DNA from: Trichosphaerium sp. ATCC 40318 | Taxonomy: Eukaryota > Protista > Tubulinea | Direction of reading: 5' to 3' | DNA: 64,000 nucleotides | Assembly (NCBI GenBank): GCA_038496445.1 | Contig: JALMLS010000487.1 | Span: 62,001-126,000, forward strand | In this document: one piece after another, positions 1-64,000 of the stretch | How the letters are laid out: each line of letters opens with the position of its first letter | How positions within the stretch are numbered: the first letter of the stretch is position 1 | Made by a program: the position numbers and the translations under genes | The notes under the pieces: generated by a model | The model's database searches: none | Told to the model about the DNA's origin: nothing | The model's input: only the letters and a program-made list of their open reading frames with translations

Positions 1-499
1 CGAATGGAAAAATAAAAACTCAAAGTGAATAATGGGCTGCTTTCAATGGTGACTCTGAGATTCATTCTGAATATATTAAAACAGGTGGCTTGTAACAATT
101 GCCTACAAATTGTACAAGAACGCGAATACACTTGTGGGAGTACAGTCTGGGCAACCAATCTATGATAGATTCGCAAAGTTGCTCAAATGTAGAACGTGCT
201 TACCTAAAGTACGTCAAACTCTTGGTTCCAAACACTTGTTTTCTTTATTCTAACATTAACTCCTCGGCATACCTTTAACTCATGAGTACTCTGTTAAAAG
301 AGCTAAAATGAACTGGAGTACTATGCTTAAAGGAGAAGATGCGTACTTCTATGCATCTACAATAACCCGTAGACATTCCTTTTCCGTTCACGAGAAAGGT
401 TAGGTGTAAAATCATACCAAACTGATACAAAGGCATCCAGACGCGGTATTCGAACCCCTAAAAAACGCAATCGTTTTTAGTATGTTACCACCTTCACAT

Positions 500-1330
500 G
501 TAAACTTATTTACCTTCGTTTGTTGCTTCACTCAGCGTTTTCAACTCTTCTGTCACTAATATTCTCATCACTGAGATTAATGGTTAATGTATTTCCTGAG
601 CCACTCAGATTAATTTTCTTAACAAACAAGACCGTTCACTCCTTTATCAGTTATAAGCTCACAATGGCAAAGGCTCATGTATTTAACACCAACCAAGTAG
701 GCTAAATTTTCATCTGTCACTGAGAAAAATGGTATGTACTCCTGCAAGTGCCTGTAAAGTACTGTCATCAACGCAATCAAGATAAGAAATATCAATGACT
801 TTTGTACTATTCATTTTTTTTAGAGTTGTTATCTTACACCAGTTTGTTTACAATTAAATAATTTACAATTGAGCAGTATCGTCTTTATTGGTAAAATCAG
901 GGTAGAAGTGTCACTAAGTATTTGCGAATCTGGTCCAGTAGTTAAACTACAGTACCTGGAGGAAACTGAGTACAGATCGCTTTTGCCAACTCCTAAGCGC
1001 TTGGTCGCTTTCATCTCGCCTTGAGAAATAAGACACATAAGCGTTATATCCTTTTTGAGCTTTTTGAAAAAAATTAATAATTCTAAAACTGCATTATCCT
1101 AACAACTTACCAAACTGAGGAAAACAAGCCAATATTATAATTCTGGCATCCTAAAGGAGCCTCTAATTGTGTTTTAATTCTCTTCGCTAATGGTAGAACA
1201 ACCTAAATCATTATTAATCTTCAAGGCTATCTGGAAGAGTGTCAAAAAATTTAATCAAACTAAAGTACCTCAAAAGAATCGAATACTTTACTTATATCAT
1301 CTTTACTAAGGTCTATCTTCTTTGCATTCT
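500..1330 (-). pseudogene. Degenerate leucine-rich-repeat-like gene fragment
   Basis: Minus-strand exon-like pieces give NAKKIDLS, VIDISYLDCVDDSTLQALAGVHTIFLS and KKINLSGS (LRR-like), separated by GT-AG introns and interrupted by stops. Confidence 0.35.
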
Positions 1331-2996
1331 CTTTTAGAGGGTTTATGTATGCTAATAACCATATTTAACAAGAGAACCAAAGAGATAACGCCAACAACAA
1401 AAAATATTCTTCAAACAAAAAAAGAACTCGCTATCACAACGTACTGTAAGAACGATTTAGATTACGTGTGTTTTCACACTCGGTAAGTAAAATGTCCATC
1501 AAAACTACGCATCCTAGCATCGCTACCAATAGGTTGGGTGGCTAAAAAACAAATTAAAACATGGCCGTCACAATTAAACGTTTGCAATTCTATCGGGTCA
1601 GAAAAAATATCTTGTAAGGCGACAACGCCAAAGAGCACAAAAAAAAGAAGGTAAATCCGCAGTCTGATTTTTTTTTGTCTGTGTTTGAAGCGAGAGGGCA
1701 AAAAACGCCAACGAATTGAAATGGTGGGTTGAATCTAACCAAAAAAGCATACCTTATGAGGAGTTGAGGTAAAAGCTCGCTTGATCAGTTGCGGTATGAT
1801 CAATCTGTGCCCCCATAGCGTCTAGTACGGTACCTGTTGTGTGTCAGTTAAAACAATTAACACTAAAATAAAATTTCCCGTCTATGCGCGTAGTTTCGCG
1901 TGAGAGCGTCGTATGGCATAAAAACAAATATGCAGGTCGATCTGAGCGTGATAGTTTAAAAGCGCACCTTCTCAACTAACAGAGTGTCGTATTGCCGTGT
2001 TTCTTTACCCATCAAATTAACATCTCCGCTTACTCTTTGAATTGATGGTCACTGTTAATTGTTTGCTTTATTACATCAAGGCCAGCAGAAACCTTGTACG
2101 CTTCCAGAAATCCACTGCCAATTGTTGTTTTCAGCCATTGGTAACGCGATGAACGGCATCTCTCAGTTCCTGCTTACCGCCTTTGAGATGAATGTTAATG
2201 TCTTGTAACCAGTAATATACTAATGTTACTCAAGCCCAGAGTGTCCATTTGGCTTTTTCAACAGTCTGTTGACTTTTTTGCGGCGGTTTGTCAATTTTTT
2301 TTTGGCGAGTATTGCTAATATGCATTTTCTACGCGTACAAAAACGTTTTATGGCACTTTAAACAAAACTGTGCTGTTTTACAGTTTCTAATTGCTACAAT
2401 GCAACTGAGCTAGCATGCAGCGATTGTCAACAATGAGCAATACATTCTGTAAGCGTTTTTACCTGGTTCAAATGCGAGTGACAATTTGACTTGCGCATAG
2501 GCAAAGTGGTAGAACGCAAAATGTAGCTTTCTTGCAAATATTGCAGAGTTCTTTTTGGCGAACGTAGCTTGTGTAAGAGCGAATACGCTTTGAACAACTA
2601 TTTATGGTTGCAATAACGCTCAGTACAACCTCAGCACTGTGTATACGTGCACCTTGAGTGTTGCAGCCTCAAACAAAATAACTCACAAAAACAGTTTGAG
2701 CGAGAGCCTTTTTGAAGGATCACTCCGGGTGCTTTGTCTAGATAAGCACGATGCTACCGAAAAAACATCAGAGATGAGAAGTTGCACAAGAAATTAAACT
2801 AAGGGTACCTTATGTCGTATAGATGCCACGTAAGAGTATTGAGAGAGTACGAGAGATGGAGAAAGACTATAAACCACAACGGAGCTGCACGAGGTAACAG
2901 TAAAACCCTTATCACCTACGAATGGGATACCTCTACAATAAAGGCCAAACAGAGTTCAAGCCAATACTCCTGTGTGTTGCAGCTTTAAGTCTTCCT

Positions 2997-3000
<4 letters not shown>

Positions 3001-3031
<31 letters not shown>

Positions 3032-3089
3032 TGTCAACATTTTTCAACACAGCTTACAATGTTTGCGGTGCCCTTTGTCACACTACCAC
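3001..3089 (-). mobile_element. Short retroposed (TPRT) insertion: 60 nt + 29-nt poly(A), 14-bp TSD
   Basis: AAGTCTTCCTCCAT occurs at 2987-3000 and 3090-3103, flanking T29 (3001-3029) plus 60 nt; the minus strand reads ...GACAAT-A29. Confidence 0.8.
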
Positions 3090-4154
3090 AAGTCTTCCTC
3101 CATAAGAATCAAAGTCCTGCCTTTTCTTTAACGGTAGTTTTTTGCAAGTTTTCATTTTGTGAGTTTGACTTGAAATACCGCTAGTTTTCGAGATGGTCTG
3201 TGCATACAGGAACCCACTAGCGCACACAAACTAGCGGATTGATGTACCCTTTATGGAGTACTTTATGTGAGGGTAGGGCCAGAAATTCACGTGCTTGCTA
3301 CTGATCAGGAGATACTTTTTTAACACGTGTTAAATTGAAAAAGCGCAATTTCAAGTCAACTCCTGCTTCCGTCCAAGGTTTGTTTCTGTACTTTTTGATG
3401 CCCACTCCTAGACCAAAGTGTATGCTAGCAACATGGACATAACGTGTTCACTTTCACCTGTAGTAGTTGCAAACATGTCGGTTTAATGAGAATGATGGTC
3501 AGTAATATGTTGACATCTCAAGAGCTGCCACAAGATACTCTCCGACAAAAATTATTCACGAATATGGCAACGTCTAATACTACATTGGGTTATGGTTAAC
3601 CTTGTGGTACTCTTGGAGCTGGTGCAAGGAAGAGCTACGTGTACAGCCAAGTAAATTAACACCATCTACGTCAATAATTCAATCTCGCACGGTAATTATG
3701 GTATTACACTAAATTGTGACCGGCAATAATCAGTCAAGATATCGGATAGAATAGTTTCGTTGTTCAGTAACAAACCACAACAACGTCAGGCGTGATGGGC
3801 AAATGCGATTGGATACCCAACACAAACCAATCAGAATTAGTAGTTCAATGCCAATATTAATGTTGTACCTAATGACAAACTGCACTTAACTATAAACCCC
3901 AAACTAAATGAGAAGGCACCAACGAAGACAAAGCCTTCAAATTGTTTGATGAGGTTAACAAACGTAAATGCTTAAAACGATATACAAAGTTCTTCATACA
4001 AACCACATATCTTTGCGATACTGAAACTGGATTTGTGAACAAACGAGAAAGACCATTGTCAAACATTATAATAGAATGATACCAGACAATGAATTCATTT
4101 ATTAGGCTATTCAGATGCTGAACTAACAAGCACATACAAACGTTACATAACATT

Positions 4155-4345
4155 TAATTGCTTGGTTTCATAGTTCTGAAATAAGGCACACTGTAACGTT
4201 TGCAGAAACCTAAAATCACACTGATAGGTTTATCATCGAGAGGTTGAACATGAGATGTATGCGCTGGCCACAACATGTTCATCACATTCTTTTCCTCACA
4301 TTATAAAAGGTATTCTTTTCTAATGTGAGGTGACAAGCGATCAAA
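4155..4345 (-). pseudogene. pogo/Fot1-type (DDE_1) transposase remnant
   Basis: Minus frame FDRLSPHIRKEYLL*CEEKNVMNMLWPAHTSHVQPLDD matches the DDE_1 motif D..SSH...C..NNI..LPPHTSH.LQPLD, with 34 residues between the two Asp; internal stop codon. Confidence 0.55.
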
Positions 4346-4644
4346 AGTTCATTAGGGAACACTGTCAAAATCTTTGGCCAATTTATATTTGTTACATAAC
4401 CTTTACTTTACTTTTATTTGTCTGTGCTGCTACAAACGACTCATTCTGAGACAAGCATAAATTGGTGCCTGCCAAGGGCTTACATCGGAGTTGCACCGAC
4501 CGTTTTCAACACGTGGGTAGACGTAGGGACGCCATCTACTAGATGGACCCAAAGACTAAAAATACAACCTTGTCAAATAAATTCAGATCCTCAAAAAAAA
4601 ATATCAATCAAGAAGGACACACAATAAAATTATGTTGTTTGCTG

Positions 4645-4875
4645 AGCGCTAGTGCCCAGAGTAAAATTTAAACACTTTAGGTGTAATATGGCACATTACG
4701 CTCTTATACATAATAGCGCTAGTTCAAGGTACTAAAGCGCTTATTTTTACATAATCAATCACGTGTTTTAGAGTGATTACGCTTTAGGTGAGGTTATTGA
4801 CGAAATTACGCTATTACACAGAACAGCGCTGGTGCGAGGTATTAAAAACGCTATTTTCGCTTATTTTATCTCACG
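4645..4875. repeat. Degenerate ~110-bp tandem repeat interrupted by the LTR element
   Basis: Recurring AGCGCT(A/G)GT, TTTAGGTG and ATTACGCT blocks; unit motif CACGTGTTTTAGAGTGATTAC (4760) resumes as CACGTTTTAGAGTAATTAC right after the other LTR (12207). Confidence 0.6.
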
Positions 4876-5022
4876 TGTCGTATAACTTAGCTAGGGTTAT
4901 AGGACGAGTTGTTGCAGGTACGAGGTAAGGAGAATTCTAAGTTTATTAATCTTATTACAAAATAAGGAACTTCGTTATATTCAGATAACGAATGACGGAT
5001 ATGAATGTGTTCATATACGACA
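4876..5022 (-). repeat. 3' LTR (147 bp)
   Basis: TGTCGTATA...TATACGACA 9-bp inverted ends; identical to 12060-12206. Confidence 0.95.
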
Positions 5023-5040
5023 TACTCCCTCCTTCTTTAA
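5023..5040 (-). other. Polypurine tract
   Basis: Minus strand AAAGAAGGAGGGAGTA directly precedes the 3' LTR and overlaps the pol stop codon. Confidence 0.85.
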
Positions 5041-8000
5041 GAGAAGCGTCTCTGCTTCTGTATTTCATGGGCGAACACTGTGTCGAAATTGTTTATCCAA
5101 GTGTCCAAGAGTGTGAGCGCATCATCTTTGGTCTTGGTTTTCTTGATATCGCGTTTGAATTCGGATGCGCGATCTCTGTTCTTAATAAATCCAGCGCTAG
5201 GTTCCACAACATTCCTGAGATTTGTTCTGAATGAGCTATGTAGCGTAGGAGTTTTAGTTTTTGAGATCTTCTTCCTGGCGTTCGTGATGATGTCCTTGAA
5301 TGTTTGCATCAGAGGTGGATATTCGGTAGTAGTTTCAACATCAGTGACAGTGTTTTCAGGAGGAGGAGGTAGTGAGGATGGAGGAGACCCTGTCAATGAG
5401 GGCGTATCAATGTTGGTAGGAGCATTGTCAGCGTCCTGGTTGTTCTGTACGGGTGCAGTTGTGTCAACCGTTTGTACTTCATTGTCAGCGTAGTATATAC
5501 GATCATACGCTTCATTTTCACGCAAGTGGTACTTGGCGTGAGGCAGATTCTTTAGAAGTTTTGTGACCGCCTTATACGTGTCTTTATTGATTTGATCGAT
5601 TGAGTCATGTGATTTGTACTCAATGATCCTTTTCATGTCAACACTTTCAGTGTGACCTTTGACGTTGTGTCTGAGTTTGTAAGTTTTAGGTCCGATAACA
5701 CCTGTAACGGTGTACGGGCCGTGTCTTTTGTTTTTAAGCTTTTTAGGTCCTTCACCTTGAAGCTCTTTCCATACCAGTACTTGCTGGCCGATGGAGAATG
5801 TTTTAATAACTTCAGGTACATTTCTATCTTTGTACCTTTGGTATTCAGCTTGTCGTTTGCGCGTGTGTTCGCGAACTAGCTCTTGAGTTTCTGCAATAGT
5901 CTTAACCATATTGGCTGTGTATGTTGCTGCATCAACATGATCTGTAGGCATGTTGGTAGCATATACTTGATCGATTGGTAGGCAAGGTTCTCTACCAAAA
6001 AGAGCGAAGTGAGGGCTAACTCCAGTGGTACGATTGATAGTACTATTAAAGGCGAATTGTAGGAATGGCAATTTATTATCCCAATCATGTGGGTCATTAG
6101 CAGTAAGCGCACGCAGTAATGGTACAGCTGTGCCGAAGGATCGTTCAGCTTGACCATTACACTGAGGGTTATAAGGTGAGATGAAACGATTTTCTATTTT
6201 AAGCGTTTCACATATTCTACTGATTATGGCGCTTCTAAAATTGGAGCCATTATCGCTGATGATTGCTCGGAACGCGCCAAATTTGGTAATGATCCTATCA
6301 CATATTGCATCAGCTACTAGATCAGACGTGGTAGAGCTCATTGGAACGAACTCGTGCCATTTAGAAAGTAAGTCTGAAATAGATAATATGTATGAGTTAC
6401 CTTTATAGGAAGTAGGAAATGGACCAGATATGTCGACAGCAATAACATCCCAGGGATGTTCAGCTGTGATAGGAATCATGTGTCCATCTTTAGTTGTTTT
6501 AGAACGGAACTTTCGCTTTTGGCAGATGTCACATTTAGATGTGTAATTTTGTATGTCTGCTAACATGTTTTTCCAATAAAAACGACTTCTGATATTATTG
6601 TACATTTTATTAACGCCAACATGAGCGCTTAGTGGAGAGTCATGAAAATGACGCAACACGTCTATTTTAAGACAGTCAGGTACAACGATCCTAAAGGTGC
6701 CATTGGCTTTAACATGACCGGGTGGAACTGAGAAATTATTGAGAACACCATCAGAGTCTAATGCGAAAGTGCCATTACGAGTGAGTTTAGGTTGTGAGAG
6801 TGTACTAGTCTCCAACTCAGCAATAATAGGAAATAAGTCAGGGTCAGCTCTTTGTAAATTGCTAATATTTATTTTTCTTTGATTTAGTTCAGGTACAAAG
6901 GGCGAACCATTAACAACAGAAGTGTTATTCACTTTGTATACAATATTACCTTTAGCATCTTTGATATTGAAACTAAGGTTGGCCTTCTCTAAATCTTGAG
7001 GGTCCAATAGCGCTTCTAGTTCTTCTTCAAGTTCTTGATCACCTTCGAATTCAAGTCTTGACAGCGCATCAGCGTTAGCGTGTGATCTACCTTTTCGATA
7101 TTGTATGTCAAAGTCATAGTCTGACAATTTCATGACCCAACGCATGAGAATTGGAGTGGGATCATGGAAGTTTTTAAGATATAGTAAGGCCTTGTGATCG
7201 GTAACTATAGTAAACTTATTAGGGAGTAAGTAATGACGGAATTTAGTGACTGCAGCTACCATGGCCCAGCACTCTTTTTTCCATATCTCCCATTTCTTAA
7301 CTCTTTCTGGTTTGAGCTTTTTTGAGAAATACTCCACAACATGGAGTTCACCATTATGCTCTTGTTCAAGTACCGCACCAATAGAATGTTTAGATGCGTC
7401 TGTATGCAGTACGAAGGGCTTTGAATAATCAGGCGGAACTAAGACAGGATATGATGTAAGCTTATTTATTAGGGTGTTCCATGCTTTTCCTTGTACAGCG
7501 TCATCCCATACAAATGGTACATCTTCTTTGAGTAGTTTGGTGAGTGGTTGAGTTATGCCAGCAAAATCTTTGACAAACTTTCTATAATAACCAGCTAAGT
7601 GTATAATCGAACTGAGTTGTTTCTTACCAGTCGGTTTGACTACTGATTGTAGTTTACTAATTTTACTTTCGCTAGGAACCATAGCTTTACCAACTAATGT
7701 ATGTCCTAGATGATCCATTTCAGTTGCGAAGAGCACTGTTTTCTTAGGAGACATACGCACATTGTATTTAATACATACGTCATAAAATTCTTCAAGGTGT
7801 TTGAGCATCTGGTCAACTGTGTCAGCGCCAGTACCAACATCATCGAAGTAAGGTTCTGTATGATTTAGTGAGCTGAATATATTATTCATGGCTTCTTGAA
7901 ATTCAGCAGGTGAGTTTTTGTAACCCATGGATAGGACGTTGAAAACGTATACTCCCTTTTTAGTGACGAATGCAGTATACTTACGACTGCTGTCATGTAA

Positions 8001-9650
8001 ACGGAATTGGAAGAAGCCTTGAGGTAAGTCATGTGCACATTTGTATTTCCATTTAGAAAATTTATTAAGCATTTCATTACAATCTGGAATTTGGTATGGA
8101 TAAAATTCTGTATTATCATTAACTTTAGCAGGATCTATGATAAAGCGATCGTCACTAGTTTTCTTCCGAAGTACCATAGCATGAGATACCCAGTCGGAAC
8201 CGGTTACTTTAGAGACTATTCCTTGATCTACTAAACGATCAACGCACTTCTGTAGACGCTTTTCATACTTGGCTGCATAGCGTCTTCTTTTAACTCTGTG
8301 AGGTACAGCGTTTTCTCTAATTTTAAGTTTGATGGGTTCATATTTGACTTGTCCATACTTTTTAGGTGGTTTGTAAACACGTGTACCTTTGATCTTTAAT
8401 AAATTGACCAAGTTATTACGCTGGTTCGTATCAAGCACTTTAGTGTTGACTTGAATGTCTTTTAACACTTGATTGTTCTTTAATTCAGTTAACGTTTCAG
8501 TACCTGTATCTGGTGTACGATGGAGAAAGCGTTCTACTGGAGGAGGAGTGCCTTTAGATGGTTCTAGTTCTGGTAGTTCTATAGATTTACTGAATTCTTT
8601 AGATTTGTTAGTAGGTTCAGTATTAGGTATTAACACAGAGTAATCTAATCTAGTTTTATTGCTGTTGATTTTACCTAGGCGGTTTACAAACGCGTAGGCG
8701 AGAACATCTCCCTTTTTAACGGTGATAGGGATGTCGCGGCTATCTTTGTCGCGGTGTAGGATAGTAAGATACACTTTGTTATCTTTACTAACACAGGCGC
8801 CAGTACCAACCATCAAAACCAATACTTTGTGATTCTTCTTTCTAAATTCGAGGGCTTCGTTGATAGTAATCTCGGAGAAGGGTGGTAGAGGTGGCAGCTT
8901 GAAACAAAAGACGACGCCATCGCGGTTATTGAACTCGATTGAAGCATCTTTGTCGGAGATAAGAGCTGTTTTCCGGTAATCAGACGTCTCGAATGATATT
9001 GGTGTGCAATATGTTGCAACTTTCTTAATGTTCATCTTTTGTATAGCCTTCTTGATGACTTGAGGAGGTTGGTTCTTGAGGTCCTCTCTGATTTGTTTAT
9101 CGCCTTTCTTATCAATAAAGTGATCATCACCGCCTTCATTGAGTTCTTTTTCGAGGTCGTCCTGAAATTGTTCAGTAGTGGTGGGAGTGATAGTGGTTTC
9201 TGAGTCTTTGTCAGATAACTCGTTCGGTTTGTTGTACTCTTGCTGGTATAATTTTTCAGCGAAGGGGGAATTATCACCAGTGATAGGTGGTTCAGGCTTG
9301 ACTGTAATGCCAGTGGCATTGCTGAATGGTATAACAGCGAAGTGTGATGAGGCGTGTATCATTTTGTTATGGAGGTCAATGACCGCTCCCGCTTTAATGA
9401 GAGTGTTAATGCCGAGTACAATGTCAAATCTCGGTTTCTCCATGATGTGGAGGTTTTCATTGATTTTGAGGTCCATGAAATCAATGTCGGTGCTAATGAT
9501 TCCTAAAGATTTCTCAGAAACGTCATTTAAGATGTCGCTGGTGACTCTAATGGTCTTACTGTTGTTAATAGGTATGATATCTTTATCTGCTTCTGTTGAC
9601 GTAGTTAATGCAGTCCTTGCTGATGACTGATATGGTTGAACCAGTATCAA
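5037..9650 (-). CDS. pol: Pol: C-terminal half of protease, dUTPase-like spacer, RT, RNase H, integrase with C-terminal extension
   Basis: 1537-aa ORF: FDIVLG (PR), LPQGFFQ and YFDD (RT), HTDAS (RNase H), H..H..CDIC, D-D-E core and GPY (IN). Confidence 0.95.
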   Translation of the reverse strand: MILVQPYQSSARTALTTSTEADKDIIPINNSKTIRVTSDILNDVSEKSLGIISTDIDFMDLKINENLHIMEKPRFDIVLGINTLIKAGAVIDLHNKMIHASSHFAVIPFSNATGITVKPEPPITGDNSPFAEKLYQQEYNKPNELSDKDSETTITPTTTEQFQDDLEKELNEGGDDHFIDKKGDKQIREDLKNQPPQVIKKAIQKMNIKKVATYCTPISFETSDYRKTALISDKDASIEFNNRDGVVFCFKLPPLPPFSEITINEALEFRKKNHKVLVLMVGTGACVSKDNKVYLTILHRDKDSRDIPITVKKGDVLAYAFVNRLGKINSNKTRLDYSVLIPNTEPTNKSKEFSKSIELPELEPSKGTPPPVERFLHRTPDTGTETLTELKNNQVLKDIQVNTKVLDTNQRNNLVNLLKIKGTRVYKPPKKYGQVKYEPIKLKIRENAVPHRVKRRRYAAKYEKRLQKCVDRLVDQGIVSKVTGSDWVSHAMVLRKKTSDDRFIIDPAKVNDNTEFYPYQIPDCNEMLNKFSKWKYKCAHDLPQGFFQFRLHDSSRKYTAFVTKKGVYVFNVLSMGYKNSPAEFQEAMNNIFSSLNHTEPYFDDVGTGADTVDQMLKHLEEFYDVCIKYNVRMSPKKTVLFATEMDHLGHTLVGKAMVPSESKISKLQSVVKPTGKKQLSSIIHLAGYYRKFVKDFAGITQPLTKLLKEDVPFVWDDAVQGKAWNTLINKLTSYPVLVPPDYSKPFVLHTDASKHSIGAVLEQEHNGELHVVEYFSKKLKPERVKKWEIWKKECWAMVAAVTKFRHYLLPNKFTIVTDHKALLYLKNFHDPTPILMRWVMKLSDYDFDIQYRKGRSHANADALSRLEFEGDQELEEELEALLDPQDLEKANLSFNIKDAKGNIVYKVNNTSVVNGSPFVPELNQRKINISNLQRADPDLFPIIAELETSTLSQPKLTRNGTFALDSDGVLNNFSVPPGHVKANGTFRIVVPDCLKIDVLRHFHDSPLSAHVGVNKMYNNIRSRFYWKNMLADIQNYTSKCDICQKRKFRSKTTKDGHMIPITAEHPWDVIAVDISGPFPTSYKGNSYILSISDLLSKWHEFVPMSSTTSDLVADAICDRIITKFGAFRAIISDNGSNFRSAIISRICETLKIENRFISPYNPQCNGQAERSFGTAVPLLRALTANDPHDWDNKLPFLQFAFNSTINRTTGVSPHFALFGREPCLPIDQVYATNMPTDHVDAATYTANMVKTIAETQELVREHTRKRQAEYQRYKDRNVPEVIKTFSIGQQVLVWKELQGEGPKKLKNKRHGPYTVTGVIGPKTYKLRHNVKGHTESVDMKRIIEYKSHDSIDQINKDTYKAVTKLLKNLPHAKYHLRENEAYDRIYYADNEVQTVDTTAPVQNNQDADNAPTNIDTPSLTGSPPSSLPPPPENTVTDVETTTEYPPLMQTFKDIITNARKKISKTKTPTLHSSFRTNLRNVVEPSAGFIKNRDRASEFKRDIKKTKTKDDALTLLDTWINNFDTVFAHEIQKQRRFS

Positions 9651-11631
9651 TCATGGCAGGTATTCTGCGCCTTTCCAAGATAATGTGAATAATTGGGAGC
9701 ATCTCGCCATCAATACTGAACTCACTTGTACCAACATTGCAAGGAACTTCTTTAATAAATTTGTTGTTGTACTTTAGTGCAAGTTCGATGACACCATCAC
9801 TAATCTGGCTCTTCGGTTTCTTTTTGATTGGTGTTACCTTCTTCTTTGGAGGTGTAGGGTCGACTATGAAGGGATCATCATCTTCATCGTCGCTAGAAAG
9901 CGCTAAGGGAGCCGCATAGGGGTTGTTGCTTTGAGGGTGATTAGGCGATTGGTTGTATGGATCAAAGTTATTTTGTTGAGGTTGGTTGTAGAGCGCTTGA
10001 AACCCATTGTTATCTTGATATCCTTGATAAGGAGGAGTGAACGGGTTACCATTGTCTATAGAAAGCGCAATGTTAGATTTGTTCATTGAATTGGAGGACT
10101 TACTATTGTTCCATTGATCCAAATTCTTTTGACGAGCATTATCGCGTTGATTTTGAAAGTTAGCGTATACGCTGCATGTTTCTCCGTTCTTGTGTTCTGG
10201 GCCATAACATGTAGCACACAGAATACGTCCATCTTGTTCAATAGTGCGGGCATAGTTGTTACGTCTTTGGTTGTTTCGATTGTTGTTGCGTTGGTTAAAA
10301 CGCTGGTTGTTACCACGTTGGTTGTTGTGATGCTGCCCTTGTTGATTGTTGTAGTTGTTACGTTGTTGCTTTTGGGGACGTCCACCATTGAAACGGTTGT
10401 TAAACTTCCTGTTGGAAGTAAGCTTATCAATCTTTTTGTTCAACTTTTCTATTTCTTTTTCTAGGTCACGTGCCTTTTGAAGTTGCGCTGATTGAACGCC
10501 ATTATTATCTGTTTGCGAAGAATTGATCCAATGAGGAGGGCTATGAGAAGTGTTTGAAGAATTATTGCCAGAACTATCATGACTAATTAGATTAGAGTGT
10601 GAACTGGAAAGTTTGTATTGAATTTCTTTTTTCTCCGCTTTTTCTAAGATTTTTTCTGCGTAATATTTGGACTTAATGTCACCATTCTCATAGTCTTTTT
10701 TAAGTTTAACGTATGTAGGGTATACTTTAGCTCGGAGGGCTTTCTTTAATCCGAGTACAAATTGTTCCGTGATTGCGGAAGAACGTTTATTAGCATACAA
10801 TGCTGTTTCTTTGAGACGTCTCATGTACTGACGACATGTCTCATCATGTAATTGTACACAATCCCTAAAATGAATCACAGATTGAGCTTTGTCCAGCGGA
10901 GTAATAATTTCCGCGATTATAGCGTCATATAGCTTCTTAGGCTTTGCATCTAGCGGGATCGTGGTAAGTAACTTTTTAAGTTCTTCGTTTTTAACATTTA
11001 CTCTGAGCGCTATGGCTAGGGTTTCATCGTCCACGTCATAAGTTTTAGCTAGACTAACACTGAATTTGTACCAGTGGTCTACAGATGCACGGTTTTTTGT
11101 TTTAAGACGCGGGACATAAGCGAGCACATTTTTTAAAACAGTGGGAGATTTTTTATTTTTTACATTTTCGGATTTACCGGTTTTCTTATTTTCTGTCTTT
11201 TCATCCTCACCGTCGGAGCTGTCCTTATCCGTAATATCGGATTCTGTGGAGTCAGCTAATGTGTCTGATTCATCTCCCACATATCCCCTTTTTACCGCTA
11301 TTGATAGTGGAGTAGGTTGTTCTATGTTGGTTGGACTTTTGGGATGAACTTTCTTATCAGCTTTTACGTTTAATCCTTCAGGATTAGACAACCCAGCCAT
11401 TAATTCTTTTTCGAACTTTTGAGGTTTTGTAGAAGCGGGAGGATCTGTGGGTTCTTCATATTGTTCATCACTTTCTGATGCTTCTTCTGTTTGTTGTTCA
11501 AGGTCTTTGTCTTCACGTTGTATTTGTTCCATGTCATGTAAAGCGGAACTGCCGCTATTACCAGAGTCTAGATCGCTTTCCTCACTGATATTAGGAAGGG
11601 GAATGTCACCTTTACGTGGTGTATCAGTCAT
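9583..11631 (-). CDS. gag: Gag with CCHC knuckle plus the N-terminal protease half (DTG)
   Basis: The open frame extends to 11787, first ATG at 11631; capsid-like region QLHDETCRQYMRRL, N/Q-rich region, CATCYGPEHKNGETC, ends MIDTGSTISVIS...RSR*. Confidence 0.9.
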   Translation of the reverse strand: MTDTPRKGDIPLPNISEESDLDSGNSGSSALHDMEQIQREDKDLEQQTEEASESDEQYEEPTDPPASTKPQKFEKELMAGLSNPEGLNVKADKKVHPKSPTNIEQPTPLSIAVKRGYVGDESDTLADSTESDITDKDSSDGEDEKTENKKTGKSENVKNKKSPTVLKNVLAYVPRLKTKNRASVDHWYKFSVSLAKTYDVDDETLAIALRVNVKNEELKKLLTTIPLDAKPKKLYDAIIAEIITPLDKAQSVIHFRDCVQLHDETCRQYMRRLKETALYANKRSSAITEQFVLGLKKALRAKVYPTYVKLKKDYENGDIKSKYYAEKILEKAEKKEIQYKLSSSHSNLISHDSSGNNSSNTSHSPPHWINSSQTDNNGVQSAQLQKARDLEKEIEKLNKKIDKLTSNRKFNNRFNGGRPQKQQRNNYNNQQGQHHNNQRGNNQRFNQRNNNRNNQRRNNYARTIEQDGRILCATCYGPEHKNGETCSVYANFQNQRDNARQKNLDQWNNSKSSNSMNKSNIALSIDNGNPFTPPYQGYQDNNGFQALYNQPQQNNFDPYNQSPNHPQSNNPYAAPLALSSDDEDDDPFIVDPTPPKKKVTPIKKKPKSQISDGVIELALKYNNKFIKEVPCNVGTSEFSIDGEMLPIIHIILERRRIPAMIDTGSTISVISKDCINYVNRSR

Positions 11632-12045
11632 GACAAGACACAAGAGGAGAAGTATGAAGAGGGATGTGATTTGGTATAAAAGTTTTATTTTTGTTATACA
11701 AGAGGCTTGTACGCCTTTACAGTGTTGGGGATTAGTAATCCCTTGAGTGTAGAAGTAGATTGGTGTTACTATTGAGTTGTGAATCAAAAAGTCGCGCGGT
11801 ATTTTGATTCACACGAAGGTCTTGGCTTCGTATAGGTGATGTTTTGGCGCTAGTAAGCGACTTACACGAGCGGATCCGTAGTCCGACGTAGATACTGCGA
11901 GCTTAGTCGACTTACGTAGAAGTAATGTACGGTCTTAGCCGTGGCTTATAGCCAGAGAGAGAGGGAGTTCTTTGACTCCAAAAGTAATAGCACGAAAGGT
12001 GCCGAGTGTAGGTTGATATTAAGAGTACTTACCTTATGCTAAAAT

Positions 12046-12057
12046 CCAGTGTCGCCA
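12046..12057 (-). other. Putative primer-binding site
   Basis: TGGCGACACTGG begins 2 nt after the 5' LTR on the minus strand. Confidence 0.7.
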
Positions 12058-12059
12058 CG

Positions 12060-12206
12060 TGTCGTATAACTTAGCTAGGGTTATAGGACGAGTTGTTGCA
12101 GGTACGAGGTAAGGAGAATTCTAAGTTTATTAATCTTATTACAAAATAAGGAACTTCGTTATATTCAGATAACGAATGACGGATATGAATGTGTTCATAT
12201 ACGACA
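12060..12206 (-). repeat. 5' LTR (147 bp)
   Basis: Identical to 4876-5022. Confidence 0.95.
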
Positions 12207-12986
12207 CACGTTTTAGAGTAATTACACAGAGACCACAGTCCGAGGGTCGTAAGTATAATATTGGCTCACAGTTATAAATGGACTTATCACGGACTTGGTC
12301 TAGAGTTAAAAAAAAGTAAGTTCGGACAGGACCCTATTATTATTTGGCACCCCTGACTGAAAAATAAAGGTCCGTTTTCAATCACGGATTTTCTACCATG
12401 AAATTTTCTATCATCAAAGAAGTAGTCTTGATTGAAAACACTAAATTCTATTTATTTATGGACTATGGGTCTCATAATACACCTTGTAGGGGTTTAGTCA
12501 TGGCTAGAGAAAGCGATTGAATACAGATTGAAAGAAAGATAAGGTGCAACTTAACTACCATTAAACAGCACAAGCACAACATGAGCAACAAGTCCTCACT
12601 TCCATTAAGCGCAAATGGAATGTTGAAGTACCAGATAGTAGGTACCAAAGACCTGGAGTTCGCATTATTCAGTGGCAGTGAAGAATTACTGCAACACTTA
12701 AAAGAAAATCTACCTGCCCCAAAGTGGAATGAGTTCCTAAGCAGTCTGGACAACACCAGCAAGCTACTGGACATTCAAGCGAAAAAAAGGATCCTTCAGG
12801 ACATACTAAAAACAATGAAGGACATAGAGTACGCATAAAGGCCGGTCTGTGGACTCATAAGGCTGAAAAACCCCCCTGTCAACAAAAACAAGGCCTCACT
12901 TTTTTTTTTTCTATTTTCAAAAATCAATCATAATCAATCTTAGTAACTTCTATGTAGCAAATCTGCCCCTAAATGGGTGGCAACTA

Positions 12987-14267
12987 TGAATTACTTGGAG
13001 ATGACATTGAAGAAGGTCAGTGTACTGGCACAGAAGCAATATAGAGCAAGAACCACTGCATTGGGTATTACTGGATCAAGTACTTTTGAAATTTTTGTTT
13101 TTTTGCAATAGAGGACTGCGCTGGTCCTAACTTTCTACTAGGTAAAAGAAACAAGTCAGCACCAACATCAACTTCCACCAAGAGACGCACAGTGACACCC
13201 ATCAACGAAAACTCTCCAAAGAGAAGGAAGATGGACCCTGAGTTAGATGGTAAGTGTAATCATATAATTTTCGTTTATCAGACTCGGACCCTACAGTAAT
13301 CAATCTAATGTGGACACAGGGACCCCAAAACACCCCTGTCTAAAAGAATGTGGACACAACCATAAGGAACACACTCTCCAAAGCGAAATAAGTGGTAGTG
13401 ATAGCACCAAGATGGAAGTGTCTTATTGTGATGATGAAGGTAGGCTTTTTAACTAAATAGATATCTGTAAAAAAAATCAACCTAACAACTAAAAATAGAT
13501 GATTTTGAGCTTCTTTCCCCTTACCTCAAGCGGACTCAGGACCTATCAGAACCAGTAGGTATATATGACAGACACATATACAGGCGGACAGGGGCGCCTA
13601 AAAGTAGACCTGTCCTTCTGTTAACACACCTTACTTACTTACTTTTTTTGGACAAGGGTGTATTTATTAGTCCTTAGTCCTCAAGGGTGTATTTATTAGT
13701 CCTTAGTCCTCAAGAGTGTATTTATTAGTCCTTGGTCCTCAAGAGTGTATTTATTAGTTCCAGTCCTTATTAGTATAATTATGAGTCCCTGATCCTTATT
13801 GTAGGTATGTTGCTATTCGAAGACTTAAGAATGCCATTGAAGATGGCAATACTGAAATACATGAAGAGCCCAACTCTGCTGATATGGTTGTTCTGTATGC
13901 TGCGCTCAACTGTCATGACCTTAAGAATATGACTATTCCAAAAGTGACAACTGCATATTTGCACACTCTTGCCAACTCCCGTAAAAGGACAGTTAGAAGA
14001 CATATGCAGAAATTACTTAATGGAAAAGGCCATTCAACCATACTGTGTAAGTTTTGCGGTCAAAACTGCACTCATCATTTCTTTGTGCATTGTGTGTTTG
14101 TTAAGGCATTTCCTGAGTATGATGTTGTCGGTACACTAGCAACTGCAAGTGAATTGCTAGCCATCAAAAATCAACCACTACCAACAGATACAGCTTTGTA
14201 CATTAAGGAATTCAAGCGCATGTACCTTGCAATAACTGGCAAAGAACTGGAGGATGAAGACTTTTAA
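12987..14267 (+). CDS. Multi-exon hypothetical gene or pseudogene ending in a CxxC...HxxxxC zinc-finger-like motif
   Basis: GT-AG-bounded exons from ~12987; terminal exon ~13805-14267 with CKFCGQNCTHHFFVHC; AATAAA at ~14287; one internal exon does not join cleanly in frame. Confidence 0.4.
13653..13757. repeat. 29-bp minisatellite, ~3.6 copies (intronic)
   Basis: Unit CAAG(G/A)GTGTATTTATTAGTCCTT(A/G)GTCCT at 13653, 13682, 13711 and 13740 (partial). Confidence 0.9.
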
Positions 14268-14503
14268 CAGTCATTGAACTTTATTAAATAAAAGCATTTT
14301 CTCAGTCCAAGTCCATGAGTCCATGAGTCCATAAGTCTGCAAGTCTCAGCATTTAAATTGCTAGGATCACCCTAAATTGTTGTAGGGTTAGGGTTTTAGG
14401 AGGTGGACTTGGTGTGTATTTGTTAGGTTAACTATTTTGTAATGTAGTCCAAATGGGCCGTAATCGCGAGGATGTGAGCCTCCGCCCGTACAGGATCAGT
14501 AGG

Positions 14504-15100
14504 TCAAGTGGTAAAAGCTGACCAAGTTCGTATATAGTTTTTGGTAACGTTGGATTGTAGAAGCGCCGTAGCACTTTCGCCAACAAATTTGGCGGTAAAC
14601 GAGGCGCATGAGCGCATGCTGCCACCATTGTAAACGTGATTATACTCAAGCCAGACCATCCTTAAAAGGACCAGCAGCCGAACTTGTTCGGCATCTTGGA
14701 GGTTGGCGAGTTGGTAAAGGTTTGACGGATTATACGTGAATTTCAAGTTTAACCTCGCGCACGTGATAATCGCCAAGGCAGAGGGTGGTGAGTAGAAGAG
14801 TATCCAAGTGTTGGTGATCTGAGGCGTGCTATAAGAGCACTTTAAAGTGCGTAGTATGGCACGGTGGGCTAGGTCACGCAACAATGGGATGGTAGAAAAG
14901 AAAGCGCTTTGTAAGCGCTTGAAGGTTCTGGCAGTGCCTGGGTACATTGCTAGTGTACCGGCTACTGCTGGCGTAAGCTCTTGCTTAGGCTGATATAGAT
15001 GCCAATAGAGCTTTTTTGCAGGTCGTGGGAACTTCTGAGGCGTTTTGTATTTAAGCTGTACTAAGCTTCGAAGTTCATCACGTTTGTTACATAACCATTA
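14504..15100 (-). mobile_element. Non-LTR retrotransposon (L1/Tx1-like) ORF2 C-terminal remnant
   Basis: Intronless, GC-richer open frame with AKKLYWHL...RDLAHRAILRTL...LLRMVWLEYNHVYNG, resembling the zf-RVT/IWxxRN C-terminus of LINE ORF2. Confidence 0.5.
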
Positions 15101-15947
15101 CAGCAGTAGTAACGTGGGCTACCGTACATTGTGAGGACCTTCCCAGTAGCTGGTACAAACAGGACCAGTATCATATATAAATCTAACCTTATTCTATCAA
15201 AATGGGTTTGTTTACCGTTCTCCCATCTCGTGGTGAGTAAATTTTTAGCACATTACTGAATTGGCCGAAAACATCAACTTAGCAGAAAGTGTCAAAGACC
15301 TCACAGGAAATAATAACACCCTGAAGCTATACAATATCAACCTCACGGACAGTGTCCAAGATCTAAAGCAAGACAACACTAGCCTAAAGGAGAGGAATGC
15401 CATTCTACTGGTAAAAATAGCGCTCTTTGAAAGTACGACAAAGTAATTGTATGCACTGTAAGCACAATATCATTTATCAATAAACAACCCTAGTATAAAC
15501 TGTACTTTGTTTACACTTCAAATTTATAGCCAACAATTTGGTTTGGCGTACTGAAGATAAAGGATACTTATACGTGCATGTTCAAATGGTAATTTGTTCA
15601 ACTTATTGTTTAAAATTTTTGGTGGCGCAGGCCAATTAGAATTTCATAATTTATGGCGTACCGCATAAATTTAAGCCCTAATTTTTTCTAGAATACACTA
15701 AGACATCAATGCGAGTCTTTTTAATTGCTGAGATGAATGCGAGATTAGTTCTTCGTTTTGGCTCAAGTTTTACGAAACACGTGCGTTTTATCTCGCGGTA
15801 AAAATACAGAAAAAAATAGGAATTGTAAGATTTATGGCAAACACGGTCAAGTTCAGTTCTGATTTTTTCCACAACAGATCTACATGTCAATACGCGTGTT
15901 TTATATTTTCAAACTGACATTCAATTTGTAAACATCCTCGTTTTAGC

Positions 15948-16312
15948 TAACGCCCTTCCGTTATGAATGAATAATTTGAATATTCAAATACAGCCTATAT
16001 TCACAAATATTCATGACTAAAAAAATTCATTCATTATTCATGCACACAGTAAACGGTCGAAAATTGTGCAATTTGATGGCTGATTTTGACTGGATTTGTG
16101 GGTTTTGGTGTTCTGTTGACTATTCCGATTCGGTTTTCAAATGCAACTTGTTGAATCTATCCATTTGGAACATCGCTAGGTGCTACAAACCAAAAGCTCC
16201 TCAACATCCTGACACACCAAACGCCCATGAATATTCATGAATGAATATTAATGAATATGGCTTACGGGACAATGAATATGAATATTGCTTGTATTCATAA
16301 CGGAAGGGGTTA
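15948..16312. mobile_element. Non-autonomous DNA transposon (MITE), hAT-like, 365 bp
   Basis: TIRs TAACGCCCTTCCGTTATGAAT / ATTCATAACGGAAGGGGTTA; 8-bp TSD GTTTTAGC (15940-15947, 16313-16320); multiple GAATATTC/ATGAATA subterminal motifs. Confidence 0.85.
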
Positions 16313-17201
16313 GTTTTAGCTGCAAAAAAACCACAAAGAAGGCATAATATCAGGCTTGACAAATCGATTTTTGGCCTGATTCTTTGCACACTAATGCGAC
16401 TGCGCATATAAAACTACAATAAAAATAATTTCTCCACTTGGGAAGTGAGTATTAACTCATTGGCTCTTATTCAGGTAGCTTTGTCTTTAGTTTACAGTAA
16501 ATTTTAAATTAACAATACTGTGTAAGATATTGTCTGCTTCAGTCAAGGTAAGTTGCAGTTGTTTTCGAACGGCTTTGTAACCTTTTCCTATGTTAAGGTG
16601 ATGTTCGCCTTTCAATTAAGCTGTGACAACTTGGGTAGTGATGTTAACAGTCGCTGCCGAAAAATTTTGAGTCGACTTGATACGCGTTTTAGGCCTGACA
16701 GGCACGAGTCACAGACGTAGAAACAATCAACCAGTAAAACAAAAGAATATTTGCCACAAACACAATAAAACTCGAGCTGACGGACAGATCAGGCAGTAAC
16801 TGGATTTTGTTGTTAAAAGTCAGTACGCTTAAAACTTGAATGAAACAGACGTTACAAATTTCTCAATAAACTGTGTAACGTTATGGCTCACACGTTTGAG
16901 GCTGGTTTACTGGTCCTGTCAAAACTGCAAACCTATAGGCTGTGAAATTTGTTTAACAGACTCAAATAGTCTACGAAGTAGTCATTTCTTTAATGTTACG
17001 TTCCACATCTTCTGAGGCAATAAAGAGATAATAGCATGCTGTTTAATGTAGGTCCTTATGCAAGAAAGCATCAAAAGGTTTTTGGCTCATTCTTAGTTGA
17101 TAAATGGTCATGGTATGCTAGCTATAACTTTACAAGGCTCACTAGCAACAATACGATTTGAATTTATTTGAATACACAATTATTTGAGCTCATGTTGTTC
17201 A

Positions 17202-20200
17202 TTAGAGTTGCAATTCAGCAAGTAGTTTGGCAATTCTTTCCTCAAAAGCTAAATTCGCTTGTTTGAGCTCTTCCAGTTTAGCAGTTTTTTCTTCTAGAGC
17301 CAAATTCGCTTGTTTAAGCTCTTTCAGTTTAGAGTTGTCTTCTTCTAGTTTAGCAATTCTCTTGAGTTGCTTGGTGCTGTTTTCTTCATGGTTGGCATTG
17401 GTTTTTTGTAGCATTGTGTTCACCTCTTGCAATTTGGTGTGTGATTCCTCAAGGTCTTGTTTTAGCTTTTCAACTTGTTCTTTTAAGGATGGAACAAACT
17501 GATCTTGCACGCTTAGTTGTTCAGGTTGATTTGGCTTTGCAGCTGCCCATAATTTTCTTAAAGAGTATAAGTTTAAGTTACTTTTGTTTATGCAGTACCG
17601 TTCAGTTAAGAAAGCCTCATCAGGCAAGTCATCTGACTCGCTGACATCATCAAGCAAGTCATACAACACTGTGCCATCTTCAGATTTTGCAATCTCTTTT
17701 TTGTCTCCTGTATGTTTGTTGATACTTGCGTTGGAAGTATTGGTATTTTTGGTTAGTTTCTTCTTCTTGGTTTTCTTGTTTGATTTCTTTTTTAAGGGTT
17801 TTTTCTGAACCCGTTTCTTTGGTTTCTTTACAACCTTAATGACATAACGTGCAACAGCTTGAACATCTAAACAAACAATAAATACAATGCTACATTGTAG
17901 AATGTTACCTTGAGCCACAACCAACTCATCACACGGATACTTATCAACATCTTCTTTTACTGCTTGTCCCTTGTTGTTTACCACTGCATAATGACTTTGG
18001 TATCCTGGTTTAATAGGTCTTCCCTTAAGGTTGTTTAAGTCTCCAGGTTTCTCTATTACCTAGTATTTCTTAAATATAATGTACAGAACCAGCATGTGTA
18101 CTGGATATATGTTGCCAGGTGTGACTAGACTCAAAATAAGTGTTTTTTCAGCTGAATCACGGTCATAAGAACAAGCATATGTGATACTACTCTATTGTAA
18201 AATATTAGAAACAGAATCAGTTTTTGTACTTGTACGGTAAAGTAGATTCCTTGTCCATAATATCCAGCATCCAATGCACATACAGTTCCAAACCCAGCTT
18301 TTACAATACTCTCAGCAGCCTCAGCACTTGTTCCATGCACCATTAACATAACAGGTAACTGAACAATTGATTATGCAAGGATTGTTAAAGAAGCGAATAC
18401 CTCTGTGTTATTAGCTGAGCTTTCAACAGCAGTCAACGATGAAAACTTTTTTGCAATACTTGTTCGAGCATCGCCTTGCCAATCTTTCTTACAAAATAGT
18501 TTGGGCACTTCTCTAAAAACAAAGAGTCAATACTTTCTAAAACATTATGGACATACTGGTGCCTGTGTTTAAGTATTGTGTTGTACATGCCAAAGTTTCT
18601 AAGTAATACATCATTGCAAACAAGTTGTGCTGATACAAGTTTGACTTGATCATATCCATGCATTTTTGACAGTTGGTCATGAAGAAACGCCAATTCTCTT
18701 TGGGCTGCAGTAGTCTCAGTGAACAGATCCAATGTCCTGTAGTGAGTTGCCATTTCATCAAAACCCCTTCAAAAGAGTTAAATGCAATAAAGGTGAACAA
18801 ACTCAACTTGTTTTTAGACCGATCCCAGCCATGTGCATAATCCAATCGTTTTTTTAATCCCCAAACTGTTGTACTTTTTAATCCTTGAAAACAGGTCAAA
18901 TAGTTAAAATAGCGTTGCATATACCTGATGTAGTGTTTTTTACTCTCTTAGGAATTATAGGGTGAATAGCTGTTTGTTTTCTCCACATCTTATCTGGTAA
19001 ATCAAATAAAATACCTTCCATCAGTTCTCCTTGTTTAACCCAAAAGTTCTATCAATAAAACAATCAATAGTTTGTCCTTAGTAAAGAGATGTGTTTGTAC
19101 CGGAGATTGTACTAATGTGCGATTGTAAGTACAAATCAATGCACAAATACCTTTTTGAATTGCAAGTTTGAAGTAAGAACGTGTAGGCTTGAGGTATGAT
19201 TAGTCAACATTTGTTGATATTAAAAAGAAGTACCAAGTACTGTAACCATTTTGCAAGATTGTATCTCCATTTTGGACTCTCTGTATCATATGATAGCCAT
19301 AGCTTGTGACACTGCTGCTGATCTCTTGGAAAGTGTGCCAAGAGAGTTTCAAAAAGATTAGTATAAGCAGGATCATTGTCAACCGCTTTTATCAGTATTG
19401 TTTTGAAATCAATTGTTTTTTTACTCATAGTACGTGAGAAAACATCACTTGCATTTGATAAAATGAGAAATGCTGAGGTTTGTTTATACAACGCTAATAT
19501 TGTGTTAACATTATCGTATTGTAGTAATATATAATGACCTGCATAGAGTAAGGGAACCCAACCTTTGTTATCAGTTGCTGCAGCGTCTGCTTGGCATTCA
19601 ATTAACTGTGTGATGCACTCACAATGACCATTTTTTGCTAAAAGTGTCAAAATAAGTGTTTTCCAGAGGAATGTAAGCACCAGCAATATGTAAAGCTGTG
19701 CGGCCTTCATTATCTGTAGCATTGATGTTTGCCTTTGCATTGAACATCAATTTGACAATATCTGTGTGTCCATTCAGTGCTGAGAAGTGTGAGTAACATA
19801 CACGCTATATATTTAAACCACTCTACCTGCTTGATGTAAAGCTGTGCGGCCTACATCATCTGTAGCTTTAGCATTTGCCTTTGCATTGATCATCAATTTG
19901 ACAATATCTGCGTGTCCATTCAGTGCTGAGAAGTGTAAGTTATGTTGTGTATTTACAATACGGAACCTGCATAATGTACGGCTGTGCGGCCTTCATTATC
20001 TGTAGCACTGACACTTGTCTTTGCATTGATAAACAATTTGACAATAGCTGTGTGTCCCTCCTGTGCTGAGAAGTGTGAGTTATGTTGTATATTTACAATA
20101 ATGTACCTGCATAATGTACGGCTGTGCGGCCTTCATTATCTGTAGCATTGATACTTGCCTTTGCATTGATAATCAATTTGACAATAGCTGTGTGTCCCTC

Positions 20201-21447
20201 CTGTGCTGAGAAGTGTGAGTAATATATGTTGTATATTTATGGCATTGTACCTGCTTTATGTAAAGCTGTCTGGCCATCACTATCTTTAATATTTACATTT
20301 GCTCTGATCAATAGTTGAACAATATGTGTGTGTTCATACTGTGCTGAGAAGTGTAAGTAATATATATTGTATATTTATGGCATTGTACCTGTGTGTAGCA
20401 ACAGTTCAACCACTTTTGTGCGTCCATTCCGTGCTGAAAGTGTGAGTAACATACATTGTATATTTACAACTCTGTACCTGCAAAATGTAGAGCTGTATTG
20501 CCACTATTATTTGCAATAATATTTGCATTTGCATTGAACAACAGTTCAACAACATCTATGTGTCCATTCCGTGCTGAAAAGTGAGTAACACACATTGTAT
20601 ATTTACTCTTTACCTGCGAAATGTAAAGCTGTATTGCCATTACTATTTGTGGCATTGATATTTGCATTTTCATCTACCAACAGTTTAACAACATCTGTGC
20701 ATCCATTCCATGCTGAGAAGTGTGAGTACATTGTATATTTACAATACTGTACCTGCATAATGTAAAACTGTATAGCCAAAGACTGGAGCATTAGCATTGA
20801 TATCTATTTTAGCTTTGATAAATAATTTAACAATTTGTGTGTGTCCCTCTTGTGCTGAGAAGTGTGAGTAACATTTATTGTATATTTACGGCATCGAACC
20901 TGCATAATGTAAAGGTGTACAGTGATGGCTATCTAGAGCATCGATATTTGCGCTTGCGCAGATCAACAATTTAACAATATGTGTGTGTCCCTCTTGTGCT
21001 GAGAAGTGTGAGTAATATGCATTGTATATTTACAATACTGTACCTGCTTTATGTAAAGCTGTATAGCCATCATTATCTGTATCATTGCCATTTGCATTAG
21101 CATGTAAAAAGCTCAACATAATATTGGGCAAACGATATTTAGCTAAATTAGGTTGATATGTAAACATTTATCCATACAAACCTGAAAACCATAGAATTTT
21201 ATTGGCTGTCTCTTCATTATATGTCCTTTTCTGTAGTTTAGTATTAACTACAAATAAATTGTAAATGACCAATACTGCCTAAGATATTATTTCACCTGAT
21301 GTGATATTGAACGTTGCTCTCTGCCATACCAGTTCTGTAGAGTATTATGCATTAATGATTAGCAAACAAAAAACAGTTCATGCCTTTTTGTTTGTGTTTT
21401 TCTTCTTTGTGCTGGTTTGACATGAGATGTCGCTTTTGGCGATACAT
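17202..21447 (-). CDS. Ankyrin-repeat / PARP-like ADP-ribosyltransferase / coiled-coil protein, copy 1
   Basis: 12 ankyrin exons, a helical linker, ART motifs VHGT, YYGQGIYFT, SITYACSY and CDELVVAQ|DVQAVARYVI, then Lys-rich and coiled-coil C-terminus; spliced by eye, start uncertain. Confidence 0.85.
19539..21142 (-). repeat. Tandem exon+intron ankyrin array (12 exons)
   Basis: Exons 21142-21044, 20998-20900, 20854-20753, 20712-20614, 20573-20478, 20433-20389, 20343-20251, 20205-20107, 20065-19967, 19925-19827, 19779-19681, 19637-19539 (99,99,102,99,96,45,93,99,99,99,99,99 nt), all phase 1-1. Confidence 0.9.
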
Positions 21448-22344
21448 GAAGTATTTCAGTTGTCCTACGCTTTTATTGAGATATGTGTTACGAGCTGGCT
21501 TGAAAAAAACCGTTTTTCTTCTACGGGCTACATAGTTGACTTAATACCAATGCATGATTTTTTAGCCATTAAAAACTGTTCAAAGTCTCACCTCCAATAG
21601 AAGGTGCAGAGCTATTATTTATTTGTGATACTAAATACAATCAAAACTTTGGTTTTAAGATCAATAGAAGAGCATTTAAAGATTTTAGCGCTGCATTTTC
21701 TCATTCTTTATGCTGTTTTTTTGCAAAAGTTCAAAAATACCTCAAAAAGAAATGACGCTAACAACAGACAAAAAGTGAAGAAGTCCAACGCATTACATCC
21801 ATACACTGCCTGTTTAAAAAGCGCTACATATATTTTACTACGACTGTTCCGACGCGTTGTTCGGAAGGTCTTTGTCGTGGCTTATACTCTATCGTTTTTA
21901 CATGCCCAAGCGCTTGATAGTTAGCTGTGTATAACAAACCAAACCGCACAGAATCCACTTTTCAATCGATAGGTCGATTGAACGCAAAAAACGCCTGTGA
22001 CCATTTTGTACATATGTACCACAAACTTCTTGCTTTACCTGTGAGAAGCACACCTATACGCTTCCGTCCCATAGAGCACAAATGAGCCAAAAAATACATT
22101 CAGTTAAGGTCACATTCAATAGGGAGTTAGCAAATCATGAATTGGTGTTAAGTGCTTACGAAAACATGCATTGGTATTAAGTAAAGTATGTAGCCGATAG
22201 TTCTTGTTTAGCAAAATGGTCACGTGGTAGATTTTTGCGTTTAAATATTTGTTTTTATTCAAAGATTCGCCCAAATGCTATCGCTCTACTAGCGTAGAAC
22301 CACTAGAAGTTTTGCGTGCCAACTACAATAAAAGCAGGTTCTTA

Positions 22345-22640
22345 CGTGCCTTTTTGATCTTTTTTATCACGTGGAAGCGTAACAATCGTATATAAAGCGT
22401 CGTTTAAGTATTTTGAGTTTGTATGCTGCGACTGTGGTGGTTAAATAATGTAACACAACTAGTTCCTTTTTTTTTTCGAAACACGTTTGCGAACAGTCGT
22501 ACGAAGGAAATTCACCCATAAATTCAAACTGCGGTATATCGAAGAGGTTGTTAAAGAACGTATCGTGAGATACAAGAATTTTTAAGGTTGTTTTTCGAAT
22601 TCACGTGAAGTCTGAAAGTGTTCGAAAAAAAAGTCCAAAC
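22345..22640. repeat. Upstream block homologous (inverted) to ~46200-46510
   Basis: Segments such as ATCACGTGG(A/T)AGC, TTTGAGTT..TGCGAC and CGAACAGTCGT(A/T)CGAAGGAAATT..TAAAGAACGTA match the reverse complement of 46320-46492. Confidence 0.7.
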
Positions 22641-23010
22641 ATTCGGTTTGGCGTTATTTCAGGCCAAATCCAGCGTGCTCAATCGCCGCTGGCTATCCCC
22701 CCATGCAACCCTTTTGAACTAAGACAAACACATCTATGTGACGGTTTGCAAAACTGTTTTTCAACAATATCGACAAATGACACAAAATCTACAGTTTTTA
22801 TGTTTAGCCTTTTTTAAAGTGTTTGTACTCGCTTGTGGACTTGAAAGTTTAAAATAAGAGGGTATGATGAGCGTGACATTATTTCTTTTTTGTTCTGTTG
22901 TTCGGCAACCATACAGTAATCCATTTACATCATTTAGCAAGAAATTTATTACAATAACAAGGTGGTATCTCTATAAAAATTGGTAATTTCATTTTTGTTT
23001 TTTTCCGTTG

Positions 23011-24243
23011 TTAGCCCACCTGTGTAACTTTTGTTTGCTGTTCACTACAGAGCTCAAGGTTCGTTTCTTCTTTTATAAAATTCATAGGTACCCTATCCCA
23101 CCTTTCAATAAAATAAAGAGAATTACATGGCGACTCCCTGTTGTTTAAGTCAGCATCATGACAATCGCAAAATATGTTTTCTTGTCGTTCTTTTCTATGT
23201 CCACATGGCACTATAGAAAAACAATATTAGCGACTAACGAGTACTTCCATTTCAATGTTAAAGGTGAAGGTAACTAGACAAATCAAAACTCAAAAGAAAG
23301 AAATACAAACAGCCAATCTCAGCAAGAATGAGAGAAAGCCAAAAAAAAAAACAAAAACGAAAGACCTTGGTTGACAAAAAAAAAATTTCAGTGGCTTTGA
23401 AGCGTGATTATTACTTACTATATCCACCATGACCTATCATTTTGAATGTAGACTTTCTTGAATATGTATGGTTGAAGTAATTAAAAACGAAAATACAACT
23501 TGCAAAATTCCTCCCCAATATTTGATCACATTGAAGTGACTCTGGATTTGTATCACTTACCTCTTGAGCGCTTTCATTAAGTAATTTGATATAAGGTTCT
23601 ATTCTAGAAACTACAAGTACAAGTCCAGAGAAACCAAGGCCATATGAAATAGAGAAACAGTGTTGAAGAGCCTCGTCAATATGAAAATCGCTGAGTTTGA
23701 AAATATCACAATAATTCATATCATCTTCAACAATGAATAACTTCGCGTCCTGTGGTAGGTTCTGATGAAGGTATGAAAAAGCAAATACAAGAGCAGCATT
23801 CTGAGAGTTATGTGAACCATATTTAGGAATGTACTAAGGCCAAAAAAGGTCAGGTTTCGCGTGGGAACAAAAAACCTAAGAGAAAAAAAACCCTCCAACT
23901 TTGCGGTTTTTGTTTACAATTCCTCTCTTACGCGTACCTCTGTTTCTAGTAACCTGTCTCCGTGGTATAAGTAAGCCATATCTTCTAAAACGTCTAAAGT
24001 ATAACAATCATCAAGTAAACACGTGGCTATTGGTTTACGCTTAAAGTTCTTTGTTAAAAGCTGTATATACTCTGGTCTTTGTTTTAAATAATCAAGAATA
24101 CCCGTCTTCTTATTTTCACCTGTCATATACTCTAACGACATTGTTGATAGCGTAAAAATTTGAAACGTGAATATAGCAGCGTTTAGAACAAGAAAAAGAA
24201 ATAATATACGATAACCAAGGCTTCTTGGCCATATATAACCCAT
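23011..24243 (-). CDS. Putative type II membrane GT-A glycosyltransferase
   Basis: N-terminal TM (ILFLFLVLNAAIFTF), LFIVEDD motif, late FNHTYSRKST motif; 3 exons. Confidence 0.6.
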
Positions 24244-25019
24244 TTTGGAATCAGCTGGTTACGTCAAGGGTGTTTTGATTGTAGAGGCACGTGTTTTTGT
24301 ATTAATATTGGCTTCTTTCGCACGTGATACAAGAAACAGCGTGTACAATCGAATAGTAAGGGAACTTGTATTATTACGTAGACGTAGTCAAAACGGAGTC
24401 AAAGGCGATGATACAAACGAACGCGCTAGACTACAAGAGTAAACAACTACGAAAACGCTTCAAAACTAGGCTGATATCTTGTACAAAATAAATATTTAGG
24501 AAAGTGGCTTGTGTACGCAAAACAGGAAGTGCCACTTCTTTGAACACGTGTTGGTGACCCTTGAGTTCATGGTTACCCTTTGCTCGTGTAATAATGAAGT
24601 CTACGTCACAGTTACGATAAAAGGCGGTCAATACCACTACTACATGTAGTGTTTAGGACAAAATAAGAAGTTGTTCTAGCTCTATGCGTAACAAATTACA
24701 TGTTAGTGATAGAACTGTCCCTTCCTTCTCCGTAAACCTAAGACTAGTATGTCACAATGTTGTTTTACTTTGGAATAAGTCACTTTTGATTCAAACAGGT
24801 TTATTTCCGTGGGCCTTGTAATACTACATGCCATATTTGTTGATTTACAATCAACCACGTGCTTTTCTAGTAAGGTGGAAACTCGATAGACGGAAAAAAA
24901 AAGAACCAGGTTTTTTTTTAATTACATGATCAGTTGTTCAAGGAACAATGCGCTATACAGGTGATAATTTATTTTGTTATTAAAATAACAGCGACGAGTG
25001 TTTTGTACGTTGATTTGAA

Positions 25020-26407
25020 CTACAATGACGCTAAAGATGCAATTAAAGAAGTAGCAATAGATAAAAATGTAGCACTTAAATCATAGCTTGAAGAAACACT
25101 TTGAGGTGCCACAGGTGTTGTTGGAGAGGACGTCGGCGCTGTAGTTGTTCGAGAAACCGTTGGTGAGTACGTTGTTGGTGATAAAATACTTGGATTAGGG
25201 AAGATAGTAAAGTCAGCTGTTGTTGGAAGAATGTTTTCTTCAACAATGCATGCAGAAAAGTTGAATGATGGGATATCAAACAAGATTGCTGATCCGTTCT
25301 CGCAAGCAACTATAAGTGTATCGGAATCTAACACTGTCATTCCTTAACTGAAGTCAGTTTAACAAATAAAGAAGCGGAGAATAGGTTTAGACATACCTTT
25401 GAAGAACTGATTACAGTAGCTTGGAGTTGATGAAGTTCTTAGAGTTTCACAATTGTCTGTAAGATTTTCTTGAGGAATTGAAGCTTCGATAAGCATCCCT
25501 GACCCACCAAGGACGTACAGCTTGTCGCCAATTACAGCAGCTTAAAATTGGGTAAGAAATGGACAATGTAGTACGTGGTACACAACAAAAAACCAATCAG
25601 TTTTCAGTTGTAGATTTGTGACCCTAAAATTTATAAGTACCATGTTCATCATCTGCTGCTCCTCCTGTTACAATAGCAGGGCATCTTTTGGTGAGGACAC
25701 ATGTATCAGGGTCCAATTCTGCAAGCCCACGGACAGTAAATTCACCGTCTTTATTCTCACCCCATAAGTACAACTTGCCGCTAAATGGGTCTACTGACAT
25801 TGCTCCATATGTTGATATATTACATTGTTTAAGCTATTGACAGGCTAGTTAGCTTTTTTTTGCTGCAATATCTCAAAGTGTCACCGGTATTTTATGCAAA
25901 CATAATTCCTCTTCTCACTGAATGTGTAAAAAGTAACAAACGCATACTTTGTTTAACATTCGTAATTTTGTTTTACCAAAAAAACCCGAAAACAGAAGTA
26001 GCGAGAGAATCCGGAAGGTAGGCTAGGACGTACCTTTGTGCAGTTTCTATCGTAGATGTAAGTTGGTCTACTAGCTGACAACGCGAAACCAACAGGACCA
26101 AGTCCTATTACAATTCTCTCATCAGGAAGCACAGCTATCGCTGTGATGTCTACGAGACCGGTCAGCGTAGTAGTACTAGAAACATTGGCGCATTCTAAAA
26201 GATGGTTTAGTACAAAAGCTTCAAACTCGTTTAAAACGTACGGCCAAGCGCTTCACTTGTATTCAACCTATTTAAAAAGCTTATTCCGATGGTCTCAGCG
26301 CTAAAATCTTGTATTTCTACAATATAGCTATTAAAGCTTCCTGGGATCACTGCAATAGATAGAGCAATCATACTAAAAACTAACTGAAACAATAGAGAGG
26401 TGTTCAT
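25020..26407 (-). CDS. Secreted/GPI-anchored surface protein (beta-propeller-like domain, S/T/P stalk)
   Basis: Signal peptide MNTSLLFQLVFSMIALSIA, beta-rich repeats (MSVDPFSGKLYLWG, VIGDKLYVLGG), SPTT stalk, hydrophobic C-terminus. Confidence 0.65.
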
Positions 26408-27131
26408 GGTTGTATGCTTCCGTTTTTGGAAAAATGAATAACAAGTCAAAAATCATCTATTCATCAACTCTTTAAATAACATTTACACTGTTGAACTAAC
26501 ACAAGCGTAATTGAAAGCCTCAGATAACATTTTAGAGTCATACAAGAACATGGCATGTTTCATGAGAACAAAATTACATTCAGATAATGAGGTGTCAACA
26601 CGAACTTCGCTGCAACAGCGAACTTCCGCCAGCAAACAGTGAATGGTATTTGAAAGGAAAAACAGTTGACGAGCAAAACGTCTGGTGGTTCTAGCGCAGG
26701 CCTTGACGTTTTATTAACCAACAAGAACAAAGTAAGGTACAGAGCTCCTTTAGCACCATCTATGGCGCCTCCTGCAACCCCTTGCACCGCTTCACCACCT
26801 TTAACCCTGTATCACGGAAGCGCCATTCCTATCAGCTCCAGCTTCCCACTGATCCTTTCGACTACATGTTACTCTGAAAGTCGAACCGAGTTACTAGATT
26901 CTATCGGCAACATGAGTGGCTTAACCCCAACGCATGGATTTTAAGCGTTCATACTAACAATGGAATTTGTTTTTTATATAGTGTTAGCACAAAATCTCGT
27001 TGCACTTTGTACGCTGATTTAGTTTTAACAAGAACATCACAAGGTGTTAGGTTTATTAGATTTTATGCGTACAAAAATAGTCATAATCAGCCAAACACAG
27101 CATTCTCTTGATGTTCAAATTGAATCTGCAA

Positions 27132-29706
27132 TTAAAATATCAGAACAAATAATACTTCTGTGGAGTGTACATGTTTTCTTGGAAACGGAATAGTATTTCT
27201 ATCGTGTATCTTCCCAATAACTATCGACATAAGCTTACAAAGTTTAATGCCTATAGTAAAGAGGTGTTAGAAGTACAGCAAAAAAGTCAATGCTTCAACC
27301 CCAACACGAAAGAAACTCGTAAAACAACATTTGAATATGCAATCCTACGCACTAAATCCAGATTGCGGAACAGATCCGTATCGTTTAATATCAGTGTACC
27401 ATTTATAATCACTTTCACTCAAACCACACTGTTTTATTCTTCGTAGTAGCATATCAAGGCGCTCTTCTTTTTGAGAACCTTAATCAAAGTTAGACATCAA
27501 AATATTCAATCTAAACCTCATCTCTACCACTGGCTATTAGACCTAATTTGGGCCATATTAGTTCCATGCTTGAACACGTTTTGTTGTCATCATTAAGGCG
27601 TATATTAAATTCCTTAACAAAATATTATAAGGAAAGAGAAGCAATAAGCACTACCTTTATATCTACTGGATAATCTGTTAGGATGATAGGCTTCTTAAAT
27701 TTAATATCTGTAAGGTACCGCATATGTTCTATGTCCAAGTTCATACCCCATGCAATGTACTATAATTAAAAAAAAAGTAAGGTACGTACCAAAAATAACA
27801 TTCATAAGAAAAAAACAAGAAGAGGAGTTTGCTACAAAAACACGTACCCAATCAAACTGTTCAGTATCATTTGCTTTTTTTAATATATTCAAAGCTTCAT
27901 TATATGTCATACGAATAAATGGTGCTATAGAAAAAGTCTTTAAACGGTCTATAAGAGATGTTGTTTGTGTTGCTTTTTTTTTCTGTTTTTGAACTTTTTT
28001 TGAAATTGTGCCAACACTTGTTGATTGTGTTGTTGAGGCTGTTGTTGTTTTGGGAGGTTTTCTAGAGTTTCTATTTATTTTATCTTCTCTTATTTTTTTA
28101 TTTTCATAAGCTTGGCATATCTCTAGGTCTCCGTATACCTTGTCAATGCAATATTTTATAACAAACCGGATAAAAGCCTATCACAAACATGGTAAGCTGC
28201 AACAGTTTTTTAGTTTGTTTGTCATTACCTCAGCAATATCTATGCTGTCATTCAGGTCTCTAAATGCCATTGCAGCCTCTATCATCCAGAATTCTGCTAA
28301 ACCGCTGCCGGAAGCCCACCCAACCCTTTAATATCTTGTTTAAATCATGCACGTTCTTTTTTAGTTTGCATTTCTTTGCGTACTCGAAAGCAGGACCAAA
28401 AGAGTATACATTAGATAAAGAAGATGCAAAAGCCTCTGTGTGGAGTTGAGCAGAAGTAGTAGCAAAGGTAGGTTGTTTAAAGAAATCTTTGGAGTAATCA
28501 ACCTTTCCTTCTGTTGTATGTGCAATGTTGTCTACTCTGTCCCTCAGCAATGTAGTAACCTGGAACCCATATCCTTCACCATCTGTTGAAGTTATAACAG
28601 GCGCATGAATATTTATAAAGCCCTTTTTGATTAAAGGGTGAGTAACACGAACTACTACACAATGTGATGAATTTGTTGCTACCTTATTTTGAAAGAACAG
28701 ATGAGTTGCAAAAGAAATCGCGTTTCTTATCCTGAATATAGCTCCATGCTAGTACTATTATTAGAGCGAAACAGTTACGGCCGTTAAAATAAATGCTTCC
28801 TTCACGTTCGCTTAACAAAGTGGGTGAAAAAGTCATTTGCTCCCGTGCTGTTTTTTAACAATATTTTAAGAAAAAAATACGAACCAAATGAGCCCTTGGT
28901 CTTAGATGATTTATGTCGTTTAGGCTTGCTAAAAAAGAGGTACGTGGTAATTTTAACGGGTAATCGTCTCTAGGACATCCACCAACAACTTTAATTGTAC
29001 CACACAGCATCTCAATACGATAATCATCCTGTACCACTAAAGTACGTAAACAAACAATAAATCACATTCGCCATTAGCATCAACTCTCCAAGAGAGTATT
29101 CTGAAAACTCTTAACTCATACTTACTTGACTTTACTATTTTCCCTGTGACTAGAACAGACATACCACGGTTTATAGACCTGACAGTGTCATAGTTTTCAC
29201 CGCCTTCAACAATCACCTACAAAAATGAGAAAAAGATGTTTAACTTTTTTTGTTTTTTGAGTACGTACAGTAAGTGATGAGTGTGTAGTCCCATCCACAA
29301 CTGACAAGATACCAAGCGAAGCACGTCGAGCAATTCTAAAGGGAAATTACATTCGTTTATCGTCTCAACATCATAATTTTGACTAATACTTATGTTTTTA
29401 CGCGCCTACAGAATCCAATCCATCCTCCAACAGTAATAACTTTACCAATAAACCTTCGTAATTTCGAAAACAGCTAAAATTACGTTAAACGCCAAAGCCA
29501 CACTTTATAACAGCATTAGCACTGACTTACATGCTTTATCGTGACTCGTTTGTTAACGTTATGTTCAACGACTCTAACACGTTGTTCTAGCTGTTAAAGC
29601 CTTTTAGTACACCGCGCCTGTCACAATCTTTGGTTACCTCCTTTATTGTTATTCTGTATTTTTCGAGCTCAAGTTCAAGCTCTGCCCTTGACTTTTCTTC
29701 TGTCAT
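27132..29706 (-). CDS. Asparaginyl-tRNA synthetase-like protein with degenerate catalytic motifs
   Basis: OB fold ([14 protein letters not shown]), [58 protein letters not shown]. Confidence 0.85.
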
Positions 29707-29859
29707 GTAGTTCGTTACTATCAGTGGATGATTTTGATTGTGTGAGGAGCTTAATTCAATGAAAGCTCTCTTAATGTACAAGGTCAAGGAGTCTGAACTG
29801 AAAAACACAGAAATGCACAACACTTAAGCTCTGTCTTGTAACATTGTGTGGTTTTTATT

Positions 29860-32637
29860 TTAAAATTCGATGTCGTTTACAAAGCGTCTTATCATATCGT
29901 ATGCACGTCGAGGCTACAAATCAAACATTAGTAACTGGTGACTCAGAAAAAGACAAAAAGATGTCTTCACATTATGAATTCGTTTCAAGATTTTGAATTG
30001 CGTGTCGCTTGTAGGTGTAGTAAAACCGATTATTTACCTGATCTTGAGGAACAAGATGACCTGCATCTCTTACAACAGCTTGGGTAAAGTTATTGACCTT
30101 TCTTACAAACCCAGCAACCTATCAAAGATGTTAACAAGTCATAAAAATACAGAAAATAACAAGATCTAAAACTGTTTTATGAACACATGCAGAATATTGA
30201 CTTTAGTGTTGTAAATGACTTTGTAGGCAAAGTATTCGGTATGAAATTAGACCAATTAAATACAATTATTGCCATTTGGAAGAGTAAAGAAAAGATTGTA
30301 AGTTATTATGGAATTGTGAAGAAAACATGAACTTCGCTTTGTTTTCAAGTTTACTCACCTCTACGTCATTTGGATCTACCTTCCATATCTTCTTTTTGGC
30401 AACTAAGTATTCAGATTGACCGGTCCACTTGAGTTGACGTAGAAAGTTCTCACAAACAGCTGCTGATAAAATAATATCATTTTGACCGTTGTAAATTAGA
30501 ACCTTGTAGTTTTCCATCAAAGGTACAAGGAATTGTAAAACATCCACCATCCAATCGTTTATCAAGTACTTTTCAACTATTTTAATGTTAATATTCGATA
30601 AAGAAAAGAATAAGAAGGGTGACATAACATGAGCATGTTTCACAAAATGTTTCTTGAAAAACGAAAATAAACAAGCATGAACCACGCCTCCCACACCTTT
30701 TTTTTTGGAGACAAGTTTGATAGGTATGTAGAACAACAACTCTTAATTGTTGGTGCACAGAAAAAATAAAAGTGACGACATGTAGAAAACAACAAGCTGT
30801 CATTGCTGCAAGAAAAAAATAAGAATACTGTACCTGTATTGTTCTGCATTTCAAAAGTGTAACCACCAACATGTACAGCATCTCTTGTTGTTTCCAAGTT
30901 CAAGAACTGTCCGTAAGGATTTGGTGGATATACTGGTGTACGTATGTTGTAGTAGTTCGTTGTGCCGCTGATGTTGCTAAACAAAAATGAGAACGGGTGG
31001 AAAAAACGTAAATGGTTTGGTTCTTAGGTCTGGTTTAGTCAAAGTCGACCCACAACAATGCTGTGAAGTTGGGAATTTTCAAAAGAAATGTACTCGCTTT
31101 GTTTGTAGCAAGAATAGGAGTAGTTTTGAGATTTTATACGATACTGTAGAGAAGAAAAAAGAATGTGATTTTCAATATGCAACATGACGGAATTGGACAG
31201 TAACGTAGAATGTTGATATCAAAATAGAATTAACTTCAATCCGTACTTGAAGTATGTTGGGTATTGAAAAAAGTCACCATTGATCATCTCGTCGAAGTAC
31301 AAGAAAGCTTTGTAATACTCTTTTTGAAGAATATATTTCTTAATATTTGCTTCATAGTTTTGAATAACAATCATCTCATTATAGTCTGCAATACCAGCAT
31401 TAAAAGCGAGAGTACCATAGCCCTGAAATTAAAAACTCGGTTAGTCATATACTCTAAAATCATTGTCTGGATTCGCGACAAAAGAGGAGCAATCCAAAAA
31501 AGTGGTCAAAACAAATGATAACATTTACCTGTGTTTGAGTAAGAGGTTGCATCATACCATCACCAATAGATATTCCTTTAAGGTTAATCTTCTTTTCAGC
31601 TTTAGGATTATTTATATGAATTGTATAAGCTGCAGCTGGGATATATTTACCAGCGTAAGATTCACCTAGAAACGTATTAGCTCATTTTTCTTTTTTTCAG
31701 AAAGCGAGCGTCAAAGTTCGTACCTGTTACATAGAAATCGGCTGCTCTGTACGATTCAAACATTTCAAAGAATTGGTAAAGGGTGGTGTACCTTGAAAGA
31801 ACATTTAATATCACGTGATATAATGAAATTCAAAAAAAGAACAAAAAATAACAAAAAAAGATTGACACATACAAATTTGCGCCTACTTCGGCCTCATCTG
31901 TAACAAATCCAGAGTTACTGGTTGTAAAACTGAACCCTAAAAAATCATTAATTATTTCTACATAAGACAATACTTTCAATTATCCCACAGGGAGATAAAT
32001 GCCAATATGATGAAGTCAAAAACGAAAAAAAATCATTTGGTTTGTACCGACACCAACTGGATTATCAATGTACACGACATTAAATAGCTTAGTCCATGAA
32101 AATGGGCTTGCTTTTAGCGTTTTACCATCGCCGTCAACCGAGAAAGGACCGTTTTCTTCAAATAGCCCAGCCATAGATGAGAAACCTGGTCCGCCCTACG
32201 ACTGTTAGCGTAAAACCACAAAAAGAGATTTGATAGCGTCATCAACAGGTAAATCAAGTAAAACTAGCTAAAAATGCTAGCGGACGCACGTTTAGCCATA
32301 GCAGAACCGGTTTTTCTTCTGGGTTAGCGCATTCGCATGGGAAAAACCAGAAAAACATATTGCTGTTTGTTGTCGCATTTACAGTGATGTACCCGGAGTA
32401 ACTAGTTAAACCACCAAGTGTCACCTTACTATTGAGGATTTTAGCTTAAAATCGCTTATTATTGTTTACCTGAGCGACCGAGCTGTTGCAGCGTCATTTG
32501 GAAGGTACTTAGATACAAACAACGGTTCTGAGCATACTGCCAAGCCTGTAGCCGTTTTAATATATTGTACATAATGAACGATCAAACATACCGATAAAAC
32601 ACGCAATGACAAGTATAACGAGTTGTCTGCTTGCCAT
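29860..32637 (-). CDS. Serine carboxypeptidase S10 (CPVL-like), secreted
   Basis: SYSGYITV, WLNGGPG, YIDNPVG, GESYAG, YNGQND and AGHLVPQDQ motifs; signal peptide. Confidence 0.95.
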
Positions 32638-33648
32638 TTTTAGGGCCGTGGGTAACTTCGCACTTAATTGGTCCGCTAAGGAAGGTTGAGTGTCCCGGAT
32701 TTGGATATTATGTTTGTATCGTTAAAATTGCACGTGGTAGTTTTTTTCTCTTGTGTTGTTAATAAGGTAGCTACACAAAAAGCCACACTGTGGTAGTGTC
32801 CACATACTCAAAACATTCGCACTCTATGCAAATTATAGCCTTTCACGTGATTTTATATAAGTTGATTACTTCAGATTTTTTTGTACTTCTTCAGTTTGTT
32901 CATTAATATTCTTTTCCATTTCACTTTAACGTTGGTAAGTTTCATTTGCTACACTATAGGCATGGTATGGAACAATTTTCTAGACAAGGTTATTCAGCAA
33001 TTGTAGTCTCACATCAGCCTGTTGCATGAAGTAAATTGGCGATAGGATCGCCTTAACATAAAGTAATTTTAGATTATTATTACCTCTTGCCTTGCGATAC
33101 TGTAGCTTAACGATGTGTAGAGTCTGATTTCTACAATATTGACCACTCTTATGTATGTAGCATATGTTTAACCACCTCTTAAAACTTGCAAATACTGCCA
33201 TGCGCTAGATTATTTTGTGATTCGCGTAAAACTATTAGCTAGCGCCTAGGCTATTGTATGAATATCAAAAGATGAATTCGTTTCCAATAAAGTATCCGGG
33301 AACTGTTTGCTTATTCTCCGATATTGTAAACTCTTTTTCACGACCGTAGGTGCGGAAAAAATAAAACCCCGCAATCCCATTCGATTGTATTTATTGGATA
33401 TGTAGGATGGTTCGCTTCCAAGCTACATTAGCGAACTGTTATACTCGAGTTATTTTTATTCAAAACACTAAGAAATCATGTGATCATCTTATCTAACCTT
33501 TGTAGGACAAGGCAATCTAATTAGTTGGCCTTCGTTATATAAATTTACCCGCTGCCTAATGTGATTTAACTGCACACTAGCGTATGAGAAAGTTACTAGC
33601 GAATCATTCTACTGACATTTTCAAACAATTAACAATACAAGCGGAAAA

Positions 33649-34644
33649 ATGGTACGAAGCAAATTTCCGCTGTTCTATCTCTGTATCTCACAGTATACCC
33701 AGAACTGGATTGTTTTATCGGTTTGTGTGGCACTCTTCCTTACGCAAGTTACAGCGCTAGACAAAAACAAAACGCCTGGACAAAACTTCGACCTCAGCAA
33801 CTGGAAGATAACACTTCCTGATTCATCAGCAAGCGAAAGATCACCTTCTCAAGTACGCAACTATTTCTCCTCTTGCTACAAAGTCATGCCTTTGTAATAT
33901 TCCTGTTAGCTGCGCACATACGTTTCCAACTACTTTTACACTGGTGGCGATGGATCAATGACCTTCTATTGTCCTTCAAATGGCGGTACAACAAGTGGAT
34001 CAAGTTACCCAAGATCTGAGCTACGTCAACTCTGTAACCCAGGTGACGATAACTACGTACACAACAACAATGCTAAGCTAAAGCAAACTCGCTGACTTTT
34101 TTTTAGAATTGGCACATATCTGATAAAAACGTGATGAAAGCAAGACTCAAAGTTGATAGAGCCAAAACAGATGCCAAAAAAGTTGTAGTACTTCAAATTC
34201 ACGCTTTTGACGCACCACCTCTTATCAAAATTCAATGGGAATCTAACGGGAATATCTACGCTTTGTACAAGAAAAACAGAAACGGTGACGATGCTCCAAA
34301 GGTATGTATAACATTAAATTGCATAGAATTTACACTTCAATTAACACAAACTTGAGGTTACTCTGGGCAGTGTTGGATTTGGTCGTTTTGATATGGAGAT
34401 ACATGTACGTCCTCGACACCATGTAAGTTGTTTTGATGTTTACCAATAGGCTGACAACGGGCGGCTCAAAGTGTACCTCAATGGTGCTAAAAAACTGGAC
34501 GTAAATGTTGGTGGATATTGGAGCAGCTTCACAAACTACTTCAAGGCTGGTAGCTACTTACAAGCAAACTCTGGCGGTCAGTTCGCTACAGTCCGATTCT
34601 ATGAATTGGATATCACCAGCCAAGGGCCTTGTGAAGAAGATTAA
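33649..34644 (+). CDS. Polysaccharide lyase family 7 (alginate lyase), copy 1
   Basis: Signal peptide, FDLSNWKITLP, YPRSELR, QIH and YFKAGSYLQ; ATG-only first exon. Confidence 0.92.
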
Positions 34645-34881
34645 ATAAACTTGCTCACAACTTTTTTATTTCAAGCTGTTGCCAGTTTTAATTATGTTTT
34701 TGTTGGCGCTGTAGCGCTAGTACTCCTTTAAAAACGACACGTGGTCACCATGTGTTGCTTTAAAAAGATTTCATAAAGACGTAGCTGTTTCTTGGTATTC
34801 AGTACTGACAAGAAAACAGCTACACTTAATAGCCTCATGTTAAGTCGAAAACTCTGTACAAAACTAACCAGCATTACACAA

Positions 34882-36785
34882 ATGAAGGTGTTAATACTGA
34901 TCGCTTTGCTTTTTACTGTTGTAGCAGGTGCGTGTCGGTAAAAGCATAAACTCGCTTTATCTTGTTTGTGTCACCTCACAATATGTGTAGCTAGTACAGC
35001 ACCACTTCATAATGTTGATATTGGTATACACAATGAGTTCTTGGTTATTTTCAACCAAAATGTCACCGAATTTACGGGTACGCTTTGCAAACTTCTCGAA
35101 AAAACAAAGCGATACTTCCCAACTACCATTCTCTAGTTGCTCAGCATATTTCTTCGTTTAAATCTATTGATGGTAACTCTATCGCATTTGTTTTTAAAAA
35201 TACACCTGGATACGCAGCAACACTTACTCCTGAGTACGTTGTTTAGCCTTTTTCTTTCGGTTTTGGTTAATAAATCAATGTCACTTGATATCACATTCAC
35301 CAACCGTTTTTTTGTAGCACCTTGGCACGTGTTCGACAAGATCCAAATGTTGCGTTTGTAGAAGCCAATCAAATAGTCTATGGGGATGTTTTAGTTGGTG
35401 AAAATGGTAAATTGAAGACTGAGGTGAGGAGTAGATTTCAATGGAAAAGTATCACGTGATATTTACGTTATAAAAAGGATCCAAGAAAAGCTGTTCCTTG
35501 TCCAAACACTCAAAGTAATGTACCAAGTTGGGGTCTAGAAAGGTACACTCCTTACCAATATGTAATAACAACGTGAGTACTAACGAACCGTTGTAGGTTG
35601 TCTGTTGAAAGTGCTAACCAGATGAATAAGGAATATCATTATTACGAAAATGCTGGAGAAGGTGTTAACACATACATTCTTGATACGTTAGTAGCAATAT
35701 AAATACACGACTCTCGCTATTGTCTTATCTCTTATTTTTCTTAGAGGTGTCGAGATAACTCATCCTGATTTTGCTGGAAGAGCATTCTGGGGATTCAACT
35801 CTGGGTCAGGTCCAAATACAGATAGAAATGGTCATGGTACTCCATCTTAGTTAAGAACGTCTATTGTCAGCGAAATTCAATAGTCTTTTAGGTACACATG
35901 TTGCTGGCACTGTAGCAGGAACAAAGTATGGTATCGCCAAAAAGGCTACCATCTACGCTGTAAAGGTAGGATCCCGTTTTTTTATCGTTTTTTTCTTTTA
36001 TTGGTTCGTTTCCTTTGTTAAGTGATTGAAGGTACTTGGAAGTAAAGAAGAAGGCGCTGTTCCAGAAGCAACTATTTTCAACGTTGTAGCTGGCATTGAT
36101 TGGGTCACTTCTCATAAAAAACAACAAGGAAAACCAGCTGTAGCTAACATGTCACTAAGAACAGCTTTTGGTACTTCTCCATCAACAGATAGAGCAATGA
36201 AAGACGGTTACGATGCTGGTGTTGTATACACTTCATCTTCTGGTAATTTTAACAGAGACTCTTGCACTCAATCTCCTTCAAACGTACCATGGGGTATTTC
36301 AGTAGGAGCAACTGATGTCAAGGTACGGTCATATCACCACTGAGAAAAAACCCCGAAAAAAACTCGCTTTCTTTTGTGGTCTCTGCTAATCTTGTTCTTC
36401 TTTGGTAGGATGTCCGTTCATCTTTCTCAAATGCCGGTACTTGCACTCATGTATTCGGTCCTGGAACAGCTATAACATCTGCTTGGTTAAATAACGGTGA
36501 AAATACAATCAGCGGTACTTCAATGTCTTCTCCGCATGCTGCAGGAGTTGCAGCTCTCATCCTCGGTAACAACCCAAGTGCAACACCTGATGAGGTACGT
36601 ATACACTTGAACATTTCTAAATTCGTTGTGGCTTTAAACAAGAGGTACTCAGTTTTGTTTAGGTTAAGAAGATCATGCAGGACGAATCAGTTAAAGGCGC
36701 TATCAACCTAAACTGCAATGCTAACGAAGTACCTTCTGAGTGCATTAAGAGTCTTAATTATTTGACGCATGTACCTTGTTCTTAA
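34882..36785 (+). CDS. Subtilisin-like serine protease S8A (proteinase K-like) with I9 prodomain
   Basis: Signal peptide, SWGLER, catalytic YILDTG, HGTHVAG and GTSMSSPHAAG. Confidence 0.95.
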
Positions 36786-37230
36786 GACAACATCAATGTC
36801 AACACATTAATAAACCTTCCACCACAACAACATATTTAGTCTCACTGGCAAACTTATCAAATAAACTTTAATGGTAAGTTACGGTGGCTCCACCTTTCTT
36901 TTAGCGCAGCGAGAAGGAAAAAATCTGAGAAGCGCTCGTGGAAACAAATCTTGAAGTTTGTTGATTGTATGCCAGGACAAAATCCACGAAAAAAGCAATA
37001 ATGACATCCAAACAAAATACTATAATTTAACAACAGCACCTTCAAAAATCACTCGCCAAACTTTGATACAGGACTAAAAATGACGTTGCACCTCGACGCT
37101 CGGTTGTCTCGTATGTCAAACAACCTTTTGTACGACAAATGATACTGATAATGAACAACATTAAAACAGACCTGTATCTTTTGTTAATGAACATTTGCAA
37201 GGTTTATTACTTTTATCTTGATTTGATTCA

Positions 37231-40200
37231 CTACCATATCTTTTTCAGCCATGTGATAATATCTGTTATTTGATTTTTCTGAAGCCTGCTATAATCGTTT
37301 GGAGTCATTACTGTGAAATTTCCATCTGCATTCAATTTATGCCAAGCTAAAAGCAATCTTGTAAGCAAGAGCAAGTTAAGTTAAATCGAGGATTTACCTT
37401 CTTGAGCCACTTTTGTAATATCCAATACATCAGTAACATTTGCGCCTATGTCATTCATAGGCGCATATACAAGTGTAGATATAGGAGCTATCATTTCTAG
37501 AACATCATCAAAGTCATACGGTATGGCCTAAACGTTATATTAGAACGGTATGGTTGAAGATGTTATGTACTTTTTGATTGTCCTTGTAGAATCCTAAACG
37601 AGGCATCATAGCATACCAAGACCATAGACGTTCTATGCCTCCTGTAGATTCATATGAATCTGTACGAAGTGGAGCAAACCCAGCTATAGACCCAACAGCA
37701 TTTATACGTTTATCAAAAGCTGCCGAATACAAGCATACTACAAAAAAAATCAACAAAACGAAATTCTTGTGGAGTTTCCGTAGCTCTCAAGTTGAGAGTA
37801 CCAAAAACTTTGACAGCTTGCTGGCAAACATCAAATACATGCATTGCTTACAAGAATGAGAAAAAGTTATTTCCAGGCAGGAAAGCCTTTGGCATTGACG
37901 GTTTTCTCATTTTTTTACTGTTTACTTTTTTTGTATTCTGTTAAAAAAAGCGTACTTGAACCACCTACATCGTAACCAATACAAGAAACCTTAGAAGTAT
38001 CTACAACTGGTCTCACTATAGGATCAAAACCTATTGAAACATCGAGTGTCAACCGGTATGTATAGGGGTTTGTTAAAATACTAACCTCCTTTTGGAAAAT
38101 ATCCGTTTCCTTTGTGTATAAAGTCTAGAGCTTGAATAACATCAAATACACCTCTACCCATTTTACTAAAATTAGGGAACCTTTTATAAAACTTTTTATC
38201 CTGAAGCAATCGCACACCATATCCAACTAAACATACAATTAAAAAAAGTTGTAATATAAAATCACACCAAGTGGAAGATCAACATGAGAAAGTAACGAAG
38301 AAAGAGAAAAAATACTGAAATTTCAATACTTGCGTTGATCAAAGGTGAAAACAAAGTATCCTTGCTGAGCCAGTTGTACGTATATAGGGGATATACGCTC
38401 AGCATTTATGCCATAGTCTTGAACAAATCCATCAAAATAAGAATGAGGATGAGCAAATATAACAGCTGGCATAGGTGTTTGAACTCCTTTTTTAAAGTAT
38501 ATGTGACCCGTTAAATAGTTCCCAAAGTTAACACCAACGCGCTCAACATCTATTATAACAAATTAAGTAATGCCACAACGAGACTGTCATCAAAAACGTT
38601 AACAGTGTATTGTTTTAAGAAGTTGTAACAGAATATGTTCTGATTTTCTAGTTGTTCTGTACCTGAAGAAACTCCACTGTCTCTGCGTAGCAAAGAAGTT
38701 ACATAAGGCCATTCAGCAGTATACGTTCCACCTGGTGTCAGTCCTTGGAAATACATTAACACGTGGTTCTGTGTAAATTTCAAAAAAACCAGTCGAAGGT
38801 GCTGTACCCATTGGAGGTTCCTTGCCCAAGAACCATTGTATTATTTCTTTTTTAGATGATCCTGAAGGAGGTTTGGTTTCTTTTTGAGTCTTACTCCATG
38901 TTGGCCAGTCAAAGCTAAATCAGATTTATAAGCAGGTCGACATCTATAAACTAAATTACTGATGTAGAAGTATTTCAGGGAAATCGTCTATTGTAATCAA
39001 CGGATTACGCTTGAACGCCAAGTCAAACCAGTCTATTGTATGATTAGAGTATTGTCTTATCAAAGAAATAAATACCAATATAATCATCAGCATCTATAAA
39101 CCCATGGTGATCACCTAAGACGGCAAAGATATCAATAAATAAATTGGTTTAATACAGTGGGGGATTTTGTGTACCACGACGCCACAATATACGTAAATTG
39201 TCTTCAGCGTTCTGGAATCTATAAGCATTTTGACCGGATAAATAGTTTTTTTCTACTGCGAACGTAGTATCGCCTAAAGGAACCGAGTATTAAAGAATAC
39301 TGTTTTCCTAGGAAAATTCTGTAAGTACCTTCATGATCATTATAAGCATCTGCTAGCAAACAATGACGTGGTGAAATTAATCCAAGCCATCCATTCGCAT
39401 CAATAGGTAACTACAATCTTCTATTAATTTTGGAACACACGGAAATCACGTGTTATTTGTTTGTCCGTTCAAGTCAAGTTACGCAGCCCATTATTTTGCT
39501 AGTTGTTTTGTTCGTTAAAGTGCTCCAATGCATACTGCAACGCAAATAAAGTGCTGAAGAACAAGAAAATGGCAAAATAACGGGTTGACTAACTTGGCTG
39601 AAACAGACAATACACTAAGTTATATCACGTGTGTTTTCACTAAAGTAGTACCTCATTTTCTCGTCCTGTAAAGTCACGTAGAGATTCAAGAAACCAATGA
39701 TCTAGGAAGTCTGATGGCGCCTTTTTTCATGAAAGAAACTAAGAACGGTTTCTATTACTGCTATTTTGAGTACCTCAGAAAAATGTGTCCTTCCGGAAAA
39801 TCTATACGCTGAGCTTGCTGGTACGCCAGCACTGCTTGAAACTACTGCAGTGATCCCTTTTAAATCTTTAGTACGAAAAGTACTTTAATTTTGTAAACAT
39901 ACTTTCGTCGAGAGCGGTAGCAATGACGGACTGCTTTCCGTTTCTAGAGTGACCTACCGATATCAAACAAGGTTTCGTAACAATGTATAATACCTGTTAT
40001 GCCAACACTGGTTTTATCCGTTTGAGGTAACGTAAGTATGTAATCTAGAGCACGCATACCTAGCCATGCACGGCGAGATATCGTTCCCCAAGTAGCTAAA
40101 GGATAAGCTAGAATTGTTAACCAGTGTTCGTCCAACAAGTTGTTTAACACCTTTTTGGAAAACGTCAGTTTGATCATCATTGTCAGCTCCTGGATATACA

Positions 40201-40807
40201 ACGCCAATATAACCTCTAGAAAAGGCGACAAGAGCCCAACGCCTTTATGAATACATAAGACTTAAATAAAATAACAAAGTCACAAGGGTACCTATGCGTT
40301 GTTTGTGTCATGAACACTGGGAAAGGTCCATCTCCATCTGGCATCATTACCTACTTTTTTTTTAGACTTATTCCATCGCTTAGCGGCACGTGTACCTCCA
40401 TTGTGAAACTAGCATTATTATGCGTGTCAAAAGAGAGCTGAATTGTTTTTGACGTTCCTCCACGAAACGGTATAGACGAAATAGTAGCGACAGAAGTGAT
40501 TTTAGGTACTTCATTAGGAAACGTGCCAATAAAATTCGCTATGAACAGGTTTCTTATTTCTGCTTTCCTAGCTACCCTAGATGCCTTGTAAGCTTATAAT
40601 AGGTTTTCACTGTACCATTGGGCGGTCGTTTTAACGGATGTACCGTTAACGAACTGTAACAAAGGAGGTAAACGAGCTGTAGGCGCGAAGGAAGCTACCA
40701 AAACAGTATATTAGTAAGCGCCTTGTTATTTGTCCTATACCGCTTGAAAGACACGTTAAACATGATAGTAATATCAGTAAAATAACGGTTACAGCGTGAA
40801 CTGGCAT
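37231..40807 (-). CDS. Secreted two-domain alpha/beta hydrolase (CE15 glucuronoyl-esterase-like domain + second hydrolase domain)
   Basis: Signal peptide; WGTISRRAW, GHSRNGK (CE15 signature), LPID, ISPR; the second domain has GYDVGG at the nucleophile elbow. Confidence 0.8.
39465..39610. mobile_element. Intronic fold-back element (MITE-like)
   Basis: Imperfect ~40-bp inverted arms GTCAAGTTACGCAGCCCATTATTTTGCTAGTTGTTTTGTTC / GAACAAGAAAATGGCAAAATAACGGGTTGACTAACTTGGC in an unusually long intron, with ATCACGTG on both sides. Confidence 0.55.
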
Positions 40808-41434
40808 TAGTTCCCTATTGAGTGATAATTCAAAGTAAGTCACGTGTTTGTCCGTGACTGTATTTATTCTGTAGACAGTACATAAAACAAACGTTGTACT
40901 ATTGATATTTGCTATGGCCTTCACCAAGCGCCGCGATTGAGTGTTACTTTTTACCATAGGCAATCAAGAACTTGGGATGTAATGAAGCCAATACTTAGTG
41001 AGTTATAGTCTTCTGAGACTCAAAGAAAACTGGCTGTCCAAATGTTTAAAATACGTAAGGATCAACCTTTTGAAGTAGAGCAACTTCAAAGAAAAGCCAA
41101 GTCGCTCACAACAAATATACGAGAATGGATCTCTAAAAGAACAGCAAACAGCCACAATAAAGAATTCAATCGCTTAAGAATACCCTTAGAAGACCTTGAA
41201 GAATGCACTTGCAGAGGATACTTTCTTGCTACTGTAAAGGGGCTACACTTATTGCAATCAAGGCACCGGAAATACACGCGCATACAGTTGAATAAATAGC
41301 TTTACTACAACAGTAAAAGAAGTTGATGACACTTCGTCTTAAATAGATTGGTCGGGGTTAAGCCATCATAGCGCAGCACGTGATTCTGTGCGCGTAACAA
41401 GTCTCCTATTCTATTCCTTAGCATATAACACAAC

Positions 41435-44400
41435 ATGTATTATCACAGCATAGCGTTCATTGTATTCTTTGGGGCAATTATTTTTGTCATGCCGATTAAA
41501 GCCTTACGCAATGGGAACATTGTAGTTGCTACAAGCGTATCAGAAAATAGCTTAATCCCTTCACGTGTACGATAAAAACCCAATCCACTCCATTTACCTT
41601 ATAAACTATCTATTACGCCCCTAAACGGGCTCTAAACAGCCCAAACCAAAACCGGAGTTCCTGACACCGTGCTATTTTATTTTTTTTTGGATTCTTCTTT
41701 TGATTGTTCTCACGTGATCTTTAGAGCGCGTTTGCGACACGTCATTTGGAAGGACTACAATTTTGGGCTCAATGGGCAAATAAAAATGGAGGTGTTAATG
41801 TTAGCGGTATAAACTACAAAGTACGTAAGACGGTAATTAAATTTTCGACGAGTCACCACTCAACTTTGGTTTAGTACAAAAAAATTGTCTATACGTCATT
41901 AACTTCTTAGCCATAGTTTGAAATATATTCTAAAGAAGACAATGACAATCTAGATTTTGTGTTACAGAACTATAACGAATTTGTTAATGACAATGAAGTA
42001 GATTTCTTAATGGGTGAGTTTTTTTGTAAAAATGATAAATTTTGTGTTCTTATACTACTATTCAAGCTCCCTTTGGATCTGGATATAGCGTTCCTGTATC
42101 AAACGAAATTACAGAACCAAGAAAAAGACTACTCGTTGGTTTGTCAACATCAGCAACTGAGTTCTATCTAAACAAGACTTATTCATATTCAGTATCACCC
42201 TCGTTAATCACGTAGGCAACAATCACTTGTTTACTTTTGCCTTAAATCACGTGTTCTTCTTTATTTGTTATTAAAATACAGCTAGGGGATTTGCTATTGC
42301 TGTTCGTTTCTATAGATCTCATGGGTTTAAGAGTGTAACAGAGATCGTTTTTGATGACTTTGGTGGTAACAATGTCTGTGGCGGTTTCAAACAAATAGTA
42401 CACATTTTCGCTCTGTTAAGTTTCTTTAACTATTATATAAGGCTGAAGAGAATGGTATTGCGTATAAAAAAGAAATTTTTGCAGCGAAGTATGTGCAAGA
42501 CGAAGGCGAGGCAAAAAATGCCGCTGAAAGAAATTGGACAAACATTGTTGATGCAAGTATTGATTGTCTTTTATGATCCTTCTTCCTCCCTTAACATTTT
42601 TATAGGAAATTATTAACATCAATGCTGATGGTTTGGTTGTATGTGCTTTGCCACCTCAGTATGGATTACAGTACGTCCAGAACAGATTGTTCAAACGTTG
42701 AAGAAAAAACTAGGAAACTACTTTGTTCACTTTTTGTTGTAGATACATGATTGATGTTATGTACCAGCGGAACTGGCTTCCTAAGAGCTTAACTACATCT
42801 CCATTGAGTAATGAATGGGATATTTTTGATAAAAAGTACCGAGAGTTTATAACGGGATATGCCGTTCTCAGTGAAAAGTCACGATTTAAAGGAGATTTTT
42901 TTGGGAACACAACGCAGTTTAAACAAACTGTTACGGATAATTTTAACGTTACGGGCGGGATTGAAGATGGATTTGCTCTTTCTGTTGTTGGTGGCTTGGC
43001 ATTACAGACAGCTATAAACGTAAGTGAGCTCTACAAATAGCGAGAAATCAGCTTCTTTCGCAAGACAATAATAACGTGTTTTTTAGAACTCTCAAAGTTT
43101 GAATGATACGGATCTTGCTGAAGCGTTTCTTAGACTGAACATGAATACATTCTATGGAAGAGTACATACTCGACTTACTAAGCCAATATCGTTGACGTTT
43201 GTTTGTGTATAGATTCATTTTGATGTCAATCATGGTCAGCTTGTTGAAAACGTTTTAGTTCAGTTTGTCAATAACACAGCAAACGGTAAAAAAAACTCGA
43301 AAAAAGTTCATCCAATTGTGACTTTTTTGTTTAGTTGTCGGTCCATTGCTAAGCGCTACTTCGAATATTGTATTACCAATGCCCACGTGGGATGAAAGGA
43401 AATTATCCAATAAGTTTGGTACTCATCGGAATACTTGAGTTTTTTTGCTAAGCTTTTCATGTACCAAAGGTTCTTACATATCAGAATGGATTATATTTGT
43501 TGCTGTTGTGCTATGCATACTACAATCTCTACTTTTTGGATTCTACATATATCTGAACAGGAGGACACCTGTCATAATGGCTGCATGTAAGTCTAAAATA
43601 CACAACGAAATTAAGATTATTAACTCCTTTTTGTTAGCTAAACTCTTTTTGACTGGTATCGTAGTGGGAAGTATTCTCCTTTATGTGAGCGTGATTGTAT
43701 GGACTCCCAATAATAACGAGACTCTATTTTGTCATCTCCGCGTTTGGCTCATGAATATTGGATTAGGTATTCTCTATGGGTACAAGTTTGCTAAATTTTT
43801 TTTTCTTGAATAATTCTCATGTTAAAAATACAGCTGCTTGTTTGCAAAGACATGGAGGGTCTATAGAATATTCAAAGGTGCAGAAAGTTTAAAGATTGTG
43901 GTGATATCAAACTACTTAATTTTGGCATATGTGGGTATATTCACAGGAGGCCTTGTGGTAAACCATTTTCATCAAAAAGCAAATCAGTGAAATATATCAA
44001 ACTAACTCATTGGCTTCTTTAGGTGTTATGTATTGGTTATAGTGCATTTTTAGACGAATCACATATAGAAATAGTTGATACTTACAGACCATCAAAGAAT
44101 TATTTGGAGTGTACCAACACAACAACTTCTCTTGTTATTTTCGGCATACAACTAGCTCTCTGGGTATTTTTAGCCACAAAAATGCCATCATCATTCTCAC
44201 TTTGTGTATTAGGTTATGCTTTACGTATTTGGTGCTTTCGTAGGATGTCGTGTTCAGCGTGTACCATTAAAGATATTTAACGAATCAAAGGTACTGTAAA
44301 TGAACAAATCAAAAGACTTGGAGCTAAAGTCTTTTTCTCATTATTTTCCATTTTAGGTTTTAGGACTTGTTTCATACAACCTAGCGTTTTTCTTTTGCAC

Positions 44401-45091
44401 TGCAGCTATAGTACAAGTAACAGTTCGTGATCATAGTACAAGAGACACTCAGTTCATTATTCGGTCAATATGCGTTCTAATAATGGGTGGTACGTTAAAA
44501 CTAGGATAAAAATCACAAAACACACTGATTTCTTCAACATTTGTTTTGGTGAAAAAGAAACAAAAAAAAAAAGATAGTTTGATTACCTCCCATAAGCAGC
44601 ATTCACCAAATATTGCTTGTTTGCACCTATATTTCGCGGAATTCTGCGGCATGTATTTCAAAGAAATCCGTTCTTTTGACGGGCTTTTGTACAACATTTT
44701 ACAGAAAACAGCTCATTTTTAGTCAATCATGCCTCTAGTCAATTTCGCGAAAAGTAGTACAACCCCACCTTGAAAGTCTTTAGTATCAACATTAATGAAA
44801 AAACAAAATTAGTTCTTTGTTACAGTGCGTTTAAATCTCATGTATGTTTACTTTTTACTTTTAGCTGGCACTGTATCGTTACTATTCTATCACAAAGCAA
44901 AGCTTCTAGGAAAGAATAGAAAAGAAGCATTGGCTTCAATGCCTTCAATAACAGATCAACTAGAATCAAGTACAACTACAGTAGGAGTTCAGAAATATGA
45001 ACCACAAGAGACTGAACTTCAAAAACTACAAAAAGAAAATGAAAGGTTGGTGAAACGGTTAAAAGAGTTAGAACTAGACCTCGGAAATTAA
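41435..45091 (+). CDS. Class C (GABA-B/Grl-like) GPCR with N-terminal periplasmic-binding-type domain
   Basis: Signal peptide, NGGVNV PBP-like N-terminus, 7TM with CHLRVW, LFAKTWRVYRIF and FNESK, C-terminal coiled coil. Confidence 0.9.
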
Positions 45092-46538
45092 ATAGCTATC
45101 CTAAACGAAGACCCTTCTCTATATCTAACAAATGAATAGTACTCTACATTCTCAAGTTGATACTCCCTGTAATATTAAACACTGTAAGCTGTGGTTGTTC
45201 CAACTTTATTGATCAAACACAGCTCCAGTATAAGAACTAAACCCTCTGCTATTGTATCTATTTCTGCATGTTGAACAACAAACTGTTTAACTGTTTAACC
45301 GGTTTATGTCCGCTAAATGTGATTCATGTTTACTTCAACCTTACATAGCGATCGCCACTGACGGTCAATCAAAAAACTTCAGGATTTTGGTTCTGCATAT
45401 ACATGCCTCTGCTACTTTATATTACTATAACTTGCGATTTATTAAACCGCAGCCGACAAATAAAACTTTACATCATTACGAATTAGGTAACCACCAAAGA
45501 AACAATGAGATCAACAAGATTGATAATGACAGAAGTCGACATTTTACAAGTCAATAGCTTGTGGTGAACTTACATTCCCATTTTCCTCCTTCGGTGTAAG
45601 TTACATCTCCCTTTCTACCTCGAGTAAAGTCAAAGTAACATCCTGGGAAAGGCGTTACATCTGTCTTGACGTTAAAGATACTATGAGGTGATGATTTGGG
45701 TAATAAGGAGGGAACTGATAGTTACAGAGTCTTCACTGTTGGGTATATTATCGAGCATCTGCGTTATACTTGGTTGTGAGCGAGGTATTTACTTACTGGC
45801 TGAAACAGCAACGTAGTCTGGTACATCAAAAGGCTTAACGTTCCAAGAGAAGTTCAGTGGAAGCTGTTGAGAGAAAATTGGATAGGGCTTCGTTGGAGCA
45901 GTTTTTTTGAAGGTCACGTTTCTAAATACTTGAAACGTCGCAATGGCATGTTGCTCATTGTGTATACACAGTTCAAGAGGAGTTTGGAGGAGGGTCAATG
46001 TTAAATTCTGGCGTAGGTTGATCAATCCATGAATATTGTCAAAAAAAAGTAAAAAATTCGGCACTATTTATCCTATATTATGCCATAGGAACTATTTAGA
46101 AAGCCCTTTTTAGGGGTTTGGGGAAGCATAACCTAGCGGCAACTGAGCGCCATAGCCTAGTTATCTCCCTTTGTGGAGAACAGTTCAATATCACTTTGAC
46201 ATTTTTTCGCCTTTTTTTTTTGACATTTTAGAATCCCCATTCAAAAGCGAACAGTCACTGCGTACTGTTCGAAAAGATACATATTCGTTCGAAAAAACAA
46301 ACAATCCATTCCACCATTTTACGTTCTTTAGCAACGTTCTGCGAATGCTGTAGTCTGTAAATTATGGCCAAATTTCCTTCGAACGACTGTTCGAAACCAT
46401 TTTCTACTATCATTATTTCAACACCGTCGCAACGTATCAACTCAAATTAAGTAAGCTCCGCTTCGTATAAGTTCGTTAAGCTACCACGTGATTAAAACTC
46501 AAAGGCACAGCAAGCGGAACACGAAACTTAACGCGCTT

Positions 46539-49500
46539 ATGGAGAGTTGGCATAAATTGTTGCCTAAACGACGACTGTTTACTCACGTTAACAGTTTTTT
46601 CACTTATTTTTGCTTGTACGAAGCAGCAAATATTGTGTTACTCACTAAAAGCATAGGACAACTTAAAGTCGACAAACACCATGTGAGAAATAAACGGTAT
46701 GAACCATTTGTTAATACATTGTTGTGTAATACTACTACAGAAGAATTGCAACGCCTTCAAAGGCTTGTTAAAAAGTACAAGGCACTTAAAGAGTTCTGGA
46801 ATATCACAACAGGTAATGCATTTTATATCTTAGGCAGTATTGTTTATTTATTTTTAGTAAATAAACTAAAGAAAAAGCTACATAAACAAGAGACAGTTGA
46901 TAAAATTCTATTGTTATCAGGTTTGTGTTTCAAGGTTAGTGCACATATCAACCCAATCTAGTTCGGGCTGATTTGCCAAATATTCTGTCAATGTGTTTAC
47001 AGTCAAATGCAAATATCAATGCTGTAGATAAACATGGCCACACAGCTTTACATTATGCAGGTACAGCGTTGTAAACATACAATGTACTCACACTTCTTAG
47101 CACGGAATGGACACACAGATATTGTACAATTGTTGTTGAATGCTAATGCATATGTCAATACTGTAGACAAACGTGGCCGTACAGCTTTACATGAAGCAGG
47201 TGCAGTCTTGTAATTACACAATGTACTCACACTTCTCAGCATTTCATGGAAAAACAGATATTGTTAAATTTTTGTTGGATGCTAATGCAAATGTCAAAGT
47301 TGCAGATAGTGATAACCAGACAGCTTTACATGATGCAGGTATAGTGTTGTAAATATACAAAACTCACACTTCTTAGCATGGAATGGACACACAGATATTG
47401 TACAATTGTTGTTGAATGCTAATGCAAATATCAATACTGGAACTAATTATGGCAAGGCAGCTTTACATCATGCAGGTATAGTGTTGTAAATATACAATGT
47501 ACTCACACTTCTCAGCACGGCATGGACACACAGATACTGTACAATTGTTGTTGAATGCTGATGCAAATATCAATGTTGTAGATAAACACAGCAAGACAGC
47601 TTTACATTATGCAGGTACATCGTTGTAAATATACAATATACTCACACTTTAGCACAGCATGGAAACACAGCTATTGTACAATTGTTGTTGAATGCTAATG
47701 CAAATATCAATGTTTTAGATAAACATGGCAAGATAGCTTTACATTATGCAGGTATAGTGTTGTAAATATACAATGTACTCACACTTCTCAGCGTGTTATG
47801 GACAGACAGATATTCTACAATCGTTGTTGAATGCTAATGCAAATATCAATGCTGTAGATAACAATGGCAAGACAGCTTTACATGAAGCAGGTACAGTGTT
47901 GTAATATCAATCTACTCACACTTCTCAGCATGGCGTGGAAACACAGATGTTGTACAATTGTTGTTGAATGCTAATGTAAATGTTAATGCTGTAGATAAAC
48001 GTGGCGGCACAGCTTTATATTATGCAGGTACAGTCTTGTAATTACACAATGTACTCACACTTCTCAGCACGGGATAGGCATTTATATATCGTTAAATTGC
48101 TGATCAATGCAAATGCAAATATCAATGCTACAAATGATGTATATGCTGTGAACAAACAACAGTTTCAAAACATATTTAGAAAGGTGGTTGACAATGACCC
48201 TGCTTATACCAATGTGTTTGCACATCTTTTGGCACACTTTCCAAATGATCAAAAACAATGTCATGAACTTTGGCGAAACTCTGCATATACAGATAGATCC
48301 AAGTGGAGGTGCAATCTTGCAAACTGGTTACAATACTTGGTACACCTTTTCAATTGCAATGTTTACTAATCATACAAGCCTACACGCTCTTACTTCAAAC
48401 TTGCAATTCAAAAAGGTATTTGTGCATTGATTTGCACTTACAATCGCATATTTGTACAATCTTCGGTACAAACATTACTCACTAGTTTCAAACTGTTTTC
48501 AATTATTTATTGTTTTTACAAATAGAGCTTTTGGGTTAGCCAAGGAGAACTGATGGAAGGTATTTTGTTTGATTTACCAGATGACATGTGGAGTGAAAAA
48601 CAAAGTGGTACTGTCGCTGAAATGTGTGCAGAAGAAGGATGGTGTATAAACTCCATTCAACCTGACAAACAAAACAAAGGTACATGTCAAATGGCTTATT
48701 ATAACACTTGTTTACTTTTGTACAGCTTTTTTTCATGATTTCGTATGCAGCTATTGTCATAAACACAGGTTAATAAGTGGAAATACTGTACGTAAATATG
48801 CTACAAATTTGTTTAACTTGAGGAGGACTTTCATTCTGCTCTCAATTGTAAGAGTAACCTTTATACTATTCAACCTATCATTCCAAATACAAACTTAAGC
48901 AACACTACAGCAGGTACAAACATCTCTGTTGTTTTAATCATTTGACTTTGTCATCAAGGATTAAAAAGTGTGACAGCTTGGGGATTAAACCCACGATTGG
49001 ATTATGCACATAGCTGGGATAGATCCAAAAACAAGTTGAGTTTGTTCACCTTTATTGCCTTTAACTCTTTTGAAGAGGTTTTGTAGAAAAAGCAACACAC
49101 TACAGAACATTGGATCTTTTCAACAAGACTGACACTGTAGCCAACAGAGAATTAGCATTTCTCCAAGACAAATTGTCTAAAATGCATGGATATGATCAAG
49201 TCAAACTTGTATCAGCACAACTTGTTTGCAATGATGTACTACTTAGAAACTTTGGCATGTACAACACAATACTTAAACACAGGCACCAGTATGTCCGTAA
49301 CATTTTGATAGTATTGACTCTTTTTTTTTTTAGAGAACTACCCAAACTATTTTGTAAGGAAGATTGGCCACATGATGCTCGCACAAGTATTGCCAAGAAA
49401 TTTTCATCGTTGCCTGCCATTGAAAGTTCAACTAACAAAGAACAGGTACTTGTTCCAATACCATTCCTTACATAATCAATTGTTTAGCTACCTGTTGTGT

Positions 49501-50610
49501 TAATGGTGCATGGAACAACTGCTGATGCTGCTAAGAGTATTGTAAAAGCTGGGTTTGGAACTGTATGTTCATTGGATGCTGGATATTATGGACAAGGAAT
49601 CTACTTTACTGTACTACTACCTTCGATAAGTATTCTGTTTCTGATATTTTTCAATAGAGTAGTATCACATATGCTTGTTCTTATGACCGTGATTCAACTG
49701 AAAAAACACTTATTTTGAGTCTAGTCACGCCTGGCAACATATATCCAGTACTCATGCTGGTTCCGTACTTTATATTTAAGAAATACTAGGTAATAGAGAA
49801 ACCTGGAGACTTAAACAACCTTAAGGGAAAACCTATTAAACCAGGATACCAAAGCCACTATGCAGTGGTAAACAACTTAGGAAAAGCAGTAAAAAAAGAT
49901 ATTGATAAGTATCCATGTGATGAGTTGGTTGTGGCTCAAGGTAACATCTATGTACTGTAACGCTTGTGTTAACAATTGATTTAGATGTTCAAGCTGTTGC
50001 ACGTTATGTCATTAAGGTTGTAAAGAAACAAAAGAAACGGGTTCAGAAGAAAGGTAAAACAGCAAACAAGAAAAGTATCAATGAACAATTAGAAAAAAAA
50101 GGGATTTCAAAATCGGAAGATGTCAACAAGTCAGATGACTTGTTTGATGAGAAAGATGAATTTGATGAATTGTCTGAGGAGTGTTTCATAAGTGAACGGT
50201 ATGACATACCATAAAACATAACAGCATACTAATTTATTCAAAGAAAACTATGGGCGGCTGCCTATCCAAATCAACCAGAACAACCAAGTATGCAAGATAA
50301 GTTTGTAGCGTCCTTAAAAGAACAAGTTGAGAAGCTAAAACTAGAGAACGCAGCCATCCTTGTCAAATCAAATGCCATAAAAGAGAAGAATTCAAAGCTT
50401 GAGGAATCAAATACCAAATTGCAAGAGGTGAACTTGATGCTTCAAAAAACCAATGCCAACCATGAAGAAAACAACACCAAGCAACTCAACAGAATTGCTA
50501 AACTAGAGAAAAACAACTCTAAAATGGAAGAACTTAAACAAGCAAATTCAGCTCTAGAGGAAAGAATTGCCAAACTACTTGCTGAATTGCAAGTCTCAAG
50601 AGCAACATGA
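46539..50610 (+). CDS. Ankyrin-repeat / PARP-like ADP-ribosyltransferase / coiled-coil protein, copy 2
   Basis: 8 complete 99-nt ankyrin exons plus a partial one; ART motifs VHGTT, YYGQGIYFT and CDELVVAQ; coiled-coil tail; paralogue of 17202-21447; start uncertain. Confidence 0.85.
46962..48140 (+). repeat. Tandem exon+intron ankyrin array (~139-bp unit)
   Basis: 99-nt exons 46962-47060, 47101-47199, 47240-47338, 47377-47475, 47516-47614, 47653-47751, 47792-47890, 47929-48027; 38-40-nt near-identical introns GT..TGTAA..ACTCACACTT..AG. Confidence 0.92.
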
Positions 50611-50692
50611 GCTCAAATAATTGTTTCAAATAAATCGCATTGTTGTTAGTGAGCCTTGTAAAGTTATAGCTAGCATACCATGACAACCAACT

Positions 50693-51211
50693 ATGTACAT
50701 TAAATCTTGGTGTGACTTTATACTATCACAATTGTTTATTACTGTTGCTGTCACGTGGTTAATGCCTGGACACCCATTAACAATAGAGTCAATGGAAGTT
50801 GAAGACAAGAACTATGAATCTTGGCATAGTACTGTTTGTGAACATAGTTTTGCCATAGCTCATATTAACTTGATGTCAGAATGTAGTTTTAAAATTCCAG
50901 ATGCCATTATGAGGTTAGTCAACGCTCTAACAAGTCGTCAGTTTGCATTCTTTGGTCGAATTTGGGAAGACGAGGAAGGAGCTTCTCGTGGATATACAAG
51001 TGATAATTTCTCACAGTTTGATATCATAGTGGCTTCTATTAAGATGGGACTTCCTAGAGAAGGTATCAAATCTGTATTGATTAACTGGGGTCCTGCAGAT
51101 GATCACCCACAATGTACATATTGCAGTATGTTTAAGATACATGTAAAAAAACGCAAGAGAGTAGCCTGGGCGTGTAAAGGAAATGGTTTTTATAGCCTAG
51201 AATGGCATTAA
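50693..51211 (+). CDS. Hypothetical intronless ORF (172 aa)
   Basis: Long open frame for this AT content, starting just past the end of the ANK-ART duplicated block; no recognised motif. Confidence 0.3.
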   Translation: MYIKSWCDFILSQLFITVAVTWLMPGHPLTIESMEVEDKNYESWHSTVCEHSFAIAHINLMSECSFKIPDAIMRLVNALTSRQFAFFGRIWEDEEGASRGYTSDNFSQFDIIVASIKMGLPREGIKSVLINWGPADDHPQCTYCSMFKIHVKKRKRVAWACKGNGFYSLEWH

Positions 51212-51433
51212 CAAATGCATGAGTATTGATGAAACAAAATGGATCATCATTAATCTCTTTTATTGATAATCCAGGTCGTACGACATTCCGTTCTATTGCC
51301 CCTCTTTTTACAAAGAGGACTTTTGGTTTCAGTTTAAACGAGCTGAGTTGTAGGTTTACAAATGTTGTTTTTTTGACTTTTTATGCCAACTTCCGGGTAA
51401 AACTGAAAAATTGCTTCACTTCTATACACCAAT

Positions 51434-52883
51434 TCACATGTTTTTATTAGTACCGAACATAGGCGACAAGCAAGTTGGGTTTGTTTCCGCTTTGAAGAAT
51501 TTAAATTTCAATTTAGAGCTAGAGGCTTTCTTTGTAAAGTGTTCAAGAGGCAACAAGTTACTAATGAAAAAAAACATTTCAAAAAATGACAAGACTATTT
51601 TATTAGGATGAAAAACTTAGCTTTCAACACTTCGATAAAATATAAAAATGGAAGCTATCGTATGTGCTGCTGTGTATCCACCACATACCCAGAATATATA
51701 CTGTCCAAAACCTGCATAGAAACCGGAAAAGCCCTAAAGAACAAGCGATTAGCCAAAAATTAAATGAATGAAACAAACTGATATTGTTCTTAAAAACATC
51801 CAACTTCAACAAGTTGGTCGTGATGTATGTATGTACCTTCGCGTTGTAGATATCCAATGTAGTACCAACAATATTCTTACATGTATCTGAAGCCATTTGA
51901 TTGTGCATGATAAGAAAAATAGGATACTGAACAAATGCAGAAAGAAAATAACATCCGACTTCCAATATGTATGGTGTCAAGTGGTATGTCAAGGCATCCT
52001 TGGTAATAGCACCTCCAAGACGAGCCATCCATCCCTATTAAATAATATGAGTCAAACAGGTACCTTGATATGTATCTATGGACTGTACGTTAAACCAAGA
52101 TGATACAGGAACAGTAACAAAGACATCAAACATGCTCTTGAATTTAGCTGAGTGAACATCCAACATAAGCCTATAGAACAATATGATTAGTCTCTAGTCC
52201 TTCTCATAATGCTTAAGTATATATATACCAACACGTGCCTATTAGCCATGAGGTTCAAAGGGTGAACCAAAACGCCAAAAGAATAGTGGAATACGGCGTC
52301 TTTTTTCGAAAAACAATTAGCGAGAACTCGTGTCAAACAGCTTAAATTACTCTACCTAGCGTTTTTCTTGTTGCCTCAGAGTATGTTTTACCGTATGTAC
52401 TCATAGCAAGCTTATCATAGCCTCTCCTAAAGAAAGGATACAATTGTCTTGTCAAAAACTACAGTAGGTCGTTAGAATAATAACGTGAGTAAAGAAATCG
52501 CGTGTTACGTTGTTTTTAAGCAAAATTGTAGCTTCACAAAAGAAATCGTATTTTATAACAAACGAGCGTAACGTACCACATACAACGCGCTTGCGCTAAA
52601 CTCTAACATCCAACCTCTGTACAGTGGCATTAAACCATGTTTTGCGTAAATGGACCCAATAGCATCCCAAATGCCTTGTCAGTGGCGTTAGTACACAGAA
52701 CGATCTATTAGAAACAAATAGGTGCCTAATGCCGATGGTACCTGTGTAGGTGCCCGGATATATCTGCAAATGTAACGTAGCAACCTCTAGAGGCTGAAAG
52801 AGCACTTCAATAAATAAATCGTATGCGCCCTTCCATGTAAGTTCATAAAACGACACCGCATATGTACTTTCCTCCTCTCCCAT
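51434..52883 (-). CDS. Divergent mitochondrial carrier family (SLC25/MTCH-like) protein
   Basis: Three carrier-like repeats: QPLEVA...GLMPLYRG, HPLNLM, YPIFLI...GFSGFYAG. Confidence 0.65.
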
Positions 52884-53380
52884 TGTACTACAACGCAACG
52901 AATGACAATCAAGCTCCAAACGATAATAAAACTGTCAAAAGAAGTCTTGTATTATTTTTGGGATCTGCGATCACGGTATCACGTTATACACGCTTGGCGC
53001 CCTTTAAAAAATTCTCGCTGTGCGCCACGATAAGCACTCTAACAATAATATTGACAAGAGCACTATTTTTCATTTAACTAATACGTATGACTTGCTTCTC
53101 TACTAGCACAGTTTTTGTGGTTGTACAACGTTTTTTTTCTGTTTTCGCAAAACAACCATATTTTCTCTTCGTTCCCTCACAACATGCTTACTCAATACTA
53201 CCCTCGTAGAGGGGAATACTACAAAAATAAAACAAGAAAGTTCATCTTGGTTTTTTTTTTTTGTTTTTTGTGATAAATCACGTGCGGGTTTTTTTTTGTA
53301 ACGTTAAACGAAATGTAGCGTCGACTTCTGTTTTTTTTTTCTTTTTTTCTTTTTGGTTATTTATTTTCTTTTAGGAAATA

Positions 53381-54133
53381 ATGTTTAAAACAGCTACGCC
53401 TTCTCCTGATAAACCACGAAGACCGCGACTATTATCAAGCGCTACACGACGTCCTAAGCCTCCTTCACGAAAACCGCCAAGACCGCCACCAGGCCGATTA
53501 CCTCCACCAACACCTCAAGGAAACCGCGTCTCTAGTAAGGCGAGTAATGGTTCGTACGAAAAGAAATCACAAAAAAAAAAAGAAAAACTCTACTTTGTCA
53601 CAAAAAATAACTAACGAGATAAAAATAACACAGGATGCTTGGATAACTCACCAGTAAGAAAAAAATACCCTTTCATACTAGATCTACCATTAGAACTACA
53701 ACATATACTACTAGACGTAGACTATGAAGTATATAAAGTTTGGCCTCTTCTATGTAAACAAACAGCTACAACAAGCAGATTCAATGATTCTTTCGAAAAA
53801 AATGGAATGTTCTTAGCAGCTTATTCCTACTCTAAGCCTTACCGTCAAGCTTCTTTTAAAAATGGTATACACCACGGTTTATGTAAATCATGGCATGATA
53901 ATGGACAACTCGCTATACAATTCTCTTATACAAACGGTAAATTTGAAGGAGAGTACAAACAGTGGTACGAAACGGGACAACTTGAAGTGTTGGGAACATC
54001 AAAATACGGAAAGTGGCAAGGAGAGTTTCAAGAGTGGTTAAACACAGGTGTATTGAAAAAACATTGCCAGTACAAGAGTGGTGATATTGAAAGGTGGTTT
54101 GTAAAAGGAGGATATAAATTTCCAATGAAGTGA
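53381..54133 (+). CDS. F-box-like + MORN-variant repeat protein with Pro/Arg-rich N-terminus
   Basis: ILDLPLELQHILL (F-box-like) followed by G..HG....WHDNGQL / GEYKQWYETGQL repeats; one intron. Confidence 0.7.
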
Positions 54134-54336
54134 TGATACACCATTCACTCACTGCGAAAAAAAAAGAATGTACATAATAGTAAAAAAAAAAAGAGTTACT
54201 TTGTTTTTTGTGACTTGTTGGTTTTGTTCTAAAAAAATTGCACGTGATAAGTGATGATATGTTGCATTTAAAAGTTTATGGTTCGGTTTAATGATTTGAC
54301 ATTTATACAGGTTATTACAGACATAATTCTTGCTTC

Positions 54337-55626
54337 TTACTGCCCACCTACAAAAAATTAAAACACGCATTTGATTTTCGTGTGAAAACTCTTGTATTTG
54401 CTTACCCAAGCGATTTCCACCACCCCAGTTGTATCCAGGGGTACGTGGACCTCCTTGAGGTCCTGGATGTTGACCACCGATAGGTTCGTTGAACCATTTC
54501 TTGCTAAAAAATGACATTAGTTCCGTGTATTAAAAATAGCTTAAAAATAGCGTTTCTTGATGCCCTTTGTAATCAACACGTACATAAAGTTTGGTGTAAC
54601 TAGTATTGGAGGTCTTCCTTGCGTAGCTGGTATAACATCCTAAGAAGTTTGTCACAATAAGTTTCATTCACAGAACAAGATGACTCGACAACAAAAGAAT
54701 TTCAAAAAAAATTCTCTAACCTGCATGTAGTAGTATAAGTGTCCTGTAAGTACGCCAAGTAATTCTGCAATAGGCAGAGAACCGCTCATGAGCAAACGCA
54801 TACCCATCAATACCTGTAGACAAGTCAGACGTTAGGAAACAACAAAATTTAGTAAAAATTAAAGACAAGCGTCAACAGCGCTCTAGCACCATGCTAAATA
54901 ATGCCAGATGGTTGTACTCATGTCACAACGCGTCATAAGATTGTAGAAACTAAAGCGCTTCCAGATGACATGTTACGTACCCAAGGGAAGTATGCTGAAG
55001 GGAAACGAAGACCAAACATAAGAGTCATGGTGATGTTAGGATTTCTTCTTGCCCAGTAGTATAGGAGTGACATTATTAATGCCATGCCCATGACTGGTAT
55101 GTTTAAGAAGTATGCTGGGACCTAACGGCGTTAAGTTTATTTTTGATTTTCATAAAAGAAAAAAAAATAACAGATAGGGTCCAACTGTACGTCTTTGAGT
55201 ACGTACCATGAGTGTCACTGCGGAGAAGAGTACGAAAAAAAAAAAGTCGCCTGTTCGGCCCAAGAATTCATTTGTTTCTAAAGATTGGCCGTAACGCATT
55301 CTATAAAGTCAAGGGCTAAAGTAGTGACGAAACAAAATGAAATGACGTGGAGGATACAAAAACATCATGTTAATCAAGAAAGGCAGCCCAAGCCTGCCAT
55401 GGAAGCAGAAACCAGTAATAATACGCCATATCTACCAGAATATAAGATTTTAAAGGTGTTTTGAACGACGTACTTCAAGTTTAAACAAAATAGCGTTAAA
55501 ATTGAGCGTTAGTATGTATGGACTTATTAAGCCAAAATTAGGTGCAATAGTGAGCGCCATAGAAAGGCTGAAGAGATATTTTGTAACAATAGGTATGCCA
55601 TTCCACCAGTTTTGTAAATCAGACAT
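54337..55626 (-). CDS. DERL1: Derlin (DER1-like, ERAD)
   Basis: WWNGIPIVTKY, EIWRIIT, YYWARRNP, FPSAYFPW, GHLYYY and the C-terminal WGGGNRLG (SHP box). Confidence 0.92.
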
Positions 55627-55770
55627 GATGACGTAATTGACAAATCAAACGTGGCGGTAAGCGATGTGGCAATGGAGTTTTAACGAAAATAACGAACGAT
55701 CTTGACTTTTTGGCTGCATTTCGTTATTTTTTGAATTTTGGCGTTGTTCTTTGGCGCGTTGGTTGAGTGT

Positions 55771-58700
55771 ATGGCTACAGCGTCTGATAATGCTCCTGGT
55801 GATCCAGAAATTGAATTGAACACTACAAAGACTTTAGTGCTTACATTAGGTTCTTATACGCTCAAGTATGGGTTTGCAGGTATGTATAGCAATAAAAGTA
55901 TGAAATAATTATTTAAAAGGGAGCGAATCGCCGGAATCAATGCCAAATGTAATTGCTTGGTATCACAAAGGTGAAAAACCGCGTATTATTACATCACCAG
56001 TACCAAAGAACCTTCCCACAATGATTGTGCCCAAAGAACCTTCAGAAGAAGAATCAGAGGCTGGAGACGCACCACAATCATCGTAAGCATCTCATCAAGT
56101 GTAAAGCGCTCACATTAAGATTAGGACGGAAGAAATCTCCTGTGTGACTATCCTCGAAGATCGGCTAGATAAAGAACGCTCCGACGCGATGCCACAGTCA
56201 CCAAAGGTTCGTGTGGCTCATGTATTGAGTAATTAACGTTATTTTAAAGGTGACAATGTACAACGAAAAAAACTGCTACTCAGAAGTTGACGAAGGTGAA
56301 GCTTTGTTTCCTGATGTTGGTCCAGAATTTAAATATTATATCGGTGAAGAGGTACTTTATGAGAAACTTCTCACGTGATAATCACGTGTTTCTTTATCAC
56401 TGTTCTAATTTGGTGAAAATTCAAGTTTTTTAAAATTCAACTGTTGAAGTGTTTACTAACTGTTTATTTTTAACCATAGGCACTTGCTCTTGATGATGAT
56501 GATCCATACAGCTTATTCTTTCCAATAAGATATGGCTATATAAACCAGTAAGTCAAAAAGTTTCTTCAAATTTAAATCGCTGATTCGTTTTCCCTCTGTG
56601 AAGAGAACGTGGATCTACTTTTGCTATGAGTAACCTTAAGCTTCTTATTGAGTATGTTATCGAAAAGAAACTCCAAATGACTGAAGAGGATGTCGCTGTA
56701 AGCAGTTTTTTTTGTTTGAAAAATATGATGTTGTTTCTTATCTATTTTTGCTAGGGTTGCCGTGTAGCGTTAACACTACCAGATAGAGTAGACTTAAATG
56801 ATACTGTTGCATTTGTTCGTCTATTCTTGGAGGAATTAGGGTTTGTTTCAATTCTTGTTCATAAAGTACGACATATCTAAGGTGTTTGCGATTTATTCTT
56901 AGTTCCTTTGTAGGAATCAGTTTGTGCTGCGGTAGGAGCTACAAAAAGATTTGCTTGTATTATTGATGTTGGTTTTCTTAAGACTACAGTCACATGTGTT
57001 GATGATGGTATGTGTCACAAAATAACTATGAGCGATCTTTTAGAAGACTTTGTTCGCATTGTCAACAAAATTTGTATTTGTTCTTTGGCTCGTGTACCTT
57101 TGCTTACCCAGTTGTGTTTAGGTACTATAATTCCTGGTACATGTTATTGCTTTCCATACGGAGGATATCACATAAGCCGACTGCTTTATCAGCTCTTACT
57201 CAGTAGAAAAAATGAATTCTACTTTCCATACCAAGTAAGCCTCCCTTTTTTGAGTTTCTCGTTGTTTAATAGACTTAACGAACGCCCTAGCAATGTGACT
57301 TTAATACTCCACAAGATTTTCGTATCATAGAAGAACTAAAGGAAAATGCTTGTGTCTATCAGGTATGTCTTAATCTGTTTGAACTCAACAGATTGTAATG
57401 ATGCAATCATGTTGAGTTTTTTCTTCTCTTTAACTAACTGTTATTCTTCTTCTAAAGAATGAAAGAGATACAATAGTGTATGAGATATTAGTACGTAAAA
57501 GAGGAAAAAAGACTGGGTGTTATAAGTTCAATGTTAGTGATGTTGTAGCTGTACGCTTGCTTCAAACAATTAAATGTCAAAAAACCTAACATACTTATCG
57601 AACTTGTTAGCTTGCTCCTTTATCTTTGTTCTATCCAAAGTCTCTTGGAGATGTCGCTTTTCCAAATCGTCGAACACACTGTTCTGATGTACTACATACA
57701 CCTGTGGTATGTTGTGACATTACTGGATTATCTTTCGTTTCTAAAAAGCTAACTTAAAATAGGTTGATGCTTCAGAAGGTATTGCAGCTGATAAGCGAGG
57801 AAAAAAGAGGAAAACTGCACCTGAGAGTGCTGCTTTACAAGAAAAGAAGAGATTACGCGCAGCGTAAGTCAAACACATTTGGCTGTCTTTGGCTTGGTTA
57901 ACCACGTGAAAATAGAGAAAATATCAAGAACATCACGAGTTTAAAGTTGTTCATGAGACCTTGGTATATTGATCGTTTAAGGCCAGTACCTTTAGAACAG
58001 GTGTGTATTATGACTTCATTTGTTTACAGTTTCTTACTAAATTGATTGGAATAGGCTATCATTGAAGCGATTGAAGTGATGAAAGCGAGAATTCCTAAGA
58101 AAAAAATATACAGTTCTATAATTCTGACAGGTATGCTTGTTCTCCCTTGTGGTTTGTTTTTGGTTGATTTGCTTATTATGGCATCAATAGGAGGGACCTC
58201 AAAGATGCGATCATTTAGGAGTTATCTTCAGAGTAGACTTCTAGAGGCTGCACCTCACAAGCAAGTCCAAATCGACATGTTGGAAAAACCAGCAAATATG
58301 CATGATGTTGGTTGGTTCGGTATGTATTTTAGTACTAATTTTACTTGACGCGTCATAGCTAATTATATTTTATAGGTCTTAGTTCTATGACATTTCATGC
58401 AAAAGATGAGATATGGATAGAGAGAGAGAAGTGGAATTCTGAACCAACAAAAAGGTAAAAAGTTTTATCAGTTCAGTTGTATCTTTTCCCGTTTTCTAAA
58501 AATATGCCCATACAATAACACTGCAGCTAACTTGTGTAATTTTATTCATAAAAATAGCGTTTAAGTAATACAATTTGATTACATTTTGCTTATTGTGCTG
58601 CTTTCTAAGGGCGCCAGACTGTTTTTTTACTAAATATTGTTGTAGATCAAGTTATATCCGTGATCACGTACCTTTTGATTGGTTAAACCCTGATAATATA

Positions 58701-58802
58701 AAACTATATAGTCCTACAGAGCTGTTACGTGATATAATATACTATCGTCCAAACGCAAGAGACGGTAAAAAAGGAAAGAGTAGGAGTAGAAAAAAAACTT
58801 AA
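55771..58802 (+). CDS. ARP8: Actin-related protein 8 (INO80 complex)
   Basis: Actin-fold motifs LGSYTLKYGFA, IGEEAL..LFFPIRYG, CIIDVG..TCVDDG, YGG..LL..FPY and KIYSSIILTGG with ARP8-type insertions. Confidence 0.8.
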
Positions 58803-59451
58803 AAAAAAACAAATAAAAGCGTGTCGTTTTTTCAAGCGTATCTTGTGGATTTGCACGTACATCACGAACCCTTTTGGCCCTTGTATAACTCCAATACATA
58901 ATACAAACGAAAGCAACGTTACAAAGCACGTTTTGTGTGTATCACGTGTTTTTCGTAATAATTTGGGTGTGCACGTGCGAACCGTCGTGAGTACTGCCTC
59001 CTTGCCACACCAATAAACTTGTTGGCACCATTGTTGGGCTTAACACTGTTCTACACTGGTACAATGCCTCAATACAATCTCGTAAAAAGTTTTCACTAGC
59101 GTGAACAGTTTTCTGACACTGTTAGCAGTAGGCGCCTGGATGGAGTACCCAATTAATACGGACGATACAAACAGCCTAGCCATCACGTGAAGTAACGTTT
59201 TTGTCAGTTTCAGCCATCAATGTGCACCTAAAGCGGATAATTTGAAACGCCGCACTCTCTTCTAAGCAGAAGAATCAGTTGCCACGAAGAAAGCGAAGCC
59301 TGTGGTAATCGCTAGCACTCCTTAAGTTTGCCCGCTGTTTGTTGTGATTGACTTGCGTACTAGCGCTTGCGAAGGCACACTAGCGTATGAGAAAGTTACT
59401 AGCGAATCATTCTACTCAAGTTTGCAAACACTAAACAATACAAGCGGAAAA

Positions 59452-60461
59452 ATGGTACGAAGCAAAATTCCGCTGTTCTATCTCTTTATCTCACAGTATA
59501 CCCAGAACTGGATTGTTTTATCGGTTTGTGTGGCACTCTTCCTTACGCAAGTTACAGCGCTAGACAAAAACAAAACGCCTGGAAGGAACTTCGACCTCAG
59601 CAACTGGAAGATAACACTTCCTGATTCATCAGCAAGCGAAAGATCACCTTCTCAAGTACGTAACTATTTTCTCGACATGTCACCGTAACATTGCCTCTAG
59701 CTACGCTCGTATACCTCCAAGTACTTTTACACAGGAGGAGACGGATCGATGACGTTCTATTGTCCTGCAAATGGTGGTACAACGAGCGGTTCAAGGTATC
59801 CAAGATCTGAGTTACGTCAACTCTGCAACCCTTCAAACGATAATCACGTGCGTGTATTTCATAACCAAGATAACTGTGTGTACTCATATTTTGTTTGTAG
59901 AACTGGAAAGTAGCCGGAAGGCACATAATGAAAGCAAGACTCAAAGTTGATAGAGCTAAAACAAACGCCAACAAAGTTGTCGTACTTCAAATTCACGCCT
60001 TCGAAGCACCACCTCTTATCAAAATTCAATGGGAATCTAACGGGAATATCTACGCTTTGTACAAGAAAAACAGACAAGGTGACGATGCTCCAAAGGTATG
60101 TATACGCTACCACTGACTAAAACCTTTCGACTACTACTTTTCAATAGCAACTTTTTGTACTAAGTCATTCAAGGTAAACCTTGGCCGTGTAGGATATAGT
60201 AAGTTTAGATTTGAGATACGTGTAAGTAGCCCTGTTTTTAGTTTGTAAAGATTGTATCTTAATCTTCGGTAGGTTATCAATGGACGTCTTCAAGTTTTCC
60301 TTAATGGTGCAAGAAAACTGAATGTTAATGTTGCTGGATATTGGGGAAGCTATACAAATTACTTTAAGGCAGGTAACTACTTGCAATCTAATTCTGGCGG
60401 ACAGTTCTCGACTGTGCGCTTCTATGAATTATCAATCACCAGATCTGGATCTTGTTCTTAA
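59452..60461 (+). CDS. Polysaccharide lyase family 7 (alginate lyase), copy 2
   Basis: RSELR, QIH and YFKAGNYLQ; same intron positions as copy 1. Confidence 0.92.
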
Positions 60462-61084
60462 ACACTAAATAAAACCCTCTTTAAACTCTCGACAGTGACT
60501 GCTTCCATCAACTTTTTGTTAAGTACTGATCTTTCAAAATACACTGATGTATTCTCTGAAATTATAAGTACATACGCTGTTACTATACAACTAAGTACTC
60601 ATATCTCCTACGCGAGCAGAATATCAGTTTGCACAAAACTTCGTCGTTCTATTGCTTGACAAACGTTAAAACAGTTGTTGAAGCCTTATGAGTATGATTC
60701 TCTGTTTTGATATCGAAACATATAAAGTGTTTTATGATTCTTCCAATCACATTGAGTGATACAATTGCACTTAAACATACCGCAATCTTTAGAGAATAAG
60801 CATTATGCTGTGAAGCACACACAGTAATTTGGAGTCCGTGAATTTCGTTGCAGATTACCGGTAATCCATAGGATTTTACCTGAGATTTTGGACATCTGCC
60901 ACGAAACTTATGCGAAAGGAAATGTTTCTAAAGGCAGGCTTTGGACCATTTATCGATACAAAAGTGTATAAAAAACCGGTTGGAAGTATTTAAAATGGGA
61001 TAAAAGCACTTGTGGCTAGCAAAGATATCAAACAGAAATTTCAAAATTTTCATTATCCTCAACTACAACATTTAATTCTTTGTA

Positions 61085-62195
61085 ATGGCAGTTGTAGCGC
61101 ATAATGGTTATGATGCTCCTCCATCAGTTCGTTTGGATCCTCTAGCTCGAGTCTTTTTAATGGGCGTCTACGACGATGGACACCCTCTTTCCGCATTAAG
61201 AGGTATGCTAGCTGTACTACAAGCCTATTGGCGAACTTTTGATCAACACATTACAACCCTTTCGTTTTAACTCAGTTACGCACTGAACGCTTTACCAACC
61301 TTACAATCATTCACTCCCCACATCTTTAACGCTAAATAAAGGTACTGGATACATTGTGATAAAAAGAATATGGGAATACGCCCTTCAGTATAACAAGGAG
61401 TACTACAGTCAGTTTATTGATATAACAAAAGATTTGTACGATGATAGTAAGATCACTTACTTTGCACTTGTGGATAGAATACATTGCTCTCAAAAGCACT
61501 ACCCACATAATCTATCAATTGCTGGTCGTGTAAGCGAGAACTTTCCATCACCAACAGGAAGAGATGTTAATATAAATATGATGCCTATCAAAATGGATAC
61601 AACTCTTTTCAAGAAACAACTCCCTGAGCACTTGTGGCCTTTTATTTTTTTACTTGAGACTTGTTTAGATGTAGATTATTCTCAAAAAGAAGAGATATGT
61701 TACTTGACAATACAAGAGTCTTTTGTAGAGAAAGGAAAAACACAAAGAAGAAATGGTGTTCACACTGAATTTCCAGGAAAAAAAGCTGTACCTGGCTACT
61801 TTGAACCTTCATGGGGAGGTGGGTATCAGCTTAAAGATGGTATGTTCATAGCGTCTAATATTAATGATACATGCGCTGTATGGAATTGTCGTATTAACGA
61901 CAATGATGATCTTGGTGTATCAGTTATTGGACACTTAGGAGACTTGGAGCATGTTAAAAGTTCTTTGCCGAAAGAACACAAGGTTTTGTTGAAAGGAGGT
62001 GCTATGTATTGGTTAACTGATAGAACACCTCATGAATCTTTACCAATGAAAGAATCAAGCAGAAGAATTTTCTTTAGGCTAGTTTCGAGGAAGCTTGGGA
62101 TATGGTATGAAGCTCATTCTACAAAGAATCCAATTGGCATTGTACCTGATGAGAAAATTACAAGAATAATATCAGGCAACAAATTTAAGCAGTAA
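61085..62195 (+). CDS. 2OG-Fe(II) oxygenase-like (DSBH) protein
   Basis: YLTIQE..QRRNGVHTE (HxE), distal TPHESLP His and RIFFRLV Arg; one intron after LSALR. Confidence 0.65.
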
Positions 62196-62376
62196 AATAT
62201 ACGTTTATGTAAAACAACCAAAGAACCTGACACTAGATTTAATAATAAACGCGAGTCAATTATCATAGTGCGTAACGTTTTTTCACAGTTCAGTTACGAA
62301 ATGCTCTTATTTTATAGTTGTCAATAGGGTTTTTTTTGTCCTTTTTAAATGATTGAGAGTAGAAAATCCTTCACGC

Positions 62377-63270
62377 TTACGGTAGATCATTCACAAAACC
62401 ATAAAAAAGTGGTTCTTTTCCAACATAACCTCCGTATACAGTTGTATCATGTATGATGTCAACACTGACAACATTGTCTAAATAGAATCTTGCCAGTGGA
62501 CGGTCTGCTTCGAACCTTTGGTGTAAAATACAAGGCGATCACATTCCGTGAACTCGGCGATGTGTTACATAACAACTGCATATCTTGTAAGTTCCTAGTT
62601 CTTGCACGATCTTACACTTTGATACTTCTACCAAGCCTGCAAACTTGAATGACACGGACAATACAAATAAAATTAACGCTGACTTCTACTTTTTTTGACC
62701 AGTACAGCCGTTACAGCAGTACATTGTTGTTCGAAGTATAAAGGCACAAAGAGTTTAAACAGGCGATCAGCAAGAGCGAGAGAGGTTCCGGAAAAGCTCG
62801 CAAATCCCTGTAAGGTTCAAAATCCGGAAAACGTGATATTTTAGTGAGAACAAATCCGCCATCCAAATACTTGCTAAGTTTCTAGGGTGTATTTTGTGCA
62901 AGTATTTGCTAAAGTAACCTGAAAGAACTGATGGTACTCGGCCAGGCTGTTGGATATTGCTCAGTGGTTACATAGCAATACATAGCCATCTATTGATAAT
63001 TATTAAATTTCAAAACTGGTGACCATTATAAACGGCTTTCACCAACCTTTTTATGACGCTCAAGTGAGCACATACTCTTACCTATTACACTGTGATCTTC
63101 TGACCTGCGAGAGGACTATTTAAACGCGTGTTATGGCTCAATTTATGAGAGGACGTGTTGATGCACCTTAAACTTCACCAGCTGCCAATATGGATCGCGT
63201 ATGAACGTGTGAGTACACGACCTTTCTTGATGACTTGAGAGCAGTACACAAACCAACAAAACACATCATC
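62377..63270 (-). CDS. Hypothetical multi-exon gene (model uncertain)
   Basis: GT-AG-bounded open segments ending ...GYVGKEPLFYGFVNDLP*; exons not confidently joined. Confidence 0.3.
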
Positions 63271-63356
63271 AGTTTTCATCTTTTCAGAAATTTCGAACGT
63301 TTCAACTTTTTTGGGTTTTTTTTTTTCAAGCAAAGCAACCATAACCACCTTCCACT

Positions 63357-64000
63357 ATGACAACCGAGTATGCGTCAATGCATAAATTGTTTCTTAACGA
63401 AAACGATGTTAACACTCATAAAAAGGTAAAATGAAGGCTTCTTACGCGCCTTAGACATGCTAACATTACTTCCACAGGAACAAGAGGCAAATTACCCGTT
63501 GTACTCTTGTACCCTCTTGAATTTCCTGTTCCAAGGCGTCAATATCATAAAGAGCGCAAAACCACGTATTTTAGCAGCTTGTTGGGCTTCTAAACGCTAT
63601 GACTTGCCTGAGCTACTTCTAACGCGCTTTGACAGTACGTAACACAATGTTTAAAGGATTCAACGACACCTATTAATACTTCTATAAAGCACAATTCGGT
63701 TTTGTGGAGATTCTTAGGGCGTTAAAGATACTTGACACAAACCGCCAAATAAGAGTGCTTGAGAAAAGGCTGTTGCAGTTAAACAAGCAAGAGAAAGTAA
63801 AAACCAAAAAAGTAGGTGATATTAAGTCGAAAATCAACGATTTACAAAAAGAGCGCTTACCAGAAGGTACGTTTTGACGTTTTCTTCATATTTTGATAAA
63901 AATGGTAAAAAAAACCCTGAGTTGATTTGTTTACTTCGTTCGGGTATAAAAACACTATTTCTACGCGTGGAAAACAAGGTTTTGGCTTTTATAGAGCATT
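63357..64000 (+). CDS. Hypothetical protein, 5' part (runs off the window)
   Basis: Spliced exons MTTE|..FLRALDML..|..EILRALKILDTNRQIRVLEKRL..; continues past the window end. Confidence 0.6.

Follow-up and report, generated by a model that had tools for sequence, protein, structure and literature searches.

Gene A, one of two related genes in the window (the whole 64,000-nucleotide stretch of Trichosphaerium sp. DNA which we analysed), joins in frame an array of ankyrin repeats, each encoded by its own exon, to an ADP-ribosyltransferase (ART) domain of the PARP type, and its sequence suggests that it evolves like a recognition-and-tagging protein engaged in an arms race. The explanation towards which we lean is that germline tandem duplication, homogenisation of the copies and diversifying selection acted on an enzyme that would bind a target and ADP-ribosylate it, probably in biotic conflict. 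The genomic part of this explanation is very probable; the conflict role, taken by itself, appears moderately likely. The features are as follows (positions in the window).

46539-50610, + strand: complete model of gene A (1033 aa in 24 exons, free of internal stops)
46539-46920, + strand: N-terminal exons 1-2 of gene A (exon 1 is 46539-46812, boundaries uncertain)
46858-46920, + strand: exon 2, conserved in frame in the paralog gene B
46962-48067, + strand: tandem array of 8 units, each a 99-nt phase-1/1 ankyrin exon and a 38-40-nt intron
46962-47060, 47101-47199, 47240-47338, 47377-47475, + strand: ankyrin exons 1-4 (99 nt, phase 1/1)
47516-47614, 47653-47751, 47792-47890, 47929-48027, + strand: ankyrin exons 5-8 (99 nt, phase 1/1)
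48068-48597, + strand: ninth, partial ankyrin repeat at the head of exon 11, then a family-specific linker domain of ~110 aa (exons 11-13)
48598-48865, + strand: in-frame insert of ~61 codons with two extra introns, containing Cys/His (ends approximate)
48959-50010, + strand: PARP-type ART domain with the preceding strand and helices (exons 16-22)
49509-49511 (H740), 49602-49604 (Y771), 49922-49924 (E848), + strand: catalytic triad
50011-50287, + strand: linker, first rich in Lys/Arg and further on in Asp/Glu (introns 50199-50243 and 50288-50326 spliced in a contig)
50327-50610, + strand: C-terminal coiled coil or leucine-heptad tail and stop (L/I/M in 10/13 at one heptad position)
17201-21142, - strand: gene B, paralog, modelled from its first ankyrin exon onwards, with an uninterrupted frame up to the stop

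All the introns of gene A are of the GT-AG type and measure 35-60 nt. The preliminary description had the gene span begin with the array, at 46962; it begins 5' of this position, since exon 2 is kept in gene B, and its start codon is uncertain. Exons 1-2 gave no match in family searches. Gene A is intact and transcribed, the evidence for splicing and transcription coming from its 3' end: a public contig which shows zero differences from gene A lacks the two introns listed above for this region. For intron 16, the boundaries 49040-49086 were dropped, as 49035-49075 suits gene A, gene B and the transcript length. A natural spliced homolog, P0001 (39% identity to gene A over 643 columns), was used as a proxy for the gene A product in domain searches and for the fold, and gene A itself was searched exon by exon. 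No tRNA or Rfam match was found in the whole 64-kb window; a reverse transcriptase lying within it is part of an LTR retrotransposon.

Gene A encodes an ankyrin-repeat protein, whose 33-residue repeats match Pfam Ank with E-values of 5e-7 to 7e-3 (exon-by-exon search); four canonical exons pass the Pfam cut-off, and the first, diverged and cap-like repeat matches below it. The arrangement initially noticed, one ankyrin per 99-nt phase-1/1 exon in a unit of ~139 bp, holds for all eight exons: each repeat has a symmetrical exon to itself, these exons share one length and follow each other in tandem, and TRF gives a period of 139 with 8.1 copies and a score of 1436. It had also been noticed that the array introns look about as conserved as the exon frameworks, and their pairwise identities are indeed 87.2% for introns and 87.7% for framework codons, against 59.0% for binding-face codons. 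Extra conservation of these introns was considered and rejected, their identity between genes A and B (82%) being that of ordinary orthologous introns (81.5%). The array introns of gene A also contain a hairpin, which is missing from the B2, B6 and B7 introns of gene B. As the array introns are no better conserved than ordinary ones and the hairpin was lost in three of them, there is no need to invoke an additional intron function.

Gene B, located 25 kb from gene A, is intact and has the same intron family, linker, H-Y-E ART and tail, without the insert. Its 12 ankyrin exons, all in phase 1/1, measure 99, 99, 102, 99, 96, 45, 93 and five times 99 nt. We rejected the possibility that it is a pseudogene, since its deletion amounts to 183 coding nt and is in frame. 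The predicted change of repeat number by in-frame units is thus seen between the paralogs, with 8 repeat exons in gene A and 12 in gene B, every indel being in frame. The repeats cluster mostly by gene (2 label changes against 6.4 in shuffles), and cross-gene pairing is limited to the cap repeats A1 and B1. The binding arm has grown as a single unit of exon plus intron was copied in tandem, and the repeat copies of gene A have been recently homogenised.

We then compared seven repeats per gene, with the ankyrin positions randomised in DARPins (2, 3, 5, 13, 14 and 33; PMC1261162) as reference. The residues originally listed as variable read identically in the gene A repeats: RN, FH, WN, RH, QH, CY, WR and RD after AA, Y, E, D and H after LH, and KH, KR, SD, NY and NN at the beta-turn. 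Their identification with the DARPin positions is right for the most part. All six of these positions vary strongly, being among the nine most variable codons of an otherwise near-constant frame, and taken alone they are enriched in variation (permutation p 8e-5), but the residue after LH is position 10, outside the set. Positions 16 and 32 are as variable as several DARPin positions.

The contact codons of gene A have a pN of 0.45 (95% CI 0.38-0.52) against a pS of 0.08 (distinct-allele binomial, p 8e-6). The excess of dN/dS at these codons, which the preliminary description proposed to check against intron divergence, is present: with GY94, omega is ~12 in gene A (LRT p 1e-7) and 3.6 in gene B (p 0.001), values which are possibly overstated, since the framework omega (2.5 in gene A, 0.9 in gene B) is itself about 1 or above and the synonymous yardstick may therefore be depressed. 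The conservative figure comes from the introns: positions 1+2 of the contact codons in gene A carry 1.36 variants per site against 0.41 in intron interiors, a ratio of 3.3 (p 0.003). By pairwise counting the excess is weaker in gene B (contact pN 0.44; pS 0.24 overall and 0.42 at the same codons) and in the transcript L001 (contact pN 0.45 against 0.27). Recombination is able to inflate such tests; a PHI-like test for it did not reach significance (p 0.11-0.6), yet 53% of the informative site pairs are incompatible. Diversifying selection on the binding-face codons is clear in gene A and weaker in gene B. The linker and ART domains, compared between the two genes, are under purifying selection (pN/pS 0.31-0.54).

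The in-frame fusion of the array to an H-Y-E ART, already recognised from the sequence, is confirmed by the triad and by the C-terminal domain, for which a PARP fold is predicted from a model of the homolog P0001. This model has a pLDDT of 88 and matches tankyrase, PARP1 and PARP3 in Foldseek (E ~1e-11, 16-19% identity); exon 19 of gene A matches Pfam PARP with E 1.7e-4, and P0001 exceeds the Pfam cut-off. In 26 homologs the Y and E of the triad are invariant; some distant homologs have Q in place of H. The ART core of gene A likely contains a conversion tract. The linker domain is probably helical and has no match in Pfam, SAM, WGR or Atlas; a Death-like fold suspected by eye was unsupported by searches. 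The insert, missing in gene B and mostly missing in P0001 and P0002, holds two extra introns (48680-48725 and 48788-48822), exon 14 being defined by prediction only; a FAR1/WRKY-like identity was abandoned, as no family matched exon by exon.

These features suggest a mechanism. Gene A, intact and transcribed, would belong to an ankyrin-PARP family expanded in the Trichosphaerium lineage, in which germline unequal crossing-over and gene conversion may alter the number and order of repeats with the frame unbroken. The ankyrin groove would bind a protein target, the ART would move ADP-ribose from NAD+ onto this target or onto itself, as tankyrase does, and the enzyme may be oligomerised by its leucine-heptad tail, standing in for a SAM domain. 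Biotic conflict would most likely be the driver, the enzyme recognising and disabling proteins that come from giant viruses, from intracellular bacteria or from non-self cells. In favour of this, the Trichosphaerium genome contains 1581 gene models of giant-virus origin (PMC10521059), and in fungal NLR ankyrins a like evolutionary regime has been linked to non-self recognition (PMC4986451).

The alternative which survives best, though we think it unlikely, is an ordinary signalling or regulatory enzyme used like tankyrase, with the array as a by-product of duplication and the variation due to relaxed constraint or to tuning to a host partner. Binding positions are the most variable ones in ankyrin repeats generally (PMC1261162), ankyrin-PARP fusions with housekeeping roles arose at least twice (PMC2964712), and the framework codons of gene A change at the neutral rate of introns, which fits relaxed selection. 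However, relaxed constraint predicts the neutral rate at most, and the contact codons exceed it 3.3-fold (p 0.003), their omega being far greater than 1; the several diverged paralogs of the lineage also speak against this alternative. Tankyrases (clade 4) and the clade 1A ankyrin-WGR-PRD PARPs of Dictyostelium and ciliates (PMC2964712) have the same N-terminal ankyrins and H-Y-E catalytic domain, and may share with gene A the logic of binding and modifying. Nevertheless gene A, judged by sequence, is not a tankyrase: the tankyrase-type SAM domain, reported absent at the outset, has no match in exons 11 and 13-15 or in P0001, genes A and B have 8-12 repeats against 15-18 in tankyrases, which are restricted to animals, the identity is only the 16-19% given above, and no tankyrase is among the phmmer PDB matches up to E 1. 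Nor does it belong to clade 1A, as neither WGR nor PARP_reg was found in the exons searched or in P0001.

Improbable as well, and somewhat more so, is a large innate-immune repertoire of Amoebozoa, in which ankyrin arrays varied both by recombination and by combinatorial exon skipping would direct a so far undescribed branch of PARPs straight at the proteins of giant viruses or of intracellular bacteria, sensor and effector lying on a single chain that has no NLR switch. Neither ankyrin nor PARP is mentioned in the main text of the Trichosphaerium genome paper (PMC10521059), and we found no literature on ankyrin-PARP immunity in amoebae or protists.

Slightly less probable still is a combinatorial library made by splicing, in which variable skipping of repeat exons would give many binding surfaces per gene. 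All the array exons are symmetrical, and computation agrees with their proposed frame neutrality: skipping any one preserves the frame and leaves Ala as the junction codon; moreover each intron splits helix 1, so skips would create new junctions. Tandem duplication, however, is enough to explain the symmetry. Very small introns are as a rule spliced out through intron definition, with which skipping is rare, and all the array introns have strong, near-identical splice signals at merely 38-40 nt. No joint within the array was found, in one run which barely covers it, and the transcript L001 carries an unbroken run of repeats. The brown-algal ROCO LRR and NB-ARC-TPR genes (PMC11378527) resemble gene A in giving every repeat a symmetrical exon, in the shuffling of these exons, in diversifying selection and in a proposed immune role, and differ by LRR exons of 72 nt in phase 2 with Roc-COR, where gene A has ankyrin exons of 99 nt in phase 1 with PARP; alternative splicing, reported for the ROCO genes of Ectocarpus and giving up to nine splice forms in brown-algal ROCO genes, is demonstrated there, while in gene A it is conjectural.

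We consider it doubtful, and more so than splicing, that gene A is an executor of allorecognition or cell death, the array sensing non-self alleles after fusion and the ART killing through NAD+ depletion or modification of host targets, like fungal het NLRs. The genome paper describes a multinucleate organism whose life cycle is complex (PMC10521059), and gene A shares the evolutionary regime of the ankyrin and WD repeats of Podospora NLRs (PMC4986451). The likeness to these NLRs, with their ANK/TPR/WD repeats of high internal conservation, extends to homogenised repeats, variation in repeat number, fusion to an enzymatic effector, and positive selection on the ankyrin concave face and beta-hairpin. 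However, the NACHT/NB-ARC switch was found in none of the exons searched nor in P0001, a PARP-type ART at the C-terminus serves as effector, every repeat has an exon and a conserved intron to itself, and the amino-acid identity of the repeats is under the 85% criterion used for the fungal genes. Programmed somatic diversification, by targeted mutation or directed cassette exchange, is very improbable despite the concentration of change in few codons amid near-identical introns, as neither donor cassettes nor a dedicated recombinase lie nearby, the only reverse transcriptase found is that of the LTR element, and the substitution spectrum (17 variants from A, 14 each from C and G, 9 from T) is without base bias and hence without the adenine targeting of DGR-like mutagenesis.

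To return to germline duplication with selection on the binding face, gene A resembles DARPins by its variable positions on a near-constant frame, but its variation is natural and germline, positions 10, 16 and 32 vary too, and nothing points to a library within one cell or clone. The Tetrahymena LRR genes with 90-bp exons (PMC6564038), also from a protist, share units of exon plus intron of fixed length and phase and unequal crossing-over; they differ in being LRR genes in phase 2, numbering thousands, with no ART described. Repeats that are homogenised while selection acts on their binding face have already been described in the ankyrins of fungal NLRs, in brown-algal ROCO genes and in Tetrahymena LRR genes; we found no paper which pairs this regime with PARP, the pairing that the sequence of gene A suggests. 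With the family, the pattern would reach Amoebozoa, coupled there to an effector new to it, and a PARP branch as yet undescribed would be added. It is a concrete, testable candidate for amoebal defence against giant viruses and intracellular bacteria, with repeats and enzyme separable for expression and assay, and would still be a clean example of repeat-array evolution if its role is housekeeping. What distinguishes gene A itself is its strong selection signal, its 61-codon insert and the likely conversion tract in its ART core.

Its ART groups with Trichosphaerium transcripts (support 100/100) inside one PARP branch, and the lineage holds several diverged ankyrin-PARP paralogs, L001 being the spliced ankyrin-ART transcript of one of them. 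That the ART came from a virus or a prokaryote was rejected: pattern scans of IMG/VR and GTDB gave no relatives, and the viral structural matches are generic PARPs. A metagenome scan for the family returned 4 loci, all distant. In samples from other eukaryotes, the same ART branch is joined to ankyrins in P0007 and P0009, follows a hydrophobic segment resembling a transmembrane one in P0004 and P0014, and in L008 probably sits downstream of Roc-COR ORFs.

Two related genes and their neighbouring features are referred to below:

46539-50610 (+): gene A, an ankyrin array joined to a PARP-type ADP-ribosyltransferase (ART) domain
46962-48067: tandem array of gene A, repeat units A1-A8
48598-48865 (+): 61-codon in-frame insert of gene A, carrying Cys/His residues and two further introns
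46030-46230: MITE-like element of about 200 bp with terminal inverted repeats, immediately upstream of gene A
21142-17201 (-): gene B, paralog of gene A, an open frame with 12 ankyrin exons
20433-20389 (-): 45-nt half-repeat exon of gene B, phase and splice sites retained
17512-17474: intron of gene B with a GC donor

The model of gene A has 24 exons and encodes 1033 residues with no internal stop; all 23 introns (35-60 nt) are GT-AG. It opens with an N-terminal part whose start is uncertain, followed by eight full repeats and one partial repeat, about 110 residues of linker, the 61-codon insert and the ART domain; a second linker, first basic and then acidic, and a leucine-heptad tail complete it. 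Family searches were made per exon. In the one public run found, X1, a contig shows zero differences to 50114-50640 and lacks introns 22 and 23, which means that gene A is expressed as RNA and that its 3' part undergoes splicing; over the array, X1 gives minimal coverage. Other X1 contigs are intron-less relatives, mostly less than 90% alike, and two contigs hold copies related to the inverted-repeat element. Among four members compared, only gene A has the insert, for which the exon-by-exon family search gave no match; it is possibly an integrated domain. The match of one X1 contig extends into it, and another paralog may carry it as well.

The array has a period of 139 and 8.1 copies (score 1436), each unit consisting of a 99-nt exon, in phase 1 at both ends, and of a GT-AG intron of 38-40 nt sharing a branch-like motif 12-14 nt upstream of the intron end. 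Searched one by one, its exons match Pfam ankyrin models, in agreement with the preliminary description of 99-nt phase-1/phase-1 ankyrin exons in units of about 139 bp. Compared in pairs, the introns are 87.2% identical and the framework codons 87.7%, the seven binding-face (contact) codons 59.0%: the introns are indeed about as conserved as the frameworks, and the residues listed in that description are correct. Their identification with the positions randomised in DARPin libraries (2, 3, 5, 13, 14, 33; PMC1261162) stands except for the residue after LH, at position 10, which is among the most variable of the array though outside the DARPin set.

Exon 19 matches Pfam PARP (E 1.7e-4), and H740, Y771 and E848 are all retained; the fusion of the array to an H-Y-E ART, claimed earlier, is in frame. 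From this triad we infer that the domain would be active; an H-Y-E triad does not discriminate between mono and poly activity. Among 1.84 billion representatives, the natural ORF 49089-49472 has two relatives, P0001 and P0002, both from intron-less contigs of a single JGI sample. L001 has at least seven ankyrin repeats directly upstream of P0001, with a scaffold gap between, hence a paralog has a transcript that combines ankyrins and ART. The predicted structure of the P0001 ART (26 homologs, pLDDT 88) resembles the catalytic domains of tankyrase, PARP1 and PARP3 (E about 1e-11, identity below 20%), and the Atlas agrees. In the ART tree, genes A and B fall in a 100/100 clade with P0001, P0002, P0017 and P0016; P0016 stems from MMETSP0405, Trichosphaerium sp. 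ATCC 40318. This placement supports Trichosphaerium as the source of the window without proof of the strain. The window, with GC near 37% and small introns, is consistent with the published Trichosphaerium genome (GC 37.69%; PMC10521059). The wider ART branch has motifs of its own and is present in eukaryote-like contigs elsewhere, next to ankyrins (P0007, P0009), after a transmembrane-like stretch (P0004, P0014) or as a tandem pair (P0003); no relatives were found in viral and prokaryotic collections. On contig L008 (3-4036), a Roc-COR ORF is followed by same-strand ORFs ending in this PARP branch; known as neighbours on one strand, they are possibly a ROCO-PARP fusion in another eukaryote.

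Binding-face codons of gene A have a pN of 0.45 (bootstrap 0.38-0.52), and their excess has a p of 8e-6 when each derived allele is counted once. For gene A, a two-class GY94 model puts omega at 12 in contact codons (tested against 1, p 1e-7) and at 2.5 in the framework; in gene B the values are 3.6 (p 0.001) and 0.9. As a framework omega at or above 1 warns of a synonymous rate possibly estimated too low, intron interiors were added as a yardstick: variants at contact sites of gene A exceed those of the introns by a factor of 3.3 (p 0.003), and framework sites have an equal number. The proposed check of repeat-exon dN/dS against intron divergence thus came out in favour of an excess at contact codons. 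The substitution spectrum of the array has no adenine bias. When pN/pS is counted in this way between the two genes, linker and ART give 0.31-0.54, and both are thus under purifying selection. A role as a housekeeping regulator seems unlikely to us.

In clustering, repeat units keep largely to their own gene (2 label changes, against 6.4 when shuffled), and only the cap-like first units pair across genes. The synonymous difference is 0.08 among the repeats of A, 0.24 when these are compared with the repeats of B, and 0.29-0.32 between the flanking domains of the two genes; as it is lower within A than between genes, the array of A expanded or was homogenised after the split. The ART core (49490-49940 vs 18360-17910), 93-95% identical with a pS of 0.07 against the 0.29-0.32 of the flanks, is likely a recent conversion tract between the paralogs. 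Introns are alike in A2/A8 (98%) and A4/A6 (100%) while the paired exons differ by 15%, a pattern that would fit conversion or recurrent change; 53% of informative site pairs are incompatible, and a PHI-like recombination test on the array was not significant. Array introns are 82% alike across genes, against 81.5% for ordinary orthologous introns, so no special intron function is needed; the splice signal makes up about half of a 40-nt array intron. The intron interrupts helix 1 at the second Ala codon, and therefore every exon subset joins in frame, as anticipated, with Ala kept at the junction; in gene B, the exons departing from 99 nt (102, 96, 45 and 93 nt) all keep the frame. Retention of any one array intron gives an early stop. 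That such junctions serve a splicing library is, in our opinion, rather improbable.

What the data show is an exon-intron unit that is neutral to the frame and was recently homogenised, a binding face with more amino-acid change than expected, an intact triad in the fused PARP-fold domain, and transcription of gene A. We favour, at slightly better than even confidence, a reading in which unequal crossing-over and conversion in the germline would reshuffle the binding surface, the ankyrin arm would bind a protein which the ART would ADP-ribosylate, the leucine-heptad tail would oligomerise, and biotic conflict would be the selective driver. An executor of allorecognition is a distinctly unlikely role for gene A, and programmed somatic change of the array can hardly be entertained.

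The ankyrin arm evolves like those of fungal NLRs (PMC4986451), but no NTPase domain was found in the exons of gene A that were searched, which places it outside the NLR family; its architecture is that of the ROCO genes of brown algae and the LRR genes of Tetrahymena (PMC11378527, PMC6564038). Gene A probably acts like tankyrase, yet it is not a member of that family: as already suspected, searches of the exons found no tankyrase-type SAM domain. WGR and regulatory domains were also looked for and not found, placing gene A outside clade 1A (PMC2964712). Ankyrin-PARP fusions have at least two earlier origins (PMC2964712), and that of gene A looks like a further, independent one; in the literature covered, which includes few subscription journals, we found no paper on a fusion of this type. 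The observation is real: a known diversification regime is combined with an effector previously unreported alongside it.

Other features of the window are the following:

4872-12209 (-): young Ty3/gypsy-type LTR retrotransposon, 5 kb from gene B, with 154-bp LTRs 99.4% identical and ORFs of 734 and 1537 aa matching protease, RT, RNase H and integrase
30266-30984 (-) and 54149-54517 (-): serine carboxypeptidase S10 gene fragments (E 3e-7) and a weak SMCHD1 S5-like match (E 1e-3)
33572-34619 and 59375-60442 (+): two copies of a duplicated gene, 79% identical

Of these copies, the one at 33572-34619 matches Alginate_lyase2 (E 5e-11), which is consistent with a seaweed-feeding amoeba.
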